Origin: a virus
Taxonomy: Duplodnaviria > Caudoviricetes
IMG/VR virus record: IMGVR_UViG_3300025840_004398
DNA: 64,000 nucleotides
Direction: 5' to 3' (one strand)
Part shown: positions 1 through 64,000 of the stretch, in pieces
Layout: every line of letters begins with the position of its first letter
How positions within the stretch are numbered: position 1 is the stretch's first letter
Program-made: the position numbers and the translations under genes
The notes under the pieces: generated by a model
Databases searched by the model: none
What the model was told of the DNA's origin: nothing
Seen by the model: the letters and a program-made list of their open reading frames with translations, nothing else

Positions 1-2
1 TA

Positions 3-497
3 CGCCTTGCTACTGTGTTTGGAACATCACCAAGAATGAGAATGGACTTGTTAGTAAACGAATTTGTTTACAAAGCACTAACTGATAAGTACATTACACT
101 TTTTGAGAGAAAGTTTGTACGAAACTTCATTCATATCAGAGATGTTGCATTGGTATTTAGAAAAATGATAAACCAATATGACCAATGGACTAATAATGGT
201 AAATTTGGTAGAGTATTTAATGTAGGTTTATCTTCAGCAAATCTAACCAAACAAGAATTATGTGAAGCAATCAAAGAACAGATACCTTCATTTGAGATTT
301 TCCACAATGATAATTACGAGGACCCTGATAAACGAGATTATGTAGTATCAAATGAGTTACTTGAAAGTTGTGGGTGGAAACCAAGATACACTTTAGAAGA
401 AGGTATTGAAGAATTGATTAAATGTTACACAATTCTAATTAAAGATTTAAGTTCAAAGTATAGAAATGATTTTCCATTAGGTTATGGCATTAAATAG
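3..497 (+). CDS. NAD-dependent epimerase/dehydratase (extended SDR), C-terminal part; 5' end lies outside the window
   Basis: Frame is open from base 3 (RLATVFGTSPRMRMDLLVN...RNFIHIRDVA...FNVG...DKRDY), typical of the substrate-binding half of an extended SDR; sits next to other sugar genes. Confidence 0.85.
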   Translation, partial: RLATVFGTSPRMRMDLLVNEFVYKALTDKYITLFERKFVRNFIHIRDVALVFRKMINQYDQWTNNGKFGRVFNVGLSSANLTKQELCEAIKEQIPSFEIFHNDNYEDPDKRDYVVSNELLESCGWKPRYTLEEGIEELIKCYTILIKDLSSKYRNDFPLGYGIK

Positions 498-1068
498 AAG
501 TATATTTTACAAAGAACGAGATTGGAACGATTTCCATTATTACAATGGTTCGGTACTCAACGAGGTAAAGGTTGTACAACCATCTACTTACTATGAGTTC
601 AGAGGTTCTATATCTACCACTTACCATTCAGATTACTACGATAGGTTACTACCTGCGAACGAACGTAACGAAGGTTTACAATTCAAACATGATAGGTACT
701 CAAAATCAAAATATGGAGTTCTTAGAGGATTACATTATGATGAAAAAACTTGGAAGTTGGTAAGTTGTATTCATGGTAAAATTTATTTAGTAGTATTAGA
801 TGTAAGACCTTACTCAACCACTTATGGTAAATGGGAATCTTTTATTCTTTCACCTGAAACAGGAACACAAGTTCTTATTCCACCAAACTTTGCAAATGGA
901 CACTTTGTAATGGAAGATGATTCAATCTTCTTTTATAAGATGGCATATCAAGGTGAGTATAATGATGAGAACAAGCAAAAAACGATTGTATTTAACAATC
1001 CTAAGTTTAATATAGATTGGCCAGTACAATCACCAATCTTATCAAAACGAGATAGATATGAACATTAA
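484..1068 (+). CDS. rfbC: dTDP-4-dehydrorhamnose 3,5-epimerase (RmlC/RfbC cupin family)
   Basis: GVLRGLHY...KLVSC..GKIY.VVLDVR..S.TYGKW...L......VLIPP.FANG motifs match RmlC. Confidence 0.85.
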   Translation: MALNRSIFYKERDWNDFHYYNGSVLNEVKVVQPSTYYEFRGSISTTYHSDYYDRLLPANERNEGLQFKHDRYSKSKYGVLRGLHYDEKTWKLVSCIHGKIYLVVLDVRPYSTTYGKWESFILSPETGTQVLIPPNFANGHFVMEDDSIFFYKMAYQGEYNDENKQKTIVFNNPKFNIDWPVQSPILSKRDRYEH

Positions 1069-1696
1069 AAATTTAGATTACCACGAAGATAGATGGACTG
1101 AAGGTAATTGGTCTGTACAAGATTTAATAGATTTTGAAGATGATATCATAAAACATTGGGAAGGTGGAGAAATCACAGGACCAATTCACCTATCAAATGG
1201 TAACGAAAAAGAACTAATTAGAATATTCAATAAAATTGGTATTGACGATTGGGTATTCTCAACTTGGAGGTCTCATTATCACGCACTTTTACATGGTATG
1301 GAACCTTCGGTATTAAAACAAAAAATTTTAGATGGTAAATCCATAACAATTGTAGATAAAGATTCTAAGTTTTATGCTTCTGCAATCGTAACTGGTACTT
1401 TACCAATTGCATTAGGAGTTGCAAAAGCAATCAAACTCCAAAAATCAGATAATAAAGTTTGGGTATTCTTAGGAGATATGGCATTTGAAAGTGGAATCTT
1501 TTATGAAGTTCACAAATATGCAAGAAACTATGATTTACCTTTGTATTTCGTGGTAGAAGATAATGGTGTAAGTACAAATACACCTACATTAGATACATGG
1601 AATGGTATTCAAAGAGAAATACCAGAAGATGTGATATATTATAAGTATGAATCAAAATATCCCCACTATGGGACAGGAAAATGGGTAGTATTTTAG
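1058..1696 (+). CDS. ThDP-dependent enzyme, E1-alpha/transketolase N-like subunit (short, 212 aa)
   Basis: GPIHLS.G.E, STWRSHYHAL, SAIV.G.LPIALG.A, and the ThDP-binding GD(M)...EDN motif. Confidence 0.85.
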   Translation: MNIKNLDYHEDRWTEGNWSVQDLIDFEDDIIKHWEGGEITGPIHLSNGNEKELIRIFNKIGIDDWVFSTWRSHYHALLHGMEPSVLKQKILDGKSITIVDKDSKFYASAIVTGTLPIALGVAKAIKLQKSDNKVWVFLGDMAFESGIFYEVHKYARNYDLPLYFVVEDNGVSTNTPTLDTWNGIQREIPEDVIYYKYESKYPHYGTGKWVVF

Positions 1697-2613
1697 TAAC
1701 AGGTTGTAGTGGTTTAGTAGGAACTCATTTAGTTCACAAATTATTAGAAAAAGATTATTATGTTGTGGGTGTAGATTTGTATAAATCAGACAATTTACCA
1801 ACACATGATAAGTTTACTTTTCATAATATTGATTTAAGAGACCCATACGATGTAAATGTATTATTTAGTCAACATCAATTTGGTGGTGTGGTAAATGCAT
1901 TTGGAATTAAAGGTTCGCCAATTAAAGCAAAGGAAAATCCTGTTGATTTTTTAGAACCATCAATTAAAGTAAATACAAATATTATAGATAATTGTGTAAA
2001 AAGAAAAATTTGGCTGGTTTTTATGAGTTCGGTAGGAGTTTATGAACCAGCAGAAGAATTTGTAGAAGATACAGTATGGAAAACACTTCCATCACCAAAC
2101 GATTGGTTTCCATCTTGGTCAAAAAGAATACCAGAGTTGTATTTAGAAGCTCACAAAGTTCAACATGGATACGATAAATGGACAATTGTAAGACCAGCAA
2201 ACATTTTTGGTGAATATGATAATTTCGGAGATGGTGCAACTGTAATCGGAGCAACTTGTAGAAAAGTTTACGAATCGGATGGTGAGATTGAAGCATGGGG
2301 AGATGGAACACCAACTCGTGATTTTATTTATGCAGGAGATGTTGCTGATGGTTGTATCAAATGTTTAGAAGATAAACTGCATATAACAACTAACTTAGGA
2401 AGTGGTGAAGAAATATCAATCAAACGAATGATTGAAACTGTTGCCAAAGTTAGTGGTAAAGAAATAAAAATTAATTGGGATACATCCAAACCCAATGGTG
2501 ATATGAGAAGAAGAATGAGTACTAAGATACAAGAACAATTCGGTCTATTACCAAAACTTGGATTTGAACAAGGAATAAAACGAACATACGAACATTATGA
2601 AAAAAACAGATAA
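1681..2613 (+). CDS. NAD-dependent epimerase/reductase (extended SDR, GDP-sugar epimerase-like)
   Basis: ILVTGCSGLVG Rossmann motif, SSVGVY, RPANIFG, WGDG...RDFIY..DVA. Confidence 0.85.
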   Translation: MGSILVTGCSGLVGTHLVHKLLEKDYYVVGVDLYKSDNLPTHDKFTFHNIDLRDPYDVNVLFSQHQFGGVVNAFGIKGSPIKAKENPVDFLEPSIKVNTNIIDNCVKRKIWLVFMSSVGVYEPAEEFVEDTVWKTLPSPNDWFPSWSKRIPELYLEAHKVQHGYDKWTIVRPANIFGEYDNFGDGATVIGATCRKVYESDGEIEAWGDGTPTRDFIYAGDVADGCIKCLEDKLHITTNLGSGEEISIKRMIETVAKVSGKEIKINWDTSKPNGDMRRRMSTKIQEQFGLLPKLGFEQGIKRTYEHYEKNR

Positions 2614-3589
2614 AATATTAGTTACAGGAGCAAGTGGATTTATAGGTTCACGATTAATCAAAATGTTATGGGAAAATGGTTATACCAATTTACGTTCCAC
2701 ATCGTGGAGTAGAGGTTTGCGAGAAGATTTCGAAGGGTGGTCAGAAGTAGAACATCTAAATGGAGATTTGAGAGATGCGGATTTCTGTCAAAGAGTTTCG
2801 GAGGGAGTTGATGTTGTATTCCACGCAGCAGCAAACACTTCGAATGCATTAGACACTAAAGTAAATCCACTACTCCATGTAACACCTAACGTAGAAATGA
2901 ATACAAACCTTATGGAACAAAGTTGGAGAAACAAAGTTCGTAAGTTTATGTTTATTTCTTCTAACACAACTTACCCTGATGTGGGTGATGAGTATTGTAC
3001 AGAAGAAATGGAAGTACAAACTCCAAATATTTATCCTGTCTACAAGGCAGTTGGTTGGATGAAGAGATATGGAGAAACTCTTTGTGAGTTTTTCTCTAAC
3101 CAAATCCATGACCCAATGCAATGTGTAATCATCAGACCTTCAAATGCATTTGGACCAAATGATAAATTCGATTATGAGAAGTGTCATGTAACACCCGCAA
3201 ACATTCGTAAGGTTGCAGACGGATTAAATCCAATTCCACTATGGGGAGATGGTACAGAAGTAAGAGATATTATCCATGTTGATGATATGGTAAGTGGATT
3301 TATCACAGTTGCAGAAAATGTGGATACCTATGATATCTATAACGTATGTTATGGTAAAGGACATACTGTAATGGAGGTATTAGAGTTGTTAAAAGAAATC
3401 GAAGGTAACGATAATCCTATCGAGTTTGTAAATAACAAAGCACCGATGATACCAAAGAGATTATTATCAAGTAAAAAATTAGAAAAACTTGGTTGGAAAC
3501 CAAAATACGATTTAAGAAGTGGATTAGAAGATGCACTTCGTTGGTATAAAGAAAACAAAGACCAGTTTGACCCAAATTCAAAACCATAA
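2597..3589 (+). CDS. NAD-dependent epimerase/reductase (extended SDR, GDP-fucose synthase-like)
   Basis: ILVTGASGFIG, VFHAAA, FISS..TYP, RPSNAFGP.D, LWGDG..VRD.IHVDD. Confidence 0.85.
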   Translation: MKKTDKILVTGASGFIGSRLIKMLWENGYTNLRSTSWSRGLREDFEGWSEVEHLNGDLRDADFCQRVSEGVDVVFHAAANTSNALDTKVNPLLHVTPNVEMNTNLMEQSWRNKVRKFMFISSNTTYPDVGDEYCTEEMEVQTPNIYPVYKAVGWMKRYGETLCEFFSNQIHDPMQCVIIRPSNAFGPNDKFDYEKCHVTPANIRKVADGLNPIPLWGDGTEVRDIIHVDDMVSGFITVAENVDTYDIYNVCYGKGHTVMEVLELLKEIEGNDNPIEFVNNKAPMIPKRLLSSKKLEKLGWKPKYDLRSGLEDALRWYKENKDQFDPNSKP

Positions 3590-4137
3590 TGAGTAAACCA
3601 GAATTCACACCTTATGTAGATGCACTAACAGAGGCAATGAAATTGTGTATGGATGAACCATCTACAATTTTTATAGGACAACAAATTGTTTATTATGGAA
3701 ATCCAATGTCAAAGACAATTGAAGGTTTACCAAAGGAACGAATGATTGAAACTCCAGTCATGGAAGAAACTCAAATGGGAATGACTATGGGTCTTGCAAT
3801 GGCAGAACATCAAGTTGTTACTTTTTATCCTCGTTGGGATTTTCTAATTCTCGCGTGTAATCAGTTGGTAAATCACTTGGATAAGTTAGAAGCGATGTCT
3901 GATGGTGAGTGGAAACCAAACGTAATTGTAAGAGTTGGTAAAGGAAGTGATAAACCACTTGACCCAGGTCATCAACACAAAGCAGATTATACAGAACCAT
4001 TCAAACAAATTTTAACTAATGCAACTATACAAGAATTAAAGAAAGCTGAACAAATTTTACCCGCTTATCAGAGAGCTTTAGATATGGGAGGAATACATAT
4101 ACTTGTAGAATACCCAGAATTATATTATAACAATTAA
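3589..4137 (+). CDS. ThDP-dependent enzyme, E1-beta/transketolase pyrimidine-binding subunit (no C-terminal domain)
   Basis: IFIGQ, R.IETPVME..QMG...GLA, P..DFL....NQL.NH, DPGHQH motifs; only 182 aa. Confidence 0.8.
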   Translation: MSKPEFTPYVDALTEAMKLCMDEPSTIFIGQQIVYYGNPMSKTIEGLPKERMIETPVMEETQMGMTMGLAMAEHQVVTFYPRWDFLILACNQLVNHLDKLEAMSDGEWKPNVIVRVGKGSDKPLDPGHQHKADYTEPFKQILTNATIQELKKAEQILPAYQRALDMGGIHILVEYPELYYNN

Positions 4138-4139
4138 CT

Positions 4140-4271
4140 ATGAAAAAAATTTATAACTTTTTATTTGGAAGAATCACCCGTTGGAAAGAAAAAAAGAAAA
4201 TGGAAAAGATTTATAAAAAAAGATTAGAGGAATTGCGTAAAAGAGACCCCTTCATTTACAAAAATCACTAA
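4140..4271 (+). CDS. Small basic hypothetical protein, 43 aa (MKKIYNFLFGRITRWKEKKKMEKIYKKRLEELRKRDPFIYKNH); not in the supplied ORF track
   Basis: Translated by hand; ATG 2 nt after the upstream stop and fills the gap before the promoter box. Confidence 0.6.
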   Translation: MKKIYNFLFGRITRWKEKKKMEKIYKKRLEELRKRDPFIYKNH

Positions 4272-4284
4272 ACTTTTAACAAAT

Positions 4285-4294
4285 TATATTTATA
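4285..4294 (+). promoter_or_regulatory. Putative late promoter box TATATTTATA
   Basis: Recurrent intergenic motif upstream of gene starts. Confidence 0.55.
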
Positions 4295-4315
4295 TACTGA
4301 TAAGGTATATTGAAT

Positions 4316-7300
4316 ATGAGTAAACTTTCACAATATCTCGTAGAGCAAATGCTCTTAGAGGATGTAAATCCTATTAAGAAGGTCGTAGTAATTTATGGAG
4401 GCAGATTTCAACCATTCCATAAAGGACACTATGGTACTTATCAACACCTTGTCAAAAAATTCGGTAAAGATAACGTTTTTATCAGTACTTCAAACAAAGT
4501 AGAAAAACCAAAATCACCTTTTAACTTCAAAGAAAAGGTTAAGATTATGACTACTATGTTCAATATACCTAAATCAAAAATAGTACAGGTAAAAAACAAC
4601 TATGCACCGAAAGAAATCCTCGATAAATACGATAAAGAAACAACCGCCTTCGTAACTGTTGTTGGTATGAAAGATAAAAGTAGATTAGGTGGAAAGTATT
4701 TTAGACCTTGGAAGGGTGAGGCAGAAGTTGGTTATGAAGAAGGTGGATATGTGTACGCTGCACCATCACAAACCAATTCAGTTAGTGGTACTGAAGTACG
4801 AAACGGAATGTCAATGGGTTCTGATGACCAAAAAGAAAACTTTTTTACAAATAGAGCATATGGAAAGTTTAATAAGACAATCTTTAAGATGATTACTGAT
4901 AAACTGAATGAAGGTATCGCGATTCCTAAAGAAATTATTGAAGAATGGCTCATCAATGAGAGTTCTAACTTAGGTGGAAATGGTGGAAGAGATATTGATG
5001 ATGGTCCAAACTTCTTTATACCAAATTACGATGTATTCCAACGAGTATCTGCAAAAAGAGCAGCTAAGATTGGATATGAAGTGGTAAATATGATTACTTC
5101 AAAAGAAATTGAAGATTATTATGACCACCCAACTTATCCTGATGGACCTGTTAAAGCAGTTTCCTTCTTCCCTGCAGGTGTTATCGGTAACTTATCATCA
5201 AACAACCAAGTTGATATCTATTCAAGTGGTGCATACTCACAATGGTTTAAACACGCAACTCGTAAAGCTGCTTTAGCAGGATATCAATTAGTAAATTCTC
5301 TTGCTTCCAAAGAAGATATTACCCAAGATAAAAAAGTTGCAGGTGATGGAGCAAAAGGTGATAAAGAATTAAAGGATGAATTCGAAAAATCAATAAACGA
5401 AGCAATTACCTTACCAGTATCAGTTGGTGATACTATCTTAACTGGTAGATTTAAGAATAAAAAGGTAGTTGTTAAATCAATTGGTAAAGATGAACATGGT
5501 ATGCCAACCATCAATGGTAAAAAAGTAGTAACTTTCAGATTAATGAAAGAAGGATTCGTTACTGAACTTGCTGGAACTGCAGTTAGATGTGAAAAATGTA
5601 ATCATTCTTGGGATATAGAAGAAGATGATGATGAAAAATATCTATGTCATTCTTGTGGATGGGATTCACAACAACAAGAGTACGATTATGATGCATTTGA
5701 TTCATGGGCAGAAAAAAGTGGATTGTTTGAATCAATAGAAGAAGAAATAGATGAAAGAGGTGGTAAACTAAGACCAGCAGATATCCTAAGAAGAAAAGCT
5801 GCAAGAGCTGGTAAGAGAGCACAAATAGCAAGAAGAAGAAAAAGAACAATGATGAGAAAAAAACCTCTTGCAAAACTTAAAAAGATTGCCTACAAGATGG
5901 CATACAGACAAGTTTATGATGAATTTGCCCAAGAATTGTTCCCAAATACACCTAAATCAGATTTAACTATTCAACAAACTAAAGTTATTCACAGAAATGT
6001 ACTTAGAAAGAAAAAAAGAGTACTAAAAAGAGCAAGATTTAGATTCTTACCTGCTTTACGAGATAAAGAGTCTGAAAAGTTTGGTGGAAAAACTAACATT
6101 TCATTTGATAAACCAAAAGAAACCAACGAACAACTTGCAAAAGGAATGAGTTTAAAGGATATTGCTGATAAACATGGAGTTTCGTTTGAAGAATTATCAA
6201 AAGAAGCTAAAAAAGGTGTTAAAGTTGAAATGGAACATACTTCAGATGTGAAACAAGCATATAATATTGCAAAAGACCACTTATTTGAGGACCCAAAATA
6301 CTACACCAAACTTGCAACCATAGAAGAACTTGCTCCGCATGGATATCCAGACCAAAAATGGATGGATAATCACGAAAAAGAACTCAAAAAGTTGAGAACC
6401 ACAATGGATAAACAACAAAAAGAGTTCTATAAAGAACATATAAACGAATCAAACCTCCTAATGGAAGGTGGTGCGTACGGACACATGAACCACCCATTCG
6501 ATACTGATATCAATTTAACCTTTGGACAACTAAAAGATATCGTAAACAGAGCACTAGAAGGTAACTTAGAGTTAGCAAGAGAGAAAACTGATGGTCAAGC
6601 TCTTGCAATTTCATGGAGAGATGGTAGATTAGTAGCAGCAAGAAACAAAGGACACCTAAAAAACAGAGGTGAGAACGCTTTAGACATCAAAGGAGTAGCT
6701 GATAAGTTCGCTGGTAGAGGTGAATTAGAAAAGGCTTATAACTTTGCAATGCAAGACCTTTCAAAAGCAATAAGTTCACTTACTGAAAAACAAAGAAACA
6801 AGATTTTTAGAGGTGGAAGTTGTTTTATGAACCTTGAAGTAATATATCCATCCAATGCAAACGTAATTCCTTATGGTCAAGCGTTACTTGTGTTCCATGG
6901 AACGATGGAATATAATGATGAGGGTGTTGCAATTGGTGAAAATCAAGAAGCAGCAACTATTTTAGCGGGTATGATTAAACAAGTTAATCAAAATGTACAA
7001 GACAATTATACTATACAAGGTCCTCCTGTAATAAAATTGCCAAAATCACAAAACCTTTCATCAAAAAAATCAATATATACATCTAAAATCTCTAAATTAC
7101 AAAAAGAATTTAAATTAAAGGACACCGATGGAGTTGGTAATTACCACCAATCATGGTGGGAACAGTGGGTAGACAAAAATTCACCTTCATCCTTAGATAA
7201 TAGAACAAAAATGGGTCTTGTTAAAAGATGGGCTTTCTATGATAAAGGATTTAGAATCGATAAAAATAACATAAAAGACGAAAAAACTTTAAATTGGGCA

Positions 7301-7669
7301 TTAAAAACGGATAAAGAGGACCAACAGAAGATTGCTAAGAAAAATTTGATGAAATTCGAAGATATTTTCTTAGGTTTAGGAGCAGAGGTATTACAATTTA
7401 CTTCATCAGTACTAACTGTGAACCCTGATAAGGCAGTTCGTGATATGAAGAAACGAATTGATAAGACAATAAAGGATGTTAGAAAATCAGGTGACCCAAA
7501 AAAGATAGAAAAACTTAAATTAGAACTTCAAAGATTAAAATCTATTGGTGGAAAGGACAAAATAGTACCTAATGAGGGTATTGTGTTTGTTTATAACGGA
7601 AGTACCTTTAAGTTAACAGGAACATTCGCTCCTGTTAATCAATTATTAGGTATTTTCATGAGAGGATAG
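4316..7669 (+). CDS. Multidomain protein: HxGH nucleotidyltransferase (cytidylyltransferase-like) + unknown domain + SH3/KOW-like module + Zn ribbon + basic module + VEMEH..DHL module + C-terminal ligase-like (KxDG) domain
   Basis: YGGRFQPFHKGH (4418-4429) and SGTEVR; CEKC...CHSC; GVKVEMEHT...AKDHL.EDPKYYTKL; EKTDG (6581-6595), LEVIY, EGIVF, FKLTG. ATG at 4316 preferred over the TTG at 4310. Confidence 0.75.
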   Translation: MSKLSQYLVEQMLLEDVNPIKKVVVIYGGRFQPFHKGHYGTYQHLVKKFGKDNVFISTSNKVEKPKSPFNFKEKVKIMTTMFNIPKSKIVQVKNNYAPKEILDKYDKETTAFVTVVGMKDKSRLGGKYFRPWKGEAEVGYEEGGYVYAAPSQTNSVSGTEVRNGMSMGSDDQKENFFTNRAYGKFNKTIFKMITDKLNEGIAIPKEIIEEWLINESSNLGGNGGRDIDDGPNFFIPNYDVFQRVSAKRAAKIGYEVVNMITSKEIEDYYDHPTYPDGPVKAVSFFPAGVIGNLSSNNQVDIYSSGAYSQWFKHATRKAALAGYQLVNSLASKEDITQDKKVAGDGAKGDKELKDEFEKSINEAITLPVSVGDTILTGRFKNKKVVVKSIGKDEHGMPTINGKKVVTFRLMKEGFVTELAGTAVRCEKCNHSWDIEEDDDEKYLCHSCGWDSQQQEYDYDAFDSWAEKSGLFESIEEEIDERGGKLRPADILRRKAARAGKRAQIARRRKRTMMRKKPLAKLKKIAYKMAYRQVYDEFAQELFPNTPKSDLTIQQTKVIHRNVLRKKKRVLKRARFRFLPALRDKESEKFGGKTNISFDKPKETNEQLAKGMSLKDIADKHGVSFEELSKEAKKGVKVEMEHTSDVKQAYNIAKDHLFEDPKYYTKLATIEELAPHGYPDQKWMDNHEKELKKLRTTMDKQQKEFYKEHINESNLLMEGGAYGHMNHPFDTDINLTFGQLKDIVNRALEGNLELAREKTDGQALAISWRDGRLVAARNKGHLKNRGENALDIKGVADKFAGRGELEKAYNFAMQDLSKAISSLTEKQRNKIFRGGSCFMNLEVIYPSNANVIPYGQALLVFHGTMEYNDEGVAIGENQEAATILAGMIKQVNQNVQDNYTIQGPPVIKLPKSQNLSSKKSIYTSKISKLQKEFKLKDTDGVGNYHQSWWEQWVDKNSPSSLDNRTKMGLVKRWAFYDKGFRIDKNNIKDEKTLNWALKTDKEDQQKIAKKNLMKFEDIFLGLGAEVLQFTSSVLTVNPDKAVRDMKKRIDKTIKDVRKSGDPKKIEKLKLELQRLKSIGGKDKIVPNEGIVFVYNGSTFKLTGTFAPVNQLLGIFMRG

Positions 7670-7686
7670 TGTTTTTCCAATTATTA

Positions 7687-7696
7687 TATATTTATA
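7687..7696 (+). promoter_or_regulatory. Putative late promoter box TATATTTATA
   Basis: Recurrent motif, 27 nt upstream of the ATG at 7724. Confidence 0.55.
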
Positions 7697-7723
7697 TATA
7701 AAATTATAACCTAATATATAACA

Positions 7724-8383
7724 ATGGGTAAAGAATTCAAAAAGAAATATATGCACCCAACTCGTAGAAAGTTGGTAGATATGGTTCATACTGGAAAGTA
7801 TGACAAAAATGCAACTATTGGGTACGAGGGTAAGAAAGAAACTCGTAAAGTAGGTGATGTGTGGGAAGATGAACACCACAGATACGAAAAGAAAGAAGGA
7901 TTCATTGTAAAGACAGGAAAAAACTCTGAAGAATTCCAAAAAATTAGAGAATATCTAAGACAAAAATCAGAATGTAAAAATTCTGATTGTAAAACCATAA
8001 AAATAACCAAAAAAGATAAACAATTTATCGAAAAAGGTGGTTATTGTATGAATTGTACAATTGATAGAGAACATATCATTAAAACATCCGGTCTTTGGAA
8101 AGAATATGAAACATATAAGGTAACTACTCGTATGATAATCTTCGGAAAGACGAAATTAGATGCATATAGACAATCACTTGATGATTTAAAAGAAGAATAC
8201 GAAATGGTTGGTTCCGAAGGAAAAGTTACAGAAACTTGGAAACTACCAAAACCTATTGAAGAAGTTCGTTCTGAGATAAACGAATTAATTTATAGTGGAA
8301 GTATAGAGATAGAGGTTTTAGAAAAAGACAGAACTCAAGCTTTCGAGAAGTTACGAGAAGCTAACATGGAGCATTATTTATGA
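7724..8383 (+). CDS. Hypothetical protein with a possible Zn-binding CxxxxC...CxxC motif
   Basis: 219-aa ORF with typical codon usage; ECKNSDCK...GYCMNC. Confidence 0.7.
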   Translation: MGKEFKKKYMHPTRRKLVDMVHTGKYDKNATIGYEGKKETRKVGDVWEDEHHRYEKKEGFIVKTGKNSEEFQKIREYLRQKSECKNSDCKTIKITKKDKQFIEKGGYCMNCTIDREHIIKTSGLWKEYETYKVTTRMIIFGKTKLDAYRQSLDDLKEEYEMVGSEGKVTETWKLPKPIEEVRSEINELIYSGSIEIEVLEKDRTQAFEKLREANMEHYL

Positions 8384-8754
8384 GTGGTACAAGATACACA
8401 AATGCGTTAATCGTTATCTGTATGACCTTTTTGGCATTCACCCTATTCAATGTCAGAGGTTTAAAAACAGATATTCAAGGTTTCAATGAAAGAATTGATA
8501 ACATTGGAGCTGAAATAGATTCTATCCAAACTATGAACAAGGAATTGGATGGTTTAATAGAATCGTTACACACAGAACTCGAACTAATCGATGGTGATAT
8601 AGATAGAGTACAAAACAACATTTTTACAATAAGGAGAAATACAGATGAGAAAAAGAATTCTGTTGATAATCTTACTATTAGTGAGCTTCAAGAGTTTTTC
8701 GCAAAACGATACGATAGTATCCTTACGAGAACCAGTAGCGAAACTAGTAATTAA
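8380..8754 (+). CDS. Membrane-anchored coiled-coil protein (i-spanin-like)
   Basis: N-terminal hydrophobic helix ALIVICMTFLAFTLFNV followed by about 90 aa of heptad-rich sequence. Confidence 0.55.
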   Translation: MSGTRYTNALIVICMTFLAFTLFNVRGLKTDIQGFNERIDNIGAEIDSIQTMNKELDGLIESLHTELELIDGDIDRVQNNIFTIRRNTDEKKNSVDNLTISELQEFFAKRYDSILTRTSSETSN

Positions 8755-9046
8755 AGATTTAATTGAAGGTGATGGTACTAAAGTAGAGTTAATCTCTACA
8801 TTGGAACTCTTAAAATTAGAACAAAAGAAAGTTGTTTTAAAAGATTCTGTTATTGGTACTCTAAACATCAAAGTTCTAAACTTAGAAGATATCATTGGTA
8901 AGAAAGATGAACAATTCAGTTTAGAAAGAGAGAAATCTGAACAATTAGAAAAAGAACTAAAAGGACAAAGAAGAAAAACCTTCTTGTATAAGGTAGGAAC
9001 CTACATTGGTGCAGGAGCACTTCTTGTTTTATTAGGAACAAACTAA
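8645..9046 (+). CDS. Signal-peptide, coiled-coil, C-terminal hydrophobic-helix protein overlapping the upstream gene by 110 nt (spanin-partner-like)
   Basis: MRKRILLIILLLVSFKSFS|Q signal peptide, coiled coil, C-terminal YIGAGALLVLLG. Confidence 0.55.
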   Translation: MRKRILLIILLLVSFKSFSQNDTIVSLREPVAKLVIKDLIEGDGTKVELISTLELLKLEQKKVVLKDSVIGTLNIKVLNLEDIIGKKDEQFSLEREKSEQLEKELKGQRRKTFLYKVGTYIGAGALLVLLGTN

Positions 9047-9047
9047 T

Positions 9048-10640
9048 ATGGCTAAACAAAGTTTAAAGGAAATAATAAAAATTGAGTACCAGAAGTGTGC
9101 ATCAGACCCAATATACTTCATGAAGAAGTATTGTATGATACAACATCCTGTTCGTGGTAAAATTCCTTTTCACTTATACCAATTCCAAGAAAGAACCCTT
9201 ACTCAATTTAAAGACCATCGATATAACATTATCCTCAAATCAAGACAGACGGGTATTTCAACTTTAACTGCTGGATTTTCATTATGGAAGATGTTATTTA
9301 ACCAAGATTTTAACGTATTGGTAATTGCAACTAAACAAGAGGTTGCGAAAAACTTGGTTACCAAGGTTCGAGTGATGAATCAGTATTTACCTTCTTGGTT
9401 AAAACAAACAACAGTAGAAGATAACAAACTATCCTTACGATACTCCAATGGTTCTCAGATTAAAGCAACATCTGCAGCAGGTGATGCTGGTCGTTCTGAA
9501 GCACTATCCTTATTGGTATTTGATGAGGCTGCATTCATCGATAAGATTGAAGAAATTTGGGTATCTGCACAATCTACCTTATCAACGGGTGGTAATGCAA
9601 TTATCTTATCTACTCCAAATGGGGTGGGTAACTTCTTCCACAAAACTTGGGTGGGTGCAGAAGATGGTACAAACACATTCAACACTATTCGTTTACATTG
9701 GTCAGTTCATCCAGAACGAGACCAAACATGGAGAGATGAACAAGAGGTACTATTAGGACCAAAAGGAGCAGCACAAGAATGTGATTGTGATTTCGTAAGT
9801 TCGGGTGATACTGTTATCGACCCACAACTTCTAATGTTCTACAAAGAATCATTCGTACAAGAACCGATGGAGAAAACAGGTTTCGATGGAAACCTTTGGA
9901 AATGGGAATACCCAAACTATCAGAAATCTTATATGGTCGTTGCCGATGTTGCTCGTGGAGATTCTGCCGATTTCTCGGCATGTCATGTAATCGATATAGA
10001 AGAATCCTCACAAGTTGCTGAATATAAAGGTAAGTTAGATACAAAAGATTTTGGAAACTTCCTTGTATCTCTTGCTACTGATTACAACAACGCTCTACTT
10101 GTAATTGAAAACGCGAATATTGGTTGGGCAGTAATCCAACAAGTAATTGATAGAGGGTATGGAAATCTTTTCTATATGAGTAAAGATTTAAAGTATGTAG
10201 ATGTAGAAAATCAGTTACATAACAAATACAATAGAGAAGAAAGAAACATGACAGCAGGTTTCTCTACAACTTCTAAAACACGACCCCTAATTATCTCAAA
10301 GTTGGAACAGTATGTTAGAGAAAAAGAAATTACCATTCGTTCTTCAAGAACCATAGATGAGTTATTTACATTTATATGGAATGGTAATCGTGCAGAGGCA
10401 ATGAGAGGATATAACGATGATTTAACGATGTCTTTAGCAATTTCACTATGGGTAAGGGATACTGCACTCAGATTAAGACAAGAGGGAGTTGATTTAACTA
10501 AACAAGCATTGGGTGGTATTGGAGCACACTCATTAGATGTTGCAGGAATGGGATTTGGTGGTAATTCAGCATTAGAAGAAAATCCTTGGAATATGAGAGT
10601 TGGTGATAGAAATGAAGATTTAACTTGGTTAATTAAATAA
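9048..10640 (+). CDS. terL: Terminase large subunit (T4 gp17-like)
   Basis: ILKSRQTGIST (Walker A variant), LLVFDEAAF (Walker B), STPNG, nuclease ADVARG.S.DFSA, NDDL.M. Confidence 0.95.
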   Translation: MAKQSLKEIIKIEYQKCASDPIYFMKKYCMIQHPVRGKIPFHLYQFQERTLTQFKDHRYNIILKSRQTGISTLTAGFSLWKMLFNQDFNVLVIATKQEVAKNLVTKVRVMNQYLPSWLKQTTVEDNKLSLRYSNGSQIKATSAAGDAGRSEALSLLVFDEAAFIDKIEEIWVSAQSTLSTGGNAIILSTPNGVGNFFHKTWVGAEDGTNTFNTIRLHWSVHPERDQTWRDEQEVLLGPKGAAQECDCDFVSSGDTVIDPQLLMFYKESFVQEPMEKTGFDGNLWKWEYPNYQKSYMVVADVARGDSADFSACHVIDIEESSQVAEYKGKLDTKDFGNFLVSLATDYNNALLVIENANIGWAVIQQVIDRGYGNLFYMSKDLKYVDVENQLHNKYNREERNMTAGFSTTSKTRPLIISKLEQYVREKEITIRSSRTIDELFTFIWNGNRAEAMRGYNDDLTMSLAISLWVRDTALRLRQEGVDLTKQALGGIGAHSLDVAGMGFGGNSALEENPWNMRVGDRNEDLTWLIK

Positions 10641-10643
10641 CTC

Positions 10644-10653
10644 TATATTTATA
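10644..10653 (+). promoter_or_regulatory. Putative late promoter box TATATTTATA followed by an AGGAG RBS (10658-10662)
   Basis: Recurrent motif directly after the terL stop. Confidence 0.55.
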
Positions 10654-10669
10654 CATTAGGAGAATAAAT

Positions 10670-11059
10670 ATGATATCATTACAAGAATTACTTAACGAAG
10701 AAATACACACAGAAGAATATATCGTAGAAAATTATCACGATATTAAAGAATTCTGTGAATTTATGAAAGAATACAAAGATGATATGAATGAGGCAGAGTA
10801 TCAAGGTAGAACAGTAAAACTTGGTAAACCAATGAGAGGTGATGTCAAGAAATTCAAAGTATATGTTAAAAATCCCCAAGGAAACGTTGTAAAAGTAAAT
10901 TTTGGACATGGTGGAACTTCTGCAAAAAAGCAAGGAGAGAAAACAATGAAAATCAAAAAGTCCGACCCTGAAAGAAGAAAGGCATTCAGAGCAAGACACA
11001 ACTGTGATAATCCAGGTCCAAGACACAAAGCAAGATATTGGTCTTGTAGAGCATGGTAA
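10670..11059 (+). CDS. Small basic virion-associated hypothetical protein with an N-terminal Glu-ending tag
   Basis: AGGAG RBS; acidic N-terminus then basic domain KKFKVYVK...KVNFG...RRKAFRARHNC...KARYWSC. Confidence 0.75.
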   Translation: MISLQELLNEEIHTEEYIVENYHDIKEFCEFMKEYKDDMNEAEYQGRTVKLGKPMRGDVKKFKVYVKNPQGNVVKVNFGHGGTSAKKQGEKTMKIKKSDPERRKAFRARHNCDNPGPRHKARYWSCRAW

Positions 11060-11101
11060 AAACAAAATTAATAAAGGTTATAAATTAAAAAACAATAGAA
11101 A

Positions 11102-12832
11102 ATGGCAGATACTTCATTTTTTGGGAGATTAACAAAACTTTTTCGTTCTCAAGCGGTAGTTACTATCGATAAGGATGGAAAACGTAACGTCTTTGATGGT
11201 GATGAAAGACAACAAACTAACTTGTCATCACTTAGAGATAGATACACCAAATTACAAAAATCTTTCTATGAACAAGCAGGTGGTGCTCAATCAATGGCAT
11301 ACCAACAAGTTCGTAGAGAAGTTTTTCGTGATTACGATGCAATGGATAATGACCCTATCCTTGCTTCTGCACTTGATATCTACGCAGATGAATGTACATT
11401 AAAGAATGAATTTGGAGATGTGATGTTAATTCAGTCAGATAATCCAAAAGTTCAAGAAATTCTTAACAACTTATTCTACGATATTCTTAATGTAGAGTTC
11501 AACCTATGGCCTTGGACAAGAAACTTGGTAAAGTATGGAGATTTCTTCTTAGGTTTAGAAGTTGCAGAAGGTAAAGGTATCGTAAACGTTACTCCACATT
11601 CTGTTTACAATACAGAAAGATTAGAAAGAACAGACCCATCAAATCCAAATTCAGTAAAGTTTAAAATTACTGAGGACCCGAATGGTAAAGAAGAATATGA
11701 AAACTTTGAAATCGCTCACTTTAGATTGTTAGCGGATACTAACTGGTTACCTTATGGTAAATCCATGATTGAGAATGGAAGAAGATTGTGGAAACAATTA
11801 TCTCTAATGGAAGATGCTATGTTAATTCATAGAATCATGAGAGCACCAGAAAAAAGAGTTTTCAAAATTGATATTGGTAATATCCCACCAACAGAAGTGG
11901 ATAACTATATGCAAAGAATCATCAACAAGATGAAGAAAGTTCCTTTCATCGATAGAAATACTGGTGATTATAACTTAAAGTACAATATGCAAAACCTAAC
12001 AGAAGATTTCTATCTTCCTGTTCGTGGTGGTGATAGTGGTACATCTATTGATAATCTCGCAGGTTTGGAGTACGCAACAATCGAAGATATTGATTACTTA
12101 AAGAACAAAATGTTTGCAGCTCTTAAAATTCCAAAAGCATATTTAGGATATGAAGAAAATGTAAATGGTAAAGCAACTCTTGCTGCAGAAGATGTGAGAT
12201 TTGCAAGAACAATCGAAAGAATCCAAAGAACACTTATATCGGAGTTATCTAAAATCGCTATTGTTCACTTATACGCACAAGGTATTCAAGATGCAGAAAT
12301 GACAAACTTTGAATTAAAACTTGTAAACCCATCTACGATTTACGAACAAGAAAGAGTAAACCTTTGGTCAGAAAAAGTTAGATTGGCACAAGATATTGTT
12401 GGTTTAAATATGTTATCTAAAGATTGGGTATATGAAAACATCTTTAAAGTTGCTGAAGGTGAACAAGATGAAGAAAGAACTAAAATCCTTGATGATATTA
12501 AAGATAGATACAGATATCGTATGATTGAAGATGAAGGTAACGACCCTGCAATGGATGATGAAGATGATGTAGATGATATTGAAGAATCTTTAGAGTCACT
12601 AAAACAAGAAATCAAAGATAAGGGTGGTAGACCAAGAGAAGGAAATACATATGGTAAAGATAAACACCCATATGGTAGAGACCCTTTAGGTGATAAAGAA
12701 AGAACTTCTAAAAGAAGTAGAACTTCTGAAGAAAAGGCTATAAAAATTATTAATGGTATAGCGGCAAAACGTAAATATTTACATGAAATGAAAGATATGT
12801 TAGATGAGTCTAACATTCTTGATAACGACTAA
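11102..12832 (+). CDS. gp20: Portal protein (T4 gp20-like)
   Basis: YGKSMIE..R..WKQL.LMEDAMLIHRIMRAPEKRVF.ID.GN.P, EDFYLP.RGG..GT.I..L.G, LKIPK.YL. Confidence 0.95.
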   Translation: MADTSFFGRLTKLFRSQAVVTIDKDGKRNVFDGDERQQTNLSSLRDRYTKLQKSFYEQAGGAQSMAYQQVRREVFRDYDAMDNDPILASALDIYADECTLKNEFGDVMLIQSDNPKVQEILNNLFYDILNVEFNLWPWTRNLVKYGDFFLGLEVAEGKGIVNVTPHSVYNTERLERTDPSNPNSVKFKITEDPNGKEEYENFEIAHFRLLADTNWLPYGKSMIENGRRLWKQLSLMEDAMLIHRIMRAPEKRVFKIDIGNIPPTEVDNYMQRIINKMKKVPFIDRNTGDYNLKYNMQNLTEDFYLPVRGGDSGTSIDNLAGLEYATIEDIDYLKNKMFAALKIPKAYLGYEENVNGKATLAAEDVRFARTIERIQRTLISELSKIAIVHLYAQGIQDAEMTNFELKLVNPSTIYEQERVNLWSEKVRLAQDIVGLNMLSKDWVYENIFKVAEGEQDEERTKILDDIKDRYRYRMIEDEGNDPAMDDEDDVDDIEESLESLKQEIKDKGGRPREGNTYGKDKHPYGRDPLGDKERTSKRSRTSEEKAIKIINGIAAKRKYLHEMKDMLDESNILDND

Positions 12833-12854
12833 ATTACCTTAACTTTTATAAATT

Positions 12855-12864
12855 TATATTTATA
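12855..12864 (+). promoter_or_regulatory. Putative late promoter box TATATTTATA
   Basis: Recurrent intergenic motif. Confidence 0.55.
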
Positions 12865-12889
12865 ATAGAGTAATTTTATATATTTGTAA

Positions 12890-13774
12890 TTGGAAATTAT
12901 TAAAATGAGAAAAATTAGACATTCAAAATTTAAAAATACGGGTTTTCTGTTTGAAATACTAACCCGTCAGATTACACTCGAAGTCTTGAATGGTGGTGAC
13001 GAAAAAGCTAAAGAAATCGTAAGAGAATTCTTTGGTGGAAAAACTGAACTTGCCAAAGAACTTCGTTTGTTTAATCTATTAATTAACGAAAAATATAACT
13101 CAGAAACCAAAGCTGAAAAATTTATTGATGCTATATTAGAAGCACACACTAAAATCAATTACTCAAAACTTAAAAGAGAAAAATTCAATCTTGTTAAATC
13201 AATTAAAGAAACTTTTGAGATTGATAATCTTTTATCTTCACCTGTTACCAATTATAAAATACTTGCTTCTATTCATAAATTATTCGAAGGTAAAAAGAAC
13301 GATATTCTTGATGTAAAAGATATATTTGATTCTAAACTTACTATCGTTGAACATATTTCCAACTCAACTCCATCTCTTAAACAAAAAGAGGATAAACTTG
13401 TTGAAGATTACAAAAAACAAGAAAAAGATTTAAGATTACTCACTTACAAAATTCTTGTAGAAACTTTCAACAACAAATATACTAATTTAAATGATTCACA
13501 AAAATCATTATTAAGAGAGTATATTAACAACATTACTAATACATCGAAATTCGGTGAGTACTTTGAGAAAGAATTGATTAGTACAATCACAGAATTACAC
13601 GATTTGTATAAAGGAATGAAGGATAAGATTACAAAAATTAAATTGCGTGAAACTATTAATGTTTTGAAAAAACAAAAACTCGGTAAAAAAATTACTGATG
13701 AACAAGTTTCAGCTTTAATGATGTCTTATGAATTAGTAAAGGAGATAAAAAGTGTCAATGGAAAGATATCTTAA
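12890..13774 (+). CDS. Helical hypothetical protein in the head module (start may be MRKIRHSKF at 12905)
   Basis: 294-aa ORF between portal and prohead protease. Confidence 0.75.
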   Translation: MEIIKMRKIRHSKFKNTGFLFEILTRQITLEVLNGGDEKAKEIVREFFGGKTELAKELRLFNLLINEKYNSETKAEKFIDAILEAHTKINYSKLKREKFNLVKSIKETFEIDNLLSSPVTNYKILASIHKLFEGKKNDILDVKDIFDSKLTIVEHISNSTPSLKQKEDKLVEDYKKQEKDLRLLTYKILVETFNNKYTNLNDSQKSLLREYINNITNTSKFGEYFEKELISTITELHDLYKGMKDKITKIKLRETINVLKKQKLGKKITDEQVSALMMSYELVKEIKSVNGKIS

Positions 13775-14462
13775 TGAACTTATCGATGAACTAATTCAAG
13801 AAATTGAACAAGAATTAGATGAAACAAATGCAACAGGCAATATTGCTGGGTATAATGTGCCTGGTGCTTTTTCTAATGGTGGTTCTAAAGATAAAAAAAG
13901 AAAGAAAAAAATCTCAACTCAATTTGGAATGAAAATTGTTGGTAAAATCGATGAAGATGGAATCAACGAAGCAATAACAAAAATCTCTTCTTCTAACTTT
14001 AAAAAACTTGAAGCAGGTATTAAGAAAATAAACCCAAGAATTAAAATTTCTTTAAACTCATCTGCACCTGGTGGATTTGAAATCCAAATACCAGATGATA
14101 GTAAATGGGAACTACATACTGATAAAGTTCAACAACTAACTACCAAAATTACAGGTGACCATAGAAATGGTAGAATCTTTTACGAAGGTATCAATGAAGC
14201 TAAAGTAAAAAGACCAGTAAATCGTTGGTTAGAATTAAAAAACGATGAAACCATGCATCCTCACAAGAAGATGGCAATGGGTTTAAAAGAATTAAAATAC
14301 CAATTACGAGAAGTAGAGAAGTTTTTCTCTTGGTACAATAAAATCAAAACCATGAACGAGTTGGACTCTCAGAACTATTGGAAAAGAACAAATAATCATA
14401 TTTATAAGATAAAGGAGAGGTTAATCAACATCGCCAAAACTATAAAGGAAATCGAAAAATGA
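13752..14462 (+). CDS. Head-module hypothetical protein with several (L/I)xE-delimited segments
   Basis: AGGAG upstream; ELDE|TNATGNIAGY, GINE|AIT, GINE|AKV. Confidence 0.7.
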   Translation: MSMERYLNELIDELIQEIEQELDETNATGNIAGYNVPGAFSNGGSKDKKRKKKISTQFGMKIVGKIDEDGINEAITKISSSNFKKLEAGIKKINPRIKISLNSSAPGGFEIQIPDDSKWELHTDKVQQLTTKITGDHRNGRIFYEGINEAKVKRPVNRWLELKNDETMHPHKKMAMGLKELKYQLREVEKFFSWYNKIKTMNELDSQNYWKRTNNHIYKIKERLINIAKTIKEIEK

Positions 14463-14779
14463 AAATATCAAGAGATAGATTAAAAGAAATCGTTAGAGAA
14501 GTGATGGTTGAAGAAACCGAATATCAAGCATTCTTCAAAAAAGCATTAGAAAAAGCTGGAAAATCAATTCCACAAATGTCTGATGAAGAAAAGAAGGCAT
14601 TCTTTAATAAAATCGATGCTACTTGGAAAGGTAGAGGAGAAAAGAACGAAAGATTTGGTAGAGGGCACGAAGGACCTACATTTGGTTCTGCAGATGAACA
14701 AGTATCTGAATTAACAGATGCTCAGAAAAAACTACCACCAGCACTTCAAAAGGCAATTGAGAAAAAAGAAAAAAAATAA
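14459..14779 (+). CDS. Head-module hypothetical protein
   Basis: 106 aa, 4-nt overlap with the upstream stop (ATGA). Confidence 0.7.
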   Translation: MKISRDRLKEIVREVMVEETEYQAFFKKALEKAGKSIPQMSDEEKKAFFNKIDATWKGRGEKNERFGRGHEGPTFGSADEQVSELTDAQKKLPPALQKAIEKKEKK

Positions 14780-14956
14780 ATGACAAAAAGACAATTGTAT
14801 GATATTATCAATGAAGAAATCGTTAATGTTAAAAAAGGCAAGATTAACGAGGAAATCACGAATGAAGATGAAAAACTCATTCGTGAATTGATACGTCAAG
14901 AGGTATCTGCAATTTTCTTTGATTTGTTTAAGAAACGTAAAATGTGGGGAGCATAA
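14780..14956 (+). CDS. 58-aa hypothetical protein (MTKRQLYDIINEEIVNVKKGKINEEITNEDEKLIRELIRQEVSAIFFDLFKKRKMWGA); not in the supplied ORF track
   Basis: Translated by hand; abuts the upstream stop, and its TAA overlaps the next ATG (TAATG). Confidence 0.7.
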   Translation: MTKRQLYDIINEEIVNVKKGKINEEITNEDEKLIRELIRQEVSAIFFDLFKKRKMWGA

Positions 14957-15546
14957 TGAGTAACTTACTAATAGAAACCAGATTATTCGAAGGTAGAGTA
15001 AACGAAGATAGTAGTGGAAGAACTATTGTTAAGGGTATTTTACAAAGAGCTGGTGCAGAAAATCAAAATGGGAGAATCTATCCAAAGGATATTCTTGAAA
15101 GAGAAGCTCAAAAGTACGAAACTCTTATCAAAGAAAGACGTGCTCTTGGTGAATTAGACCATCCTGATTCTTCAGTCATCAACCTAAAGAACGTATCTCA
15201 CAATGTAAGAGAGATTCATTGGGATGGTGATGATTTAGTTGGTACAGTAGAGATATTACCTACACCAAGTGGAAACATCTTAAAAGAATTATTAAAAGCA
15301 GGTATCCTATTAGGTATATCATCTCGTGGTATGGGTTCAGTAGAACCACTATCAGGTGGTAAAGTACAAGTAGGAGAAGATTTTGAGTTAATAGGTTGGG
15401 ATTTTGTATCTAACCCATCAACTCATGGTGCTTTCATGACACCAATGAACGAATCGATTAATAAACAATTAAAAGAACAAGTTGTTTGTGGCGATTATTG
15501 TAAAGCACAAGATATGATGAGAGAAATTATAACTGAATTAAGTTAA
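14956..15546 (+). CDS. gp21: Prohead core protease (T4 gp21-like)
   Basis: LLIE N-terminus, G.LQRA...NQNGR.YP, ALGELDHP, VSH, GISSRG.GS, DFVSNPS; start moved to the ATG at 14956. Confidence 0.93.
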   Translation: MSNLLIETRLFEGRVNEDSSGRTIVKGILQRAGAENQNGRIYPKDILEREAQKYETLIKERRALGELDHPDSSVINLKNVSHNVREIHWDGDDLVGTVEILPTPSGNILKELLKAGILLGISSRGMGSVEPLSGGKVQVGEDFELIGWDFVSNPSTHGAFMTPMNESINKQLKEQVVCGDYCKAQDMMREIITELS

Positions 15547-15548
15547 TT

Positions 15549-15737
15549 ATGGCATTTTCAATACAAGACTATATGTCTAAAAATAAAATTAAGTTAGGAA
15601 CTGTTACCAAAGAAGTTGGTGATAATCCCTATAAAGGTTACAATGATATTCGTAAAACGAATTATGATGTAAAACTAACTGAAGATGGGAAGTTAGACCT
15701 TTACACACACAAAACTGAAACAAAAACATATAAATAG
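15549..15737 (+). CDS. 62-aa hypothetical protein
   Basis: ORF 2 nt after the protease stop with typical codon usage. Confidence 0.6.
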   Translation: MAFSIQDYMSKNKIKLGTVTKEVGDNPYKGYNDIRKTNYDVKLTEDGKLDLYTHKTETKTYK

Positions 15738-15745
15738 GAGTAAAT

Positions 15746-15889
15746 ATGTCAGATTTAACATTAGGTGGTTCAAAGACACATCAAGGAAATAACACAACAC
15801 ATACAGATTCATCTATTGGTGGAAGTAAGACACATAAGGGATATCAGGCATCTCATTCCCCTTCCACACTTGGTGGTTCAAAAAAGTAA
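15746..15889 (+). CDS. 47-aa peptide with three (L/I)GGSK repeats (MSDLTLGGSKTHQGNNTTHTDSSIGGSKTHKGYQASHSPSTLGGSKK); not in the supplied ORF track
   Basis: Translated by hand; AGGAG at 15736-15740; fills the gap between 15737 and 15909. Confidence 0.7.
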   Translation: MSDLTLGGSKTHQGNNTTHTDSSIGGSKTHKGYQASHSPSTLGGSKK

Positions 15890-15908
15890 TTTTAAATAGG
15901 ATAGGATT

Positions 15909-16712
15909 ATGATTAAATTAGGTGGATTAGTAACGTTAAAACCAATCAATGAGGTAGAATATACCCACATTGGATATGGTAAATATAAAGAAAAGGGTAA
16001 AGAAAAAGACCCTCAAGCAGTAACCTATCAAAAAGATGATAATGGTAAATTCACACCTATTTCATCACACGCAGCGGCAGCGAAGGGAGGTGATTCCTCT
16101 GCCGGAAAAGATAAGCCTAAAGTGAATATCTTCGATAAACCTAAAAAAGATAAAGAAGAACCTAAGAAAGATGGTGGTGATGACATATCAACTCCTAATT
16201 CAGTAGCAGGAACTGGTCAAGCAGACCCTAATGTTAATAAGGCAGTTCGTAAAGCAGCTCAGAAAGCTGGAATTACTCCAGGAAAATTAGGTAAAGAAGA
16301 ATACGAAAAGAAAATGGCTCAAGCAGCATATGAAGCCCTAACTGATGCTAACTTCCATACTGAAGCAAGATGGTTGATTGCAGATTTAGAAGGTAAACCA
16401 GAGTTAAGAGAGAAGCCAGAATATCCATCCTTTGATGATAAAGATTATGATGAAAAAATAAAAGCAATTAGAGATAAGTACTATTCTCAATATGCAGATG
16501 ATGTTGATGAAGATGCATATGAATTAGGAGTTAAATCATCTCAAGAAGCTGGATGGGCTGGTGCTACTGCAATTGAAGGTTTGGTATTCGATTTGAAAAT
16601 GAATGGTTCACATAAATTAGCAAACACAATATTAAAATCTTTCAAAGATGCAAATTCATCTCGTAACGAAGGAAGATTAAAAATAGGAAACTTATTACCA
16701 GAGGTAAATTAA
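15909..16712 (+). CDS. Head-module hypothetical protein with an N-terminal tag (MIKLGGLVTLKPINE)
   Basis: 267-aa ORF, charged low-complexity segments. Confidence 0.75.
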   Translation: MIKLGGLVTLKPINEVEYTHIGYGKYKEKGKEKDPQAVTYQKDDNGKFTPISSHAAAAKGGDSSAGKDKPKVNIFDKPKKDKEEPKKDGGDDISTPNSVAGTGQADPNVNKAVRKAAQKAGITPGKLGKEEYEKKMAQAAYEALTDANFHTEARWLIADLEGKPELREKPEYPSFDDKDYDEKIKAIRDKYYSQYADDVDEDAYELGVKSSQEAGWAGATAIEGLVFDLKMNGSHKLANTILKSFKDANSSRNEGRLKIGNLLPEVN

Positions 16713-16713
16713 A

Positions 16714-17100
16714 ATGATAAAATTAAAATCACTTATTCAAGAAGGAACTCATTCTCATGTTGGTATTATTGAACCAAATGGAAAGATTACTTCTGTTTAT
16801 ACTCATTACGATGGTTATCCTGAAAACATGAAACCTGCAATTAAACACCATTTTAAATCTGATAAAGATGTAAAAAATTATATCAAAAAAGGTGGTGCTA
16901 CTGGTATTTACAAAGACAAAGAAGTAGATAGATACTATGGAAGTGGGGGATTTGTTGCAAATGGAAGAGTAAATAATATTAGTGATTATATGCAACAAGC
17001 AGATGAAAAAGGTGGAGCCGATTGGATTTATCTTTATAATACTGCTAAAAAGAAATGGTTTTATGGTAAATATGGAAAACCACTAAAACCACTATACTAA
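16714..17100 (+). CDS. Small protein with a YxHYDGYP motif behind an N-terminal tag (MIKLKSLIQE)
   Basis: GTHSHVGII...SVYTHYDGYP...GADWIYLY motifs. Confidence 0.75.
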   Translation: MIKLKSLIQEGTHSHVGIIEPNGKITSVYTHYDGYPENMKPAIKHHFKSDKDVKNYIKKGGATGIYKDKEVDRYYGSGGFVANGRVNNISDYMQQADEKGGADWIYLYNTAKKKWFYGKYGKPLKPLY

Positions 17101-17113
17101 AAGGAGAATAGAA

Positions 17114-17872
17114 ATGAAATTAACCCAACTCATAAAAGAAAATGAAGAAAGACCTTTATCTACTGAGGTAAAGAGACACTTCCTTGAAATCGTTTCTACT
17201 TACAACAAGTACCAAGAATCGATGGATAGAAAATCTGATATTATCAAAGTAGCAGAAACCCTTGGTGGTATTACTGAAGCTGCTAGAACACTTGCAATCA
17301 AAGAAGCAGGAGATTGGTTCGATAAACACACAGTTAAGAGAAACATGAGTGAATTGGATAAGTTGGGTAAACAATTCGATAAAGTTGCTCTTGAGGCTCG
17401 TGCACTTGACCAAAGAATGGCAGGATTGTACGAAGATATGGGACATATCCTTTCAAGATACTATAAGTTTGGTGAAATCACAGAGGACCAAATGAAACAA
17501 AGATTAGGTATCAAAGAATCTAAAGATGGTGGTTGTGGATGTGGATGTGGCTGTGGTGGTAACAAATCAGTAAACGAAGAAACAATCACAGAGCAACCAG
17601 TAATGATTTCTAAAAGAACAGAAAGTGGAAACATTGTAACTACTTTAAAAGAAGTATCTGATTTAAACGAAGAAGAAGTTAAACTTTATGAGTTTGGTTT
17701 AAAGGTTGAAAAAGTATTGATGAGTGAAAAATCTTGTCCAACTGATGCTTCTAAATGGTCTTACTACAAAGGACAAGCTAAAAAGAAATTCGATGTTTAT
17801 CCATCTGCATACGCTAATGGTTGGGCTGCAAAACAATACAAATCAGCTGGAGGTGGTTGGAAAAACTGTTAA
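17114..17872 (+). CDS. Head-module protein: helical domain, GCGCGCGC segment, C-terminal basic YPSAYANGW module
   Basis: AGGAG RBS; MKLTQLIKE tag; KFDVYPSAYANGWAAKQYK..GGGW. Confidence 0.8.
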   Translation: MKLTQLIKENEERPLSTEVKRHFLEIVSTYNKYQESMDRKSDIIKVAETLGGITEAARTLAIKEAGDWFDKHTVKRNMSELDKLGKQFDKVALEARALDQRMAGLYEDMGHILSRYYKFGEITEDQMKQRLGIKESKDGGCGCGCGCGGNKSVNEETITEQPVMISKRTESGNIVTTLKEVSDLNEEEVKLYEFGLKVEKVLMSEKSCPTDASKWSYYKGQAKKKFDVYPSAYANGWAAKQYKSAGGGWKNC

Positions 17873-17882
17873 GGAGAGAACA

Positions 17883-19787
17883 ATGGCATCAGTAGTAGGT
17901 AAAACAATTTTTTCAGATGGTAAAGGTAAACTGTTCTTCGGTTATTACAAAACCGATGATGCTGTTGAATTTGTAGATTACAAAACTTGGAAGAAACTTT
18001 CTTTCAAAGATGTATCCAAAGGTGATACCAACAAAGAACGAGTAATCAAAGCAATCGTAAAGAACCAAAAACAATTCAATAAGAAAGTTGATTTCAATAT
18101 GTGGGCTAAGAAACAAAAAAGAAGTTTCGAGGACACTATGGATTGGTTTATCCAAAATGGTTGGATTAATAACGTTACCAAAAGAGGAATTAAAGAATCT
18201 GTTGATGTATTATCAATAAACGAAATATTAGTAATAGTAGATAAGTTTGATAAAAGAAAACAAGATTACGGTAAAATTTATTGGAAAGATGGTGGTAGAG
18301 GACCAGGTGATGGTGATATCAACAAGGCAAAAAAAGAATTTGCTAAATTGAGTAAGAAACACAAAGGTTTATCTCTCGTATCAGTTGGTAGAAATAGCAG
18401 GATGTATGATGTAATGGATGAATCAGTAAACGAAGCAATGAAACCATCACAAGTTCGTTCAGCAATTTCAAAAGTTAAAAAAGGACTAATGAGAAAGTGG
18501 AAACAAAAAGGTGGATACGAAAACTTTGGACAAAAAGAACTTTCTCAAATGAAAGATAAGTTTGATTACAATCCATATGGTTCACCTGATGAAAGACAGA
18601 TTTCAAAGATGTTAGATGGATTTGATGATTGGGCAATGAACTACGATGGTAATATGAGAGAAGGTAAAAAAAGATTCAAAAGACAAGATGGTATTGGTAA
18701 AGCAAAATACACTATCTCTTACCACGATGGAAAAAAGAAACACAAAGATGGTAGTGATTTCTTTGATATGAAAATCTTCAAAAACAAAAAAGATTTAAGT
18801 GATTTTGTTGGTTCACTTGTAAAACAAGGATATAAACTAACAAATGAATCAGTAAACGAAGTTAAATATGATACTGCTCTTGCTGACTTTAATAAAGAGT
18901 TAGAAAAAAACTCTGAAGTTAGAAAAGCAGCAAAACATTACAAAAAATCTACAAAAGATGTTGTAAAGGCATTGCAATCAAAAATTAAAGTAAATAGATA
19001 TAGTGATAAATCTATTAAACAAGTATCTATTGATTATAAAGAAGATGGGCCACTTTCAAGTAAAGTATCTATAAAATTATCTAAAGATTACAAACAAAAT
19101 GAATCAGTAAACGAAGATAGAAATTCTAATATGTTCTATGTTCTTTACCAAAAGAAAGGTGTCTTTGGTAAACCTGCAGCAGCTGGATATAAAGATAGAA
19201 AAGATGCTGAAAAATTTGCTAAGAGTTTAGGAAATAATCACAACACAATGATTCTTGATAAACAATCAATGAAGAATGTAAAAGGTGTTGATGTAAACGA
19301 ATCAGCAAGTAAAGAAGCAATGGGTATTGCAGCATTAACTGGTACTCGTGGTTCTGCGGTTCAAGATTTCATTGATAAAAATAGAATCAATAGTAAGAAA
19401 TTATTTAAAGCATTAAAATCAGCAAACCTACAAGGTAGAATTAACTTCGCTAATGGATTAGCTGGTAAACCTGGTAATCCAAACGCAAAACTTACAATCA
19501 AACTTTTTGGTGAATCAGTAAACGAAGCTAAATTTGGTTACAAAGACTCTAAAGCTTCATACATCAAGAAACACAAAGATGAGTATAAACAAGCAGAGAA
19601 AATGAATAATGGGAATGAAAAACGTTTCTACGATTTGTTACAACAAATGGAAGATAAAGTAGGACATCCTAAAACTATGTTATTTATCTCTAATGCACTT
19701 CGTGGTTATGGTGTTGATATGTACAAAGACCCAAAGATTAAAAATCCACAAGATGCACAAGAGGCTCTTTTCTTATTGAGTAAATAA
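17883..19787 (+). CDS. 634-aa putative polyprotein of about 8 small basic modules separated by ESVNE-type linkers
   Basis: AGGAG at 17872-17876 supports the ATG at 17883 rather than 17724; ESVNE x4 plus related linkers. Confidence 0.8.
   Translation: MASVVGKTIFSDGKGKLFFGYYKTDDAVEFVDYKTWKKLSFKDVSKGDTNKERVIKAIVKNQKQFNKKVDFNMWAKKQKRSFEDTMDWFIQNGWINNVTKRGIKESVDVLSINEILVIVDKFDKRKQDYGKIYWKDGGRGPGDGDINKAKKEFAKLSKKHKGLSLVSVGRNSRMYDVMDESVNEAMKPSQVRSAISKVKKGLMRKWKQKGGYENFGQKELSQMKDKFDYNPYGSPDERQISKMLDGFDDWAMNYDGNMREGKKRFKRQDGIGKAKYTISYHDGKKKHKDGSDFFDMKIFKNKKDLSDFVGSLVKQGYKLTNESVNEVKYDTALADFNKELEKNSEVRKAAKHYKKSTKDVVKALQSKIKVNRYSDKSIKQVSIDYKEDGPLSSKVSIKLSKDYKQNESVNEDRNSNMFYVLYQKKGVFGKPAAAGYKDRKDAEKFAKSLGNNHNTMILDKQSMKNVKGVDVNESASKEAMGIAALTGTRGSAVQDFIDKNRINSKKLFKALKSANLQGRINFANGLAGKPGNPNAKLTIKLFGESVNEAKFGYKDSKASYIKKHKDEYKQAEKMNNGNEKRFYDLLQQMEDKVGHPKTMLFISNALRGYGVDMYKDPKIKNPQDAQEALFLLSK
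18420..19526 (+). repeat. Four exact in-frame copies of GAATCAGTAAACGAA (ESVNE) at 18420, 18846, 19101 and 19512; a 14-nt copy at 17565
   Basis: Read directly; spacings 426, 255 and 411 nt. Confidence 0.9.
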
Positions 19788-20152
19788 TGAAACTCCAAGA
19801 ACTATTTACAGAAATTATCGAAGAAAACAGATGTATCCATTGTGGAAACATTGTTAACGAAGATTTAAAAAATTGGTTTAAATCTAAATGGGTAAACATT
19901 GGTAAAAAAGTTGGTGGAAAGCATCCACCTTGTGGAACAAGTGGTTCAAAGAGTGGATACGCTAAATGTGTTCCAGCTGCAAAAGCAAAAACTATGAGTA
20001 AGAAAGAAAAAGAATCTGCAACTCGTAGAAAAAGAGCAGCACAAAACAAGGCAGGAAGAGGTGGAGTAAATTCACCAGGTCAAGGTAAAAAACCAATAAA
20101 CGTTTCAACACATACTAAAGGAAGAAAATCAGGAACTGGTAAAGGTTCTTAA
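19787..20152 (+). CDS. Small basic Cys-containing protein with an N-terminal tag (MKLQELFTE)
   Basis: CIHC, EDLKNWFKSKWV, PCG...YAKCVP motifs; very Lys-rich. Confidence 0.75.
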   Translation: MKLQELFTEIIEENRCIHCGNIVNEDLKNWFKSKWVNIGKKVGGKHPPCGTSGSKSGYAKCVPAAKAKTMSKKEKESATRRKRAAQNKAGRGGVNSPGQGKKPINVSTHTKGRKSGTGKGS

Positions 20153-20165
20153 AAATAAATTTATA

Positions 20166-20175
20166 TATATTTATA
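20166..20175 (+). promoter_or_regulatory. Putative late promoter box TATATTTATA
   Basis: Recurrent motif upstream of the bS21 gene. Confidence 0.55.
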
Positions 20176-20195
20176 GTTACACTAAATAAAGGAGA

Positions 20196-20522
20196 ATGGC
20201 AAAAAACAAAACATTGGTATCGGTCAAAGTAATAAAAGGAGATATCAACAGAGCACTTAAAAAATACAAAAGAAGAGTTAACGATAGTGGACATCTTCTT
20301 GAACTACGAGATAGAAAAACTTATACAAAACCCAAAACCATTCGTAGGAAAGCAAAACAACAAGCAATTAGAGAACAACAGAAAGAAACTATTCTTGGTA
20401 AAATTGCTGATGGTGATAATACTCTAAGGTTTTATACAAAAAAGAAAAAAACCAAACCAAATAAACCCAAAAATAACAATAATCAAGAAAAAACCATAGA
20501 AAACTATGGTTTAAAAATGTAA
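20196..20522 (+). CDS. rpsU: Phage-encoded ribosomal protein bS21 with a C-terminal extension
   Basis: V.V..GDINRALKKYKRRV..SG.L.ELR.R..Y.KP...RR matches the bS21 pattern; located in the head module. Confidence 0.85.
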   Translation: MAKNKTLVSVKVIKGDINRALKKYKRRVNDSGHLLELRDRKTYTKPKTIRRKAKQQAIREQQKETILGKIADGDNTLRFYTKKKKTKPNKPKNNNNQEKTIENYGLKM

Positions 20523-20526
20523 TTGA

Positions 20527-20688
20527 TATACTTATATACATAATAACCCACCTCTATGTGGGTTCTATTTTATTGGTTTATGAATATCCACGATTCTATG
20601 TAGGATGACCGAAACGACCAATTAGTTTAATTTATACATTGAAAATCCCTTAATATTTTCACGAATAATAACGAAAGGTAACTTTATT
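20527..20688 (+). promoter_or_regulatory. TATACTTATA box plus a roughly 150-nt structured leader upstream of scaffold/capsid
   Basis: Hairpins AACCCAC/GTGGGTT (20545-20564), ATCCCAC/GTAGGAT (20586-20607), TGAAAAT/ATTTTCA. Confidence 0.5.
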
Positions 20689-21879
20689 ATGGCAAATTCA
20701 AATTTGTTAAAAGAAGCCATCGCTGATGCTAAAGCTGTTAGAGAAACTGCTATTGCTAATGCAAAGATTGCACTTGAAGAAGCATTTACTCCAAGATTAC
20801 AATCTATCCTTTCTCAGAAACTTCAACAAGAAATGGAAGAAGAAGTAACTGAAGAAGTAGAAGATGTAAACGAGGAAGAAGTAACTGAAGAAGTTTCTGA
20901 AGAAGTAGTTAACGAAGAAGAGATTGAAGAATCTACTGAAGAAGTTAACGAAGAAGAAATCTCTGAAGAATCTGAAGAAGTAACTGAAGGTGAATACACT
21001 GCAGAAGGTGAAGAGCAAATCACTGCTGAATCAGAAGAAGTAACGGAATCGGAAGAAGTTGATGAAGCTTTATCTGTAACTGTTTCTGAAACTGAGGAAG
21101 AAGAAGAAGCTGATGTAAGCGAAGAGGCTGAAGAAGAAGGTGATGAAGTTGAAGAAACTTATCACGAAGAAGAAGAATCAGATGAAGATGAACTTGATTT
21201 AGAAGCTATCATCAGAGAACTTGAAGAAGAACTCGATGATGAAGAAGAAGAACAAGTTGCTGATATCGCTGATGACGCTGTTGCAGGTCATGAAGATGAT
21301 ATGCACGAAGAAGAAGAAGAAGAAGCTGGTGAAGAAGAAGCTGAAGAAGCTGAGGAAGAAGCTGGTGAAGAATCTGAAGAAGATTTAGATGAAGAAATCG
21401 ACCTTAACGAAATCCTAAGAGAAATGGGATACGGTGAGGAAGAAGAATCTGAAGAAGAAGTTTCTGAAGAAGTTGTAGAAGAAACTAACGAACTTGATGA
21501 GGTTAAAGCAGAATTGGAAGAAGCAATGTCTACTATCAAAGAACTTAAATCTACTATCAACGAAGTTAATTTGTTAAACGCAAAACTTCTTTACACTAAC
21601 AAACTATTCCGTTCTTATGACTTAACTAACGAACAAAAAATGAAAGTTGTTGAGACACTAGACAGAACTGGTAACGTAAGAGAAGTAAAATTGGTATTCA
21701 GTACATTAGCTGAATCATTCAAGTTTACTGGAACTACGAAAAAACAAAAACAAACTGCTAAAATCAACGAATCATTCGCATCTAAGCCCGTTGCTTCAAC
21801 TGCTCCTACTAAGGAAGTAATTACTGAGTCAACTAACACGATGGCTGAAAGATTTAAGAAATTGGCTAATATTAATTAA
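20689..21879 (+). CDS. gp22: Prohead scaffold/core protein (T4 gp22-like), extremely Glu-rich
   Basis: Directly upstream of the MCP; conserved-looking termini (LLKEAIADAKAVRE; EVNLLNAKLLY.NKLF) around a long acidic linker. Confidence 0.85.
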   Translation: MANSNLLKEAIADAKAVRETAIANAKIALEEAFTPRLQSILSQKLQQEMEEEVTEEVEDVNEEEVTEEVSEEVVNEEEIEESTEEVNEEEISEESEEVTEGEYTAEGEEQITAESEEVTESEEVDEALSVTVSETEEEEEADVSEEAEEEGDEVEETYHEEEESDEDELDLEAIIRELEEELDDEEEEQVADIADDAVAGHEDDMHEEEEEEAGEEEAEEAEEEAGEESEEDLDEEIDLNEILREMGYGEEEESEEEVSEEVVEETNELDEVKAELEEAMSTIKELKSTINEVNLLNAKLLYTNKLFRSYDLTNEQKMKVVETLDRTGNVREVKLVFSTLAESFKFTGTTKKQKQTAKINESFASKPVASTAPTKEVITESTNTMAERFKKLANIN

Positions 21880-21904
21880 CAAAATTTATTAAGGAGAGAT
21901 AAAA

Positions 21905-23515
21905 ATGGCAAATTTTGATTTATCTAAACTTATGGAAGGAAAGAACCCACAACAAGTAATGTTGTCTGAGACAAGAGAACTTAGAGGTAAATGGGAACAA
22001 ACTGGACTTCTAGAAGGTTTAAACGAGAGAGAACAGTCTCAAATTTCTGTTCTACTTGAAAACCAAGCAAAACAATTGCTTGATGAGTCAACAGCTACTG
22101 GTACTTCTGCAGGTTCAGAAGAGTGGTCAGGTGTTGCACTTCCTTTAGTAAGAAGAATCTTCGGTGAAATTGCATCGAAAGAATTCGTTTCGGTACAACC
22201 GATGAACTTACCTTCAGGACTTATATTTTATTTAGATTTCAAATACGGAACTGCAACAGGTGGTAAATCTACTGGTGCTGCTGGTTCTTTATTTGGTGGT
22301 ACTGGTGGAGCTACTCCAGCAGCTGGATTCGGTCAAACTCAAGCGGCTGAAAACGGTCTTTATGGTGACGGTGCTTACGGATACACAGTAAACGAAACAT
22401 CTGTAACTGGCAAATCAACTGTATCATGGGGTTCTGCTTCATTGGCTGATGTATCTTATGATTCTTCACTTTCTGCTTCAATTGCAGCTGGTGAAATAGC
22501 AAAAGTTACTATCGCACTTTCTGACTTAACTGGAAACGAAGATAGAGATGCAGTACGTTCATTTAGAATTGCTGATTCAGATATTTCTGATTACTATCCA
22601 GCACATACTTCAGAAGATGGAACAAACATTACTTTCATCGTTAAAGCTGATGGTGCTGCTGACCCAGGTACAATAGATACTATCTATTATTCACTACAAC
22701 CAACTGATATCACAAGAGGTGATTTTGAAGATGCTTCTCCATCTGAACCAGCAACTGATATCGGAATTCCAGAAGTTGACCTTGAATTGAAGTCTGAAGC
22801 AATTGTTGCTAAGACAAGAAAATTAAAGGCAGTATGGACTCCTGAACTTGCTCAAGACCTTAACGCTTACCACTCAATTGATGCAGAAGCTGAATTGACT
22901 TCAATGTTATCAGAGTACATCTCATTAGAGATTGACCTTGAAATCCTTGATATGTTAAAAGCTAACGCTCTTACAACTGAGTACTGGTCAGTAACTTTAG
23001 GTGAAGAGTATGATTCAATCGCAGGAACTTGGTCTAACTCAAGTTCAGCAGCTGCTTACACTAAGAACTCTTGGTTCCAAACTCTTGGTGCGAAACTTAA
23101 CAAAGTTTCTAACAAGATTCACCAATTGACTCTTAGAGGTGGTGCTAACTTCGTAGTTGCATCTCCTGATGTATGTACTATCTTAGAATCAATCCCAGGA
23201 TTTACAGTTTCTGCTGATAAAGATGCTTCATCTTTCGCAGCTGGTGTAACTACTGTTGGTTCTATTGCAAACAGATACACAGTTTACAAAAACCCTTACA
23301 TGACTTCAAACGAAATCTTGTTAGGATTTAAAGGAAGCAACTTCCTTGAAACTGGAGCTGTATATGCACCATATGTACCACTTATCATGACACCTTTAGT
23401 GTACGACCCAACTAACTTCACTCCAAGAAGAGGAGTTATGACTCGTTACGCTAAGAAAATGGTAAGACCAGAATTCTATGGTAAAATCTATGTTAAAGAT
23501 TTAGCTAACCTATAA
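21905..23515 (+). CDS. gp23: Major capsid protein (T4 gp23-like)
   Basis: KWEQTGLLEGL, LPLVRRIF, VSVQPM.LPSGLIFYLDF, RKLKA.WT.ELAQDL.AYH, GAVYAPYVPL, GVMTRY; AGGAG RBS. Confidence 0.97.
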   Translation: MANFDLSKLMEGKNPQQVMLSETRELRGKWEQTGLLEGLNEREQSQISVLLENQAKQLLDESTATGTSAGSEEWSGVALPLVRRIFGEIASKEFVSVQPMNLPSGLIFYLDFKYGTATGGKSTGAAGSLFGGTGGATPAAGFGQTQAAENGLYGDGAYGYTVNETSVTGKSTVSWGSASLADVSYDSSLSASIAAGEIAKVTIALSDLTGNEDRDAVRSFRIADSDISDYYPAHTSEDGTNITFIVKADGAADPGTIDTIYYSLQPTDITRGDFEDASPSEPATDIGIPEVDLELKSEAIVAKTRKLKAVWTPELAQDLNAYHSIDAEAELTSMLSEYISLEIDLEILDMLKANALTTEYWSVTLGEEYDSIAGTWSNSSSAAAYTKNSWFQTLGAKLNKVSNKIHQLTLRGGANFVVASPDVCTILESIPGFTVSADKDASSFAAGVTTVGSIANRYTVYKNPYMTSNEILLGFKGSNFLETGAVYAPYVPLIMTPLVYDPTNFTPRRGVMTRYAKKMVRPEFYGKIYVKDLANL

Positions 23516-23537
23516 TCTTTAGTTTATCATAATTCTT

Positions 23538-23565
23538 AAAAAGGGGACTTCGGTCCCCTTTTTTT
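23538..23565 (+). terminator. Rho-independent terminator after the MCP
   Basis: GGGGAC-TTCG-GTCCCC stem (cUUCGg tetraloop) plus 7 T. Confidence 0.95.
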
Positions 23566-23594
23566 ATTCTACACACTCTCCTTTTTAACTAACT

Positions 23595-23604
23595 TATATT
23601 TATA
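23595..23604 (+). promoter_or_regulatory. Putative late promoter box TATATTTATA
   Basis: Recurrent motif right after a terminator and upstream of an AGGAG-led gene. Confidence 0.6.
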
Positions 23605-23638
23605 GTAGTATAATTGTATAAGTAAAGGAGAGAAATTT

Positions 23639-24790
23639 ATGTCTCAAGCAAGAATTTGGACAGGTTCAACAACATTCACTTCAGGTTCATCAACCCCATT
23701 TGGAATATATGATAGTGATTCATCTTTTCAATCAGACGCACCTAAAGTTGCTTCTTGGTGTGCTAAAAGATTGGGTTACCCAATTATTGATATAGAACTA
23801 CAAGGAGATAATTTCTTTGCTGTATTTGAAGAAGCAGTTTCAGAGTATTCTGCACAAGTAAATCAATTTAATATACGAAACAACCTTGGTTCTCTTGAAG
23901 GAAAACCAACAGGTACAAATTATACTCACCAATCAGTAAATGGTTCTGAATTAAACAATGTAATCACAATCAACGAAGGGTATGGTACTCTTGCAAACGT
24001 TGGTGGTAGAACTGATATTAAAAAAGGATATGTTACCGTAGGAACTGGTTCTCAAGAATATGATTTACAAACTCTTTGGGCAGATGTAAGTGAAAGTGGT
24101 GAAAGAATTGATGTAACCAAAGTATATTACGAAGCAACTCCTGCAATCAATAGATTCTTCGACCCTTATTCAGTAAGTGGACAAGGAACACTTAACTTAA
24201 TTGATGAGTTTGGGTTTGGTTCATTCTCACCAGCAGCACAATTTATATTGATGCCAATTTACGAGGATGCTTTAAGAATTCAACAGATAGAATTTAATGA
24301 CCAATTCAGAAAATCTGCACATACTTTTAATATTGTAAATAATAAAATACAAATTTTTCCAAAACCAACAAAATCATATAACTTATGGTTTGAATACATG
24401 GTTAAAAAAGATTTTAGAGAAAATTCTACTGTTGTATTGGATGGAGTAGTATCAGATTACTCAAACATTGGATATAACTTCGCTGAATACACTAATATCA
24501 ACGATGTTGGTAAACAATGGATTAGAAAATATACACTTGCACTTGCAAAAGAGATGTTAGGTGCAATTAGAGAAAAGTACAATACAGTACCAATTCCTGG
24601 TTCAGAAGTTTCTTTAGATGGTGCAGCTTTAAGAGCAGAAGCACAAACAGAAAAAGATTCTTTAATAGAACAATTGAGAGAAAACCTCAATGAAGTAAGT
24701 AAAAAACAAAGAATGGAGAACGAAGCTGCAATGGTTGACCAACAACAACAAATCATTCAGAAAGTTCCTCTAAACATTTATATAGGATAA
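23639..24790 (+). CDS. gp13: Neck protein (T4 gp13-like)
   Basis: KRLGYPIIDIEL N-terminal motif, WIRKYTLALAKEMLG.IR.KY..VPIPG..V.LDG; position after the MCP. Confidence 0.8.
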   Translation: MSQARIWTGSTTFTSGSSTPFGIYDSDSSFQSDAPKVASWCAKRLGYPIIDIELQGDNFFAVFEEAVSEYSAQVNQFNIRNNLGSLEGKPTGTNYTHQSVNGSELNNVITINEGYGTLANVGGRTDIKKGYVTVGTGSQEYDLQTLWADVSESGERIDVTKVYYEATPAINRFFDPYSVSGQGTLNLIDEFGFGSFSPAAQFILMPIYEDALRIQQIEFNDQFRKSAHTFNIVNNKIQIFPKPTKSYNLWFEYMVKKDFRENSTVVLDGVVSDYSNIGYNFAEYTNINDVGKQWIRKYTLALAKEMLGAIREKYNTVPIPGSEVSLDGAALRAEAQTEKDSLIEQLRENLNEVSKKQRMENEAAMVDQQQQIIQKVPLNIYIG

Positions 24791-24794
24791 AACG

Positions 24795-25355
24795 ATGCCG
24801 AAGTTTTTCAACGCAAAAGATTTGGATTTCATCAAAACTATCTCCGAAGAGATAGTGGATTATGTGGTAGAACAAGCAGTTGTTCTATTCAAGGTATCTG
24901 TTGGTGAAACTAAAACCAATTTATATGGTGAATCGTTGGGAAAAGTTTGGAGAGCCCCTTCTACTTTAATGTGTATTGTGGATAGAGAACCACAAAACAT
25001 TGTTTATGAAGGATTTGGAGCAGATAAAACTCAGACAGTAGAATTTAGGTTCAATATTCAGAGATTGAGAGATACATCTTATTCAGTACCAAAAGTTAGA
25101 GATATAAATGGAACTTTAATACCAACCGAAGCAATCCAAAACACCACAGTTGGTTATCCGGAGATTGGTGATGTTATATTATTTGATGAATCATATTACG
25201 AAGTAGGACATATAACCGCTAACGCATTAGTTGGTGGACAACCTGAGATATACGACCAAGAAAACTCTACATTTGAAGATGCAAGAGCAACTTTAATTTG
25301 TCAAGCAGTTATGGTTAGAAAATCTCAAGTACAAATAGAGGATAGGATTTACTAA
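24795..25355 (+). CDS. Neck/head-closure protein (T4 gp14-like)
   Basis: NLYGES, P..GD.ILF...YYEV; synteny gp13-gp14-gp15. Confidence 0.6.
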   Translation: MPKFFNAKDLDFIKTISEEIVDYVVEQAVVLFKVSVGETKTNLYGESLGKVWRAPSTLMCIVDREPQNIVYEGFGADKTQTVEFRFNIQRLRDTSYSVPKVRDINGTLIPTEAIQNTTVGYPEIGDVILFDESYYEVGHITANALVGGQPEIYDQENSTFEDARATLICQAVMVRKSQVQIEDRIY

Positions 25356-26479
25356 TGGCAGTTGACCCGTTAAGAAAAGTACCCATCAATCGTGGGGAAG
25401 AAATTAAGAGAGAACCTATTGAAATAGGGAAGGGTGTAAAACTCTATGATGTTGATTTAGCAATAGCTGAACACATGATAGATACTGTTGTGCCTACTGT
25501 TGAGGTATTTAGAGAAAAGGTAAAGATACCTGTACTATATGGTAACCCAGAAAGATGGACTTCGGTACAAAAAGAAGGATATCTACGAGATAAGAAAGGT
25601 CAGTTACAGATTCCTTTGATTATGTTTAAAAGAAACTCGATTGCAAGAGATGATTCCTTTGCAAATACAATGAATCGTCATGTTTCTTATTCTAGTGTTT
25701 CTAAATTCTCAAAAAAACATAAATACGATAGATTTTCTCAAATGACTGGTACTCAAAGACCTGTTGAGATTTATGATGTAGTAATGCCCGACTATGTATC
25801 AATTACTTATGAGGTAATGATATGGACCGATTTTACAGAACACATGAATCAGATAGTAGAAGCATTTCAATATGCAACAGATGAGTATTGGGGAGATAAA
25901 AGTGGATTCAAATTTAGAACTCGTATAGATTCTTTCGATAATACTACCGAAGTTGGTGAAGGAACTCAAAGAATTGTTAGAACTTCATTCACAATGGTTG
26001 TAAATGCATACCTTCTACCAGAACAATTTGATAATCGTTCAACTCACAAAAAATCGCTTTCACCAAAGAAAGTTGTTTGGGGTATTGAAACAGATTTAAC
26101 TGGTCTTGGGGGTTCTTCTACAAATAGTATTTCAAAACAAAAAATGTATAATGAATATTCTGATATAATTGATTTTATGTCTATTCGTGGGTCTAAAGAA
26201 GCAACATTCATAGATGCAGACACAGTAAAATTAGAAAATGTAGAGTTACCAAAGTTACCACCGGAATTAAATGGTGTATTTGATACTAACGATTGGTTTA
26301 GAGTTTATATAAATGGAGTATATATTCCACCTACAAAATATACATACAATGGTTCTTATGTAGATAATGAAATTGTATTTAATTTTTCAACAGGTTCATC
26401 AGCAACCACAACCGATTTAGGTTATATACTTGAATCAACAGATGAGTTTGGTGTAACTGGTAAATTTATAGAATTATAA
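25355..26479 (+). CDS. Tail terminator/sheath stabiliser (T4 gp15-like) with a C-terminal extension
   Basis: KIPVLYGNPERW, IPLIMFKR, PDYV.ITYE..IWT...HMNQIVE; synteny. Confidence 0.65.
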   Translation: MAVDPLRKVPINRGEEIKREPIEIGKGVKLYDVDLAIAEHMIDTVVPTVEVFREKVKIPVLYGNPERWTSVQKEGYLRDKKGQLQIPLIMFKRNSIARDDSFANTMNRHVSYSSVSKFSKKHKYDRFSQMTGTQRPVEIYDVVMPDYVSITYEVMIWTDFTEHMNQIVEAFQYATDEYWGDKSGFKFRTRIDSFDNTTEVGEGTQRIVRTSFTMVVNAYLLPEQFDNRSTHKKSLSPKKVVWGIETDLTGLGGSSTNSISKQKMYNEYSDIIDFMSIRGSKEATFIDADTVKLENVELPKLPPELNGVFDTNDWFRVYINGVYIPPTKYTYNGSYVDNEIVFNFSTGSSATTTDLGYILESTDEFGVTGKFIEL

Positions 26480-26814
26480 TGGCTATTAAAGATTTAAAAA
26501 AAATATTAGAACAAGTACATGAACCAAATGAATATCGTTTAGTTCCACATGATATGAATCATCCATTATATTGGATATGGAAACTCGAAAATGGTAAGAT
26601 GAAGGATTTGGATTCTTTTTTAATACCTTTTCGTAAGGAACACGCACGTTTTGATATATTTATAAATGGTCAGTATATTTTAGAAAGAGATTATATAACC
26701 GAACAAGTTGGTAAGGATTTTCATATTAAATTCATAAAAGCTAACTTTTTTGGAGCATATGATTTGGAAACTAGTGATGATATAAAGTTAGAAGGAGATA
26801 TAAATTTAGTATGA
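26479..26814 (+). CDS. Hypothetical virion protein
   Basis: Translationally coupled 111-aa ORF; FDIFINGQY resembles FRVYINGVY in the upstream gene. Confidence 0.65.
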   Translation: MAIKDLKKILEQVHEPNEYRLVPHDMNHPLYWIWKLENGKMKDLDSFLIPFRKEHARFDIFINGQYILERDYITEQVGKDFHIKFIKANFFGAYDLETSDDIKLEGDINLV

Positions 26815-27176
26815 CAAAAGTTAAACCAAATATTGTAACTCCTTTTGATGATAAACAAAGATTTAAGAATTTGGTTCTTGAAGTAATAAGTGATACATCT
26901 ATTTTTACTCATATACCAGATTCAATTAGTTTGAGTGGTACTTTGTTTAGTTTAACTCTTTCTAATAAAAAGTTTGTGTATGAAGATATAAAAGTCGATA
27001 TTAATTCGGATTATGTAGATGTTTATTTACAAGGTATAAAAAAACCATCAGATACATACTCGGTTACGGATAATGGAACAGATATAATAATTAATTTTAC
27101 TGAAAATATCACATTAAGACCACAAGATATTGTGGTTACTGATTTTTCGGTTAAAGGTAAAATAGTGAGTAGATAA
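26811..27176 (+). CDS. Hypothetical virion protein
   Basis: Coupled 121-aa ORF; VDVYLQG beta-rich motif. Confidence 0.65.
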   Translation: MTKVKPNIVTPFDDKQRFKNLVLEVISDTSIFTHIPDSISLSGTLFSLTLSNKKFVYEDIKVDINSDYVDVYLQGIKKPSDTYSVTDNGTDIIINFTENITLRPQDIVVTDFSVKGKIVSR

Positions 27177-27178
27177 GA

Positions 27179-30100
27179 ATGGCAACATTAATTCAAAGTA
27201 AACAGATAGAGGGTATTGTAACCGCCTCGGTAATCGAAGGACAACTTTCGGTTTCTGGTTCCATTATTGCAACAGGTTCACAATCCGTATTTTCACAAAT
27301 AACAGCATCTGCTATCTCATCATCGGGTCCTATTTATGGAGTTCGTTATGATGATATAGATGGTACTCCCAACTTCATAGCAGGTACTGGTATTGTTATT
27401 ACCCAAGTTGGTGATAATATTACAATTACAAATACTGGTGGTGGAGGTGGTGGTGTATCCGGTTCCGCAGAATTAATATCTTCAGTTGCTCAACTAAACG
27501 CTTATACTGGTTCTAATGATATCATTATCTTAGGATTAAATCAATTTACTGCATCAATACAATCACAAGTTGATTCTTTAATCGCATCAACATCTTCATA
27601 CGAAACAACTGGTAGGGGAATCATATCAGGCTCATCACAATTAACATCATCTTTAGATTCAAGATATGCATTAAGTGGTAGTATTGGTGGTGGTTCTACT
27701 GATATTTCTTCCTTAAATACATTTACGAGTTCAATACAAACTCAAGTAGATGGATTATCGGCAGCAACTTCATCTTATATTACTGAAATACCACAAGGAA
27801 CAATTAGTGGTTCACAACAAATTTCTGATTTAGGATTTGTAACAAGTTCATCAACTTCTGTACCAGCAGGAACAATTAGTGGTTCTGCTCAAATTACTGC
27901 ATTAGGATTTACATCAGGTTCTCATACTGATATTCCAAGTGGAGTAATTAGTGGTTCAACGTTTACTGATTTTAGTTCTTCAGTTGCAACTGATATTTCT
28001 AATTTAGAATCTACTTTAACTACGAGAGTTGATGGAGTTGAACAGGTTGTTGTAAGTAGATTAGATAATATTGAAACGTTTACATCTTCTATTGATACAA
28101 GAGTAACTGCATTAGAAGGAGCAACTGATTTAACAGGTTCAGATACTCAAACACTTTCGATTAGCGGTGACCAACTTACAATATCAAGTGGAAATACTAT
28201 AACCATACCAACGGGTAGTAGTTCATCTATACCAGCAGGAACAATTAGTGGTTCTACTCAAATTACTAATATAATCACAGATTCTTATATTTCTGAATCA
28301 GCAGCTAGAAGTGGTTTCGGTTCAGGTGGTGGGGGTTCTACTGATATTACATTATTAAACTCATTTACTTCCTCTTATTATATAGATTCTGCTTCGTTTG
28401 ATTCAAGAATTGGTGATATTATAGAAACCGGTTCTGTTATTGCTCCTTTTGCATTTGCTAGAGTAGCTACAACTTCTAATGGTTCAGGTACAGATATTAG
28501 TTGGGCAAATTGGAACTTCTTAAATGGAACACTTGATTTTACATTTTCAACCCCTCAACCTGATACTAACTATATTGTTGTAACTGATGCTGAACTTAAT
28601 GATGATGGTCGTTTAGTTTCAATTCAAAATAAAACAGTTAATGGATTTGAGGCTTCATTCTACACCACTTCTGGAGTAACAACCCCATCGGGTGTAAATC
28701 CATTCACTATTATGGTTTATGGGTCAAACCCAACCCAAACAGTAAGAGTTAATGTAACTGGTGCACCTGCAGGAACAATTAGTGGTTCATCTCAAGTTGA
28801 TATTACACAAACAGATGGATATACTACTTTTAGTTCATCAATTCAATCAACTATTGATGCAATTCAACATACTCAAATTCCAAGTGGTACTGTTAGTGGT
28901 TCTACTCAAATTACTAATATAATTACAGATGAATATATTTCATCATCAGCAGCAGCAAGTGGATTTGGTAGTGGTGGTTCTACTGATATTTCTGCTCTTA
29001 ACTCATTCACAAGTTCTGCAGATACAAGAATTACTAATTTAGAAAACTTTAGTTCTTCATTAGATTCTACTTTCGCAACTGATAGTGAATTATCATCACT
29101 TTCATCTTCTATTGCAACAACAATAGATAATATTCAACATACTGATGTAACTAAATTAAATGAGTTTACTTCATCAATCCAATCTGAAGTTGATTCATTA
29201 ACTTCGGCTACTTCATCTTACTTAACTTCACTTCCAAGTGGATTAGTTAGTGGTTCAACCCAAATTACTGATGGTAGTAATATTGTTAGTGGTTCAGTAT
29301 TAAGAACTTTAGATGGAACTGGTGTAGTTAGTGGAAGTGTACTTAGAACTTTAGATGGAACAGGAGTAGTAAGTGGTTCTGTTTTAAGAACACTTGATGG
29401 TACTGGTGTAGTTAGTGGTTCGGTACTTAGAACTTTAGATGGTACAAATGTATTTAGTGGTTCAATTTTACCTGGAACAAACATTACAATAGATTCATCA
29501 AGTGGTGATTATGTAATCTCATCTACCGCAAGTGGTAGTGGTAGTGGTGATGTTTCCTTTGATGGAAATAGAGTAATATCAAATACTTTATTAGGAGATT
29601 TATATACAGATGGATTTAATGCCGGCACAAGTGGAAGTATTCAAGATTTCTTATCAGCTGTATTCTTCCCATCTTATGCACCAGTAGCTACATTTAGTAC
29701 TCAGACATCAAATTTGAATACAAACCTTGGTACTGAAAATGGAGTAATAGAAACGTTCACTTTAACTGATGAAGATAGTAATACACCATATTCAGCAACT
29801 ATAAGTGGTACAAATGCAAGTTCATTTAAGTTAGTACCACAAAATTCAAACTCATCATCGTGGGAAATACAATCAGCAACTGATTTATCTGCTGGCTCAT
29901 ACACCTACGATATAACTGTAACTGATTCTAATAATGATACAAGAACTTATAGTGGAAGAAGTGTAACAATTGCACAAGCAGAAACAGGTTCTCTTTCTAC
30001 AACAGGTACACTATACATTATAGAATCTGCAACTACTGGTCCAATTTATCTTGGAACAAATGGTAGAAGTGGAACTCAAGGTGGGGTAAGTGTTTCTTAC

Positions 30101-31846
30101 TCACCAAACTATGGTTCACAAGTTGCAACTAACTTCCAATCATCTAACCCTTTAATTTCAGTTAACTCATCAACTGGTGTATTATCAGTTGGTACTGCAA
30201 TTAGTGGTAGTGGTAATGTTAGTGGTGATTTAATAACAACTACTATTACTTATAATGACCAATATGGAAATAGTGGTTCTAAAGATATCAACATAAACGT
30301 AACTCAAAATAACGCACCTGATATCACATTTACAAATTCAAGTAGATTGAATACCAACCAAGCGGTAAGTGGTGGGGGAACATTGGTAACAATTTCTTTC
30401 AACGATACTGAAAGTGATTCAATCAACTACGATTCATTTGTATTCACAGATACAAGTGGACAATTAACTACAACTAAAAGTGGTGGTAATTATTTAGTAA
30501 CTGCAAACTCTGATTTGAGTGGTTCTACATCTTATTCAATATCAGCAACGATTGAAGATGTACATGGATTCCGTTCAAATACAGAATCACATTCATTTAC
30601 AATTACACAAGCAAGTAATGGTACTCTGACTGGTGATACTACAATGTATATTATAGAATCTGCATTAACGGGTGATTCATTCAGAGATGCAACCGGATTT
30701 GGTAATGGAAATGTAGCAGATGTAAATGTTACTTATTCACCATCAGCAGGTTCTCAAGTAGTACAATCATTCAACTCTACAAACCCTGCAATCTTAATCA
30801 ACTCAAGTGGTAATATGTCTCTTGGTGTAAATTTAAGTGGTTCATTAACTCAAAGTGGAGATACTATTTCAACTACTATTACATTCCAAGACCAATATGG
30901 AAACATTGGTAGTGGTTTAGTAACCGCAAACATCTTTGGTAATAATGCACCATCTGTATCATTCGTATCAGCATCAAGTTACGATACTGATACTGCAATA
31001 AATGGTTCAACCGCAGGTACAATTACAATTTCAGATACAGAATCAAACTCACCATATATCGTAACACTTGGTGGTACTGATGGAACTAAGTTTAACGCGG
31101 TTCCACAAAACGCAGCATCTTCATCTTGGTTAGTACAACCAACTGCAAGTATCTCAATTGCTAATACATTCTCAATTGATATAAGTGTAACAGATAATTA
31201 TGGTGAATCAACCTCACTAACCAATAAATCAATTATAGTAGATGAAGTTTCTTCTGGTGGTACAATTTATGTTTATACTTTACCAATTGATGGTTCATAC
31301 ACCAACGTAACTGGTATAACTGCAGCTGGTAGTGGAACACCCCCAACACCAAGTATCTCAAATGCTTATGGATTCTTTACTTCATTTGTAGATAACGATA
31401 CGTTAGGTGATTCAACAATTACAGTTGCTTATGGTTCTAACTTTACTGCAACTTTAAGAGGAAGTGCAAGTGGTAACAATGTAGATACTGTACTTAATGA
31501 TTTAGGAGCATTAACAATCGGTGGTTCTCCTGCATCTGAAAGAATATTTGTATTCATACCATTTGGTTCACCTATGAATGGAGTACCAACATCGTTAACA
31601 ATTTCAGACCCAGGTGGAAGTTCAACAAGTGGTGAATATGTAGTATTCGTATCACCTGATGGTACATACCAAGATTCAAGTGGTGGAGTGAGTAATGATA
31701 TTAAATCATCAAACATCCACAAATTAACTTTGGATACTGCAGTTGATGGATATACTGATTGGATAGTAATTGGTACAGAAGATAAATTTAATAATGCAAA
31801 TGCTTATGTAAGAATTGTTCCAAGTAGTGGTTCAGTTCCATCATAA
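27179..31846 (+). CDS. Large Ser/Gly/Thr-rich fibre or surface protein with an internal beta-sandwich and three cadherin/Ig-like repeats
   Basis: 1555 aa; ISGS repeats, short coiled coils, FSTPQPDTNY...NKT.NGF domain, repeated (T/S)DTE..S.Y....GT...F..VPQN units. Confidence 0.75.
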   Translation: MATLIQSKQIEGIVTASVIEGQLSVSGSIIATGSQSVFSQITASAISSSGPIYGVRYDDIDGTPNFIAGTGIVITQVGDNITITNTGGGGGGVSGSAELISSVAQLNAYTGSNDIIILGLNQFTASIQSQVDSLIASTSSYETTGRGIISGSSQLTSSLDSRYALSGSIGGGSTDISSLNTFTSSIQTQVDGLSAATSSYITEIPQGTISGSQQISDLGFVTSSSTSVPAGTISGSAQITALGFTSGSHTDIPSGVISGSTFTDFSSSVATDISNLESTLTTRVDGVEQVVVSRLDNIETFTSSIDTRVTALEGATDLTGSDTQTLSISGDQLTISSGNTITIPTGSSSSIPAGTISGSTQITNIITDSYISESAARSGFGSGGGGSTDITLLNSFTSSYYIDSASFDSRIGDIIETGSVIAPFAFARVATTSNGSGTDISWANWNFLNGTLDFTFSTPQPDTNYIVVTDAELNDDGRLVSIQNKTVNGFEASFYTTSGVTTPSGVNPFTIMVYGSNPTQTVRVNVTGAPAGTISGSSQVDITQTDGYTTFSSSIQSTIDAIQHTQIPSGTVSGSTQITNIITDEYISSSAAASGFGSGGSTDISALNSFTSSADTRITNLENFSSSLDSTFATDSELSSLSSSIATTIDNIQHTDVTKLNEFTSSIQSEVDSLTSATSSYLTSLPSGLVSGSTQITDGSNIVSGSVLRTLDGTGVVSGSVLRTLDGTGVVSGSVLRTLDGTGVVSGSVLRTLDGTNVFSGSILPGTNITIDSSSGDYVISSTASGSGSGDVSFDGNRVISNTLLGDLYTDGFNAGTSGSIQDFLSAVFFPSYAPVATFSTQTSNLNTNLGTENGVIETFTLTDEDSNTPYSATISGTNASSFKLVPQNSNSSSWEIQSATDLSAGSYTYDITVTDSNNDTRTYSGRSVTIAQAETGSLSTTGTLYIIESATTGPIYLGTNGRSGTQGGVSVSYSPNYGSQVATNFQSSNPLISVNSSTGVLSVGTAISGSGNVSGDLITTTITYNDQYGNSGSKDININVTQNNAPDITFTNSSRLNTNQAVSGGGTLVTISFNDTESDSINYDSFVFTDTSGQLTTTKSGGNYLVTANSDLSGSTSYSISATIEDVHGFRSNTESHSFTITQASNGTLTGDTTMYIIESALTGDSFRDATGFGNGNVADVNVTYSPSAGSQVVQSFNSTNPAILINSSGNMSLGVNLSGSLTQSGDTISTTITFQDQYGNIGSGLVTANIFGNNAPSVSFVSASSYDTDTAINGSTAGTITISDTESNSPYIVTLGGTDGTKFNAVPQNAASSSWLVQPTASISIANTFSIDISVTDNYGESTSLTNKSIIVDEVSSGGTIYVYTLPIDGSYTNVTGITAAGSGTPPTPSISNAYGFFTSFVDNDTLGDSTITVAYGSNFTATLRGSASGNNVDTVLNDLGALTIGGSPASERIFVFIPFGSPMNGVPTSLTISDPGGSSTSGEYVVFVSPDGTYQDSSGGVSNDIKSSNIHKLTLDTAVDGYTDWIVIGTEDKFNNANAYVRIVPSSGSVPS
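29288..29455 (+). repeat. 4 x 42-nt tandem repeat (SGSVLRTLDGTGVV)
   Basis: Read directly; synonymous variation between units. Confidence 0.9.
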
Positions 31847-31849
31847 CAT

Positions 31850-31859
31850 TATATTTATA
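31850..31859 (+). promoter_or_regulatory. Putative late promoter box TATATTTATA, with AGGAG at 31865-31869
   Basis: Recurrent motif. Confidence 0.55.
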
Positions 31860-31877
31860 TAGTAAGGAGAATGTAAA

Positions 31878-32354
31878 ATGGCAATTTCGATTAATGATAA
31901 GTTAGTATTAAATCCGGCATACACTGGCTCGGTAGCCATTATGGACGCTGACCACATTCGTGGTGCTTTTAAAGTATATGATACTTACTCTGATATGACA
32001 TCAGCACCTGTTGCTCATATATCGAATAATCAAATTGTTTGGTGTGAGGAATTGGAAGAGTTATTTCAGGCATCAGTAACTTTAGCAAACCCACCTTTTT
32101 CATTTACAGATTCAGTAACATGGTCATCCTTTACAGGATTTGGAGGTAGTGGTGCCGGTGGATCTGGAGATATTAGTGCAGTATTAGCCGGAAATGGTTT
32201 AACTGGTGGTGGTACAAGTGGTACTGTTCAAGTAAATGTTGGTGCTGGAAATGGTATCACCGTAACTGCTGATGCGGTTTCTCTTAATACAGGTTCTGCT
32301 CATTTTACAGGAGGAGTACAAAAAGTAGAAATTGATGGTGGAAGTATATCATAA
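31878..32354 (+). CDS. Small fibre-associated protein ending in IDGGSIS
   Basis: 158 aa; AGNGLTGGGTSG.V...V..G.GI.V..D.V typical phage fibre repeat. Confidence 0.75.
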   Translation: MAISINDKLVLNPAYTGSVAIMDADHIRGAFKVYDTYSDMTSAPVAHISNNQIVWCEELEELFQASVTLANPPFSFTDSVTWSSFTGFGGSGAGGSGDISAVLAGNGLTGGGTSGTVQVNVGAGNGITVTADAVSLNTGSAHFTGGVQKVEIDGGSIS

Positions 32355-32367
32355 GAAAAAATAAAAT

Positions 32368-32377
32368 TATATTTATA
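32368..32377 (+). promoter_or_regulatory. Putative late promoter box TATATTTATA
   Basis: Recurrent motif. Confidence 0.5.
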
Positions 32378-32484
32378 AAAAGATAAATACTACATAGTAT
32401 TTTAAAATGGGGCAGATGACCCAAAAAAAAAATAAAGGTTATATAGGAATAATAATTAATTAAAAAACAAAGGAAAAAAACAAA

Positions 32485-35400
32485 ATGGCACAAATTATTA
32501 GACATAAAAAAGGTGTCTTGGAAAGTGTTAAAGATGCTACTTTTAAAAGAAAAGCGGAAATCCTTGTATCAACAGGTTCATCTGTAAGTGGACTTGATTC
32601 ATCTGTTGTTTTCATCGGTAGAGATGGTTCTCGTTTAGATGCGGTTGGTAAAATATATACTGGTTCAAGTACACCAGATATAGCCAACAATTCTAGCTTA
32701 GATGACTCTATTGACGGAATTCCATTTTATAATACTACTTCTGAGAAACTTTTTATTCTCAAGAAAAGTGGTAATGTAGAAGTAAAAACAACGGCTAATA
32801 CAAATGGTACAGGAATTATTTCTGGGTCACAACAAATTGCAGCTTTAGGAGCTGGAATTGTTAGTTCATCTGCACAAACCATTACACACTTATTAGGAAC
32901 TAATGTATACTCAAGTTCAGCACAAGTTGCTCAAGACTTGACTACTGATAATAGAAATATTAACTTAGGTAATGGTACATTTACTACTACAAATACAGGT
33001 TCATTTGGACACTTATCTGTAACTGGTAATACTACTATCGATGGTAATCTTACGTTAGGTGGAAATATTACAATTGGAGATGCATCTTCGGATAATATTT
33101 CATTTGGAGGACAAGTTTCTTCAGATATTATACCTGACCCAAGTAACACATATGACTTAGGTTCATCTACAAATAAATTTGCGGAAATTCATGGTACTAC
33201 AATCTATGGTTCAATTTCTGCAACCAATGGTGTAGTTTCTGGTTCAACTCAAACTATTGCACACTTGAACGGAAGTGGAGTAATCTCCGGTTCAGAACAA
33301 TTACTTAACGAAGCAACTGATTTCGGTACTGGTAGAGTAAGTGGTGATAACTTTGGAGATGTTGCTGGAACTTCTACATTTACTGGTTCATTTGTAGGTG
33401 ATGGTAGTGGTTTAACTGGTTTGGCAACAAACTTGATAATTTCATCTTCCGATGATGGTACTAATGATTCATTAGACTTGTTAAGTGATACATTGAATTT
33501 TGCGGGTACATCTAATGAAGTTGATGTAACTGTTGATTCGGCTACTAATACAGTACAAGTTGGATTAGTAACTAACCCAACTATTGGTGGTAACTTAACT
33601 GTTGCTGGTAACTTAGAGATACAAGGAACAACTACAACTGTTGATTCAACTACAATCACTTTAGGAGATAATATTCTTGAATTGAATGGTAGTGGAGTTG
33701 CAAATGGTGGTTTATTAGTAAAAGATGCTACTTCACCAAATACTATAAGTGGTTCTTTACTTTGGGATTCAACAAATGACTATTGGAAAGCTGGTGCACT
33801 TGGTTCTGAAGAAAGAATCTTATTAGCTAATGGTGATGGAATTGTTTCTCAATCTTTACTTAACGATTTAACTGATAGTGAAGTTAATCAATTAAAGAAT
33901 ATTGATACAACTACAATCTCTACAACTCAATGGGGTTATTTAGGTTCATCTGACCAAGGAATTGCAACTACTGATAATGTAACTTTTGCAAACATTAGTG
34001 GTTCTGCTCTTGATTTAACTGGATTATTACATACTGATGGAAATGCAACTATTGGTGGAACTCTTGGAGTAACTGGTCTTTCATCTCTTGGAAACATTAG
34101 TGGTTCAAGTATTGACTTAACTGGTAATGTGGTTGCTGATGGAAATGCAAGTGTTGGTGGAACTTTAACTGTAACTGGTAATACTTCATTGGCAGGAATT
34201 AGTGGTTCTTCACTTGATATTACTGGAAATGCAAAAATTGATGGTAATTTAGTACTTGGAGGAAATATTACAATTGGAGATGCATCTACTGATACAATCG
34301 CATTCGGTGGTGACTTGACAACTGATATTATTCCTGATGTTACTAATACTGTTGATTTAGGTTCTTCTACTAGAGTATTCGCAGAAGCACATGCAACTAA
34401 TTTCTATGGTACAACTAATGGAACTGTAAATGCAACCAATGGTGTAATCTCCGGTTCAGAACAATTACTTAACGAAGCAACTGATTTCGGTACTGGTCGT
34501 GTAAGTGGTGATAACTTCGGTGATGTAGCTGGAACTTCAACTTTCACAGGTTCATTCGTGGGAGATGGTTCAGGAATTACTGGACTTTCAACTACAATTT
34601 CAATAAGTGGTTCAGATGGTTCAAATGACCAAGTATCTTTATTGAACGGAGCAGTCACATTTGATGGTGGAACTGGTGTATCAACAACAGTTGCTTCTGA
34701 TACTGTAACTATCTCTGTACAAGATGCTAGTACATCTGTAAAAGGTATCGCTTCATTCGAAACTGACGATTTCTCAGTAACCGCTGGAGCAGTATCTATC
34801 AAAAATGGTGGAGTAAGAGCAGTAAACTTAAACGCTGATGTTGTTGGTGATGGTCTTGAATTAGATGGTACTAACAATGATATTAACGTTCTTTATGGTT
34901 CAACTGCAAACACTGCTGTTGCAGGTAACACTACAATTACTGTTACTGGTACTACAAACGAAATCGAAATCACTGGAACTTCTGCTCAGACATTAGGTGG
35001 TGGAGCAAGTTATACAATCGGTTTACCAAATGATGTAACTATCGGAAATGACTTGACTGTATCTAATGATTTATCAGTTAGTGGAAACGCAACAATCACA
35101 GGAAACCTTTCAGTTCTTGGTACAACTACAACTATTGATTCAACTACTGTACAACTTGGTGATAATGTATTAGAACTTAATTATGGTGGTGCACAAGATA
35201 CCGCTGGACTTTTAGTTACTGATTCAACCGCACCAAATGTAGTAAGTGGTTCATTGTTATGGGATGGTACTAATGACTACTGGAAAGGTGGAGCATTAGG
35301 TTCTGAAAAAGAACTTGCTAGATTAAATGGTTCGGATAACGATACTAACTTCGTTCAGAAATTAGATGGTAATGGATTGTTAGTAGATTCTGTACTTTCT

Positions 35401-35595
35401 GATGATGGTACTGATGCAACATTTAGTGGTGATTTAACAATCACAGGTCTAAGTGCTGGTGCTAACGGAGCATTTATTTATGTTGATACTAATGATAAAT
35501 TACAATCAGTAAACGCTTCACAAGCGGGTGATGTAATTCAATGGGATGGTTCATCATTCGTTGCTTCTAACGAAATTGATGGTGGTGCTTTCTAA
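32485..35595 (+). CDS. Fibre-like protein (triple-beta/beta-helix repeats) ending in IDGGAF
   Basis: 1036 aa; GNLTLGGNITIGD, TTTVDSTT..LGDN.LELN, internal duplication. Confidence 0.8.
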   Translation: MAQIIRHKKGVLESVKDATFKRKAEILVSTGSSVSGLDSSVVFIGRDGSRLDAVGKIYTGSSTPDIANNSSLDDSIDGIPFYNTTSEKLFILKKSGNVEVKTTANTNGTGIISGSQQIAALGAGIVSSSAQTITHLLGTNVYSSSAQVAQDLTTDNRNINLGNGTFTTTNTGSFGHLSVTGNTTIDGNLTLGGNITIGDASSDNISFGGQVSSDIIPDPSNTYDLGSSTNKFAEIHGTTIYGSISATNGVVSGSTQTIAHLNGSGVISGSEQLLNEATDFGTGRVSGDNFGDVAGTSTFTGSFVGDGSGLTGLATNLIISSSDDGTNDSLDLLSDTLNFAGTSNEVDVTVDSATNTVQVGLVTNPTIGGNLTVAGNLEIQGTTTTVDSTTITLGDNILELNGSGVANGGLLVKDATSPNTISGSLLWDSTNDYWKAGALGSEERILLANGDGIVSQSLLNDLTDSEVNQLKNIDTTTISTTQWGYLGSSDQGIATTDNVTFANISGSALDLTGLLHTDGNATIGGTLGVTGLSSLGNISGSSIDLTGNVVADGNASVGGTLTVTGNTSLAGISGSSLDITGNAKIDGNLVLGGNITIGDASTDTIAFGGDLTTDIIPDVTNTVDLGSSTRVFAEAHATNFYGTTNGTVNATNGVISGSEQLLNEATDFGTGRVSGDNFGDVAGTSTFTGSFVGDGSGITGLSTTISISGSDGSNDQVSLLNGAVTFDGGTGVSTTVASDTVTISVQDASTSVKGIASFETDDFSVTAGAVSIKNGGVRAVNLNADVVGDGLELDGTNNDINVLYGSTANTAVAGNTTITVTGTTNEIEITGTSAQTLGGGASYTIGLPNDVTIGNDLTVSNDLSVSGNATITGNLSVLGTTTTIDSTTVQLGDNVLELNYGGAQDTAGLLVTDSTAPNVVSGSLLWDGTNDYWKGGALGSEKELARLNGSDNDTNFVQKLDGNGLLVDSVLSDDGTDATFSGDLTITGLSAGANGAFIYVDTNDKLQSVNASQAGDVIQWDGSSFVASNEIDGGAF

Positions 35596-35614
35596 GAATT
35601 ACTGATTTTAATAT

Positions 35615-35646
35615 AAAAACCCTCACAGAAATGTGGGGGTTTTTTT
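35615..35646 (+). terminator. Rho-independent terminator
   Basis: ACCCTCACA-GAAA-TGTGGGGGT stem plus T-tract. Confidence 0.9.
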
Positions 35647-35663
35647 ATATCTTTTTATATTCA

Positions 35664-35673
35664 TATACTTATA
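35664..35673 (+). promoter_or_regulatory. Putative late promoter box variant TATACTTATA
   Basis: Variant of the recurrent motif, after a terminator. Confidence 0.5.
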
Positions 35674-35751
35674 TAAGTGGTAGAATGTTTTTCATCCACT
35701 ATAATTTCAATACATTTATATTTATATGTAATAAATTAGGAAGAACTATTA

Positions 35752-38700
35752 ATGGCAGCTATATTAAAATTAAGAAGAGGAACTACTATACCTTCTCTTG
35801 TACAATCTGAACTTTTTTATAATACATCTAATGATATTTTATTGGTTGGAGATGGTTCATCTCAGATATCAATTGTTAAAATAGGTAGTAACACTGGTTC
35901 AATTGAATTTACAGGTGCAGTCACTGCATCTTCAATATCCTCATCTGGTGATGTAATTGCAAATAATATATCCGCTTCTAATTTAGATTTAACTGGTAAT
36001 GCAGTTATAGATGGAAATATCACTTTAGGTGGTAATATCTATTTAGGTGACCAAATAGCTGACAATATTAATGTAACCGCTCAATTTAGTGGTTCTCTTA
36101 TTCCATCTGCATCGAATGAATATGATTTAGGTTCTTCTGTAAAAAAATGGAGAAACCTTTGGGTAGTATCTGCTTCTATTGATGACTTAACAGTTGGTGG
36201 TAGTGGTATTTTATCATCATCAAACGAAAACTTCACAACATTTAGTTCTTCAGTAGACTCTAGACTTGATAACACAGAAACAACAGGTTCAGACCACGAA
36301 AGTAGAATTGATATTTTAGAAACTACTTTTTCAAGTTCAGTTGATACTCGTTTAGATAATGCAGAAACAACAGGTTCAGACCATGAGAGTAGATTAGATA
36401 CAATTGAAACTACGTTTAGTTCTTCGGTAGATTCTCGTTTAGATTTATTAGAAATTACAGGTTCAGACCATGAATCAAGAATAGATGAAATTGAAACTAC
36501 CTTCTCATCATCAGTAGATTCTCGATTAGATACTTTAGAAGGACCATTTAGTACTTCAGTTGATACTCGTTTAGATAATACAGAATCAACAGGCTCAGAC
36601 CATGAAACTCGTATAGATGAAATTGAAACTACATTTAGTTCTTCAGTAGATTTACGTTTAGATACTTTAGAAGGACCATTTAGTACTTCAGTAGATTCTC
36701 GTTTAGATAATGCAGAATTAACAGGTTCAGACCACGAAAGTAGATTAGATACAATTGAAACTACATTTAGTTCTTCAGTAGATTTTCGTTTAGATAACAC
36801 AGAATTAACAGGTTCAGACCACGAAAGTAGAATTGATATTTTAGAAACTACTTTTTCAAGTTCAGTAGATAGTAGGTTAGATACTTTAGAAGGACCATTT
36901 AGTACTTCAGTAGATTCTCGATTAGATGACTTAGAAACTTTTTCTCAATCACTTGATGCAGAATTCTTAAATACAAATGGTGATGGTGTAGTATCAGGTT
37001 CAGACCAAGTAACTCAATCACTTGATTTAAGATATTTAGAAATTAATGGTGATAATGTATTTACACAATCTTCTCAAGTAAATGCAGATGACATTACTAA
37101 CTTTGATAGTAATGTAAAAGATAAAATGAATGCCGATACAGTTGTATCAGGTTCATCACAGATATTGGATGGAAGTGGAATACTTTCATCATCAAACGAA
37201 AACTTTACAACTTTTTCATCTTCAATTGATGGAAGAGTAGATATACTTGAAACTACATTCTCATCATCAGTAGATTCAAGATTAGATGAATTAGAAGGAA
37301 ATTTTTCATCTTCTGTTGATTCTCAATTAAATGGACTATACACTTATACTTCATCTCTAAAAAATTCAATAGAAGTAAGTGGAGCTAATTTGACTGTTTT
37401 AGGAAACTTGACAGTACAAGGAACACAAACATCATTAAACACAAATGATTTAATTGTAGAAGATAAATTAATTGCAATTGCAAGTGGTTCAACTTCTTCC
37501 GCAACATCAGACGGAGCTGGATTATTTATTAGTGGAGCAAATGCATCTATTACATGGAATCATGCAGATAGTGTTTTAGAATTTAATACTAAAGTATCAT
37601 CATCTATTGGATTCAAGGGAGATGGTTCTGAACTTATTGACATTCAACATGGAAATGTTGATTTTGGAGGAAGTGACATTATTTCAGGTTCTTCTCAAGT
37701 AACACAATCATTGGATACACGATACTTGGAAATCAATGGAGATTCTGTTGTTAGTTCTTCACAACAAATTTCAAACTACAATACATTCTTAGAAATCAAT
37801 GGTGATAGTGTAGTATCTTCATCTCAACAAATTTCAAACTACAATGTATTTGCAGAATTAAATGGTGACAACTTGGTTTCATCATCTCAACAAATTTCAG
37901 ATTATAATACTTTCTTAGAAATTAATAGTGATAGTGTAGTATCTTCCTCACAACAAATTTCTAACTATGGAATATTTGCAGAATTAAATGGTGACAACTT
38001 AGTTTCATCATCTCAACAAATTTCTAACTATGGAATATTTGCAGAATTAAATGGTGACAACTTAGTTTCATCATCTCAACAAGTTATAGGACACTTACCA
38101 ACTGGAATTATAAGTGGTTCTACATATACTAATTTTAGTTCATCAGTAGATTCAAGATTAGATACTTTAGAAGGTTCATTCTCAACTTCAGTTGATTTGA
38201 GATTAGATAATGCAGAATCAACAGGCTCAGACCATGAAAGTAGATTAGATACACTCGAAACTACATTCTCATCATCAGTAGATTCAAGATTAGATACTTT
38301 AGAAGGTTCATTCTCAACTTCAGTAGATTTTCGTTTAGATAATACAGAATCAACAGGCTCAGACCATGAAAGTAGATTAGATACACTCGAAACTACATTT
38401 AGTTCTTCAGTAGATAGTAGATTAGATTATGTTGAAACTACATTTAGTTCTTCAGTAGATGGTAGATTAGACTTATTAGAAAACTTTAGTTCATCCGAAT
38501 ATATTACAGACTCATCTTCTTTTGATGGTAGATTGGATAATATAGAAACATTCACATCATCGATAGATAGTAGAGTTTCAGCAGTTGAGGGTACATCCCA
38601 TACTCACAGTAACAAAGCTAATTTAGATGCAATTAATCAAAATCTTTCAACCACATCAAATGTAACTTTTGATAAAATAAACATTTCATCTGTATCACTT

Positions 38701-41502
38701 GGTGACTCAACTAATTTAAATGCTCTTTTAATTAGTTCAAGTGATGAGGTAATTTACAGAGGATTGGGTTCTGCAGCATTTGTTCACTATTCACAATCAA
38801 TTGATGATGGTAACCCTGCAGTAATTGGTACTGCTGGAGCGGTTAAATCATATGTTGATGCTAAGATAATTGCCGCTGGTGCTGGTGATATTACCGCAGT
38901 AACACCTCGTATTGGTGGTGGTTTATTAGGTGGTGGTTTTGTTGGTCATGTTTCTTTATCACTTGATACTGGTTCAGCTCATTTTACCGAGGGTGTTCAT
39001 ACAAAAATAGATAATCTTAGATTAATAAGTGGTTCTTCACAATTAACATCTTCATTTGTACAAACAACTGGTGATGAAACTATTGGTGGTAATAAAACAT
39101 TTAGTGGTAATTTAATTATACAAGGAGACTTATCCGCACTTGGTCAATTAACTTATATTTCATCTTCTGTTGTTACAATAGAGGATAATTTTATAAGAGT
39201 AAATTATGGTGGAAGTGGAGTAGATGGTGGTATTCAAGTAACTGATGCCTTTGGAGTAAACACAATAACTGGTTCATTGGCTTATGATGCTAACTTAGAT
39301 TATTGGAAAGCTGGTAAAAGTGGTCTTGAGTCAAGAATTATATTAGAGAGTGATGGTGTAGTTTCACAATCAATACAAATTAATGTTCAAGAAACTACAA
39401 ACTATTCTGCTATTAACCAATATTCGGATACAAAAGTTGAAACTTTTGTAAATAATAGAGATTTTCATAGTGGTTCTTATCTTGGAATTGCAACAACTTC
39501 AGATTTAGATGAAGGATTAAATAAATACTATACCGATTCAAGGGTACTAAATTACATAAATAGTATAAGTGTATTATCTGGTTCCGTTGATTTAAGTACA
39601 TTAGTAACTACTTCTTCTTTTCAGTCTTACACTCAATCAAATGATAGTAGAGTTAGTGCATTAGAAAATTGGTCATCTTCACTTGATAGTTCTTACGTTA
39701 CTGAGGGTGAATTGACTACTTTAAGTCAATCTATTGATAATACAATATCAACAAAATTAAATACAGGTTCATATAATACAGACTCACAATCATTCGACTC
39801 AAGAATTGATACACTAGAAGGAGCTTCTAACGAAAACCCATTAACATTTAGCGATACAACCACTATTACTTTAAATAGAGTTGGTGATAATATTACCGCT
39901 GATGCTATAGGTGGTATTATTTCATCATCCATTCAGATAGATAATTTAGGATTCTTACAAGTAAATGGTGACAACGTAGTTTCTTCATCTGCACAAGTAA
40001 TATCTTTACTTCCAAGTGGAGTAGTGAGTGGTTCATCTCAAATTACAGATGGAAGTGGATTAGTATCTTCATCAACTCAAATAACAGCTGGAAGTGGATT
40101 AGTAAGTGGTTCAGACCAAGTAACTTCTTCACTTGATTTAAGATATCATAAAGAATCAGACCACCAACTTTTTTCACAATCAGTTGACTCTAGAATAGAC
40201 ACATTAGAAGGTACATCAAATGAAAGTCCTCTAACATTTAATGATACATCCACAATTGATTTGGTTAGAACTGGAGATACAATAACCGCAAATGCAATAG
40301 GTGGAATCGTTTCAAGTTCTCAACAAGTTAAAGATTTAGGATTTGTTGATTTATCATCTACACAAACGATTAGTGGAACAAAAACATTTACTGATATTGT
40401 TGTAAATGGAACAGGTTCATTTGCATATATTGAATCGGTAAGTGGTACTGCTAAAATTATTGGTGATGCTTATATAGTTGTTAACAACAATACACCAACA
40501 GAAAGATATGCAGGTTTATCAGTTTATGATTCTGGTTCTGCTAACACTACCGCATCTTTACAATTTGATGGACAAACAAACGATTGGTTCTATTCCTATG
40601 ACGATGGTGCAATTGATTATGGTGTTGTCTTATTTGGACCAGAATATAGTACAAAAGGTTCACCAACTTATCCATCAAATAACAAAGTTCTAAAAGGAAC
40701 AGGAGGACATCATTTAGCAGATTCTAATATTACAGATAATGGAACTACTATTAATCTTGGTTCTAATACAACTGTAAGTGGAACATTAGTATCAACAGGT
40801 ACAACCATAGTATCTCAGTCATTACTTAACGATTTAACTGATAGTGAAGTAAACCAACTTAAAAATATTGGTACAAGTACAATTTCTGCAACTCAATGGG
40901 GTTATTTAGGTTCATCTGACCAAGGAATTGCAAGTGGAGATGACCCTACCTTTAATACTTTAACTTTAGATGTTGCCGATGGTACTGCACCAATGACAGT
41001 TACTTCAACTACAAAAGTAACTAATCTGAATGCAGACCTATTAGATGGTTTAACTTCTGATGACTTCCTTCGTTCAGACGCATTAGGTGGGGAAATCACA
41101 TTCTCTAATACAACTAACTCAACTTCAAAAACAACTGGAGCAGTTAAAATAAGTGGTGGTGTTGGTATAGCTAAAACTTTAAATGTTGGAGAAGATATCG
41201 TTGCATACGCATCCTCAGATAGAAGATTAAAAGATGAAATCCAACCAATTTCTAACCCAATTGAAAAAATTTCTAAAATTGGTGGGTATTCTTTTGTATG
41301 GAATGGTGAAAAACAGAATATTTATAAAGGTAAAGATTATGGAGTGATAGCTCAAGAAATTGAAGAAATCTTACCAGAATTGGTTGATACACGAGAAAAT
41401 GGGTATAAAGCCGTTAAATATGATAAGTTAGTATCACTTCTTATCGAAGGTATCAAAGAACTTTCTGAAGAAGTAAAAGAATTAAAAGAAAAAATTAAAT
41501 AG
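35752..41502 (+). CDS. Long fibre protein with extended coiled-coil repeats and a C-terminal S74 intramolecular chaperone
   Basis: 1916 aa; many SSSVDSRLDxxE units; ASSDRRLKD...YGVIAQEIEEILPELV...YKAVKYDKL..LLIE.IKEL. Confidence 0.85.
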   Translation: MAAILKLRRGTTIPSLVQSELFYNTSNDILLVGDGSSQISIVKIGSNTGSIEFTGAVTASSISSSGDVIANNISASNLDLTGNAVIDGNITLGGNIYLGDQIADNINVTAQFSGSLIPSASNEYDLGSSVKKWRNLWVVSASIDDLTVGGSGILSSSNENFTTFSSSVDSRLDNTETTGSDHESRIDILETTFSSSVDTRLDNAETTGSDHESRLDTIETTFSSSVDSRLDLLEITGSDHESRIDEIETTFSSSVDSRLDTLEGPFSTSVDTRLDNTESTGSDHETRIDEIETTFSSSVDLRLDTLEGPFSTSVDSRLDNAELTGSDHESRLDTIETTFSSSVDFRLDNTELTGSDHESRIDILETTFSSSVDSRLDTLEGPFSTSVDSRLDDLETFSQSLDAEFLNTNGDGVVSGSDQVTQSLDLRYLEINGDNVFTQSSQVNADDITNFDSNVKDKMNADTVVSGSSQILDGSGILSSSNENFTTFSSSIDGRVDILETTFSSSVDSRLDELEGNFSSSVDSQLNGLYTYTSSLKNSIEVSGANLTVLGNLTVQGTQTSLNTNDLIVEDKLIAIASGSTSSATSDGAGLFISGANASITWNHADSVLEFNTKVSSSIGFKGDGSELIDIQHGNVDFGGSDIISGSSQVTQSLDTRYLEINGDSVVSSSQQISNYNTFLEINGDSVVSSSQQISNYNVFAELNGDNLVSSSQQISDYNTFLEINSDSVVSSSQQISNYGIFAELNGDNLVSSSQQISNYGIFAELNGDNLVSSSQQVIGHLPTGIISGSTYTNFSSSVDSRLDTLEGSFSTSVDLRLDNAESTGSDHESRLDTLETTFSSSVDSRLDTLEGSFSTSVDFRLDNTESTGSDHESRLDTLETTFSSSVDSRLDYVETTFSSSVDGRLDLLENFSSSEYITDSSSFDGRLDNIETFTSSIDSRVSAVEGTSHTHSNKANLDAINQNLSTTSNVTFDKINISSVSLGDSTNLNALLISSSDEVIYRGLGSAAFVHYSQSIDDGNPAVIGTAGAVKSYVDAKIIAAGAGDITAVTPRIGGGLLGGGFVGHVSLSLDTGSAHFTEGVHTKIDNLRLISGSSQLTSSFVQTTGDETIGGNKTFSGNLIIQGDLSALGQLTYISSSVVTIEDNFIRVNYGGSGVDGGIQVTDAFGVNTITGSLAYDANLDYWKAGKSGLESRIILESDGVVSQSIQINVQETTNYSAINQYSDTKVETFVNNRDFHSGSYLGIATTSDLDEGLNKYYTDSRVLNYINSISVLSGSVDLSTLVTTSSFQSYTQSNDSRVSALENWSSSLDSSYVTEGELTTLSQSIDNTISTKLNTGSYNTDSQSFDSRIDTLEGASNENPLTFSDTTTITLNRVGDNITADAIGGIISSSIQIDNLGFLQVNGDNVVSSSAQVISLLPSGVVSGSSQITDGSGLVSSSTQITAGSGLVSGSDQVTSSLDLRYHKESDHQLFSQSVDSRIDTLEGTSNESPLTFNDTSTIDLVRTGDTITANAIGGIVSSSQQVKDLGFVDLSSTQTISGTKTFTDIVVNGTGSFAYIESVSGTAKIIGDAYIVVNNNTPTERYAGLSVYDSGSANTTASLQFDGQTNDWFYSYDDGAIDYGVVLFGPEYSTKGSPTYPSNNKVLKGTGGHHLADSNITDNGTTINLGSNTTVSGTLVSTGTTIVSQSLLNDLTDSEVNQLKNIGTSTISATQWGYLGSSDQGIASGDDPTFNTLTLDVADGTAPMTVTSTTKVTNLNADLLDGLTSDDFLRSDALGGEITFSNTTNSTSKTTGAVKISGGVGIAKTLNVGEDIVAYASSDRRLKDEIQPISNPIEKISKIGGYSFVWNGEKQNIYKGKDYGVIAQEIEEILPELVDTRENGYKAVKYDKLVSLLIEGIKELSEEVKELKEKIK
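36238..36945 (+). repeat. Degenerate coiled-coil repeat array (TFSSSVDSRLD / TGSDHESRLD); second block near 38131-38580
   Basis: Read directly in protein and DNA. Confidence 0.85.
37726..38082 (+). repeat. About 5.7 x 63-nt tandem repeat ((L/A)E(I/L)NGD.(V/L)VSSSQQIS.Y..F)
   Basis: Read directly; the last units are near-identical at DNA level. Confidence 0.9.
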
Positions 41503-41513
41503 GAAACCTATAT

Positions 41514-42149
41514 ATGGCTCAGATAATTAAATTAAAAAGAAGTTTAGTTCAAGGCAATGAACCAACTACTTCTGACTTATCACCTGGAGAATTAGCAATA
41601 AACGTTTATGATGGTAAAGTATTCCTAAGAAAGTCAGGCTCTGCTGTTGGTGATACCGTTCAAGAATTAGTAACAAATAACTTCACAGGTTCAGTTAACA
41701 TACAAGGTACAGTATCAGCTTCATTTTATCAAGGAGACGGTTCTCAACTGAGCGGTATTACAGTTGCTCAATCAGCAACAGTTAGAAAATATTATAATGG
41801 TTCAACTTGGGTAGTAACTCATAATTTAGATACCCCAAATCCATTAGTACAGACTTATGATAGTGATAATTATCAAATTATCCCACAATCAATTAGATTA
41901 ACAGATAACAATACTATAACAATTACTTTCCCAAGTATAGTTAGTGGTTCTGCAGTTGTAGGTAAAGGTGGTCATATTGTTAGTGGTTCGGTAGATGCCG
42001 ACAACGTTACTGGTTTCGATACAAAAGTAAAAACAAAATTAAATATAGAAGGAGTATTTAGTAGTTCACAACAAGTTGTCTTACAAGGTGATGTAACCGG
42101 AACTGCAGCTTCATCATCAATTGCAGAAATTGATGGAGGTAATATATAA
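41514..42149 (+). CDS. Short fibre adaptor-like protein (IKLKRS...GELAIN.YDG N-terminus; IDGGNI C-terminus)
   Basis: 211 aa; contains a THNL....VQTYD...IIPQ...KGGH domain. Confidence 0.75.
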   Translation: MAQIIKLKRSLVQGNEPTTSDLSPGELAINVYDGKVFLRKSGSAVGDTVQELVTNNFTGSVNIQGTVSASFYQGDGSQLSGITVAQSATVRKYYNGSTWVVTHNLDTPNPLVQTYDSDNYQIIPQSIRLTDNNTITITFPSIVSGSAVVGKGGHIVSGSVDADNVTGFDTKVKTKLNIEGVFSSSQQVVLQGDVTGTAASSSIAEIDGGNI

Positions 42150-42155
42150 TAACGA

Positions 42156-42165
42156 TATATTTATA
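42156..42165 (+). promoter_or_regulatory. Putative late promoter box TATATTTATA
   Basis: Recurrent motif. Confidence 0.55.
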
Positions 42166-42188
42166 ATATAAACAAAGAGGAATAAAAA

Positions 42189-45155
42189 ATGATTATACAC
42201 AGTCCCGTAATTTCAGGTTCATTAACCTTCGCAGAAGGAGCTACATTCACATTACCAGATAATGGTGTTTATAGTGGTTCATTCTCAGGTTCAATACAAA
42301 CCGCAGGTGGTTCATTAACAATTGATGATACTACGTTCTCAAGCTTCAGTTCATCTGTATCAAGTTCTATTGGTGGAATATCCACAGACTTTGCAGATTT
42401 TAGTGGAAACGTAACAGCATCAGCAGTTTCTGCCAGTGGAGTGATAAGTGGTTCTCAAATAGTAGCTGCCCAAGCTCATATTGATGGAATTACTTTTAAC
42501 GTTGGTACAAATAATATGGTATCCATTGGAAGTAGCACAGGAGCAAATCCATTTAATTTGGGTGACCAAGGTTTATATATTAATTCTTCTGTTGGTAACA
42601 CATCCGGATTCATTTCATTAGCAAATCAAGGAACAACAAAGGGTTCTATCTACTCTTATAATGGTTCCTTTATTATACAACCAGCAACTGGAGAAGATAC
42701 AATAATTTACGCAGATGGTGGAAATGGTGGATTATTACTTGATGCTGATGGGACTGCATCACTTGATTATCACTTATTACCAACTACCAACGTTGCACAA
42801 GATTTAGGTTCTCCTACTCTAAGATGGAGAGATTTATATCTTTCTGGAAATACCTTCAACTTGGGTGGTACTAAAATAAAAGCACCAGCTGCTGGAGGAC
42901 TTACTTTTACAAATGCAGATGATACTCCAGCTACGGTAACTGCAGCTCAACTTGTAGTTTCAAGTTCAGCAGGTGAGGTAGTATTGGAAGTTGATACAGA
43001 TACAGGAGGACTTAAAACAACAACTACGGCTGGTGTAACTGGTTCTTCTGCAAACATTAACCCAACAGATGGTACACTACCATATAGAAGTGGTTCTGAT
43101 TTTGGAGATTCCTTTTTAGCACAATCAGCTACATCTATTGATATAGGTGGCCACTTTATTCCTAGTGCACACAACACTTATGATTTAGGTTCTACTACAA
43201 AATATTGGAGAGACCTTTATCTATCATCTGGTTCCCTTTATATCAATGGTGTTCAAGTACTTTCAACAACTGGAACTGATTTCTTAGTACAAACAGATGG
43301 TGGTGAGAACTTTAAAATCCAAGAAACTGGTGCTGATACAATCACACTAGAAACTGCAAATGGTGATATTACTCTTACCGCTACTGGTACTGGTAACATT
43401 GAATTAGATGCACCTGTTCAAATTGCAGCAGGAAAAAACATTTTATCTTCTGATGGAAATGCAATTTCATTTGCAAGTGATATCAATGCGGGTACTAATA
43501 GAATTTATTCAACAAATATTGGTAAATTAGATGGTACTTCAACTGTAACAGGTTCATTTGAAGGTGATGGTAGTGGATTGACTGGATTACCAACAAATTT
43601 AACTCTTTCTGGTTCTAGTGGAAATGATGTATTAAGTTTACTTGATGATGCACTTTCAATTATTGGTACTACTAATGAAGTTGAAACAACGGTAACTGAT
43701 AATACTGTTACAGTTGGATTACCAAATGATGTAACTATTGGAAATGATTTAACAGTTGGAAACGACTTAACAGTAACAAGCAATACTACTATTCTTGGAA
43801 ACTTAACAGTACAAGGTACACAAACTCAACTTAATACTGCAACACTTAATATTGAAGATAAAAACTTACTAATTGCAAGTGGAGCAGCCGATTCACCAGC
43901 AGCAAATGGAGCTGGTATTACAATCGATGGAGCAAGTGTAACATTCAATTGGGATAGTACTCAAAATAGAATGGATTTAAGTTCAGATTTAGAAATCACT
44001 GGAGGTGATTTGTATGTTGATACTATTCATGGAGTAGGTGGTACTGATGTTGCTATTGATTCAAGTCATACCCTTTCAGTTGCAGCAGAAAAATTAAAAA
44101 TTGGTGGAACTCCAGTAACATCAACTGCAGCAGAACTTAACTTATTAGATACTGCAGTTGCAGGAACGATAGTTAACTCAAAAGCAGTAATCTATGGGGC
44201 AGCTGGAGAAGTAAACGCAACTACACTACAAATTGGTGGAACTTCTATTACGGCAACAGCAACAGAACTTAATCAATTAGATGATAACACGGTAGGTGGT
44301 ACAACCGCAGGAGATATTGTAACAATAGATGCTACTCAAACACTTACTAATAAAACAATAGCAGCTTCACAAGTAACTGAAATCAGTAACTTAACTGCAG
44401 ATGAAGGTGCTCAGTTAGAGAACATTGGTACAACTACAATTTCAGCAGCTCAATGGGGTTACTTAGGTGGTTTAACCGCTACTAATACAGAACTTAATCA
44501 ATTAGATGGTAATACAGTAGGTGGTACAACTGCAGGAGATATTGTAACAATAGATGGTTCACAAACTCTTAGTAACAAAACAATTGCAGCTTCACAAGTA
44601 ACTGAAATCAGTAACTTAACTGCAGATGAAGGAGCTCAATTAGAAAATATTGGCACAACTACAATCTCATCAACTCAATGGGGTTACTTAGGAGCAATGA
44701 ACCAAGGTGTAACTACCACATCTAGTGTAACATTTGCTAGTGTATCTTCTACTGGTGACGTTATTGCATACGCTTCCTCTGATGAAAGATTAAAAGATAA
44801 TATTTCAAATATTACTGAACCAATCAGTAAATTGAATGAAATTAGAGGTGTAAAATGGGAATGGAACGATAACGCAGATTCACTCCAAAAACAACTACCA
44901 ACAGTTGGTGTAATTGCTCAAGAAGTAGAAAAGGTTTTACCTGAACTTGTAAATACAAGAGATAATGGATATAAAGCAGTTGACTACTCAAAATTAACAG
45001 CACTTCTAATTGAATGTATAAAAGAGCAACAAAAAGAAATCGAAGGTTTACATACATCTTTACAATCTCAAAATGAGACAAACAATGAATTAATTCAGAA
45101 TGCTTTGTCTAAAATTAATGATTTAAAGGATGAAGTAGACCAACTAAAATCTTAA
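42189..45155 (+). CDS. Fibre protein with a C-terminal S74 intramolecular chaperone
   Basis: 988 aa; ASSDERLKDNI...GVIAQEVEKVLPELV...YKAVDYSKL..LLIE. Confidence 0.85.
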   Translation: MIIHSPVISGSLTFAEGATFTLPDNGVYSGSFSGSIQTAGGSLTIDDTTFSSFSSSVSSSIGGISTDFADFSGNVTASAVSASGVISGSQIVAAQAHIDGITFNVGTNNMVSIGSSTGANPFNLGDQGLYINSSVGNTSGFISLANQGTTKGSIYSYNGSFIIQPATGEDTIIYADGGNGGLLLDADGTASLDYHLLPTTNVAQDLGSPTLRWRDLYLSGNTFNLGGTKIKAPAAGGLTFTNADDTPATVTAAQLVVSSSAGEVVLEVDTDTGGLKTTTTAGVTGSSANINPTDGTLPYRSGSDFGDSFLAQSATSIDIGGHFIPSAHNTYDLGSTTKYWRDLYLSSGSLYINGVQVLSTTGTDFLVQTDGGENFKIQETGADTITLETANGDITLTATGTGNIELDAPVQIAAGKNILSSDGNAISFASDINAGTNRIYSTNIGKLDGTSTVTGSFEGDGSGLTGLPTNLTLSGSSGNDVLSLLDDALSIIGTTNEVETTVTDNTVTVGLPNDVTIGNDLTVGNDLTVTSNTTILGNLTVQGTQTQLNTATLNIEDKNLLIASGAADSPAANGAGITIDGASVTFNWDSTQNRMDLSSDLEITGGDLYVDTIHGVGGTDVAIDSSHTLSVAAEKLKIGGTPVTSTAAELNLLDTAVAGTIVNSKAVIYGAAGEVNATTLQIGGTSITATATELNQLDDNTVGGTTAGDIVTIDATQTLTNKTIAASQVTEISNLTADEGAQLENIGTTTISAAQWGYLGGLTATNTELNQLDGNTVGGTTAGDIVTIDGSQTLSNKTIAASQVTEISNLTADEGAQLENIGTTTISSTQWGYLGAMNQGVTTTSSVTFASVSSTGDVIAYASSDERLKDNISNITEPISKLNEIRGVKWEWNDNADSLQKQLPTVGVIAQEVEKVLPELVNTRDNGYKAVDYSKLTALLIECIKEQQKEIEGLHTSLQSQNETNNELIQNALSKINDLKDEVDQLKS
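44262..44693 (+). repeat. 225-nt tandem duplication (TELNQLD...QWGYLG)
   Basis: Units start at 44262 and 44487. Confidence 0.85.
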
Positions 45156-45174
45156 AAATAAAGGTAATATTAAT

Positions 45175-45218
45175 AACCCTCCTTTATAGGGGGGTTTAAT
45201 CCTTATATAAGGATTTTT
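45175..45218 (+). terminator. Tandem hairpins after the fibre gene: AACCCTCCT/AGGGGGGTT and the palindrome AATCCTTATATAAGGATT followed by T
   Basis: Read directly. Confidence 0.65.
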
Positions 45219-45263
45219 ATTTACCAACTAATTATATAATGAAATCGGTAATAAGTCATAAAT

Positions 45264-48200
45264 ATGGCACAAGTAGTAAAATTAAAAAGAACATCAGTAC
45301 AGGGTAAAATACCTACTACTTCCAATCTTGAATTGGGAGAGTTGGCAATAAACACTTATGATGGTAGGATATTTTTTGAAAAAGATGATGGAATTCAATC
45401 TATACAAGAAATTCTTACCACAAATGCATTAAACTCAGGGTCTTTTAATTTAATAGGTGCTATATCGGCTTCTTCATTCGTTTCAGCTTCACATTTTGTT
45501 GGTGATGGTAGTGGACTTATTAATGTTACTGCTACTTCTGTTCCCTTTAGTTCTATAACAGGAAAACCAACTCTTGTAAGTGGTTCATCTCAAATTGATG
45601 TAACTCAAACTCAATTATATTCTTCATTAGCAACTACTGGTTCAAATACATTTGTAGGTTCACAAACAATACAAAATTCAAGTGTTGGTGCAAATTATTC
45701 TTTACAAGTACAAGGTTCAACAACAGGAGATAGATTTGGTGTAATTACTAACTCTACTGCTGGAAATGGAATTGTAATTAATTCAAGAAATGCATCTAAT
45801 ACTACCAATACTAAATTATCATTTAGTGGTTCTTCATTTGAATTTGGTGGTGGAGATGTAACATTTTTAGATAATGTAACAATCGATGGTACATTAACCA
45901 TAAATTCTGCAGCAGATGTTTTAATTGAAGAAAATACACTAAAGTTAAACTATGGAAAATCATTTGATAGTGGTGGATTAGAAGTTGCTGGCACAAATGG
46001 AACAGGTTCATTATTATGGGATGATGCGACAAGTAGATGGATTGCTGGTACTTTAGGAAGTGAAGTTCCTATTTTATTAAATTCATCTCAGGTGACACTT
46101 AGTGGTGTAACTGGATTTACGGCATTTTCATCTTCAGTAGATTCAAGATTAGATGCACTTGAAATCGATACTGGTTCACAAGACAATAGAATAGATTCTT
46201 TAGAATCATTTTCATCTTCTCTATCAACAACAGAAAACACATATAGTGGTTCATTTAGTGGTTCTTTTGTTGGAGATGGTTCTCAACTTAGTGGTGTAAC
46301 ATCTTATACAGATGCAGATACACTTGTATATATCAATTCACAAGGGGTAATTAGTGGTTCATCTCAATTAGAAGGTTTTGTTTCACAAAGTGGAAACTTT
46401 GTAGCTAATGAAACCATAATAGCTACCGGTACAAACTCAGTTACTTCTTCAAATATACTTGCATTAGATACTACAAACAATTACTTAGGTATCAATCAAT
46501 CCAACCCAGAAGTTACACTTCATATGACGGGTGATGGTGCACAAACTGCTCAAATTAGAATGGAGCAGTTTAACGATAGTTCAGATGCACCTGATATTAG
46601 AACAAGAAAAGCCAGAGGTACTTCAGCATCACCTGCAAAAAATAATGCTGGTGATTTTATATACAGACAAAATTCTGAAAGATATAATGGTTCAGCATAT
46701 ACCACAGTAGGTCAATTTGCAGTAGATACAAATAGCTCAAATGCAGATAGATTCCAACTTACTTTGACAGTTAGTGAAGATGGTAACACAATCGATGCTG
46801 CTGCTGCACAATTTAAGATTGATGGTAATGATGGTGGTGCGATTACTTTTAACGATGCATATAAATTCCCAACATCTGATGGAACAAATGGACAAGCACT
46901 TGTTACAAATGGTAGTGGTGTTTTAAGCTTTGTTACTGCAACATCTTATACAGATGCAGATACACTTCTATATATCAATTCACAGGGGGTAATTAGTGGA
47001 AGTTCTCAAGTTACTTCTTCATTATTAAATCAAGATGTTGATTTAGGTACTGGTGATTTAACTGCAACTGATATTACATCTACTAACTTTACCATAAACG
47101 ATACCTTAACTGCTCCTACTATTACAGGTTCGTTACTCCGTCTTGATGAAAATGGTAGTGGATTACGAATGACCAATGTTGGTGCATTCGATAACTCATC
47201 AGGTGATTTTAGAATATTTGCAAATCAAGACTTAATTCTTGCTACAAATGGTCAAAATGGTACAGCAGTTACCATTGACCAAACTACAAAAGATGCTACA
47301 TTTACAGGTAATATATCAGCAGTAAATCTTACCTTGAGTGGTGATTTAACTGTTAGTGGAACGACCACAACAGTAAATTCAGAAACAATTAACATCTCAG
47401 GTTCATTACTAAAACTTAATTATGGTGGTGGTGCAGTAGATGGTGGAATAGAAGTAACTGATTCAACCCTAAGTGGTTTAGATACTGGTTCTTTAATATG
47501 GGATGGTACTAACAACTATTGGAAAGCTGGAGTAAAAGGTTCAGAAGTTAAATTATTAAGAGCAGAAGGAGATGGAATCCTTTCTGGTTCTCAACAAGTA
47601 ATAGATTCTTTACCAAGTGGTGTAATTAGTGGTTCATCACAAATAACAGATGGAAGTGGTATTTTATCATCATCAAACGAAAACTTTACAACATTTAGTT
47701 CTTCAGTAGATTCAAGATTAGATGCACTTGAAATCGATACTGGTTCTCAAGATAGTAGATTAGATTCTTTAGAATTATTTTCATCTTCTCTATCAACAAC
47801 AGAAAACACATATAGTGGTTCATTTAGTGGTTCATTTAGTGGTTCATTCGCACTTGAAAATGTAACTACTGATATTTTACCAGTTGACAACGAAGTACAA
47901 AGTTTAGGTTCTCCTACCAAGAGATTTGCGGAAGTTTATTTAAGTAACAATTCTGCTAAATTCCCAAGTGGTAGTTTCGGGATGAATGATTTTGGTGATT
48001 TTACATTAGAAGATAATAATGGAGATGCTACATCTCTTATAACATCCGTACTTAAATTAAAAGATACTGTTACCGATACAATATATAGTATAACGGCTGC
48101 TAATGATATAGTTGAAGTAAGTACTGATGTTAGTGTATCTGGTGATATTACTTTATCTGGAACAGTTGATGGAATCGACCTTCAATCATTTAGTTCTTCG

Positions 48201-50558
48201 TTAGATTCAAGATTAGATAGTTTAGAAACCGATACTGGTTCTCAAGATAGTAGATTAGATTCTTTAGAATTATATACACAATCACTTGATATAACCAATG
48301 CAGTAATAACTGGTTCATTTACTGGTTCATTTATTGGAGATGGTAGTGGATTGACTGGAATTGTTGCAGATGGTACAATATCTGGTTCAGACCAATTAAC
48401 AAGTTCTTTAGACTTATTATATGAACCAATTGCAAGTGGAACTCATACATTAGTTTCATCGTCTGCACAAGTAATATCACTTCTACCAACGGGAACAGTA
48501 AGTGGTTCATCTCAAGTATTAGGTGGAAGTGGAATATACTCATCCTCAACTCAAGTAGTATCTTCTTTATCAAATCAAACAGTTAATTTTGGTACTGGTG
48601 ATATTACTGCAAATTCATTTAGTGGAGATGGTAGTAGTTTAACAGGTATTACAGTAGCACAAGCTGCAACAGTTGCAGATAGTTTTACAAATCAAACTTC
48701 CGTAACAGTAACTCACAACTTTAATACAAGAAATATACTTGTTGCGGTTTATGATAGTTCTAATAATCAAATTATACCACAAAATGTAAATACCTCAAAC
48801 TTAGACCAAGCAGTTATTACATTCCCAAATGCAGTAACAGGTACGGTGGTTGTTGCAAAAGGTGGTCATATTGTTAATGCAGCTGCAACACAATTTGGTG
48901 GAAACTTCACGGCTAATTCAAGTTTGAATGGATATACATTATCAGGTTCTGGTGATATTGATTTTGTTGGTGATTTAACTGTAAATGGTAATGCAACAAT
49001 TACAGGTACACTTACCCTATCAAACGCAGATGATATAAGAATTCAAGATAATACTTTACTTTTAAACTGGGGTAAAGGAAATACTGATGGTGGATTGCAA
49101 GTTTCATCCAATAGCGGAGCAACAGGTTCTTTATTATGGGATGAAAGTGTAGGTGTTTGGAAAGGTGGTACTTTATCTAGTGAGTATACATTCTATACTA
49201 CTAATAATTTTAGTATTTCAAATATAAACTCATTTACTCAATCCATTGATACAAGAGTAACAAATACAGAATCAACAGGTTCGGTTCATGAAAGTAGATT
49301 GGATAGTTTAGAATCGGCTACTGGTTCATACCAATCACTAGGAGCTGGTGTTTTATCTGGTTCTCAACAAATAACAGATTTTGGATTCATTAGTGGTTCT
49401 GATTTAGATGATATTCATTTATATACTTCATCATTAAAAACTGCTATTGAAGTTAGTGGTACTAACCTAACAGTACTTGGTGATTTAACTGTACAAGGTA
49501 CTAATACATCATTAAACACAACTCAACTTTTAATTGAAGATAAATTAATAACATTAGCAAGTGGTTCTACTACATCATTACAAGCCGATGGAGCTGGTAT
49601 TGAAATTGAAGGAGCTAATAAATCTTTAACTTGGAATCATACTAATAGTTCTTTCCTATTTGATGCTAAAGTAAGTTCATCAGTAGGATTTAAAGGAAAT
49701 GGTTCTGAATTAACCGATATTGTATATTCTAATATTGATTTTGGTGGAACAGGTGTACTAAGCGGTTCAGACCAAGTAACTTCTTCACTTGATTTAAGAT
49801 ACTTAGAAATCAACGGAGATGGTGTACTAAGCGGTTCAGACCAAGTAACTTCATCTTTAGATTTAAGATACTTAGAAATTAATGGTGATGGTGTGTTAAG
49901 TGGGTCAGACCAAGTAACTTCTTCACTTGATTTAAGATACTTAGAAATCAACGGTGATAATGTTCTATCATCATCAAATGAAAACTTTAGTGATTTTTCA
50001 CAATCAATAGATACAAGATTACAATCAGCAGAATCTTTCTCTGCTTCACTTGACATCAATAACGCAATACTTACTGGTTCATTCACAGGTTCATTTACTG
50101 GTGATGGTAGTGGATTAACCGGATTAACAGTTGACCAAGTAGCTTCTGTAACCGCCTCGTTTAGTAATCAATCAACAATTAATGTTGCACACAACTTTGA
50201 TACATATAACGTTATAACTTCAGTATATGATGATACTTTAAACCAGATTATACCACAAACCGTTTCATTAACTGACACAAACACACTACAAGTTGTTTTA
50301 TCATCAACCGAATCCGGTCATGTAGTAGTTGCAAAGGGTGGTCATGTTATAGGTGATGGTTCTTATAGAGTATCTGTATCAGGAAACACTTCTTATACTA
50401 TTACCCATAACCTTAATGAAGATTATCCATTCGTACAATCATGGAACACTGTTTCGGGCCAAATGGAAATACCTAAATCAGTAACAAGTAACTCATCTAA
50501 TGAACTAACAGTAGTATTCGATACGACATTTAGTGGTAAAATAATAGTTAAAAAGTAA
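45264..50558 (+). CDS. Long mosaic fibre protein (VKLKRT...GELAINTYDG N-terminus; three C-terminal THN-type beta domains)
   Basis: 1764 aa; shares modules with the 35752 and 41514 proteins. Confidence 0.8.
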   Translation: MAQVVKLKRTSVQGKIPTTSNLELGELAINTYDGRIFFEKDDGIQSIQEILTTNALNSGSFNLIGAISASSFVSASHFVGDGSGLINVTATSVPFSSITGKPTLVSGSSQIDVTQTQLYSSLATTGSNTFVGSQTIQNSSVGANYSLQVQGSTTGDRFGVITNSTAGNGIVINSRNASNTTNTKLSFSGSSFEFGGGDVTFLDNVTIDGTLTINSAADVLIEENTLKLNYGKSFDSGGLEVAGTNGTGSLLWDDATSRWIAGTLGSEVPILLNSSQVTLSGVTGFTAFSSSVDSRLDALEIDTGSQDNRIDSLESFSSSLSTTENTYSGSFSGSFVGDGSQLSGVTSYTDADTLVYINSQGVISGSSQLEGFVSQSGNFVANETIIATGTNSVTSSNILALDTTNNYLGINQSNPEVTLHMTGDGAQTAQIRMEQFNDSSDAPDIRTRKARGTSASPAKNNAGDFIYRQNSERYNGSAYTTVGQFAVDTNSSNADRFQLTLTVSEDGNTIDAAAAQFKIDGNDGGAITFNDAYKFPTSDGTNGQALVTNGSGVLSFVTATSYTDADTLLYINSQGVISGSSQVTSSLLNQDVDLGTGDLTATDITSTNFTINDTLTAPTITGSLLRLDENGSGLRMTNVGAFDNSSGDFRIFANQDLILATNGQNGTAVTIDQTTKDATFTGNISAVNLTLSGDLTVSGTTTTVNSETINISGSLLKLNYGGGAVDGGIEVTDSTLSGLDTGSLIWDGTNNYWKAGVKGSEVKLLRAEGDGILSGSQQVIDSLPSGVISGSSQITDGSGILSSSNENFTTFSSSVDSRLDALEIDTGSQDSRLDSLELFSSSLSTTENTYSGSFSGSFSGSFALENVTTDILPVDNEVQSLGSPTKRFAEVYLSNNSAKFPSGSFGMNDFGDFTLEDNNGDATSLITSVLKLKDTVTDTIYSITAANDIVEVSTDVSVSGDITLSGTVDGIDLQSFSSSLDSRLDSLETDTGSQDSRLDSLELYTQSLDITNAVITGSFTGSFIGDGSGLTGIVADGTISGSDQLTSSLDLLYEPIASGTHTLVSSSAQVISLLPTGTVSGSSQVLGGSGIYSSSTQVVSSLSNQTVNFGTGDITANSFSGDGSSLTGITVAQAATVADSFTNQTSVTVTHNFNTRNILVAVYDSSNNQIIPQNVNTSNLDQAVITFPNAVTGTVVVAKGGHIVNAAATQFGGNFTANSSLNGYTLSGSGDIDFVGDLTVNGNATITGTLTLSNADDIRIQDNTLLLNWGKGNTDGGLQVSSNSGATGSLLWDESVGVWKGGTLSSEYTFYTTNNFSISNINSFTQSIDTRVTNTESTGSVHESRLDSLESATGSYQSLGAGVLSGSQQITDFGFISGSDLDDIHLYTSSLKTAIEVSGTNLTVLGDLTVQGTNTSLNTTQLLIEDKLITLASGSTTSLQADGAGIEIEGANKSLTWNHTNSSFLFDAKVSSSVGFKGNGSELTDIVYSNIDFGGTGVLSGSDQVTSSLDLRYLEINGDGVLSGSDQVTSSLDLRYLEINGDGVLSGSDQVTSSLDLRYLEINGDNVLSSSNENFSDFSQSIDTRLQSAESFSASLDINNAILTGSFTGSFTGDGSGLTGLTVDQVASVTASFSNQSTINVAHNFDTYNVITSVYDDTLNQIIPQTVSLTDTNTLQVVLSSTESGHVVVAKGGHVIGDGSYRVSVSGNTSYTITHNLNEDYPFVQSWNTVSGQMEIPKSVTSNSSNELTVVFDTTFSGKIIVKK
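49752..49958 (+). repeat. 3 x 69-nt tandem repeat (GVLSGSDQVTSSLDLRYLEINGD)
   Basis: Read directly. Confidence 0.9.
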
Positions 50559-50562
50559 TGGT

Positions 50563-53500
50563 ATGGCTACAGAATGGAATCAAACAACATTTTTATCAAC
50601 TTCAGGTGGTGAGGTAGCACAATTTATTTCAGGTGCAGTTGCATCAGGTGGAAGTGGTGGAAGTTCTTCATCAAGTGGTAATACTGGTAGTATAACAATA
50701 ACTGAAGATACTTCTATTGATTTTGGAAATGCATTTAGCTATCCAGCATACTCTGTTGACCACCAATCAAATGGTAAACTTATAGTTGGTGCAACTAACA
50801 ATTCATATGATGGAACTAATAATTCAACAAAAATATTTAGATTAGCTACTGATGGTACTTTAGATACTTCATTTGGTAACAGAGGTGGAATAACTTATCC
50901 TGGTGTTGATAATATGTCTTACCCAAGGGTAAAAGTTGACCCTATAAATGATAAGATATATGTAAATCCACGATATGGAAAGTTGTATGAAACAACCGGT
51001 ACAAATGAAAGTCAATTATATTATGGTTCACCTCTAACAAGACTTTCTTATTTGTTTAGGTTAAATTCTGATGGTAGTTATGATACAACTTTTAATTCAA
51101 ATGTATATTCTACATTTGGGGGACAATATTCTGCTACAAGTTACCTTATATCAGATTTTGATTTACAAAGTGATGGTAAAATCATAGTAACATCTGAAAA
51201 ATCAGGTTCTTTATTTAGATTAAATCAAAATGGTACTTTAGATAATACATTTAGAAATGGACCTTTAACCGGTTCAACTCAAATGGGAGATGCAACACCT
51301 CCAATGAATACAGGATATCCTAGAACTGTTGTTGTTTTACCCGATGATTCAATTGTTTTCGATATTGCAGATAATACAACATATGAAACATCATCTTTAG
51401 GATATAGTAATACCTTCCATTATACCAGAAGGCCAATAAGAAAAGCATCAGCTGATGGTGCATTGGATACTACATTTAATTCCAATCAAAGTAATTATTA
51501 TGGGCCAAATACCAGAGCTGTAAGATATTCTCACACTCCACATACTATGTTTGCATGGAATGATGGAACTCTTATAATGGGAGGTATTGGAACTCAAATA
51601 TCAGGTTCAAATACATCTCAAAGTTTAGATTTTAGTAGAGTATTCGTACCTGAGTATGGAATACCTGGATATTCATCATATCCTTGGTCAACTCCTTCTG
51701 TATTAACTCAAATATCCCAAAGTGATGCAACCTATATACCAAATGGTAGTAGTGGATTTGTTATAAACGATGTTGGATTGAGAAATGCTGGTCGTAGTAA
51801 TTCTTGGCCAAAAGGATATGACGATTTAGTTACTGATATAGAAAGAGATAAAGTTGGTAACCATTGGGTAGCTGGTATTTTTAATAATTGGGTTGATAAA
51901 AGTGGTAATGTTACTGAAACAGATTGGTATCAGAATCATGCTATACCAACAGAACAACATATTTTAAGAATAAGACCTGATGGTAATATTGATATGTTGG
52001 ATTCTCCATATTTGGATACCGATACAAGTACAGTTAGTTGGGGTATTATAACAGAACCTATAAGTGATATTGCACTATGGCATGATACAGATGATATAAA
52101 AGTAACATTTGTTGGTAAGTTTGATAATGTAAGTTCTGCTAAAGGTGGTATTCTTCAATTTAAAGTAGCAAATGCATATGGATTCACACATACAGTTGGT
52201 ACATATAATGATGGTAGATATGAATTATCATGTGATAAATCGGGTTCAGTAACAGAAGGACAAACTATTACTTGGACATTGCACACTAGAGGAGTTCCAA
52301 CAGGTAATGTTGCTTACACAATTAGTGGAATTACATCTGCCGATTTATCCGCTGGTAGTTTAACTGGTAACTTTAATGTAAATTATCATACCTATAAATG
52401 GGGAAGTCAAGTATCTGTAACTTTAGCAGATGATGGTACTTATGAAACTGAAAATATAACACTTACACTTGATGGAACTGGAATATCACAAACAATTTCA
52501 ATAACTGATACAACATCACAACCATCTGGTGGAGGTGGTGGTGTACCTGGAGCAGGAGTTTATTCTAATGATTGGATGGAAGTTTCTGGTAGTACTACCT
52601 TTAATTTGGTATCAGGAAGTGAAATGACATATAAAATAACTTTAACAGATAACAGTTATTGGAGTAATACCTCTGTTGATGTAACATCTGGTGATTTTTA
52701 TTTTCGAAACTTCAATTATCCTGTCAATAATGCAACTCATGGAGCAACACTTAGAGCAACAGATAGAGGTTTTACTGAAGTTCAATTTGATTTAGATGAT
52801 AGTTATGGTACAATTACTGGAAGTCATTTATTTTTTCACGATGGTGTAGCTGAGTTTAAAGCAATTTATAAGGATTCAACTTATCCAGCATACACAGCAT
52901 CTGCTATAACTAATGGTGATTACTTAACATATAAACCAGGATTGTGGAGGCTTTATAAAAATGGAACTGGTGATATTACATATTCTCCGGGAGTTGGTTC
53001 TAATGATTATAGAAACATAGCACATAGTTCATCAATCAATTGGACTTTACAAGATTGGCCATCTACATCTACAACTTCTTCAATAAGTCAAAGACTTACT
53101 TTATATCCCAATAAAACTATATATTGGGTTAGTAGGTCATTAGATGATGGTGCTTCTGGATATCCAAATGGTCAAACATATAGTAGTGTAAATACTCTTA
53201 ATACTCCAATGAAAATTGGTGATTACATTTATGATGCAACGGGTTCTATTCGAAGTACATATAGTGACTTTGTTGCAACTCATAATTCGGGTACAAGCAG
53301 TTATTTTGATTTCTCAGACCCATCTCCATATGCACCTCATAGACATGCCGCTATTTCTAAAGGACAAGTAATTAAGACTTGGTATAATGATGGTCAAAAA
53401 CAAGGAAATTGGAATCCTGTTATAAAATCTTTATTTACTGGTTCATATGAATGGACAGTAGATTCACCTGAATATAATAAAGTAAGAACCTTTGAAGTTC

Positions 53501-54480
53501 AATCAAAAGAAGGGTGGTGGTATAGATTTAATACACGAGGAACCACAACATTACGTTCCACAGTAGAACCTACTTTGTATTTAACTGAAAGTGGAGATAG
53601 TGGAACAACTTTTACTCAAGGAACTCATTACACAGATGATGTTTTTGGTGATGTATCTCAAGGATGGGCTAAGGAAATAGTTTCTATGAGTGTTAATACA
53701 AATACTCCACCTACATCAGCAACAAATTACTCTACAACAAGAGAAATATATTATCTGTCATCAAATTCTAAACGAAATTTTGGTTGGACAAATTATATAA
53801 GTGGTGTAAGTGGTAGTTTACTATTTTATAGACAGAGTGGTTCTTATGGAGAACAAAATGTAATAGAATCTTATACTTCGGCTTCTGATACTGATTATTT
53901 ATCATACCCCTGGAGAAGAAATGGAATTCCAAGTGGACAATCTGATGAAGGGGATGTTAATTACCATGAAGCTTCTCCTGATACAATGCAAGGTAATCGT
54001 TACATACATTATAATGGTGCAATGTACATGAGAACTCAAAAGGGATTGCCTTATCCAACGACCAATACACAAGGAGATGCTACATTTGTTTGGAAGTATG
54101 ATATACAATCTTTAGATAATACTCAAGGTATATTTTATTTAGGTACTGATATAAATGGAAACATAATTAGTGGTTCTAATAATTTAAATATTGGTGGTAC
54201 TTATAACTATCCAACTGACCTAAGTGGATTTGCTTGGTCAAGTACAACAAAGTTCACTTGCGGTACAGGAAATAAATGGCCTGCAAATGGTGATACTATA
54301 TATTATTATGATGGACCTTTAGCAGGTAATGCATTTACCGCTCCTTCTAATGGTACTTGGTATGTTGTGTTTACCGCTGAAGTACCCACTACTGATTTAA
54401 CTCTTCATTCGAGTACATGGAATAGAATGCAAATAAATACTGATGGTTCAATAGGAACTGTTTTAAATAATATTTCATAA
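50563..54480 (+). CDS. Large adhesin/receptor-binding-like protein with delta-60 (DUF5122-like) beta-propeller repeats and an Ig/Calx-beta-like domain
   Basis: QSNGKLIVG, RL.TDGTLDTSFG, QSDGKIIV, RLNQNGTLDNTF repeats. Confidence 0.7.
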   Translation: MATEWNQTTFLSTSGGEVAQFISGAVASGGSGGSSSSSGNTGSITITEDTSIDFGNAFSYPAYSVDHQSNGKLIVGATNNSYDGTNNSTKIFRLATDGTLDTSFGNRGGITYPGVDNMSYPRVKVDPINDKIYVNPRYGKLYETTGTNESQLYYGSPLTRLSYLFRLNSDGSYDTTFNSNVYSTFGGQYSATSYLISDFDLQSDGKIIVTSEKSGSLFRLNQNGTLDNTFRNGPLTGSTQMGDATPPMNTGYPRTVVVLPDDSIVFDIADNTTYETSSLGYSNTFHYTRRPIRKASADGALDTTFNSNQSNYYGPNTRAVRYSHTPHTMFAWNDGTLIMGGIGTQISGSNTSQSLDFSRVFVPEYGIPGYSSYPWSTPSVLTQISQSDATYIPNGSSGFVINDVGLRNAGRSNSWPKGYDDLVTDIERDKVGNHWVAGIFNNWVDKSGNVTETDWYQNHAIPTEQHILRIRPDGNIDMLDSPYLDTDTSTVSWGIITEPISDIALWHDTDDIKVTFVGKFDNVSSAKGGILQFKVANAYGFTHTVGTYNDGRYELSCDKSGSVTEGQTITWTLHTRGVPTGNVAYTISGITSADLSAGSLTGNFNVNYHTYKWGSQVSVTLADDGTYETENITLTLDGTGISQTISITDTTSQPSGGGGGVPGAGVYSNDWMEVSGSTTFNLVSGSEMTYKITLTDNSYWSNTSVDVTSGDFYFRNFNYPVNNATHGATLRATDRGFTEVQFDLDDSYGTITGSHLFFHDGVAEFKAIYKDSTYPAYTASAITNGDYLTYKPGLWRLYKNGTGDITYSPGVGSNDYRNIAHSSSINWTLQDWPSTSTTSSISQRLTLYPNKTIYWVSRSLDDGASGYPNGQTYSSVNTLNTPMKIGDYIYDATGSIRSTYSDFVATHNSGTSSYFDFSDPSPYAPHRHAAISKGQVIKTWYNDGQKQGNWNPVIKSLFTGSYEWTVDSPEYNKVRTFEVQSKEGWWYRFNTRGTTTLRSTVEPTLYLTESGDSGTTFTQGTHYTDDVFGDVSQGWAKEIVSMSVNTNTPPTSATNYSTTREIYYLSSNSKRNFGWTNYISGVSGSLLFYRQSGSYGEQNVIESYTSASDTDYLSYPWRRNGIPSGQSDEGDVNYHEASPDTMQGNRYIHYNGAMYMRTQKGLPYPTTNTQGDATFVWKYDIQSLDNTQGIFYLGTDINGNIISGSNNLNIGGTYNYPTDLSGFAWSSTTKFTCGTGNKWPANGDTIYYYDGPLAGNAFTAPSNGTWYVVFTAEVPTTDLTLHSSTWNRMQINTDGSIGTVLNNIS

Positions 54481-54491
54481 AAGGAATAATT

Positions 54492-54815
54492 ATGTTTTTA
54501 AAATCAAATGACATATTTACATTGGAAAACTTAATATCGGCAAGAGATAAAACTATTGTTATGTTTGGTGTTAAGTGGTGCGAACAGTGCCAATCTATAA
54601 AAAAAGAGTTTATAAAATTAGAACCAACCGAAAGAAGTAGAGATATTGATTTTATTTATTGTGATGTAGATAAAAACCAAAATATTTCGGATTTGGTAGA
54701 AATACAAAAATTACCAACATTTGTTTCTTTTAATAGAACTAACGTAGTATTAAAACACGAAGGTAAAACAAAAAAAGATATTATAAAAACATTAAAGTCA
54801 TTTGCTAAGATATGA
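54492..54815 (+). CDS. Thioredoxin-like protein
   Basis: F..KWCEQC active site, .DVD, I..LPTF..F cis-Pro loop; 107 aa. Confidence 0.85.
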   Translation: MFLKSNDIFTLENLISARDKTIVMFGVKWCEQCQSIKKEFIKLEPTERSRDIDFIYCDVDKNQNISDLVEIQKLPTFVSFNRTNVVLKHEGKTKKDIIKTLKSFAKI

Positions 54816-57283
54816 GTATAACTAGATTTGGAAGATTTTACACATTTGGTAATGGAAAGACCCTTCAATTTATAAGTGGTTCTATTCCTACTAACTATAC
54901 ATATACATTATCTTTAAGCTCAAATACAGTTGATGAGGGAGATACTGTTGTTATTACTCTTACTTCTTCTCAAAGACAACCAAATGGTACACAGATTCCA
55001 TACACCATTTCTGGTAATAATATCTATACTTCTGATTTTGTTTCAATACCTGGTTTAAGTGGTAATTTTACATTACAAAATAACACAGGTTCTGTTAGTT
55101 TAGAAATTGCAGAAGATTATTCAACAGAAGGTGGAGAAGTTTTTACTTTAACTTTGGATAACGAAAACGTAAGTGCTAGTGTAAGTGTAAATGATACATC
55201 AATAGTAGGTGGTAATGCAACTTATTCTTTAACTCATACAGGAACACCTCAATCTGGATATGTTGGTGGTACTATGGAAGGGACTACTGTTACATTTACA
55301 TTAACAACTACAAATATTCCAGATGGAAATCATGTTTCTTATTCAGTAAGTAATATATATTCAAACGATATAGGTGAAGCGGATTTAGATTTAACAAATT
55401 CCTCAAATTATCCAGATGGTAGTTTTATAATCAACAACAATTCTGCAACTGCAAGTTTTAAACTAAAATCAGACTTTGAAACAGAAGGTTCGGAATATCT
55501 TAGATTGAGAGTTTATGATGTTAATTCAGCAACTCAAACTGATATAGAAACTGCTTTTATTTACGATACTAGTTTAAATTGGGATTTGGGGGATTCGGGT
55601 CCTTCTAATACAATTGCATTTACAAATAATACATCTCAATCTGTTTATTTCGATACCCAAAGTGCTGCATTAGAAATATGTGATGCAACTCACTTTTCAA
55701 ATTCGGAAGAATGGCCAATAGAAATACAATTCAAAAGTGGTAGTAGTAGTACATATAGAACAAGTTTAGATGAAGTTGAAGTTGATGATGAAGTTTATTA
55801 TACACTTGGTAATCAAACCTTTCAATTAAATTATCAAGGAGTAGGTGCTCAACCCCAAGTACTACAATTTTATGGATTCTCTTCTACTTGGAGGGGAGTT
55901 CCAACTCATATATTTAGAGTAGAAAATGGAGTGGTTAAAGGAACATTTCCCGTAGGTTACTATGGTAAACTTTTAATATCAAATGACTATGGAGGAAAAT
56001 GGAGAAGTACAAGTGTAGGAGGTGCTTTTGTAGTTAACGCTAATGGTATATTACATGATGCATTAACTTCATCTGGTGGTGCTATACGTTCTGTTATTGA
56101 TAGCCAAAATAGAGTAATCGTTTTAAATAATAATAATACTAATGGTGGTTTCAAAAGATTAAATACAGATGGAACCTTAGATACTGTATTTAGTGCAAGT
56201 CATTTTGATACTGTTGAGGGAAGTTCAGCTATTTTATACAACGTTGGTGTAGATAGTGAAGATAATGTTATATTTGGTGTTCCTACTGAAACGACTGATT
56301 CTCTTCTTTATTACTATACCGCCTCACTACGATATACACCAACAATACAAGGTGTAACGAATTGGGAACCTGCTGCAAGAAGGTTAGAAAAAGTAAGTGG
56401 TAGTTTGGACCAAACTTATTCTACAAGTTCCCTTGTACCTGCTTTTATCCAATCAAGATATACCCAAGTAAATCATTGGGTTACTTTACCTAATCAAGAA
56501 ATGGTTGGTATCGGTGAAATGAATATAGTAAATTCTAATTCTTACCCATCTGGAATTACTGGTTCTATTTATGCTCACATAGATTCTGATGGTAATTTCA
56601 AAAAAGGAAGTGGATTTAACTTTAATCAAGATTACATTCACTCATATGGGGGTAGTAGTCCTGGAGCTGGACCAAACGCTGGAATATACATACCTCAAAT
56701 ATTAAATACAGATTACAGAGAACTTTTAATTGTTGGAGGAGATTTTACATCATTTGTAAAAAATGGTACAACTTATAATCAAAATGGATTATTGTGTTTA
56801 AGTTCATCGGGTGAGTTGGTAGATTTATTTAGTGGTAGTGATGATGGATTCTCACATGATAGTGGTGATTCTTCCATATGGCCAACAGATATAGATTTTA
56901 GTGGAAGTCATTTGGTAGTAAGTGGTAGATTCCATGAATGGGATAATTATCCTGCAAATGGAATAATATTATTCAAATGGGATAATACTAAAGAAAAGTT
57001 TGTACACGATAGAGCATTTAATTCAACAACTGGTTCGGTAAATAATGGTACTAAATTATATTTTAATAGTGTAACATTTGGTATTGATGGTAATATATAC
57101 GCAATAGGTGGTAATGATTATTGGAATGGTACTGATTATTGGGGAAGTGCATGGGGAACTGTATGGAAATTTGATTTAGAAGGAAATGTAGATTTAACTT
57201 GGGTAGCTAATGCGGGTAATGGATATGAAGCTAGTTTATTTGGTTGGCAGAAAATCAGAGCTTTTAAAAATTTAGTTTCATAA
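54812..57283 (+). CDS. Adhesin-like virion protein with two Calx-beta/Ig-like domains and delta-60-like propeller repeats
   Basis: EGDTV.ITL...D..TEGGE.FTL.L; RLNTDGTLDTVF; IDSDG; FDLEGNVDL.W. Confidence 0.7.
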   Translation: MSITRFGRFYTFGNGKTLQFISGSIPTNYTYTLSLSSNTVDEGDTVVITLTSSQRQPNGTQIPYTISGNNIYTSDFVSIPGLSGNFTLQNNTGSVSLEIAEDYSTEGGEVFTLTLDNENVSASVSVNDTSIVGGNATYSLTHTGTPQSGYVGGTMEGTTVTFTLTTTNIPDGNHVSYSVSNIYSNDIGEADLDLTNSSNYPDGSFIINNNSATASFKLKSDFETEGSEYLRLRVYDVNSATQTDIETAFIYDTSLNWDLGDSGPSNTIAFTNNTSQSVYFDTQSAALEICDATHFSNSEEWPIEIQFKSGSSSTYRTSLDEVEVDDEVYYTLGNQTFQLNYQGVGAQPQVLQFYGFSSTWRGVPTHIFRVENGVVKGTFPVGYYGKLLISNDYGGKWRSTSVGGAFVVNANGILHDALTSSGGAIRSVIDSQNRVIVLNNNNTNGGFKRLNTDGTLDTVFSASHFDTVEGSSAILYNVGVDSEDNVIFGVPTETTDSLLYYYTASLRYTPTIQGVTNWEPAARRLEKVSGSLDQTYSTSSLVPAFIQSRYTQVNHWVTLPNQEMVGIGEMNIVNSNSYPSGITGSIYAHIDSDGNFKKGSGFNFNQDYIHSYGGSSPGAGPNAGIYIPQILNTDYRELLIVGGDFTSFVKNGTTYNQNGLLCLSSSGELVDLFSGSDDGFSHDSGDSSIWPTDIDFSGSHLVVSGRFHEWDNYPANGIILFKWDNTKEKFVHDRAFNSTTGSVNNGTKLYFNSVTFGIDGNIYAIGGNDYWNGTDYWGSAWGTVWKFDLEGNVDLTWVANAGNGYEASLFGWQKIRAFKNLVS

Positions 57284-57298
57284 AATAAAAATTTATGT

Positions 57299-57610
57299 AT
57301 GGATAAAGGTAACAAAAAATTAGCAGAAGCTAAGTTTTCTGATAATAGAAAAAAAATAATTAAAGCAGAAAAAATTATATCAGAATTAAGTGGTTATAAG
57401 TTTAGATGGAATGAAGGTCAAAATTCTTATATAGGAACTGATTATGGTTTTTTGGGTAATGAACTAAAAAACAATGAATATCTTAAAGACTTGGTAATAG
57501 AAAACGAAGGAATTCATTATATTAGATATGAATCTATTGTAACCATATTGGCAGAGTCAGTAAAAATTTTACAAGAAAAAGTTAAAATTTTAGAACAAAA
57601 TAAAAAATAA
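57299..57610 (+). CDS. Stand-alone S74-like fibre chaperone domain
   Basis: FSD.RKK, ELSGYKF.WN, DYGF...E, I.YE..V..L.E.VK.L..KV..LE; parallels the fused S74 domains in this window. Confidence 0.7.
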   Translation: MDKGNKKLAEAKFSDNRKKIIKAEKIISELSGYKFRWNEGQNSYIGTDYGFLGNELKNNEYLKDLVIENEGIHYIRYESIVTILAESVKILQEKVKILEQNKK

Positions 57611-57613
57611 TTT

Positions 57614-58612
57614 ATGGAATATGATGTATATTGTTCCACCGGAGGAGGTCCTTGGGTAAATGCAGGTACTGATACTTGGGTAAATCTATGGATGGAGTTA
57701 GTTGCTCCTCATTTAAAGGTAAAACCTATACTTTTATTACATAGAAACAAACCAAAAGGACACGAAGATTACCAATTTCCAATTGAAGCTCATTGGCATG
57801 GAGATAATATTGAAAAATTTGATGAATTGTGTAAAGGTGCTCGTAGAATAAACATATTACATGGTCATTATACTCCTATGAGATGTATTGTAGATAATAA
57901 AGACAAAATACACTCAAATGTAATTCATAATTCAGTAAATCACATAATAATGTCTCAAGTTGCAACCGATGCACCACGAGGATGGTATCCTTATTTGGAT
58001 TCTGCTTGGGAAAAGGATATAAATGAATGGGCTAAACATTCAATATGGATTGGTTTATTTAATATTCCTTACAAAAACAAAAATATTCGAAATTTTTATG
58101 AGTTTGAACATAACTTACCTTTAAGTAAATCAAATAAAATGGGATTTGCCTCAAGATGTGAGGGAAGAAAAAACCCCCACTTTTTAGATAAAAAAGATTG
58201 TTTTATTTTTACAAATTCAAGAGAGTTTAAGGTTATTTGGAAACAAGGAGCTGGTGTTGAATGTCATAATGCAAGAATATATCACTATGACTCTTCCTTT
58301 AAAGACAAATTTTGGAATATGGATTGGGGTATATCACATTCTTGTTTTGTAGCCGAACCATTTGGGTATGGAATTTTTCAGGCAGTAGATTATGGTAAAT
58401 TACCAATAATTCATAAGTTTTGGTGTAAAGATTTGGATTATCCATATAGAGCTCAAACTAAAAAAGAGTTTGATGATATTTATAATAAGTTAAGAGAAAC
58501 CCCTTACGAAGAAAAAAATAAGTGGTTTTTACATTTAAAACAATATATGATTGAAAATTTTACCAACAAAGATAAGTGGGTAGAAGAATTACTCAATATT
58601 TATAATGTATAG
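57614..58612 (+). CDS. GT-B fold glycosyltransferase (GT4-like)
   Basis: GG...AG..W N-terminus, ILHGHY, GFASR...RKN, AEPFGY.IFQAVDYG.LPII (E-x-F-G...G.P signature). Confidence 0.65.
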   Translation: MEYDVYCSTGGGPWVNAGTDTWVNLWMELVAPHLKVKPILLLHRNKPKGHEDYQFPIEAHWHGDNIEKFDELCKGARRINILHGHYTPMRCIVDNKDKIHSNVIHNSVNHIIMSQVATDAPRGWYPYLDSAWEKDINEWAKHSIWIGLFNIPYKNKNIRNFYEFEHNLPLSKSNKMGFASRCEGRKNPHFLDKKDCFIFTNSREFKVIWKQGAGVECHNARIYHYDSSFKDKFWNMDWGISHSCFVAEPFGYGIFQAVDYGKLPIIHKFWCKDLDYPYRAQTKKEFDDIYNKLRETPYEEKNKWFLHLKQYMIENFTNKDKWVEELLNIYNV

Positions 58613-58621
58613 GAGAATAAT

Positions 58622-59929
58622 ATGGCAAGAAGTTCAGGAGATACTTTATCATTAAACAATTTAGCAGGAGCATTGGGTGAAACTCAAAACTCAAATGTAT
58701 CTTTAAACACATTAAATGGTAGTGCTAATTCCACTGTATCAATAGACCAATATGGAATTGATTCGGTTGGTTCAATTAGTGGTTATCGTTACTTAGTAGA
58801 GGGAGATGGTGACCAATATACTTTAACATTTGTTGAAGCAGGAACTAAGCATGTAAATATAGCCAATCAAACCGCAAATTTTACTTGGACAGTTCAAGCC
58901 GGTTCTTATTTATCAAAGTCAGGTGCTGGTGATAAAACACAGACATTTGTAGCATCAGATATGAATCCACAATCTCCAAGTGCACAAACTGTATTACAAA
59001 CAGTTAGAGATAACACAATAAGAGTGGTTTATAATGATGGATTTAATGACCATGCTACAAACTACAATACAAATGTAGATAAAACAGTAACTGCTGTTGA
59101 CTCATATGATGGTAACGCAACTGCTTTATGTCTACGTTCTGACTCTCCTATTACAAAAGCAGACGGAACAATTGTACAAATTGGAGATTTGGAAGAAGGA
59201 GATTTCTTACAAGGATTTCAAATAAACAATTTACAAAAAGATACAGATGGACAAAGTAATTTCTTAAATTGGAATGAAGATAATTTAGAAGTTACTCCAG
59301 TTGAAGTAGAAGTAAAAAATGTTGTATATTCATTTTCTAATAAAATTTACAATATAAATGAAGGTGAAGTTAGAGCAACGATTGAACATCCGTTTTTAGT
59401 AAAAGATGTAAATGGTAAATTTAGATTTTTAGAAACAAGAAGATTAATGATTGGTGATAGCCTCATCAAATATACCGAAAGTGGTACTGAAGAAATTGAA
59501 ATAAATTCTATTGAAATAGAAACAGAAGATGTGGAGATTGTATCTATTGACGTTGCTGAACAAGATACTTATTTGGTTAACGGATATATAACTCACAACA
59601 AATCAGGAGATTCACATACTGATTTAGGTGCACCTTCTACCGTTAGTGGTTTATCATTCTCTGACCCTAACTTAACTTGGACTGCGGTTAGTGGAGCATC
59701 TTCTTACAGAATTGAAATAGATGATGCATCAAACTTCTCATCACCTAATACTACATATACTGAGTGGAGTACTAATTCAATTCGATTGGGTCGTTCTTTC
59801 AATGCAAGTACTGAAAACATTTCACCAGTAGCATTAGCAGCAGGAACTTGGTATGTTAGAATCAAAGCGATTGACCACGGACTATTATCAACAAACTGGT
59901 CATCTACTATAACATTATCAATAACATAA
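58622..59929 (+). CDS. Virion-associated protein with an internal Hint (intein-like) domain and a C-terminal FN3-like domain
   Basis: CL (aa 170), ATIEHPF block B, TY.VNG.ITHN (aa 326), then LTWTAVSGASSYRIEID...WYVRIKA. Confidence 0.85.
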   Translation: MARSSGDTLSLNNLAGALGETQNSNVSLNTLNGSANSTVSIDQYGIDSVGSISGYRYLVEGDGDQYTLTFVEAGTKHVNIANQTANFTWTVQAGSYLSKSGAGDKTQTFVASDMNPQSPSAQTVLQTVRDNTIRVVYNDGFNDHATNYNTNVDKTVTAVDSYDGNATALCLRSDSPITKADGTIVQIGDLEEGDFLQGFQINNLQKDTDGQSNFLNWNEDNLEVTPVEVEVKNVVYSFSNKIYNINEGEVRATIEHPFLVKDVNGKFRFLETRRLMIGDSLIKYTESGTEEIEINSIEIETEDVEIVSIDVAEQDTYLVNGYITHNKSGDSHTDLGAPSTVSGLSFSDPNLTWTAVSGASSYRIEIDDASNFSSPNTTYTEWSTNSIRLGRSFNASTENISPVALAAGTWYVRIKAIDHGLLSTNWSSTITLSIT

Positions 59930-59955
59930 TATTTTTTACGTTTTGAAAAAATCTA

Positions 59956-59965
59956 TATATTTATA
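59956..59965 (+). promoter_or_regulatory. Putative late promoter box TATATTTATA
   Basis: Recurrent motif. Confidence 0.55.
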
Positions 59966-59998
59966 TATATAAATTAAAAACAATTAAAATTTTCAAAA

Positions 59999-60292
59999 AT
60001 GGCAGAAACAATTAAGTTTACAGAAGAAGAAATTCAATCAATCAATGAATTAAGGGTAGAAGTATCTAATGTATTTACACAATTAGGACAACTTCAAATT
60101 GAAAAACAAAGAAGAACTCAAGAAATTGAGGGTATTGAATCTCAGTTAATCCAAAAACATTCAGAACTTGCACAAAAAGAACGAGAATTGTTCAAAGGAT
60201 TGAACGAAAAATATGGAGATGGTAACTTTGACCCGGCAACAGGTGAATTCACTCCAACTCCAAAAGAAGAAACATCTGAAGTAGAAGGATAA
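59999..60292 (+). CDS. Small coiled-coil hypothetical protein (KYGDGNFDPATGEF)
   Basis: 97-aa ORF with typical codon usage. Confidence 0.75.
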   Translation: MAETIKFTEEEIQSINELRVEVSNVFTQLGQLQIEKQRRTQEIEGIESQLIQKHSELAQKERELFKGLNEKYGDGNFDPATGEFTPTPKEETSEVEG

Positions 60293-60316
60293 AAATAATC
60301 TTTCGATTTAGTTGGT

Positions 60317-60326
60317 TATACTTATA
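60317..60326 (+). promoter_or_regulatory. Putative late promoter box variant TATACTTATA, with AGGAG at 60355-60359
   Basis: Variant motif upstream of the sheath gene. Confidence 0.55.
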
Positions 60327-60368
60327 TAAGAGTATATTATACAAAAAATTAACAAGGAGTAATATAAA

Positions 60369-62669
60369 ATGGCAGAAAAAATTGTATCACCTGGTGTATT
60401 TACGAGAGAAAATGACCTTTCTTTCTTATCACAAGGGATTGGTGAAATAGGAGCAGCAGTAATTGGACCTTTCCATAAAGGACCTGCTTTCGTACCAACC
60501 GTTGTTAATACACAATCAGAATTCGAAGAAATATTCGGAACACCTGATGGTTCTTACTATACAGGATACACCGTACAAAATTATTTAAGAGAAGCTGGAA
60601 CTGTAACTATCGTTCGTGTTGGACACATCGGTGGTTATACTCATGTTGACCCTATTGCTATTAAAGTACAAGAAAGTGGTTCTGGTGCTATTAAAGTAGT
60701 AGGTTCTCTTTTCGTAACTCATAATGGAGATGAGTCGGTAGGTTTACCATCTACTACTCTTTCTGCACAACCAAGTGCATCTGCATTCTCAATTAGTGGT
60801 TCGGCTTTAGGAACCGCAGTATCAGCATCTATCTTACCATCTGCAGCAAATGATTTATCCGATGTATTCGGTGAATCTGCTCGTGGTTCTAAAAATGCTT
60901 ATGTATACAAGTATTTTGAAAAAGCAGCAACAGACCAATCTTCTGTTTTAAATGCAGGTGGTCAAATTATTTTAGAAACTTTACCAGACCAAGACTTTGG
61001 ATATGATATTCAACACGCTACAACTCCTTGGATTAAATCTCAGTTGATATCAGGTGAAAGACATGACCTTTTCCGTTTCCATACTTTAGGTGATGGTGGA
61101 AACTATAACAAAGAATACAAAATTGGTGTATTTAATGTAAAAGCTGCAGGAGAATCTAATGCTACTGATTATGCAACATTCTCTATCGTAGTTCGTGGAT
61201 ACTCTGATATTGATAAAAGACCAGTTATTCTTGAAACTTGGAATAACTTAAACTTAGACCCAGCTTCACCAAACTACATTAAGAAAAGAATTGGTGATAT
61301 GAACCTTACTATTGATGCAAATGGTAAACAAACTTTAAATGGTGATTATAAAAATAACTCTAAGTTTGTTAGAGTAGAATGTTCTACTGAGGGTTCATTC
61401 CCTATCGTTGCAGGACCATTTGGACACGCTGAATATCAAAACCCAATTTCAGTTGCAACTGGTTCAGAAGTACCTGCGGTAGTGTTCCAAACAGATTCAG
61501 ATTCAAATACTGCATCTAATGGAACTTCTTATAGTGGTATTGAATTAGAAACTGCAGTAACTAAGATTGATAATTCTCACTATCTATCTCCAATTCCTAC
61601 AAATGCTGGAACTGGTTCTAACGTAGTATTTGCATTTGACTCTCAACTGTCTTATGAACTAACAGGTTCGGCAGCGGTAGATGTTAATAAGAGACAATTT
61701 ATTATAGGATTCCAAGGTGGATTTGATGGTGTATCACCAACAACTGCAATATCTTTAGGAACTGATATTTCTTCAGGTAACTCACAAGGATTCAGCTTAA
61801 CAAGTTCAACATCTAGTGGTTCAGTTGCTTATGTAAAAGCAATTAACGCAGTATCTAACCCAGATGATTTCGATATCAACTTGGTATCTACACCTGGTAT
61901 TATTAGACAACATCACTCTTATGTGTTTGATAAAGTAGTTGATATGGTAGAAGCTAGAGAAGATGCATTCTTCATCGGTGATGTAGTTGATGCATCAGCA
62001 ACTATTTCAGATGCAGTTAACCAAGGTTCTAATGTTGATTCTAACTACGTTGGTACTTATTACCCATGGGTTAAAACAATCGATTCAAGAACAAATAAAC
62101 TAACTTCAGTTCCACCATCAGTATTGATGCCAGGAATTTACGCTGAAAACGATGCAGTTGCAGCTGAATGGTTTGCACCAGCAGGTTTAAATAGAGGTGG
62201 TATCACAGGAGCAGTTTCTGTACTAAACAGATTAACACACGCTGAAAGAGATACACTATATGAAGGAAAGATTAACCCAATCGCACAATTCCCTGGTGAA
62301 GGTATCGTTGCATTCGGACAGAAAACTCTACAAGATAGAGCATCTGCTTTAGATAGAATCAACGTAAGAAGATTGTTAATCAAAGTTAAGAAATACATCG
62401 CATCTACATCAAGATACCTTGTATTCGAACAAAACACGGCTACAACTCGTTCTAAGTTCTTAAATACAGTAAACCCATATTTGGAATCAATCCAACAAAG
62501 ACAAGGTTTATATGCATTTAGAGTAGTAATGGATGAAACTAATAACACACCAGATGTAATCGACAGAAACATCTTAGCAGGAGCTATTTACTTACAACCT
62601 ACTAAGACTGCTGAATTCATTGTAATTGATTTCAACATTTTACCAACTGGAGCAGCGTTCACGGCTTAA
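60369..62669 (+). CDS. gp18: Contractile tail sheath protein (T4 gp18-like)
   Basis: SPGVFTRE.DLS, GPF.KGPAF.PT, WFAPAGLNRG, INPI..FPG.G...FGQKTL...SALDRINVRRL. Confidence 0.95.
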   Translation: MAEKIVSPGVFTRENDLSFLSQGIGEIGAAVIGPFHKGPAFVPTVVNTQSEFEEIFGTPDGSYYTGYTVQNYLREAGTVTIVRVGHIGGYTHVDPIAIKVQESGSGAIKVVGSLFVTHNGDESVGLPSTTLSAQPSASAFSISGSALGTAVSASILPSAANDLSDVFGESARGSKNAYVYKYFEKAATDQSSVLNAGGQIILETLPDQDFGYDIQHATTPWIKSQLISGERHDLFRFHTLGDGGNYNKEYKIGVFNVKAAGESNATDYATFSIVVRGYSDIDKRPVILETWNNLNLDPASPNYIKKRIGDMNLTIDANGKQTLNGDYKNNSKFVRVECSTEGSFPIVAGPFGHAEYQNPISVATGSEVPAVVFQTDSDSNTASNGTSYSGIELETAVTKIDNSHYLSPIPTNAGTGSNVVFAFDSQLSYELTGSAAVDVNKRQFIIGFQGGFDGVSPTTAISLGTDISSGNSQGFSLTSSTSSGSVAYVKAINAVSNPDDFDINLVSTPGIIRQHHSYVFDKVVDMVEAREDAFFIGDVVDASATISDAVNQGSNVDSNYVGTYYPWVKTIDSRTNKLTSVPPSVLMPGIYAENDAVAAEWFAPAGLNRGGITGAVSVLNRLTHAERDTLYEGKINPIAQFPGEGIVAFGQKTLQDRASALDRINVRRLLIKVKKYIASTSRYLVFEQNTATTRSKFLNTVNPYLESIQQRQGLYAFRVVMDETNNTPDVIDRNILAGAIYLQPTKTAEFIVIDFNILPTGAAFTA

Positions 62670-62691
62670 TAAATAAAAAATAAAAAGAATC

Positions 62692-62701
62692 TATATTTAT
62701 A
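62692..62701 (+). promoter_or_regulatory. Putative late promoter box TATATTTATA, with AGGAG at 62711-62715
   Basis: Recurrent motif upstream of the tube gene. Confidence 0.6.
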
Positions 62702-62724
62702 GTAGTATAAAGGAGAAATAAAAA

Positions 62725-63213
62725 ATGGCAGAAGTATTAGAATTCAACGATATGTTCTACACCAACTTCGAACCGAAGATGAAGAACAGATACATCATGG
62801 AAATTGATGGTATCCAGTCTTATCTTATTAAAACTGCAAATAGACCTTCTATTCAGTTCGAAACTGTAACCTTAGACCATATCAACGTTAAGAGAAAACT
62901 CAAAGGTAAAGGTGAGTGGCAAGATATCGAAATCACTCTATATGACCCAATCGTACCGAGTGGGGCACAACAAGTGATGGAATGGGTAAGAACTTCTCAC
63001 GAATCTTTAACAGGTAGAGATGGATATGCAGATTTTTATAAGAAAGATATTCAAATCTATATGTTAGGACCTGTTGGTGATAAAATTGAACAATGGACTC
63101 TTAAAGGTGCATTTATCAACAACGCAGTATTTAACGATTTAGATTGGGCATCTAATGACCCTTCAGAAATTAGTTTAACACTTTCTTATGATTACGCAAT
63201 TTTAGAATACTAA
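62725..63213 (+). CDS. gp19: Tail tube protein (T4 gp19-like)
   Basis: Follows the sheath; RP....ETV, W.DI.ITLYD, W.L.GAF, L.YDYA. Confidence 0.9.
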   Translation: MAEVLEFNDMFYTNFEPKMKNRYIMEIDGIQSYLIKTANRPSIQFETVTLDHINVKRKLKGKGEWQDIEITLYDPIVPSGAQQVMEWVRTSHESLTGRDGYADFYKKDIQIYMLGPVGDKIEQWTLKGAFINNAVFNDLDWASNDPSEISLTLSYDYAILEY

Positions 63214-63241
63214 TACTACAATATACTTTTGATACTTCCAT

Positions 63242-63274
63242 AAAAGGTTCTCTTAGTGAGAACCTTTTTTTTTT
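63242..63274 (+). terminator. Rho-independent terminator after the tube gene
   Basis: AAAAGGTTCTC-TTAGT-GAGAACCTTTT plus a long T-tract. Confidence 0.93.
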
Positions 63275-63291
63275 CAACTTTTTTAAACTTA

Positions 63292-63301
63292 TATATTTAT
63301 A
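63292..63301 (+). promoter_or_regulatory. Putative late promoter box TATATTTATA
   Basis: Recurrent motif after a terminator. Confidence 0.6.
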
Positions 63302-63323
63302 TACAAACATTAAAACTTAGTTT

Positions 63324-64000
63324 ATGGCAAATAATGATTTTCCAACGGAAGTGATAGAGCTTCCCTCTCAAGGAAAAGTATATCCTGAGGGACACCCGTT
63401 ATCAAAGGGTACGGTGGAGATAAAGTATATGACGGCTCGTGAAGAGGATATACTTGCTTCCCAAAATTTGATAAGAAGGGGGGTGGTACTTGATAAGTTG
63501 TTCGAATCTGTTGTAGTAGAAGAAGGTTTAGACATTGGTGATATTTTCATTGGTGATAAAAACGCTATTTTACTTGCAACTCGTGTTCTCGGTTATGGTA
63601 AAGACTATCAGGTCGAGGTAACTGACCCATTCACATTAGAACCCCAAAAAGTAACAATTGATTTATCAAAGGTTCAAACTAAAGATATTGACTTTGATAA
63701 ACTTAATAAAGAAAATAGATACGAATACACACTACCAACATCAGGTAAAAAAGTTGTTCTTAAATTATTAACTCATAAAGATGAGATTGATATTAATGCT
63801 GAAATTCAAGCACTACAAAGATTAACTGACAAAAAATCAGATGGACCTTCTCAAGACCTCTCAACACGAATGAGATATATGGTTGTTGAAATAGATGGTA
63901 ATACTGATAGAGGATTCATTAACAACTATGTTAAGAATAACTTGTTAGCAAGAGATTCTCGTGCTATTAGAAACTATATTAAAGAAATAAGTCCTGATTT
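63324..64000 (+). CDS. Baseplate hub assembly protein (T4 gp26-like), 3'-truncated by the window end; not in the ORF track
   Basis: MANNDFPTEVIELPSQGKVYP...VEIKYMTAREEDIL...GDK.AILLATR.LGYG; frame open to the window end. Confidence 0.8.
   Translation, partial: MANNDFPTEVIELPSQGKVYPEGHPLSKGTVEIKYMTAREEDILASQNLIRRGVVLDKLFESVVVEEGLDIGDIFIGDKNAILLATRVLGYGKDYQVEVTDPFTLEPQKVTIDLSKVQTKDIDFDKLNKENRYEYTLPTSGKKVVLKLLTHKDEIDINAEIQALQRLTDKKSDGPSQDLSTRMRYMVVEIDGNTDRGFINNYVKNNLLARDSRAIRNYIKEISPD

Follow-up and report, generated by a model that had tools for sequence, protein, structure and literature searches.

A mosaic phage polyprotein joining an NMNAT-like nucleotidyltransferase to a predicted ligase, a candidate packaged RNA-repair cargo of T4-like aquatic phages

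What purpose is served by two nucleotidyl-transfer enzymes at the ends of one long phage gene? The open reading frame (4316..7669, + strand, 1117 aa) lies in a window of 64,000 nucleotides, the whole stretch of DNA analysed here, from a large uncultured T4-like aquatic phage. Its neighbours are DNA-packaging genes: a conserved TerS-like gene (7724..8383, +) directly downstream and the large terminase (9048..10640, +; PHROG phrog_2, E 8e-49). The product, P0001, is a mosaic polyprotein with two enzymes as constant ends and variable small accessory modules in the middle. All motifs quoted in the original prediction are in place (HKGH at aa 35, SGT at 157, EKTDG at 756, LEVIY at 840, EGIVF at 1087, FKLTG at 1098), and the listed linkers have been located (LNE 197; INE 213, 360 and 709; VTE 415; IDE 478; TNE 603; LME 715). 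The favoured reading, for which confidence is about evenly balanced, is a late polyprotein of an NMNAT-like nucleotidyltransferase and an RNA-sealing ligase that would be packaged in the prohead, cut by the S77 protease and injected for early repair. It builds on observed domain identities, fold, catalytic residues, modularity, synteny, conserved junction motifs and a common promoter-like motif.

The N-terminal part (aa 16-199; 4361..4912, +) is an HxGH (HIGH-superfamily) nucleotidyltransferase (NTase) domain of the NMNAT/NadM-like type. It matches the Pfam family CTP_transf_like (PF01467) with 36.2 bits (cut-off 21, E 8e-9). The HxGH motif is HKGH (aa 35-38), with H38 invariant in 34 relatives; the second nucleotide-binding motif, of the ISxTxxR type, is SGTEVR (aa 157-162), with S157, T159 and R162 invariant. 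Profile comparison with the PDB yielded the M. jannaschii NMNAT (1f9a, E 1.8e-7) and the Francisella NadM (2qjt, E 4.6e-6), and the stretch GRFQPFHKGH is identical between the domain and these matches. The AF2 model (pLDDT 91.7) adopts a Rossmann-like fold, for which Foldseek retrieved NaMNAT, PPAT and NMNAT structures (E about 3e-6). The predicted HxGH nucleotidyltransferase is borne out by the Pfam score above threshold, the motifs and the NMNAT structures. Its nearest kin are NMNATs of the NadM/archaeal type; the domain stays below all NCBIfam equivalog cut-offs (best 23-28 bits versus 127-449), with only the first ~60 residues aligning.

This kinship is one basis for a reading as two unrelated counter-defence cargos. 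The NMNAT-like domain would replenish NAD+ that NADase defences have consumed (NARP2-like), and the ligase would separately mend nuclease damage. NMN for an NMNAT is normally supplied by NadV. Phage NadM is reported to be invariably accompanied by NadV (PMC9503650), yet no NadV (NAPRTase, PF04095) was found in the phage Mel-JY01 or in G001, one of two complete relatives. The second complete relative, G002, does encode PF04095, with an Rnl2-type ligase close to NadV, which agrees with two separate cargos, as does the combination of unrelated activities in polyvalent proteins (PMC5512222). With the partner not found in Mel-JY01 or in one of these two relatives, the previously suggested NAD-restoring counter-defence role is weakened, and the two-cargo reading is improbable.

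Separate modules between the enzymes, as originally proposed, were confirmed by breakpoints in homology coverage and BLAST alignments of 267 relatives near aa 199, 215, 362, 417 and 605, and the modules are found independently in other proteins. The first (aa 216-362; 4961..5401, +) contains an internal two-fold repeat and has no family match. It follows the NTase in most IMG/VR loci extending far enough upstream, and L(I/V)NE or LIKE stands just before it in relatives. A small shuffled module of ~50 aa (aa 363-417; 5402..5566, +) sits at many positions in 41 relatives, preceded in all 41 by Glu and in 35 of them by a hydrophobic P3 residue. A CxxC...CxxC zinc-ribbon module with an acidic tail (aa 418-480; 5567..5755, +) gave weak Zn-ribbon, HypA and MJ0042_CXXC matches; in relatives, it comes after F(V/I)xE. 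A highly basic module (net charge +29; aa 481-605; 5756..6130, +) has no family match. It is followed by a DUF5661 module (aa 606-671; 6131..6328, +; Pfam PF18905, E 1.1e-12), which 6 of the 36 long relatives share. The last segment (aa 672-717; 6329..6466, +) is a linker ending INE-SNLLME; stand-alone ligase genes begin with a homologous leader of 15 aa.

The C-terminal part (aa 718-1117; 6467..7666, +) is an RNA-ligase-like covalent nucleotidyltransferase domain, recognised by motifs I-V and by fold. Motif I is K757-T-D-G, motif III contains E841, motif IV E1087-G and motif V K1099. The K, D and G of motif I, the E of motif III, a H, the EG of motif IV and the K of motif V are invariant, the motif I residues across 21 sequences with identities as low as 39%. 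The predicted structure (pLDDT 91) has a ligase-type nucleotidyltransferase fold. In model residues, E841 lies on strand 125-132, FHG on strand 146-155, EG at 377-382 and K1099 at 385-389, and a helical insert of ~170 aa (201-371) separates motifs IIIa and IV. Fold and complete catalytic motifs uphold the ligase-like assignment made earlier. No Pfam family, RNA_lig_T4_1 included, matched aa 700-1117 at E <= 1, the sole ligase match among PDB sequences was LigA (E 3.3), and no sequence-level match was found to ligase families of Pfam, NCBIfam, PHROGs or PDB. The domain is predicted to be a polynucleotide ligase from a family not yet recognised. Membership in the Rnl1 family (T4 Rnl1, Trl1-LIG) is not supported: there is no sequence match, and the helices are located before motif IV, not after motif V. 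P0001 ends ~18 aa past motif V, and the Rnl1-style all-helical domain is absent there.

The family is essentially phage-only and comprises more than 1800 clusters at 50% identity and more than 524 IMG/VR loci. The gene order NTase, variable modules, (HD), (PolyA_pol), ligase, TerS-like, TerL, portal was found in 80 of 80 IMG/VR loci examined, always with the TerS-like gene after the ligase. Of 40 resolvable loci, 30 form a single ORF, and in 7 the ligase is a gene of its own. Mel-JY01 represents the minimal two-domain NTase-ligase form (639 aa). Pfam domains in 36 long relatives include the NTase (30), PolyA_pol with an RNA-binding domain (5), an AAA_33/Zeta kinase (4), HD (4) and, more rarely, a 2H phosphoesterase and KTI12 (1 each). 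On a 189-kb contig, the locus is split into overlapping genes for NTase-DUF5661, PolyA_pol, kinase, HD and ligase. The function that fits best is repair of RNA (tRNA), since a CCA-adding enzyme, a P-loop kinase and an HD phosphohydrolase accompany the two enzymes in relatives, fused to them or encoded by overlapping genes. The earlier idea of a repair module is strongly supported by polyproteins or operons with the CCA-adding enzyme, a polynucleotide-kinase-like P-loop kinase, the HD phosphohydrolase and 2H. On the other side, P0001 itself has no kinase, HD and CCA-adding modules and alone could seal only 5'-P/3'-OH breaks. No tRNA genes were found in the 64-kb window, which also counts against this reading.

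DNA as the substrate has to be weighed at this point. The C-terminal domain would be a phage DNA ligase replacing the T4 gp30 type and sealing nicks in replication or before packaging, and the NMNAT-like domain would maintain NAD+ for the phage ligase or the host LigA. Two CheckV-complete relatives (276 and 289 kb) contain no canonical DNA ligase (PF01068, PF01653), so a DNA-joining role is possible. The position beside TerS and TerL and the DNA ligases among the fold matches fit this role, as does the location of a cyanomyophage pair among the replication genes uvsX, gp41 and primase. The DNA-ligase reading is considered very improbable.

The NTase-ligase pair recurs in these cyanomyophages, as adjacent genes in P-TIM40 (gp182/gp183) and S-SZBM1 (gp141/gp140) and as a reverse-order fusion in S-PM2 (S-PM2d138), each consisting of a cytidylyltransferase and an upstream hypothetical protein. 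The former is the cyanomyophage core 'cytidylyltransferase', annotated as 'cytitidyltransferase' (T4-GC0190), which the literature surveyed treats as an auxiliary metabolic gene and whose function was stated to remain unclear (PMC9146016). The cyanophage HxGH NTases align with the P0001 NTase at hhalign probabilities of 89-90%; S-SZBM1 gp140, a very distant homologue, gave 89% (E 2.4e-6) against the NTase profile and starts with the capsid-targeting-like MRFRQFIIE. The partner, a protein of ~400 aa, has a KxDG close to residue 50 and an EGFV...K right at the end, a layout resembling that of the P0001 ligase. Its similarity was recognised by Foldseek (S-PM2 fusion versus ligase model, E 1.4e-5, TM 0.42) and motif inspection, hhalign against the P0001 ligase domain not being significant. 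The P-TIM40 protein is matched by 561 phage records. The cyanophage pair differs from P0001 in lying among replication genes, not beside the terminase, in lacking variable middle modules and in its reversed order or separate genes. The pairing is kept in the minimal form of Mel-JY01, with either domain first, and also as neighbouring genes in distant phages. This persistence across distant phage groups argues for a common task of the two enzymes and against two unrelated cargos.

Packaging is suggested by the start of the gene. The promoter-like motif TATATTTATA (4285..4294, +) is located 22 nt before the start codon. The window holds 14 copies versus 0.94 expected. Every copy is on the + strand, and almost all stand shortly before virion or packaging genes; the TerS-like gene is preceded by its own copy. 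The N-terminal leader (aa 1-15; 4316..4360, +) contains [L/I]xE at aa 8-10 and 13-15. The T4 capsid-targeting rule demands a 10-aa leader with hydrophobic residues 4 and 7, L/I at 8 and E at 10 (PMC9026906), and MSKLSQYLVE obeys it with L4, Y7, L8 and E10. Strict leaders of this type occur three times in the window (ORFs 4316, 10670 and 16714) versus 0.04 in shuffles, loose ones six times versus 0.21, all in the head module. The tag-like N-terminus noticed at first thus fits the rule and is enriched over shuffles. The leader is conserved across family N-termini, and several small head-module ORFs start with the same type. The head module also encodes a second xNE-punctuated polyprotein, and the window contains genes for a Gp23-type capsid protein (E 4e-76) and a T4 gp21-type prohead serine protease (Peptidase_S77; 14944..15546, +; Pfam PF03420, E 9.5e-28), which is the candidate processing enzyme for P0001.

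The junctions point in the same direction. P0001 contains 17 [L/I]xE sites versus 10.2 expected from composition, a modest excess alone, but across relatives the sites coincide with module boundaries far more than chance would give. Before GGAYGH, where the ligase domain begins, P3 is L/I in 235 of 241 sequences (97.5%) and P1 is E in 210 (87%). The linker aa 672-717 is predicted to be disordered (pLDDT 31), and the HD, Zn-ribbon and repeat modules are likewise preceded by similar sites in relatives. In five fused ORFs, the internal linker is the entire leader known from the stand-alone ligase, down to its Met. In CsCl-purified S-SZBM1 virions, the 'cytidylyltransferase' gp140 was detected by only 2 peptides, along with gp139 from the adjacent gene, while the ligase-like gp141 was undetected (PMC9146016). 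Junction statistics, leader, promoter-like motif, synteny with packaging genes and the virion proteome of one distant homologue together suggest a packaged, cleavable cargo.

Multidomain RNA-repair enzymes working uncut are well known, e.g. Trl1, and T4 Rnl1 has a late morphogenetic role in tail-fibre attachment without being a cargo. P0001 might likewise be a cytoplasmic, uncut enzyme resembling fungal Trl1 or bacterial Pnkp, acting late in the producing cell, its junctions being linker or cap features and the terminase proximity historical. Trl1 LIG-KIN structures occur among the fold matches of the ligase domain, and one Rnl1 homologue is annotated for tail-fibre attachment. AF2 models the leader as a helix on the NTase domain (pLDDT 75-86), so it may belong to the fold, and the junction Glu could be structural module caps rather than protease sites. 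A linker alone, however, fails to explain the P3 and P1 preferences in a disordered segment. The retention of the stand-alone leader inside fused ORFs, the same leader type on several head-module ORFs next to a second punctuated polyprotein, and the distant NTase homologue in purified virions (PMC9146016) also speak against an uncut enzyme, which is considered rather unlikely.

In the preferred reading of a packaged and processed cargo, P0001 would be expressed late as a mosaic polyprotein, which its 10-residue leader, resembling capsid-targeting sequences, would bring into the prohead. The S77 prohead protease would cut after the Glu of [L/I/V]xE junctions and release separate enzymes, the mature ligase starting at GGAYGH. 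These enzymes would enter the next host together with the DNA, so repair would be available from the first moment of infection. The ligase end most likely seals broken RNA (tRNA) via lysyl-AMP on K757, and the middle of the relatives would supply RNA end healing and restoration of the 3'-end by P-loop kinase, HD phosphohydrolase and CCA-adding enzyme. The NMNAT-like domain most likely makes NAD+ or a related dinucleotide supporting the ligase or repair reaction. A wider and more tentative proposal is that a very abundant aquatic T4-like clade carries a full RNA-repair kit in its capsids: a new-family RNA ligase, the NMNAT-like NTase and, in relatives, kinase, HD phosphoesterase and CCA-adding enzyme. 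Made as one polyprotein or as several individually tagged proteins and cut by S77 at [L/I]xE, the kit would be injected with the DNA and pre-empt tRNA-cleaving defences. The obligatory NTase-ligase pair, its cyanophage version included, would then be one coupled unit, e.g. with a ligase that takes its nucleotide from NAD+ or from another dinucleotide synthesised on site.

If true, the ligase represents a structurally distinct, metagenomically very abundant branch of the RNA/DNA ligase superfamily missed by current family libraries. The cyanophage 'cytidylyltransferase', with hundreds of records, would gain a concrete partner and pathway. Injected RNA repair would be a new timing of counter-defence against anticodon nucleases and other RNA-targeting immunity. 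The T4 internal-protein/Alt principle would extend from single small anti-restriction proteins to protease-cut polyprotein pathways, in which gene fusion or fission would be functionally neutral because processing gives the same mature products.

Among known systems, the archaeal-type NMNAT/NadM enzymes (MJ0541 1f9a, 2qjt) and the phage NadM-NadV salvage share the GRFQPFHKGH and SGTEVR motifs and the fold with the P0001 NTase. The latter differs by its missing Nudix domain, by scores far under the NCBIfam equivalog cut-offs, by the frequent absence of NadV and by fusion to a ligase instead of NAD+ salvage partners. With T4 Pnkp + Rnl1 and the Rnl1/Rnl2/Rnl5 ligases (structures compared: T4 Rnl1 2c5u/5tt6, NgrRnl 5cou/6vt3, REL1 1xdn, Trl1-LIG 6n67), the ligase domain shares phage origin, the nucleotidyltransferase fold and motifs I, Ia, III, IIIa, IV and V in order. 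As in T4 RNA repair, the ligase of relatives is accompanied by end-healing enzymes, a kinase and a phosphoesterase; the latter is an HD domain, not a HAD or calcineurin-like enzyme. Constant pairing with the HxGH NTase and a conserved N-terminal GGAYGHMxHPFD segment also set the family apart. T4 IPI-III and Alt have the leader rule, the gp21-family protease and the gp23-type capsid in common with this phage, and Alt is likewise an enzyme cargo. The cargo proposed here would be a polyprotein of up to ~1900 aa cut at many internal sites, and its predicted activities are RNA repair and nucleotide transfer, not anti-restriction or ADP-ribosylation. Polyvalent proteins of phages and conjugative elements combine disparate shuffled domains, are encoded near head or packaging genes and, as has been suggested, are injected along with the DNA (Iyer et al., 2017, PMC5512222); P0001 resembles them in its many unrelated domains on one polypeptide and its head/packaging context. 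Their 2H domains were reported never to be associated with RNA ligases (PMC5512222). Their hub domains (zincin-like metallopeptidase, ArdC-N, MuF) were not found in the Pfam matches of the 36 long members, where one SprT-like match is the sole metallopeptidase-type domain. Unlike polyvalent proteins, the P0001 family has the ligase as its constant anchor and is proposed to be processed by the prohead protease.

The ORF at 4316-7669 (+) is translated without interruption into 1117 residues. It comprises an N-terminal nucleotidyltransferase (NTase), five small modules and a C-terminal ligase-like domain, and nothing else. The enzyme motifs of the original prediction are all located at their sites (HKGH 35, SGT 157, EKTDG 756, LEVIY 840, EGIVF 1087 and FKLTG 1098), as are the proposed linkers (LNE 197, INE 213/360/709, VTE 415, IDE 478, TNE 603 and LME 715). 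No match to the gene turned up when 50,697 phage records were searched by Megablast.

The N-terminal domain exceeds the Pfam threshold for CTP_transf_like (E 8e-9). For a profile of 34 family N-domains, the best solved relatives are the NMNAT of M. jannaschii (1f9a, E 1.8e-7) and the NadM of Francisella (2qjt, E 4.6e-6); GRFQPFHKGH is identical and SGTE(V/I)R matches between the profile and both structures. The AlphaFold model (pLDDT 91.7) matches NaMNAT, PPAT and NMNAT structures in Foldseek. Scores are far under every curated equivalog cut-off in NCBIfam. By profile and predicted fold, the domain belongs to the HxGH superfamily as an NMNAT-like protein with putative NMNAT activity.

The C-terminal region has no match in Pfam, NCBIfam or PHROGs. 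A model built from 21 aligned relatives, the most divergent at 39% identity, reached a pLDDT of 91.1 and a pTM of 0.85, and its top PDB fold matches in Foldseek are T4 Rnl1, the fungal Trl1-LIG and the archaeal Rnl3. The residues required of a ligase are invariant, namely K-x-D-G, the Glu of motif III, the FH strand of IIIa, the E-G of motif IV and the Lys of motif V, placed in canonical ligase order on predicted strands. The domain differs from the usual ligase topology in a helical insert of ~170 residues between motifs IIIa and IV, and in that the protein stops just past motif V. From the model, it is read here as a new family inside the ligase superfamily. In the search of the C-domain profile against the PDB, a match to eS6 ribosomal proteins (E 7e-4) covers a Lys-rich helical stretch and was taken as compositional, because the fold search returns only ligases. 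LigA appeared around KxDG at a non-significant E of 3.3. A complex prediction for the NTase and ligase domains, made without control runs, scored 0.00 and speaks neither for nor against binding. Both enzymes foreseen in the original prediction are upheld, the HxGH nucleotidyltransferase by Pfam, PDB profile and fold matches, the ligase-like nucleotidyltransferase by fold matches and invariant motifs. Their joint identification is very probably correct.

An exhaustive search assigned 1823 clusters at 50% identity to the ligase-domain family. The proteins are 400-1930 aa long, and the domain nearly always forms their very C-terminus. Among more than 1600 close relatives from a word-based search, many are stand-alone proteins of ~414 aa; in others the ligase is preceded by an HD, cupin, DUF5661 or NTase domain. 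The NTase forms the N-terminal start in 30 of 36 long members. Their middles contain DUF5661 (6), PolyA_pol with an RNA-binding domain (5), an AAA_33/Zeta-type kinase (4), HD (4) and ROS/MucR (3), as well as inteins and, once each, a 2H phosphoesterase, KTI12 and a SprT-like domain. Inteins (Hint, Intein_splicing) were observed inside some family polyproteins, and ROS/MucR, SprT-like or cupin modules in others.

IMG/VR holds more than 524 loci with the ligase family, and the order is constant in the best 80 of these: NTase, repeat module, small module, (Zn ribbon), (basic), (DUF5661), (HD), (PolyA_pol), ligase, TerS-like, TerL, portal and S77. The 40 loci with a resolvable upstream end encode one ORF (30), a stand-alone ligase gene (7) or a partial fusion (3). 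A 189-kb contig carries the same locus as five overlapping genes, for an NTase-DUF5661 protein, a CCA-adding enzyme, a kinase, an HD protein and the ligase. The family is essentially phage-only, since a single 10-kb MAG contig was the one carrier among 185,579 species genomes. This contig, SHWS01000026.1 from a Baikal MAG labelled Pelagibacteraceae, may itself be of phage origin and have ended up in a bacterial MAG through binning. A 50.8-kb ENA contig has a scaffold gap of Ns at 8780-8854 within a homologous polyprotein gene, which led the gene caller to predict a 'stand-alone' ligase of 393 aa that is in fact truncated. The family's short database entries are therefore in some cases artefacts.

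The combination of a kinase, a phosphoesterase, a ligase and a tRNA 3'-end-restoring enzyme corresponds to a heal-and-seal pathway, so RNA (tRNA) repair is preferred over DNA joining and is probably the task of the polyprotein family. The repair module of the original prediction is backed by the kinase, HD and CCA-adding enzyme in relatives. A DNA-sealing ligase at the C-terminus is less likely, although canonical DNA ligases are missing from two complete relatives, which fits such a role. The relatives searched yielded no KptA/Tpt1. The Rnl1 family gave no match in them either, an uninformative result, as its model was equally silent in every control genome. A literature search on NMNAT-RNA-ligase fusions returned no relevant description. 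For the NTase, the original prediction had also considered an NAD-restoring counter-defence. Phage NadM has been reported always together with NadV (PMC9503650). NadV had no match in Mel-JY01, a Microcystis phage with the minimal two-domain form, nor in one of two complete relatives, which weakens both this counter-defence and a plain NAD+-salvage role. The complete 289-kb relative IMGVR_UViG_3300012347_000377 encodes a NadV-type NAPRTase and an Rnl2-type RNA ligase ~4 kb apart (9715-10542 and 14034-14618). Lying far from the polyprotein, this pair resembles an NAD+/RNA-repair island of its own.

The window represents a T4-like phage virion module with a G+C content of ~33%. Sugar-nucleotide enzymes are encoded upstream of the polyprotein; a conserved TerS-like gene, large terminase, T4-type portal, gp21-type Peptidase_S77 prohead protease (14944-15546) and Gp23-type major capsid protein follow downstream. 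The window holds 14 copies of the decamer TATATTTATA where 0.94 would be expected, always on the + strand (4285, 7687, 10644, 12855, 20166, 23595, 26655, 31850, 32368, 35717, 42156, 59956, 62692 and 63292). Nearly all copies lie directly upstream of structural/virion or packaging genes, and one is located 22 nt 5' of the polyprotein ATG; it is therefore a promoter-like signal common to both. Within this phage group, the decamer may serve as a late promoter element.

The polyprotein contains 17 [L/I]xE motifs versus 10.2 expected from composition, alone a modest excess. Ahead of the ligase domain (GGAYGH...), residue P1 is Glu in 210 of 241 relatives and P3 is Leu/Ile in 235; the preceding segment is predicted to be disordered (pLDDT 31). 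Glu directly precedes the small 50-aa module in 41 of 41 relatives, with a hydrophobic P3 in 35, independent of module position and even after short N-terminal leaders, e.g. MSQEFISE. Relatives show (V/I)xE-GLKE before HD, F(V/I)xE before the Zn ribbon and L(I/V)NE or LIKE before the repeat module. BLAST breakpoints in the window's polyprotein fall near the same junctions. Stand-alone ligase genes begin with MIRLxKxLNEVLLKE, and five fused ORFs retain this complete leader, including Met, in frame as an internal linker. In a second, neighbouring polyprotein (17724-19787), small basic modules without mutual relationship are connected through identical ESVNE linkers, four of which divide the listed translation into five pieces.

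The T4 capsid-targeting rule, defined by experiment, covers ten residues, of which 4 and 7 serve targeting and 8 and 10 serve processing (PMC9026906). The polyprotein start, MSKLSQYLVE, conforms to it. The strict pattern is present in 3 ORF starts of the window versus 0.04 in shuffles, a looser form in 6 versus 0.21, all within 4316-20152. Small head-module ORFs with capsid-targeting-like starts are located at 10670-11059 (MISLQELLNE), 16714-17100 (MIKLKSLIQE), 17114-17872 (MKLTQLIKE) and 19787-20152 (MKLQELFTE), and are candidates for internal or injected proteins. Junctions and leaders would fit cleavage of the polyprotein by the S77 protease after [L/I/V]xE and capsid targeting by the leader. 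If processed, gene fusion or fission would be functionally neutral. An unprocessed cytoplasmic enzyme is the main rival, and processing and packaging are evenly balanced with their negation. The original prediction is supported in part, in its enzyme domains and repair role, while its packaged, cleavable cargo stands at this even balance.

Close viral-model fold matches in Foldseek bear no other name than 'cytidyltransferase-like'. A more distant match is a 591-aa protein of cyanophage S-PM2 (E 1.4e-5), S-PM2d138, in which the order is reversed: a ligase-like region of ~400 aa, carrying KWDG around residue 50 and EGFVAIVDGKAVK towards its end, precedes the NTase. P-TIM40 and S-SZBM1 encode the two in neighbouring genes instead of a fusion, and their NTases match the N-domain profile with an hhalign probability of 89-90%. 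The ligase profile gave no significant hhalign match to P-TIM40 gp182 and gp184, S-PM2d138 or a three-sequence cyanophage profile, with alignment limited to the motif IV-V stretch; the cyanophage link is consequently drawn from Foldseek, architecture and motif inspection. Cyanophage ligase-like proteins, S-PM2 included, carry H-L-E-H-L-E-D a few residues past Met. The window's ligase domain has G-H-M-N-H-P-F-D (within aa 718-729) right after the putative cleavage site. H-x-x-H-x-x-D is a putative N-terminal motif common to both. In the published proteome of CsCl-purified S-SZBM1 virions, the 'cytidylyltransferase' gp140 is represented by 2 peptides (emPAI 0.26) and the adjacent gp139 by 4, whereas the ligase-like gp141 is not listed (PMC9146016). 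The N-terminus of gp140 is MRFRQFIIE. This is a weak but real experimental indication that members of the NTase lineage can be associated with virions. Gp139, a 457-aa hypothetical protein next to the NTase (2989-4362, -), has no similarity to the window's middle modules.

An unrecognised ligase family, abundant in aquatic viromes, forms the basis of this polyprotein. It joins known kinds of systems, namely phage RNA repair, polyvalent proteins and, as putative cargo, the packaged proteins of T4-type phages.

Follow-up and report, generated by a model that had tools for sequence, protein, structure and literature searches.

The polyprotein gene and its modules

The window analysed here, a 64,000-nucleotide stretch of DNA from an uncultured T4-like phage, contains an open ORF (17883-19787, +) encoding a polyprotein of 634 aa. 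Eight modules, A to H, are found within it, joined by four exact ESVNE linkers and three looser x-x-Glu joints, which bears out the open frame of about eight modules described in an earlier note on this DNA. On the + strand, module A (aa 1-114; 17883..18224) ends in the looser joint LSINE (18210-18224), module B (aa 115-184; 18225..18434) in ESVNE (18420-18434) and module C (aa 185-260; 18435..18662) in the looser joint NMRE (18651-18662). Module D, which begins GKKRF (aa 261-326; 18663..18860), and module E (aa 327-411; 18861..19115) both end in ESVNE, at 18846-18860 and 19101-19115 respectively, and module F (aa 412-473; 19116..19301) ends in the looser joint DVNE (19290-19301), where the 9-mer GTAAACGAA occupies 19293-19301. 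The helical module G, which begins SASKEAMG (aa 474-548; 19302..19526), again ends in ESVNE (19512-19526) and is followed by module H (aa 549-634 and the stop codon; 19527..19787). The joints listed in the earlier note are all present, but MRE had been placed four residues late, the true end being aa 260. Relatives carry NMSESINE where module C of the window ends in NMRE, a decayed linker.

The modules are 62-114 aa long and all eight are basic (pI 9.4-10.3) and rich in Lys (12-23%), with Lys making up 17.4% of the polyprotein compared to 4.7% of the window's other ORFs. The Lys-richness originally claimed therefore holds, whereas the accompanying claim of Glu-poverty is true only mildly, with 0-5 Glu per module core and, as had been noted, none in module D. 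The modules were also said to be unlike one another, and indeed no pair is clearly similar, the best pairwise comparison having an E of about 0.01.

All four ESVNE linkers are encoded by exact copies of one 15-mer, GAATCAGTAAACGAA, starting at 18420, 18846, 19101 and 19512, just as first described. When up to two mismatches are allowed there are 8 matches where 0.25 would be expected, as many being seen in 0 of 100 shuffles, and the 9-mer GTAAACGAA occurs 10 times against an expectation of 0.43. It had been cautioned that TCA GTA AAC is also a favoured choice of codons here; the 12-nt partial match at 35504 cited in support is real, but AAC is the minority Asn codon (36%) in the codon usage of the window, from which the probability of this 15-mer given ESVNE is 0.055. 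The identity of the linker DNA is greater than codon preference accounts for.

Position within the head module

The gene order around the polyprotein is TerL, gp20 portal, Peptidase_S77 protease, cargo ORFs, acidic scaffold and gp23 capsid. The prohead protease, which is of the T4 gp21 type (14944..15546, +; Pfam PF03420, Peptidase_S77, E 9.5e-28; phrog_207), is encoded 2.3 kb from the polyprotein gene and when aligned to the T4 gp21 structure 5jbl keeps both the His in ELDHP and the Ser in SSRG. Its own N-terminus contains LIE (aa 9-11) and RVNE (aa 18-21), the latter carrying the 9-mer at 14998-15006.

The upstream cargo ORF (17114..17872, +) is also modular, with a Cys-Gly repeat followed by a KSVNE linker (17564-17578) that is a one-mismatch copy of the 15-mer, and its N- and C-terminal parts are found as internal polyprotein modules in relatives (clusters M13 and M9). 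Downstream, a small cargo-like ORF (19787..20152, +) with the leader MKLQELFTE has a weak match to DUF5872 that falls below the Pfam cut-off, and a segment related to it is again an internal module of polyproteins in relatives (cluster M28). A very acidic scaffold-like protein (20689..21879, +), without a match in Pfam or PHROG, is encoded directly upstream of the gene for the gp23-type major capsid protein (21905..23515, +; Pfam PF07068, E 4e-76).

Mosaic homologues

More than 1100 homologues, which are mosaics, are found in metagenomic data, and 138 module clusters can be distinguished. ESVNE is the commonest 5-mer of the homologues, with 299 occurrences in the best 120. A comparison of module content and order across relatives, which the earlier note had envisaged, found both to be widely variable: in the 120 best homologues 65 different arrangements of the window's eight modules are seen, and the same syntenic slot in different contigs holds ABCDEFGH, AxCDFGH, AFH, xFDGx or ..GDA. 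In relatives module A usually stands at the N-terminus, following ESVNE|DFKA, ESINE|AD or short leaders of 4-7 aa (MLNE|, MEKMLNE|), and module H is usually C-terminal. Another module stands in place of B (related contig L001, runs X7 and X21), the comparison with other runs resting on the contig-covered parts of the stretch alone, and in L011 and L013 module C is fused to an ORF that lies upstream of the protease gene. Module G is present in 84 of the 120 homologues.

Stand-alone homologues of modules, a search for which had also been proposed, exist for at least D and G. Module D is found in 673 representative clusters, at any position within proteins of 63-1188 aa, and other phage-like contigs carry it as a free protein (63-107 aa) within arrays of small ORFs; among 72 diverse members Gly, Lys, Asp and Phe are invariant, and His, Asp and Ser positions nearly so. 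The stand-alone homologue of module G, P0262, has an amphipathic leader whose terminal SVNE abuts SASKEAMG.

The lineage, low-GC aquatic T4-like phages with a bS21 gene, is represented in samples from freshwater, estuarine, salt-marsh and marine sites, and a metatranscriptome library includes a contig of 2471 nt that spans the entire gene with zero differences, which is no proof of transcription as DNA can occur in such libraries. A tblastn search with the polyprotein found no homologue among cultured phages in 50,697 GenBank phage records, and the region had no match in a search of GenBank phages for near-identical DNA. The nearest cultured relatives by capsid protein (52-53% identity), Flavobacterium phage immuto and Microcystis phage Mel-JY01, are both without the polyprotein. 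A search of the literature found no paper on such a linker polyprotein.

Breakpoints and silent sites at the linkers

When the window was compared with related contigs, 38 of the 53 HSP ends fell within 10 nt of a linker where 4.2 would be expected, a number reached in none of 20000 simulations. The modules can be 97-99% identical where the protease and capsid genes are 77-90% identical, as for module F, which is 97-98.5% identical in L004, L006 and L016 on backbones of 77-86% identity. Module E is missing from L001 and from one estuary contig as an exact 255-nt indel between two 15-mers, with flanks in one relative identical at 45 of 45 positions; this joint and one of 441 nt are also present in contigs from independent samples, and marine, salt-marsh and estuary contigs display the same kind of linker joint. 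The joints observed fall inside 9-20 nt of shared sequence, and some breakpoints lie at the NMRE joint, which has no 15-mer. The suggestion that linkers act as microhomology thus stands in so far as breakpoints are on linker DNA, a position that fits a causal role and the mere survival of viable joints alike. Survivors that are in frame and preserve domains would, of themselves, also put joints on linkers.

Silent sites were counted at 49 junctions with unlike flanks. The linker Val is GTA in 48 of 49 (background 0.44, P 2e-16) and the linker Asn is AAC in 45 of 49 (background 0.33, P 1e-17); the linker Ser is always TCN, its third position drifting (TCA 36, TCG 11). In the capsid gene AAC is preferred for Asn by 21:1, so translational selection could explain some of the signal at silent sites; GTA and GTT are used there 16:14.

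Fit of the linkers to the protease

In T4, gp21 cuts after L/I-x-Glu (PMC9026906). The linkers here are V-N-E, with I-N-E and L-N-E variants among homologues, so that P3 is Val, unlike the L/I of T4. All nine [LIVM]-x-Glu sites of the polyprotein are at or beside module ends, a small P1' residue (A/G/S/D) follows the linker in 166 of 217 distinct ESVNE contexts, and in predicted structures the linkers coincide with stretches of low pLDDT that separate the folded islands. For the capsid protein the predicted maturation site is QLLDE|S (aa 57-62), with the cut predicted after Glu61, and it is kept in relatives; aligned capsid N-termini have a conserved QL[LIV][DS]E|[SA] where T4 gp23 maturation maps. 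V-N-Glu agrees with both the gp21 rule and this predicted site. Other [LIV]-x-Glu sites are weakly depleted within modules (53 against 69 expected, P 0.018), and for the modules of the window polyprotein by themselves the depletion does not reach significance (1 against 2.9 expected, P 0.18). Furthermore TVNE occurs inside the capsid protein, encoded from the copy of the 9-mer at 22388, and the motif is therefore insufficient by itself for cleavage.

The polyprotein starts MASVVGK and lacks the N-terminal capsid targeting sequence of T4 type, of about 10 residues that is removed at L/I-x-E. Leaders of this kind are found on neighbouring ORFs (MKLTQLIKE, MIKLKSLIQE and MKLQELFTE) and on the stand-alone G homologue. 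The missing leader counts against packaging of the polyprotein in the prohead.

Predicted structures and function searches

The polyprotein might have folded as one unit, but it is not modelled as such: the full-length model, for which the folding alignment was built from colinear multi-module pieces, has a pTM of 0.23. In it D, F, G and H form confident islands, confidence drops at 321-333, 469-473 and 545-562, and modules A-C are poorly modelled. For module D alone, AF2 (pLDDT 82.6, pTM 0.62) predicts a small domain (beta-beta-beta-alpha-beta) whose SVNE tail is disordered.

Pfam, PHROGs and fold searches matched none of the modules to a family with a known function, and Pfam and PHROGs matched none to a known anti-defence family. 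The window polyprotein itself has no match in Pfam or PHROGs. Together with 67 homologues it gave only DUF3008 (in 5), NosL (1) and Anthrax-tox_M (1) in Pfam, the latter two both at E > 1e-4, and in PHROGs nothing but families without a known function; the same 68 proteins matched none of the conflict domains typical of polyvalent proteins (zincin-like MPTase, ParB-like nuclease, ArdC-N, methylase, helicase etc.). A protein atlas search gave no usable match, and the profile of the module D family found nothing in the PDB below E 0.3. Fold searches with module D (PDB, BFVD, AFDB clusters) and with the full model (PDB representatives) were uninformative, the best matches (E 0.04-0.1 or Z 5.8) being generic small beta-alpha folds and two AFDB matches with a TM of 0.88 being 60-79 aa members of the module D family itself. 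The structure of IPI* was not among the fold matches listed for either.

Comparison with known systems

The polyprotein is classed as a variant of T4 internal-protein cargo. The T4 proteins IPI, IPII, IPIII and Alt (PMC3012670, PMC9026906) are likewise small, basic and from a T4-type phage, are cut by a Peptidase_S77 after the Glu of hydrophobic-x-Glu, a motif and protease type similar to those found here, and as here form a repertoire that varies strongly between relatives behind a conserved short element. However, in T4 they are encoded by separate genes, each with an N-terminal targeting leader of ~10 residues, whereas here an internal linker fuses as many as eight or more in one chain, which in the window lacks such a leader. 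The locus is flanked by the protease and scaffold genes, unlike the T4 internal-protein genes, and tblastn of the whole protein against GenBank phages gave no match to the T4 proteins.

Polyvalent proteins (Iyer et al. 2017, PMC5512222) are also mosaics of several unrelated domains (2-15), thought to be delivered with the DNA, with rapidly shuffled architectures and in some cases processing before or after packaging. Their domains are large, recognisable enzymatic or DNA-binding ones, in contrast to orphans of 60-115 aa; their processing is thought to be by a zincin-like metallopeptidase domain of their own, with no link to a gp21-type site (PMC5512222); and they have no standard linker, whilst the window's modules are joined by one fixed word of 5 residues and 15 nt. 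The giant phages phiKZ, 201phi2-1 and SPN3US use a diverged homologue of gp21 to cleave many of their head, inner-body and ejection proteins behind the Glu of a short motif, sometimes several times per protein, and the products are packaged and ejected (PMC5694885, PMC7411985, PMC9026906), but these cuts mostly remove propeptides from larger proteins of paralogous families rather than divide arrays of unrelated modules with a DNA-conserved linker, and shuffling at the sites has not been described. Finally, the promoter-early stem-loops (PeSLs) of T4-type phages (PMC2839356, PMC4122927) are, as here, repeated short DNA elements that mark the insertion, deletion and exchange of cassettes. PeSLs are non-coding, regulatory and found between whole early genes, unlike the repeat in the window, which is coding, in frame, within a gene of the late structural module, and doubles as a putative protease site.

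Interpretation

The reading that we favour, and consider somewhat more probable than not, is of a cassette polyprotein of capsid cargo that undergoes gp21-type cleavage after the linker Glu, the linker serving as the joint between modules. The polyprotein would be made late, alongside the head genes, and enter the prohead core, where the adjacent gp21-type protease would cleave every V/I/L-N-Glu linker behind its Glu. About eight Lys-rich proteins of 7-13 kDa would result, staying with the DNA like the T4 internal proteins and probably exiting with it at infection. At the DNA level GAA TCN GTA AAC GAA is an in-frame joint at which single modules are deleted, inserted, replaced or reordered in related phages, so that the set of modules turns over much faster than the surrounding head genes. 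The most likely class of function for the modules, by analogy with IPI*, an injected inhibitor of a restriction enzyme in T4 (PMC3012670, PMC9026906), is counter-defence or DNA protection. The earlier idea of a magazine of injected effectors is thus partly supported: the array and its shuffling are there, and we infer cleavage, packaging, ejection and the function of the modules.

It would seem unlikely that the product is instead an uncleaved, multidomain basic protein, either an intact DNA-binding or core-filling protein of the head or a late protein outside the virion, with ESVNE a flexible interdomain linker inherited along with each module. Such a protein would be expected to have Lys-rich modules throughout, for bulk neutralisation of DNA charge, as all of these are; the motif also lies within the body of the capsid protein, and cleavage is predicted from sequence. 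Against this, the [LIVM]-x-Glu sites keep to module ends, the LNE| leaders and the SVNE| leader of a stand-alone module are sensible only if the site is processed, and the gene is close to that of a gp21-type protease with a cutting rule that agrees with the motif. The modules might also be cut and packaged yet act as charge-neutralising, histone-like filler rather than on the host, their diversity reflecting weak constraint and not an arms race, an alternative we regard as possible but doubtful. Their uniformly high pI and the lack of a match to known anti-defence families agree with this, as does the contact of T4 internal-protein lysines with DNA phosphates (PMC3012670). The conserved positions of module D and its free forms in small-ORF arrays, on the other hand, suggest a specific function independent of capsids, and the 97-99% identity of modules on diverged backbones speaks for recent spread and not neutral decay.

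The identity of the linker DNA may also have no role in recombination, joints being placed by selection for in-frame chimeras of whole domains and codons fixed for translational accuracy at a critical site or by common descent of module-plus-linker units; we give this a minor share of the probability. It accords with AAC being the optimal Asn codon of the capsid gene, with breakpoints at the decayed NMRE joint and with the drifting third position of Ser, but not with the fixation of GTA despite its near-even use beside GTT in that gene, nor with joints inside shared 9-20 nt. ESVNE is furthermore far stricter than the protease apparently needs, given LLDE at the capsid site and INE, MRE and LNE at other joints. 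Beyond the cassette polyprotein itself, we would tentatively suggest that one 15-nt word has two uses, as the cut site in the protein that releases each module within the capsid and as an in-frame connector in the DNA, by which abundant aquatic T4-like phages would assemble and re-assemble custom sets of ready-made proteins, injected before any gene expression.

As the standard linker delimits modules by sequence, a few hundred contigs yield more than 100 orphan domains of 60-115 aa, and once catalogued these can be tested singly against defence systems. The system would be a natural case of coding DNA under selection for two roles, protease site and recombination joint, and such a linker would offer a useful principle for designing engineered phage capsids that are loaded with several proteins by a single gene. 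Should the modules be cut and injected, these phages would have rapidly exchangeable, ready-made small proteins at work ahead of all phage gene expression, when restriction and many other defences strike. If the dual use of the linker is true, the hundreds of orphan module families would be a large, unexplored pool of immediate-early effectors of counter-defence or host takeover.

The polyprotein gene and its linkers

The reading frame at 17883-19787 (+ strand) is open and encodes 634 residues, with AGGAG about 7 nt ahead of its ATG; a GTG start at 17724, which would give a longer polyprotein, is unlikely and would overlap the preceding gene. The 15-mer GAATCAGTAAACGAA, encoding Glu-Ser-Val-Asn-Glu, is present in four exact copies starting at 18420, 18846, 19101 and 19512, in keeping with the identical linkers described in the earlier note, and a copy with one mismatch encodes KSVNE at 17564 in the upstream cargo ORF (17114-17872, + strand). 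Matches with two or fewer mismatches number eight in the window against 0.25 expected, and there are 10 copies of the core 9-mer GTAAACGAA (0.43 expected), six of them inside the two cargo ORFs.

Together with the looser joints LSINE, NMRE and DVNE, which end at residues 114, 260 and 473, the four ESVNE linkers delimit eight modules: A (aa 1-114), B (115-184), C (185-260), D (261-326), E (327-411), F (412-473), G (474-548) and H (549-634). The linkers and looser joints previously proposed are all present, but the MRE joint ends at residue 260 and not at the implied 264. All nine [LIVM]-x-Glu sites of the polyprotein are at module boundaries or right next to them. The modules had been described as mutually unrelated, basic and poor in Glu; no clear similarity is found between them (best pairwise E ~0.01) and they are indeed basic, with 12-23% Lys per module against 4.7% in other ORFs of the window and pI values of 9.4-10.3, but Glu is only mildly scarce.

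Modelling of the entire chain with AlphaFold2, from aligned pieces that each hold several modules in colinear order, gave a pTM of 0.23, with confident islands at D, F, G and H (mean values per block 64-88), poor modelling of A-C, and confidence below 50 at 321-333, 469-473 and 545-562, which are linkers. These predictions favour separate modules over one folding unit. Modelled by itself with 72 family members, module D reaches a pLDDT of 82.6 and a pTM of 0.62, and is predicted to consist of three strands, a helix and a strand, with its final four residues (SVNE) disordered. As stand-alone module D proteins end shortly past the domain and do not carry ESVNE, the linker would be an appendage outside the fold. 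The product of this late-module gene is a chain of basic modules that fold separately and are joined by a fixed linker.

Genomic neighbourhood

The region consists of phage structural genes of low GC content (33%), all on one strand. The large terminase (9048-10640) is followed by a T4-type portal, gp20 (11102-12832), three unknown ORFs and a Peptidase_S77 prohead protease (14944-15546) that aligns with the solved structure of T4 gp21 and keeps its His (ELDHP) and Ser (SSRG). Next come further unknown ORFs, the polyprotein among them, and after these a gene for ribosomal protein bS21 (20196-20522; PF01165, E 2e-10), a very acidic scaffold-like protein (20689-21879) and a gp23-type major capsid protein (21905-23515). 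The bS21 gene lies within the head module, with cargo genes on one side and the scaffold on the other, and it occupies the same spot in Microcystis phage Mel-JY01 and most related loci. The scaffold-like protein has ~122 Glu in 396 aa, with long EEV/EEE runs, a charge opposite to that of the adjoining basic cargo proteins, and several sites of the INE, ITE and VNE type in its C-terminal part.

Within the upstream cargo ORF a Cys-Gly repeat, GCGCGCGCGG (DNA TGTGGATGTGGATGTGGCTGTGGT), stands immediately ahead of the KSVNE linker (repeat and linker together 17534-17578, aa ~141-155), and similar CGCGC(G/S)G...(I/V)xE stretches are found right ahead of module A in relatives; the repeat may have a role in metal binding or redox chemistry beside a putative cut site. 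Upstream of the terminase, a 1119-aa ORF (4310-7669) has a cytidylyltransferase-like N-terminal domain, a DUF5661 domain and a KSINE site at 5387-5401 that matches the linker 15-mer at 13 of 15 positions, and its product may be another cleavable multidomain cargo protein. Away from the head cargo region, exact 12-nt matches to AATCAGTAAACG occur at 27960-27971 (- strand) and at 35504-35515, the latter in frame as x-S-V-N-x close to the C-terminus of a 1036-aa ORF (32485-35595).

A metatranscriptome contig of 2471 nt from one public freshwater run covers 17396-19866, and hence the whole polyprotein gene, with zero differences, and three more RNA libraries contain 60-97% of its sampled words. 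This is suggestive of expression in situ, with DNA carry-over possible.

Searches of GenBank phages for similar DNA and for a homologue of the polyprotein found none. The nearest cultured relatives by capsid protein, Flavobacterium phage immuto and Mel-JY01 (52-53% identity), lack such a gene at this position, where their ORFs are either small or unlike it. The slot between protease and scaffold in Mel-JY01 holds, after the bS21 gene, an ORF (7398-8564) for a 388-aa protein whose C-terminal part appears by eye to be ADP-ribosyltransferase-like (YRAVS ... STTL ... ESEII, an R-S-E pattern). It is reminiscent of Alt in T4, an enzyme that is packaged and undergoes processing by gp21.

Mosaic relatives and exchange at the linkers

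Over 1100 homologues from metagenomes came up in a protein search, and many align closely to just a fraction of the query, one with 96% identity across 18% of its length. Among the best 120, ESVNE is by far the most frequent 5-mer, with 299 occurrences at positions that differ from homologue to homologue. Divided wherever S[VIL]xE or [VIL]NE occurs, the 120 proteins yield 138 clusters of modules, the majority rare. Each module of the window is present in 23-84 of the 120, anywhere from the N-terminus up to residue 781 and in 65 different orders. In IMG/VR contigs that share this gene order, different module sets occupy the slot flanked by homologues of ORF 17114 and of the downstream cargo-like ORF (19787-20152, + strand): ABCDEFGH in the window becomes A-x-C-D-F-G-H in L001 (x being a module that the window lacks), x-x-x-C-D-G-H in L003, A-F-H in L004, x-D-F-x-G-H in L006, x-F-D-G-x in L016 and ...G-D-A in L018. 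Modules C, A and E are also fused to ORFs upstream of the protease (contigs L011, L013 and L009), and parts of the window's neighbouring ORFs recur as internal modules in polyproteins of other contigs. In the comparison that the earlier note had suggested, cassette content and order thus clearly vary among relatives, with breakpoints on the linker DNA.

When the region was compared by blastn with 14 non-redundant loci, 38 of 53 HSP ends in the gene were no more than 10 nt away from a linker, where 4.2 would be expected, and none of 20,000 simulations reached the observed number; the test took the MRE joint to be at 18674, and its true position, 18662, better matches ends at 18659-18666. Identity reaches 97-98.5% for module F in L004, L006 and L016, and 98-99% for modules C-D in L001 and L003, whereas the protease, scaffold and capsid genes of contigs sharing such near-identical modules are only 77-90% identical, which indicates, from sequence comparison, recent exchange among relatives at the level of the module. 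The clearest case is the D-F junction of L001, which is identical to the window at 45/45 nt left of the 18846 linker, continues with the 15-mer, and is again identical at 45/45 nt right of the 19101 linker; L001 and the window thus differ by precisely module E, an indel of 255 nt bounded by copies of the repeat. In a contig from an estuary, 18841 is followed directly by 19097, so that 255 nt are missing and 20 nt fit either side; in one from a salt marsh, 18851 is followed by 19293, so that 441 nt (modules E and F) are missing and the 9-mer fits either side. Contigs of public runs from other habitats have module B replaced through joints that run from 18211/18224 to 18419/18422, and many public-run contigs end right at linkers, in the way that assembly graphs break off where neighbours differ. 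Linker DNA is the joint for module exchange among these phages.

Conservation of the linker DNA

It had been cautioned that the identical 15-mers could reflect favoured codons. Under the codon usage of the window the chance of this exact 15-mer, given ESVNE, is 0.055, and AAC is a minority Asn codon (36%), so four identical copies exceed codon preference. Across 49 ESVNE junctions from the window and related loci, taken so that their flanks share less than 80% identity, the Val codon is GTA 48 times (against a local background of 0.44, P 2e-16) and the Asn codon is AAC 45 times (against 0.33, P 1e-17); Glu is GAA in all 49 at the first codon and 48 at the last, and Ser is TCN throughout, with a drifting third base. 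The capsid gene favours AAC for Asn by 21:1, and the fixation of AAC may therefore be translational selection; GTA is not favoured there (16:14). The ESVNE word also seems, from the sites compared, stricter than the protease requires, as the capsid site is LLDE and other joints are INE, MRE, LNE and VNE. This surplus conservation of protein and DNA fits homogenisation by, or selection for, recombination at the linker, without proving a causal part for the repeat; surviving joints would come to lie on linkers, too, if selection favoured in-frame chimeras that keep their domains intact.

The linker as a probable protease site

T4 gp21 cleaves after Glu at a short L/I-x-E motif and itself has LIE-9 (PMC9026906); gp22 is cleaved at a Glu-Ala bond, and internal proteins shed a targeting leader of ~10 residues at such a site (PMC9026906; PMC3012670). 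The polyprotein linkers have the pattern V/I/L-N-E and are followed by A, G, S or D in 166 of 217 distinct contexts. The window protease carries LIE (aa 9-11), resembling that of T4, and RVNE (aa 18-21) just ahead of the start of its Pfam domain. In this phage, all related loci and both cultured relatives, the capsid protein has a conserved QL[LIV][DS]E|[SA] motif ~20 residues ahead of the VALPLVRR core, the place at which T4 gp23 is matured.

Where module A is N-terminal in relatives it follows a 4-7 residue leader, MLNE| or MEKMLNE|, and where it is internal it is preceded by the linker, as ESVNE|DFKA or ESINE|AD. A stand-alone module G gene, P0262, encodes an amphipathic leader, MKEQLRKIVREIMRE...TSVNE, with SASKEAMG at once after it, which is the layout of T4 internal proteins. 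These two arrangements are hard to account for without processing. Against this, the window polyprotein has no leader, VNE also occurs within the capsid protein, and other [LIV]-x-E sites in the modules are only weakly depleted (53 against 69 expected, P 0.018).

Module identity and possible function

Stand-alone homologues had been suggested as worth seeking, and they exist for module G (P0262) and module D. The latter is found in 673 representative clusters, at any position in proteins of 63-1188 aa, its free-standing forms being in arrays of very small ORFs. Its invariant Gly, Lys, Asp, Gly and Phe and nearly invariant Tyr, His, Asp, Gly, His and Ser point to a specific binding or catalytic site, as judged from the alignment. 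In contig L028 such an array (375-2119) includes a free 63-aa homologue, at a distance of three genes from a protein that weakly matches ArdC-N (antirestriction) and a DUF2786 protein, and other phage-like elements may express the domain early. Neither the modules of the window protein nor those of 67 homologues matched a family of known function and fold searches gave nothing informative on function, which is therefore assigned by analogy only. The analogy is with T4 internal proteins, which are small, basic, packaged and ejected, and highly variable behind a conserved targeting element, and of which IPI* blocks a restriction enzyme (PMC3012670).

No account of linker polyproteins of this kind turned up in searches of the literature. 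The T4 system of internal proteins and capsid-targeting sequence is the closest known, but here the modules are fused in one chain with an internal standard linker, the chain has no leader, and no homology to the T4 proteins emerged from tblastn of GenBank phages or from fold searches with module D and the full model. Polyvalent proteins (PMC5512222) share the mosaic structure and the idea of delivery with DNA, and differ in domain types, in processing enzyme and in having no standard linker; giant-phage head proteins are cleaved at many Glu sites but do not form cassette arrays. At the DNA level the nearest analogue is the PeSL elements (PMC2839356, PMC4122927), which unlike the linker are non-coding.

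It would seem rather probable that the chain goes into the prohead core, that the gp21-type protease then cleaves it after every linker Glu, and that the products remain with the DNA; speculatively, entry could be by the strong positive charge of the chain against the very acidic scaffold. More doubtful is the further proposal that the linker DNA is itself selected as microhomology and that the products would be ejected as effectors acting against host defences.

Follow-up and report, generated by a model that had tools for sequence, protein, structure and literature searches.

A phage bS21 with arginine in place of the Bacteroidia tyrosine, and Shine-Dalgarno-led late genes: a possible switch in ribosome specificity

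Among the proteins of the 30S platform, bS21 is the last to assemble and can be exchanged. In the Bacteroidia the 3′ tail of 16S rRNA, which holds the anti-Shine-Dalgarno (anti-SD) sequence, is locked in a pocket with the help of Tyr54 of bS21, and the ribosome consequently ignores Shine-Dalgarno (SD) sequences. To our knowledge these ribosomes are the sole well-understood case in which one bS21 residue helps to decide whether an SD is read. We also know of no viral ribosomal protein that is commoner than phage-encoded bS21, nor of any function that has been demonstrated for it. The stretch of DNA analysed here, which comes from a large uncultured phage of aquatic origin, is 64,000 nucleotides long and is referred to below as the window, contains a bS21 gene among its head genes and SD sequences in front of many late genes. 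This raises the question of whether the phage protein changes what the host ribosome reads, as the first-pass annotation had proposed in suggesting that it replaces the host bS21, frees the anti-SD and selectively boosts SD-bearing virion mRNAs.

The bS21 gene and its immediate surroundings are arranged as follows:

20164-20175, + strand: putative late-promoter motif TATATATTTATA, core TAYTTATA, the promoter role being judged from position and enrichment
20176-20195, + strand: 5′ leader of 20 nt, unstructured, GTTAC...AGGAGA abutting the ATG, conserved in relatives
20190-20194, + strand: SD-like AGGAG of the bS21 gene, ΔG -8.0 kcal/mol, spacer 0-1 nt
20196-20522, + strand: bS21 gene, 108 aa, with a core (residues 9-61) and a basic C-terminal extension (residues 60-108)
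20370-20375, + strand: codons for Arg59-Glu60, the positions of Tyr54-Ile55 in Flavobacterium johnsoniae
20545-20574, + strand: terminator-like hairpin and T-run; hairpin 20545-20564, 7-bp stem with 4 GC pairs, T-rich tail
20689-21879, + strand: acidic scaffold-like gene with a weak SD only (AAAGGT), positioned as in phage immuto

The product of the gene matches PF01165 (Ribosomal_S21) with 40.7 bits against a curated cut-off of 27, and the match takes in the whole domain (protein residues 9-61 on profile positions 1-54 of 55). The protein also matches PHROG 21469, and its best solved matches are chains from Porphyromonas gingivalis (9I5V), an E. coli-type ribosome and F. johnsoniae (7JIL). 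There are 274 close homologues and 24 IMG/VR loci. A tblastn search of cultured phages with the window protein gave no match, and the homologue in phage Mel-JY01 was missed by it, which is an artefact of sensitivity or filtering. An exact DNA pattern search of viral contigs gave no match either, and the first scan of genome contigs with phage-specific bS21 peptides confirmed no relative. Two long 'multi-stretch' matches from the search of representatives proved to be TPR or other repeat proteins and were discarded as spurious.

The gene lies in a T4-like head module that runs TerL, portal, S77 prohead protease, small proteins, cargo polyprotein (634 aa), basic protein (121 aa), bS21, acidic scaffold-like protein and Gp23-type major capsid protein (MCP; 21905-23515, Pfam Gp23 match of 257 bits). 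The profile match and the gene order thus agree with the initial description of a bS21 homologue between the head cargo and scaffold/MCP genes, and place it within a TerL-portal-protease-MCP block of the type reported by Chen et al. (2022). Every gene in the window, bS21 included, is on the + strand and an independent gene caller found the same starts. The position of bS21 is shared by the window, a complete relative (G001) and 38 further MCP-related loci. No bS18 homologue was found in G001, in a second relative (G002), in immuto or in Mel-JY01.

The TAYTTATA core is present 11-78 nt before starts at 14 sites in the window and 47 in G001, an enrichment of 7-16-fold upstream of starts. Upstream of bS21, 13 relatives whose proteins are approximately 60-70% identical all keep the late motif, GTTAC and AGGAGAATG unchanged. 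No conserved RNA structure was found in the bS21 leader. There is a second terminator at 23538-23563 and the scaffold-MCP pair lies between the two terminators. With its own late motif, leader and terminator, the bS21 gene forms a separate late unit. The AGGAG of the bS21 gene, which the first-pass annotation had overlooked, has a non-canonical geometry, with a 1-nt spacer in every relative examined with this leader. This spacer is too short for canonical initiation and the SD looks non-functional. Metatranscriptome contigs that contain the 19700-23600 stretch come from 23 runs in 22 studies, with word shares of up to 0.87, and contigs from four RNA libraries were compared with 9000-28999. Such contigs document presence in RNA libraries, not expression level or transcript ends, and their depth cannot rank genes.

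There are 72 AGGAG sites on the + strand of the window, 14 of which fall within 0-14 nt of the 51 starts (approximately 0.9 expected). Pairing with ACCUCCUU at ΔG ≤ -7 kcal/mol, the 16S tail being assumed canonical, was found for 14/49 starts compared with 2.8% of non-start ATGs. The consensus is (A/T)AAGGAGA with a spacer mode of 6-9 nt and a 10-fold enrichment; on the same assumption of a canonical tail, complementarity lies 5-9 nt from the start and above background. The strong sites include:

21892-21896, + strand: AGGAG of the MCP gene, 8 nt before start 21905, ΔG -7.9 kcal/mol; SD kept in close relatives
60355-60359, + strand: AGGAG of the tail sheath gene (60369-62669), 9 nt before the start
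62711-62715, + strand: AGGAG of the tail tube gp19 gene (62725-63213), 9 nt before the start
17872-17876, + strand: AGGAG of the head-cargo polyprotein gene (17883-19787), 6 nt before the start; operon-internal, with no late motif directly upstream
23626-23630, + strand: AGGAG of the gp13-like neck gene (23639-24790), 8 nt before the start
8632-8636, and also 10658, 13740, 15736, 17102, 26793, 31865 and 58611, + strand: further strong SD sites

All ten of the late-gene positions originally listed for AGGAG carry it, with spacers of 5-9 nt, and there are further sites at 8632, 13740, 20190 and 26793. The sugar genes had been said to rely on coupling, and the first five do overlap by start and stop codons and have no SD. 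Strong SDs precede the genes for MCP, sheath, tube, the gp13-like neck protein and the cargo polyprotein; those for portal, TerL, scaffold and fibres have a weak SD or none. SDs are strongly enriched on late genes, above all on those for the most abundant virion proteins. Operon-internal genes with no promoter motif also carry strong SDs, which shows that the SD follows start codons and not promoters.

The second element of the proposal concerns the residue that holds the 16S tail in the Bacteroidia. In F. johnsoniae the 3′ tail bends into the bS18/bS6 pocket at A1534, on which Tyr54 of bS21 stacks, and the tail is also in van der Waals contact with Ile55 (PMC7797042). Gapless phmmer alignments (7jil_z, 9i5v_9), with no gap between the KP motif and the site, place Arg59 opposite Tyr54 and Glu60 opposite Ile55, so the phage protein has neither the aromatic residue nor the isoleucine of a Bacteroidia-type, anti-SD-sequestering bS21. 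This bears out the earlier remark that the helix after the KP motif contains no aromatic residue. Arg59 is present in 120/120 close homologues (69-100% identity) and Glu60 is Glu in 117 of them. More widely, the position is Arg in 50, Leu in 4 and Tyr in 3 of the 61 head-module bS21 proteins of MCP relatives, and Arg in 69, aromatic in 29 and Lys in 13 of the 150 nearest cluster representatives (drawn from 1.8 billion proteins). Among the 25 best cellular bS21 proteins of the phylum Bacteroidota there is Tyr in 17 and His in 1; E. coli bS21 has Lys. A further mark of the Bacteroidia-type protein is a C-terminal region that is less basic than that of other phyla. The C-terminal domain of the window protein has a net charge of +11 and a pI of 10.3; in a sample of cluster representatives the groups overlap and C-terminal pI does not separate Tyr-type from Arg-type proteins. 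There is also a partly conserved Phe-Tyr in the C-terminal extension, 20 residues beyond the Arg59 site. In principle this pair could stand in for the missing aromatic.

The window holds late genes only, so the comparison of early and late genes was made in the complete relative G001 and not in the window phage's own genome. G001 is an IMG/VR genome of 275,970 bp, rated 100% complete and syntenic with the window at 73-83% nucleotide identity, with bS21 in the same place. Besides the late motif it has a second motif class, TT(T/A)GG-N~15-TTCG-TATATTT(G/A), with 27 exact TTCGTATA sites, 24 of them upstream of starts. When an SD was defined as AGGA, GGAG or GAGG with a spacer of 3-13, the proportions in G001 were:

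first genes after the late motif: 21/44 with SD
first genes after the host-type motif: 2/32 with SD (P = 1e-4 versus late)
all genes in late-motif operons: 31% with SD
all genes in host-type operons: 9% with SD (P = 5e-7 versus late)
background of non-start ATGs: 8% with SD

The early genes of G001 thus have no SD above background, and the predicted difference in SD frequency between late and early genes is present in this genome (48% versus 6% of first genes). In G002 (252,603 bp) the direction is the same but the effect is weaker, with SDs on 9/37 late and 1/26 host-type genes; its bS21 gene lies elsewhere in the genome, remote from the head module, and lacks an SD leader. SD-poor relatives might instead use TGAGA, the alternative SD of Flavobacteriales, but no enrichment of this motif before starts was seen in G002.

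Flavobacterium phage immuto provides a natural control. It was cultured on Flavobacterium sp. LMO8, and is related to the window (MCP 72% nucleotide identity, TerL 54.5% amino acid identity). Its head module resembles that of the window and both motif classes, early and late, recur in it, but it lacks bS21. SDs are absent from its late-first genes (0/27) and precede 3% of all its starts, which is below its own background of 17%. Cellulophaga phages have likewise been described in published work as devoid of SDs.

Experiments on F. johnsoniae indicate how a bS21 of this type might act. With the Y54A protein in the ribosome, the yield from a strong-SD template rises 3-fold in vitro and by 70% in vivo, whereas SD-less templates are translated as before; the response was confined to extended SDs, AGGA alone being without effect (PMC9976891). 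These results make an anti-SD mechanism credible, and on this precedent an Arg-type phage bS21 in the 30S subunit should favour AAGGAG-led late mRNAs. The phage SDs pair over 5-7 bp at approximately -8 kcal/mol, compared with approximately -20 for rpsU. We suggest that the phage bS21 may be a 'pro-SD' version of the protein, in which the rRNA-anchoring core is kept, Arg-Glu takes the place of Tyr54-Ile55 and a long lysine-rich tail is present. Late in infection it would enter host 30S subunits, either by replacing the host bS21 or by filling subunits that are bS21-free, and the anti-SD of subunits carrying it would be left free. Ribosomes converted in this way would favour AAGGAG-led mRNAs, namely those for MCP, sheath, tube, neck and head cargo, and early genes would be read by unmodified, SD-blind ribosomes via A/T-rich, SD-less leaders. 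Liberation of the anti-SD by the phage bS21 is the best-supported reading of the locus, and one that we put forward tentatively.

The distribution of bS21 and SDs among relatives allows this reading to be compared with another. Across 55 head-module loci the mean SD frequency is 45% with bS21 (n=39) and 21% without (n=16; P = 4e-6), but on the MCP tree the association comes down to 5-6 independent contrasts, which do not reach significance in a sign test. There are also SD-poor relatives with an Arg-type bS21 (L077, 14% SD; L101, 5% SD; and G002, in which SDs are weak), and the three Tyr-type phage bS21 proteins are in loci with 24-69% SD, the highest value being that of L146. The SD of the MCP gene itself does not differ between loci with bS21 (31/35) and without (12/16). 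These data would be expected if the phage bS21 had a generic role as a supplement or mimic, in which it kept 30S subunits replete and active late in infection, replaced degraded or limiting host bS21, or countered a translation-stalling defence, with SD recognition unchanged; the late SDs would then act by another route, such as a natural pool of bS21-free subunits, or contribute little. Arg-type bS21 would accompany both SD-rich and SD-poor structural modules, and the MCP SD would occur in relatives that have no head-module bS21, as is observed. Additionally, aquatic phages that infect several host phyla very commonly encode a bS21, which has generally been proposed as a substitute for that of the host (PMC6375957, PMC9723584), and bS21-free F. 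johnsoniae ribosomes already read strong SDs (PMC9976891). What such a role leaves unexplained is the invariant Arg59, when all previously described Bacteroidetes-phage bS21 proteins have an aromatic residue, and the late SD enrichment found here as against the SD depletion of the bS21-less immuto. We consider it rather unlikely. As regards a selective boost of SD-bearing virion mRNAs, the late SD enrichment, the invariant arginine and the SD-poor immuto are all in favour, but the association between bS21 and SD use fails the phylogenetic test.

The proposed release of the anti-SD presupposes a host whose ribosomes sequester it, and the host of the window phage is probably a member of the Bacteroidota. 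The evidence is indirect and points to the Flavobacteriia/Bacteroidota as the probable, not proven, source. Early promoters read TTTG-N20-TATATTTG, which is the Bacteroidota -33/-7 form, and full TTTG-N19-21-TAnnTTTG matches number 23 in G002 (3.7 expected) and 10 in G001 (4.2 expected). The early motif is common to the window relatives and immuto, and the SD-less early genes are A-rich at -11 to -13, as in immuto. An alternative reading of this early motif is a sigma-70-like TTGnnn-N17-TATATT. There are 54 MAG contigs with a related MCP, 17 of which are labelled Bacteroidota; the two most similar of the 54 (81% and 78% identity) come from a Flavobacterium and a Flavobacteriales bin, the binning following base composition. 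One Flavobacterium bin contains three contigs with phage-type bS21 as well as its own Tyr-type gene. At E ≤ 1e-4 the bS21 core matches 191/301 genomes (63%) of Bacteroidota (best 40.6 bits, 50% identity), 44/101 (44%) of Cyanobacteriota (best 31.8 bits) and 20/151 (13%) of Pseudomonadota (best 32.1 bits).

Phylogeny of bS21, which the first-pass annotation had named as a way to identify the host, does not place the window clade within the Bacteroidia. The tree, based on 53 columns, gives no firm branching order, and the window clade falls outside the Tyr-type Bacteroidia clade, among non-Tyr sequences. The Tyr-type protein of L119, the sister of immuto in the MCP tree, is nested among Flavobacteriales-like cellular bS21 and therefore represents a separate, recent capture. 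A chromosomal Arg-type clade (KAVREQ...) is present in the Bacteroidota-phylum sample, and genomes of this type have SDs in 21/119 cases compared with 7/147 for the Tyr type (P = 0.001), a crude estimate from few lineages.

The residue at position 59 and the late SDs would need no special explanation if the host were an AT-rich aquatic bacterium outside the Bacteroidia, for example a cyanobacterium, with a free anti-SD; a basic residue would then be normal, as is the Lys of E. coli-type bS21, and the late SDs would be ordinary expression tuning. One pointer in this direction is Mel-JY01 (PP395634), which is recorded on Microcystis, has a syntenic annotated RpsU with a basic residue at the Tyr54 site and, among cultured relatives, is as close to the window as immuto (TerL 55.5% identity). 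SDs in Mel-JY01 are weak (approximately 30%) and genome-wide with no early/late split. The T9SS C-terminal domain, a host marker, was found in immuto only and not in G001, G002 or Mel-JY01. The nearest cellular clusters of one sugar gene are from Pseudomonadota, and the protein-atlas taxa of two sugar genes gave no host signal. The placing of the clade among non-Tyr sequences in the bS21 tree and the ambiguity of the promoter motif also fit such a host. On the other hand, an SD frequency of 9% in early genes of G001 against a background of 8% is unusual for phages of SD-using hosts, and the match of the early promoters to the Bacteroidota form continues as far as TAnnTTTG, these promoters being shared with a Flavobacterium-cultured phage. 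The bS21 core is most similar to that of Bacteroidota, and the nearest binned relatives are from Flavobacterium and Flavobacteriales. Finally, the Microcystis label of Mel-JY01 is itself worth re-checking, because this phage has a GC content of 34% and the same promoter type. Overall, an SD-competent host seems rather unlikely. Of the host evidence, promoter form, MAG bins, bS21 similarity and the related immuto fit the Bacteroidota; Mel-JY01 on Microcystis, the missing T9SS marker and the bS21 tree speak against this or are ambiguous.

It is very improbable that the protein is instead loaded into the capsid and injected, to act on ribosomes as the next infection begins: the gene directly follows the cargo polyprotein and small basic protein genes and the idea has been raised for other bS21 phages (PMC9723584), but the early genes have no SD and so offer an injected pro-SD factor no early targets, the protein shows no evident linker or targeting sequence of the cargo type, and the bS21 gene of G002 is far from the head module.

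Anti-SD liberation by the phage bS21 may be part of a wider scheme, in which the virus would turn SD-blind ribosomes into SD-reading ones late in infection, giving two regimes of translation with the SD of bS21 itself as a feedback brake. Speculatively, an SD that abuts the ATG could brake ribosomes that have already been converted. We regard this wider scheme as doubtful. If the phage bS21 does liberate the anti-SD, this would be the first case of a virus switching ribosome specificity through the exchange of a protein; it would account for the success of late virion proteins in competition with host mRNAs and would supply an orthogonal translation tool for Bacteroidota. Should the host use SDs, what was found here would amount to no more than an ordinary phage bS21 from a large clade. 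It was already known that phages encode bS21, that the gene lies in the structural module and that it is linked with late expression. In a literature search we found no paper with a large phage clade lacking the Bacteroidia tyrosine, with an early/late SD split within one genome or with the contrast to a bS21-less Flavobacterium relative. A natural Tyr-less phage variant together with late-only SDs turns the idea of 'ribosome hijack' into a precise, testable case.

The closest published parallel is with the freshwater Bacteroidetes myoviruses of Chen et al. (2022; ISME Commun, PMC9723584), in which bS21 is also found in the TerL-portal-prohead protease-MCP block; a link to late expression and a role in place of the host protein have been proposed for it. 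In those phages, however, bS21 is encoded on the strand opposite to the rest of the block, whereas in the window phage it is on the same strand as its neighbours. All 61 of the 61 proteins have an aromatic residue at the Tyr54 position, which was read as mimicking the blocking of the anti-SD by the host protein; the Arg59 clade therefore differs, with its invariant Arg and the change of Ile55 to Glu. The window phage has SDs on its late genes, and SDs were not analysed in that study.

The F. johnsoniae work on bS21 Y54A, the C-terminal deletion and rpsU autoregulation (Jha, 2021, PMC7797042; McNutt, 2023, PMC9976891) concerns a protein of this family and the very residue that is changed in the phage. 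Ribosomes there translate strong-SD mRNA better when either Tyr54 or the whole of bS21 is missing, and the bS21 gene itself has an SD, as in the phage. The cellular system is a single-gene feedback loop with a 13-bp SD, in contrast with the natural 'Y54R' that the phage would supply and its SDs of 5-7 bp on approximately 30% of structural genes in the phage; the SD of the phage gene also abuts the ATG, unlike that of F. johnsoniae rpsU.

Two further phages carry a comparable protein. That of Pelagibacter phage HTVC008M, a T4-like aquatic myovirus, has been shown to enter E. coli ribosomes, but it is derived from the alphaproteobacterial host, is 67 aa long and is not connected with the use of SDs (Mizuno et al., 2019, PMC6375957); it was not among the matches of the window protein in tblastn. 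The RpsU of Mel-JY01, from the nearest cultured phage by TerL (55.5%), is encoded at the corresponding place in the head module and is likewise basic at the position of Tyr54. It differs in being 75 aa long with no long tail, in coming from a phage whose GenBank entry (PP395634) gives a cyanobacterium as host, and in the weak SDs found throughout that genome. Additionally, bS21 paralogues in Francisella tularensis show that alternative copies can alter which mRNAs are translated (PMC9578407), as we propose here; these are cellular and not viral, and their specificity does not operate via sequestration of the anti-SD.

There is an SD-like AGGAGA directly at the start of the bS21 gene, in a leader whose sequence GTTAC...AGGAGAATG is unchanged across 13 relatives. 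The bS21 features compared here are:

Window 20176-20198, + strand: bS21 leader and start, with the SD-like AGGAGA abutting the ATG
G002:C1:211157-211315 (L024, L031): Arg-type bS21 of G002, the 252-kb relative
L153:8184-8411, equal to PP395634.1 22183-22410: annotated RpsU of Microcystis phage Mel-JY01, in the same head-module slot as in the window

The spacer between its AGGAG and the ATG is 1 nt, and the remaining strong SDs of the window lie 5-9 nt before their starts. This spacing is unlike that of a working SD, so the element in the bS21 leader may instead be a regulatory operator.

In G002 the Arg-type bS21 (Arg at the site of F. johnsoniae Tyr54) is relocated to about 105 kb from the head module, the SD leader is lost and the protein stops after 86 aa. 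A 157-kb relative, IMGVR_UViG_3300007735_000803 (L119), has an MCP that is sister to that of the Flavobacterium phage immuto. The Tyr-type bS21 of L119 is nested among Flavobacteriales-like cellular bS21 sequences, and this placement marks a separate, recent host-to-phage capture inside the same phage group. In G004 (L235, L238, L239 and L240), a MAG bin labelled 'Flavobacterium sp.', phage-type bS21 matches are found on three distinct phage contigs (C196, C197 and C207), with open frames of 97-110 aa; the bin additionally has its own 64-aa Tyr-type rpsU.

Arg also replaces Tyr54 (KAVREQRRR) in a chromosomal bS21 clade of the Bacteroidota-phylum sample (L246, L251, L257, L260 and L261, in genomes G068, G188, G224, G076 and G160). 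These genomes have a GC content of 41-50%, and SDs are slightly commoner in them than in Tyr-type genomes.

Over the unit of scaffold-like gene and MCP (window 20339-23673), which is flanked by two terminator-like hairpins, contigs from four metatranscriptomes reach a summed word depth of 200-550; across the remainder of 9000-28999 the value is 5-30. Contig depth is no valid ranking of genes, so this pattern is a mere hint of RNA-derived contigs. A junction of window 20864 with 17664, bridged by the same 20 inserted letters each time, occurs in contigs from every one of the four RNA runs; it is probably an assembly chimera formed through GAA-rich repeats of the acidic scaffold-like gene, or the sign of a variant strain.

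Further downstream, window 50563-57283 encodes two large proteins of the tail or baseplate, 1305 and 823 aa long, in which DUF5122 beta-propeller repeats occur; it also encodes two fibre proteins that end in a Peptidase_S74 intramolecular chaperone domain.

Promoters were compared in G001 (the complete 275,970-bp relative; L034-L047), G002 (L048-L060), immuto (L061-L068) and Mel-JY01 (L155-L164). All four share the early layout TTG-N~15-TTC(G/T)-TATATT(T)(G/A), with TTCG kept immediately upstream of the -7 box. The Bacteroidota-like promoters of Mel-JY01 and its GC of 34% fit a Microcystis host poorly, so the host label may be worth re-checking. The late motif TAYTTATA is likewise present in all four phages and is the T4 late promoter in reverse complement.
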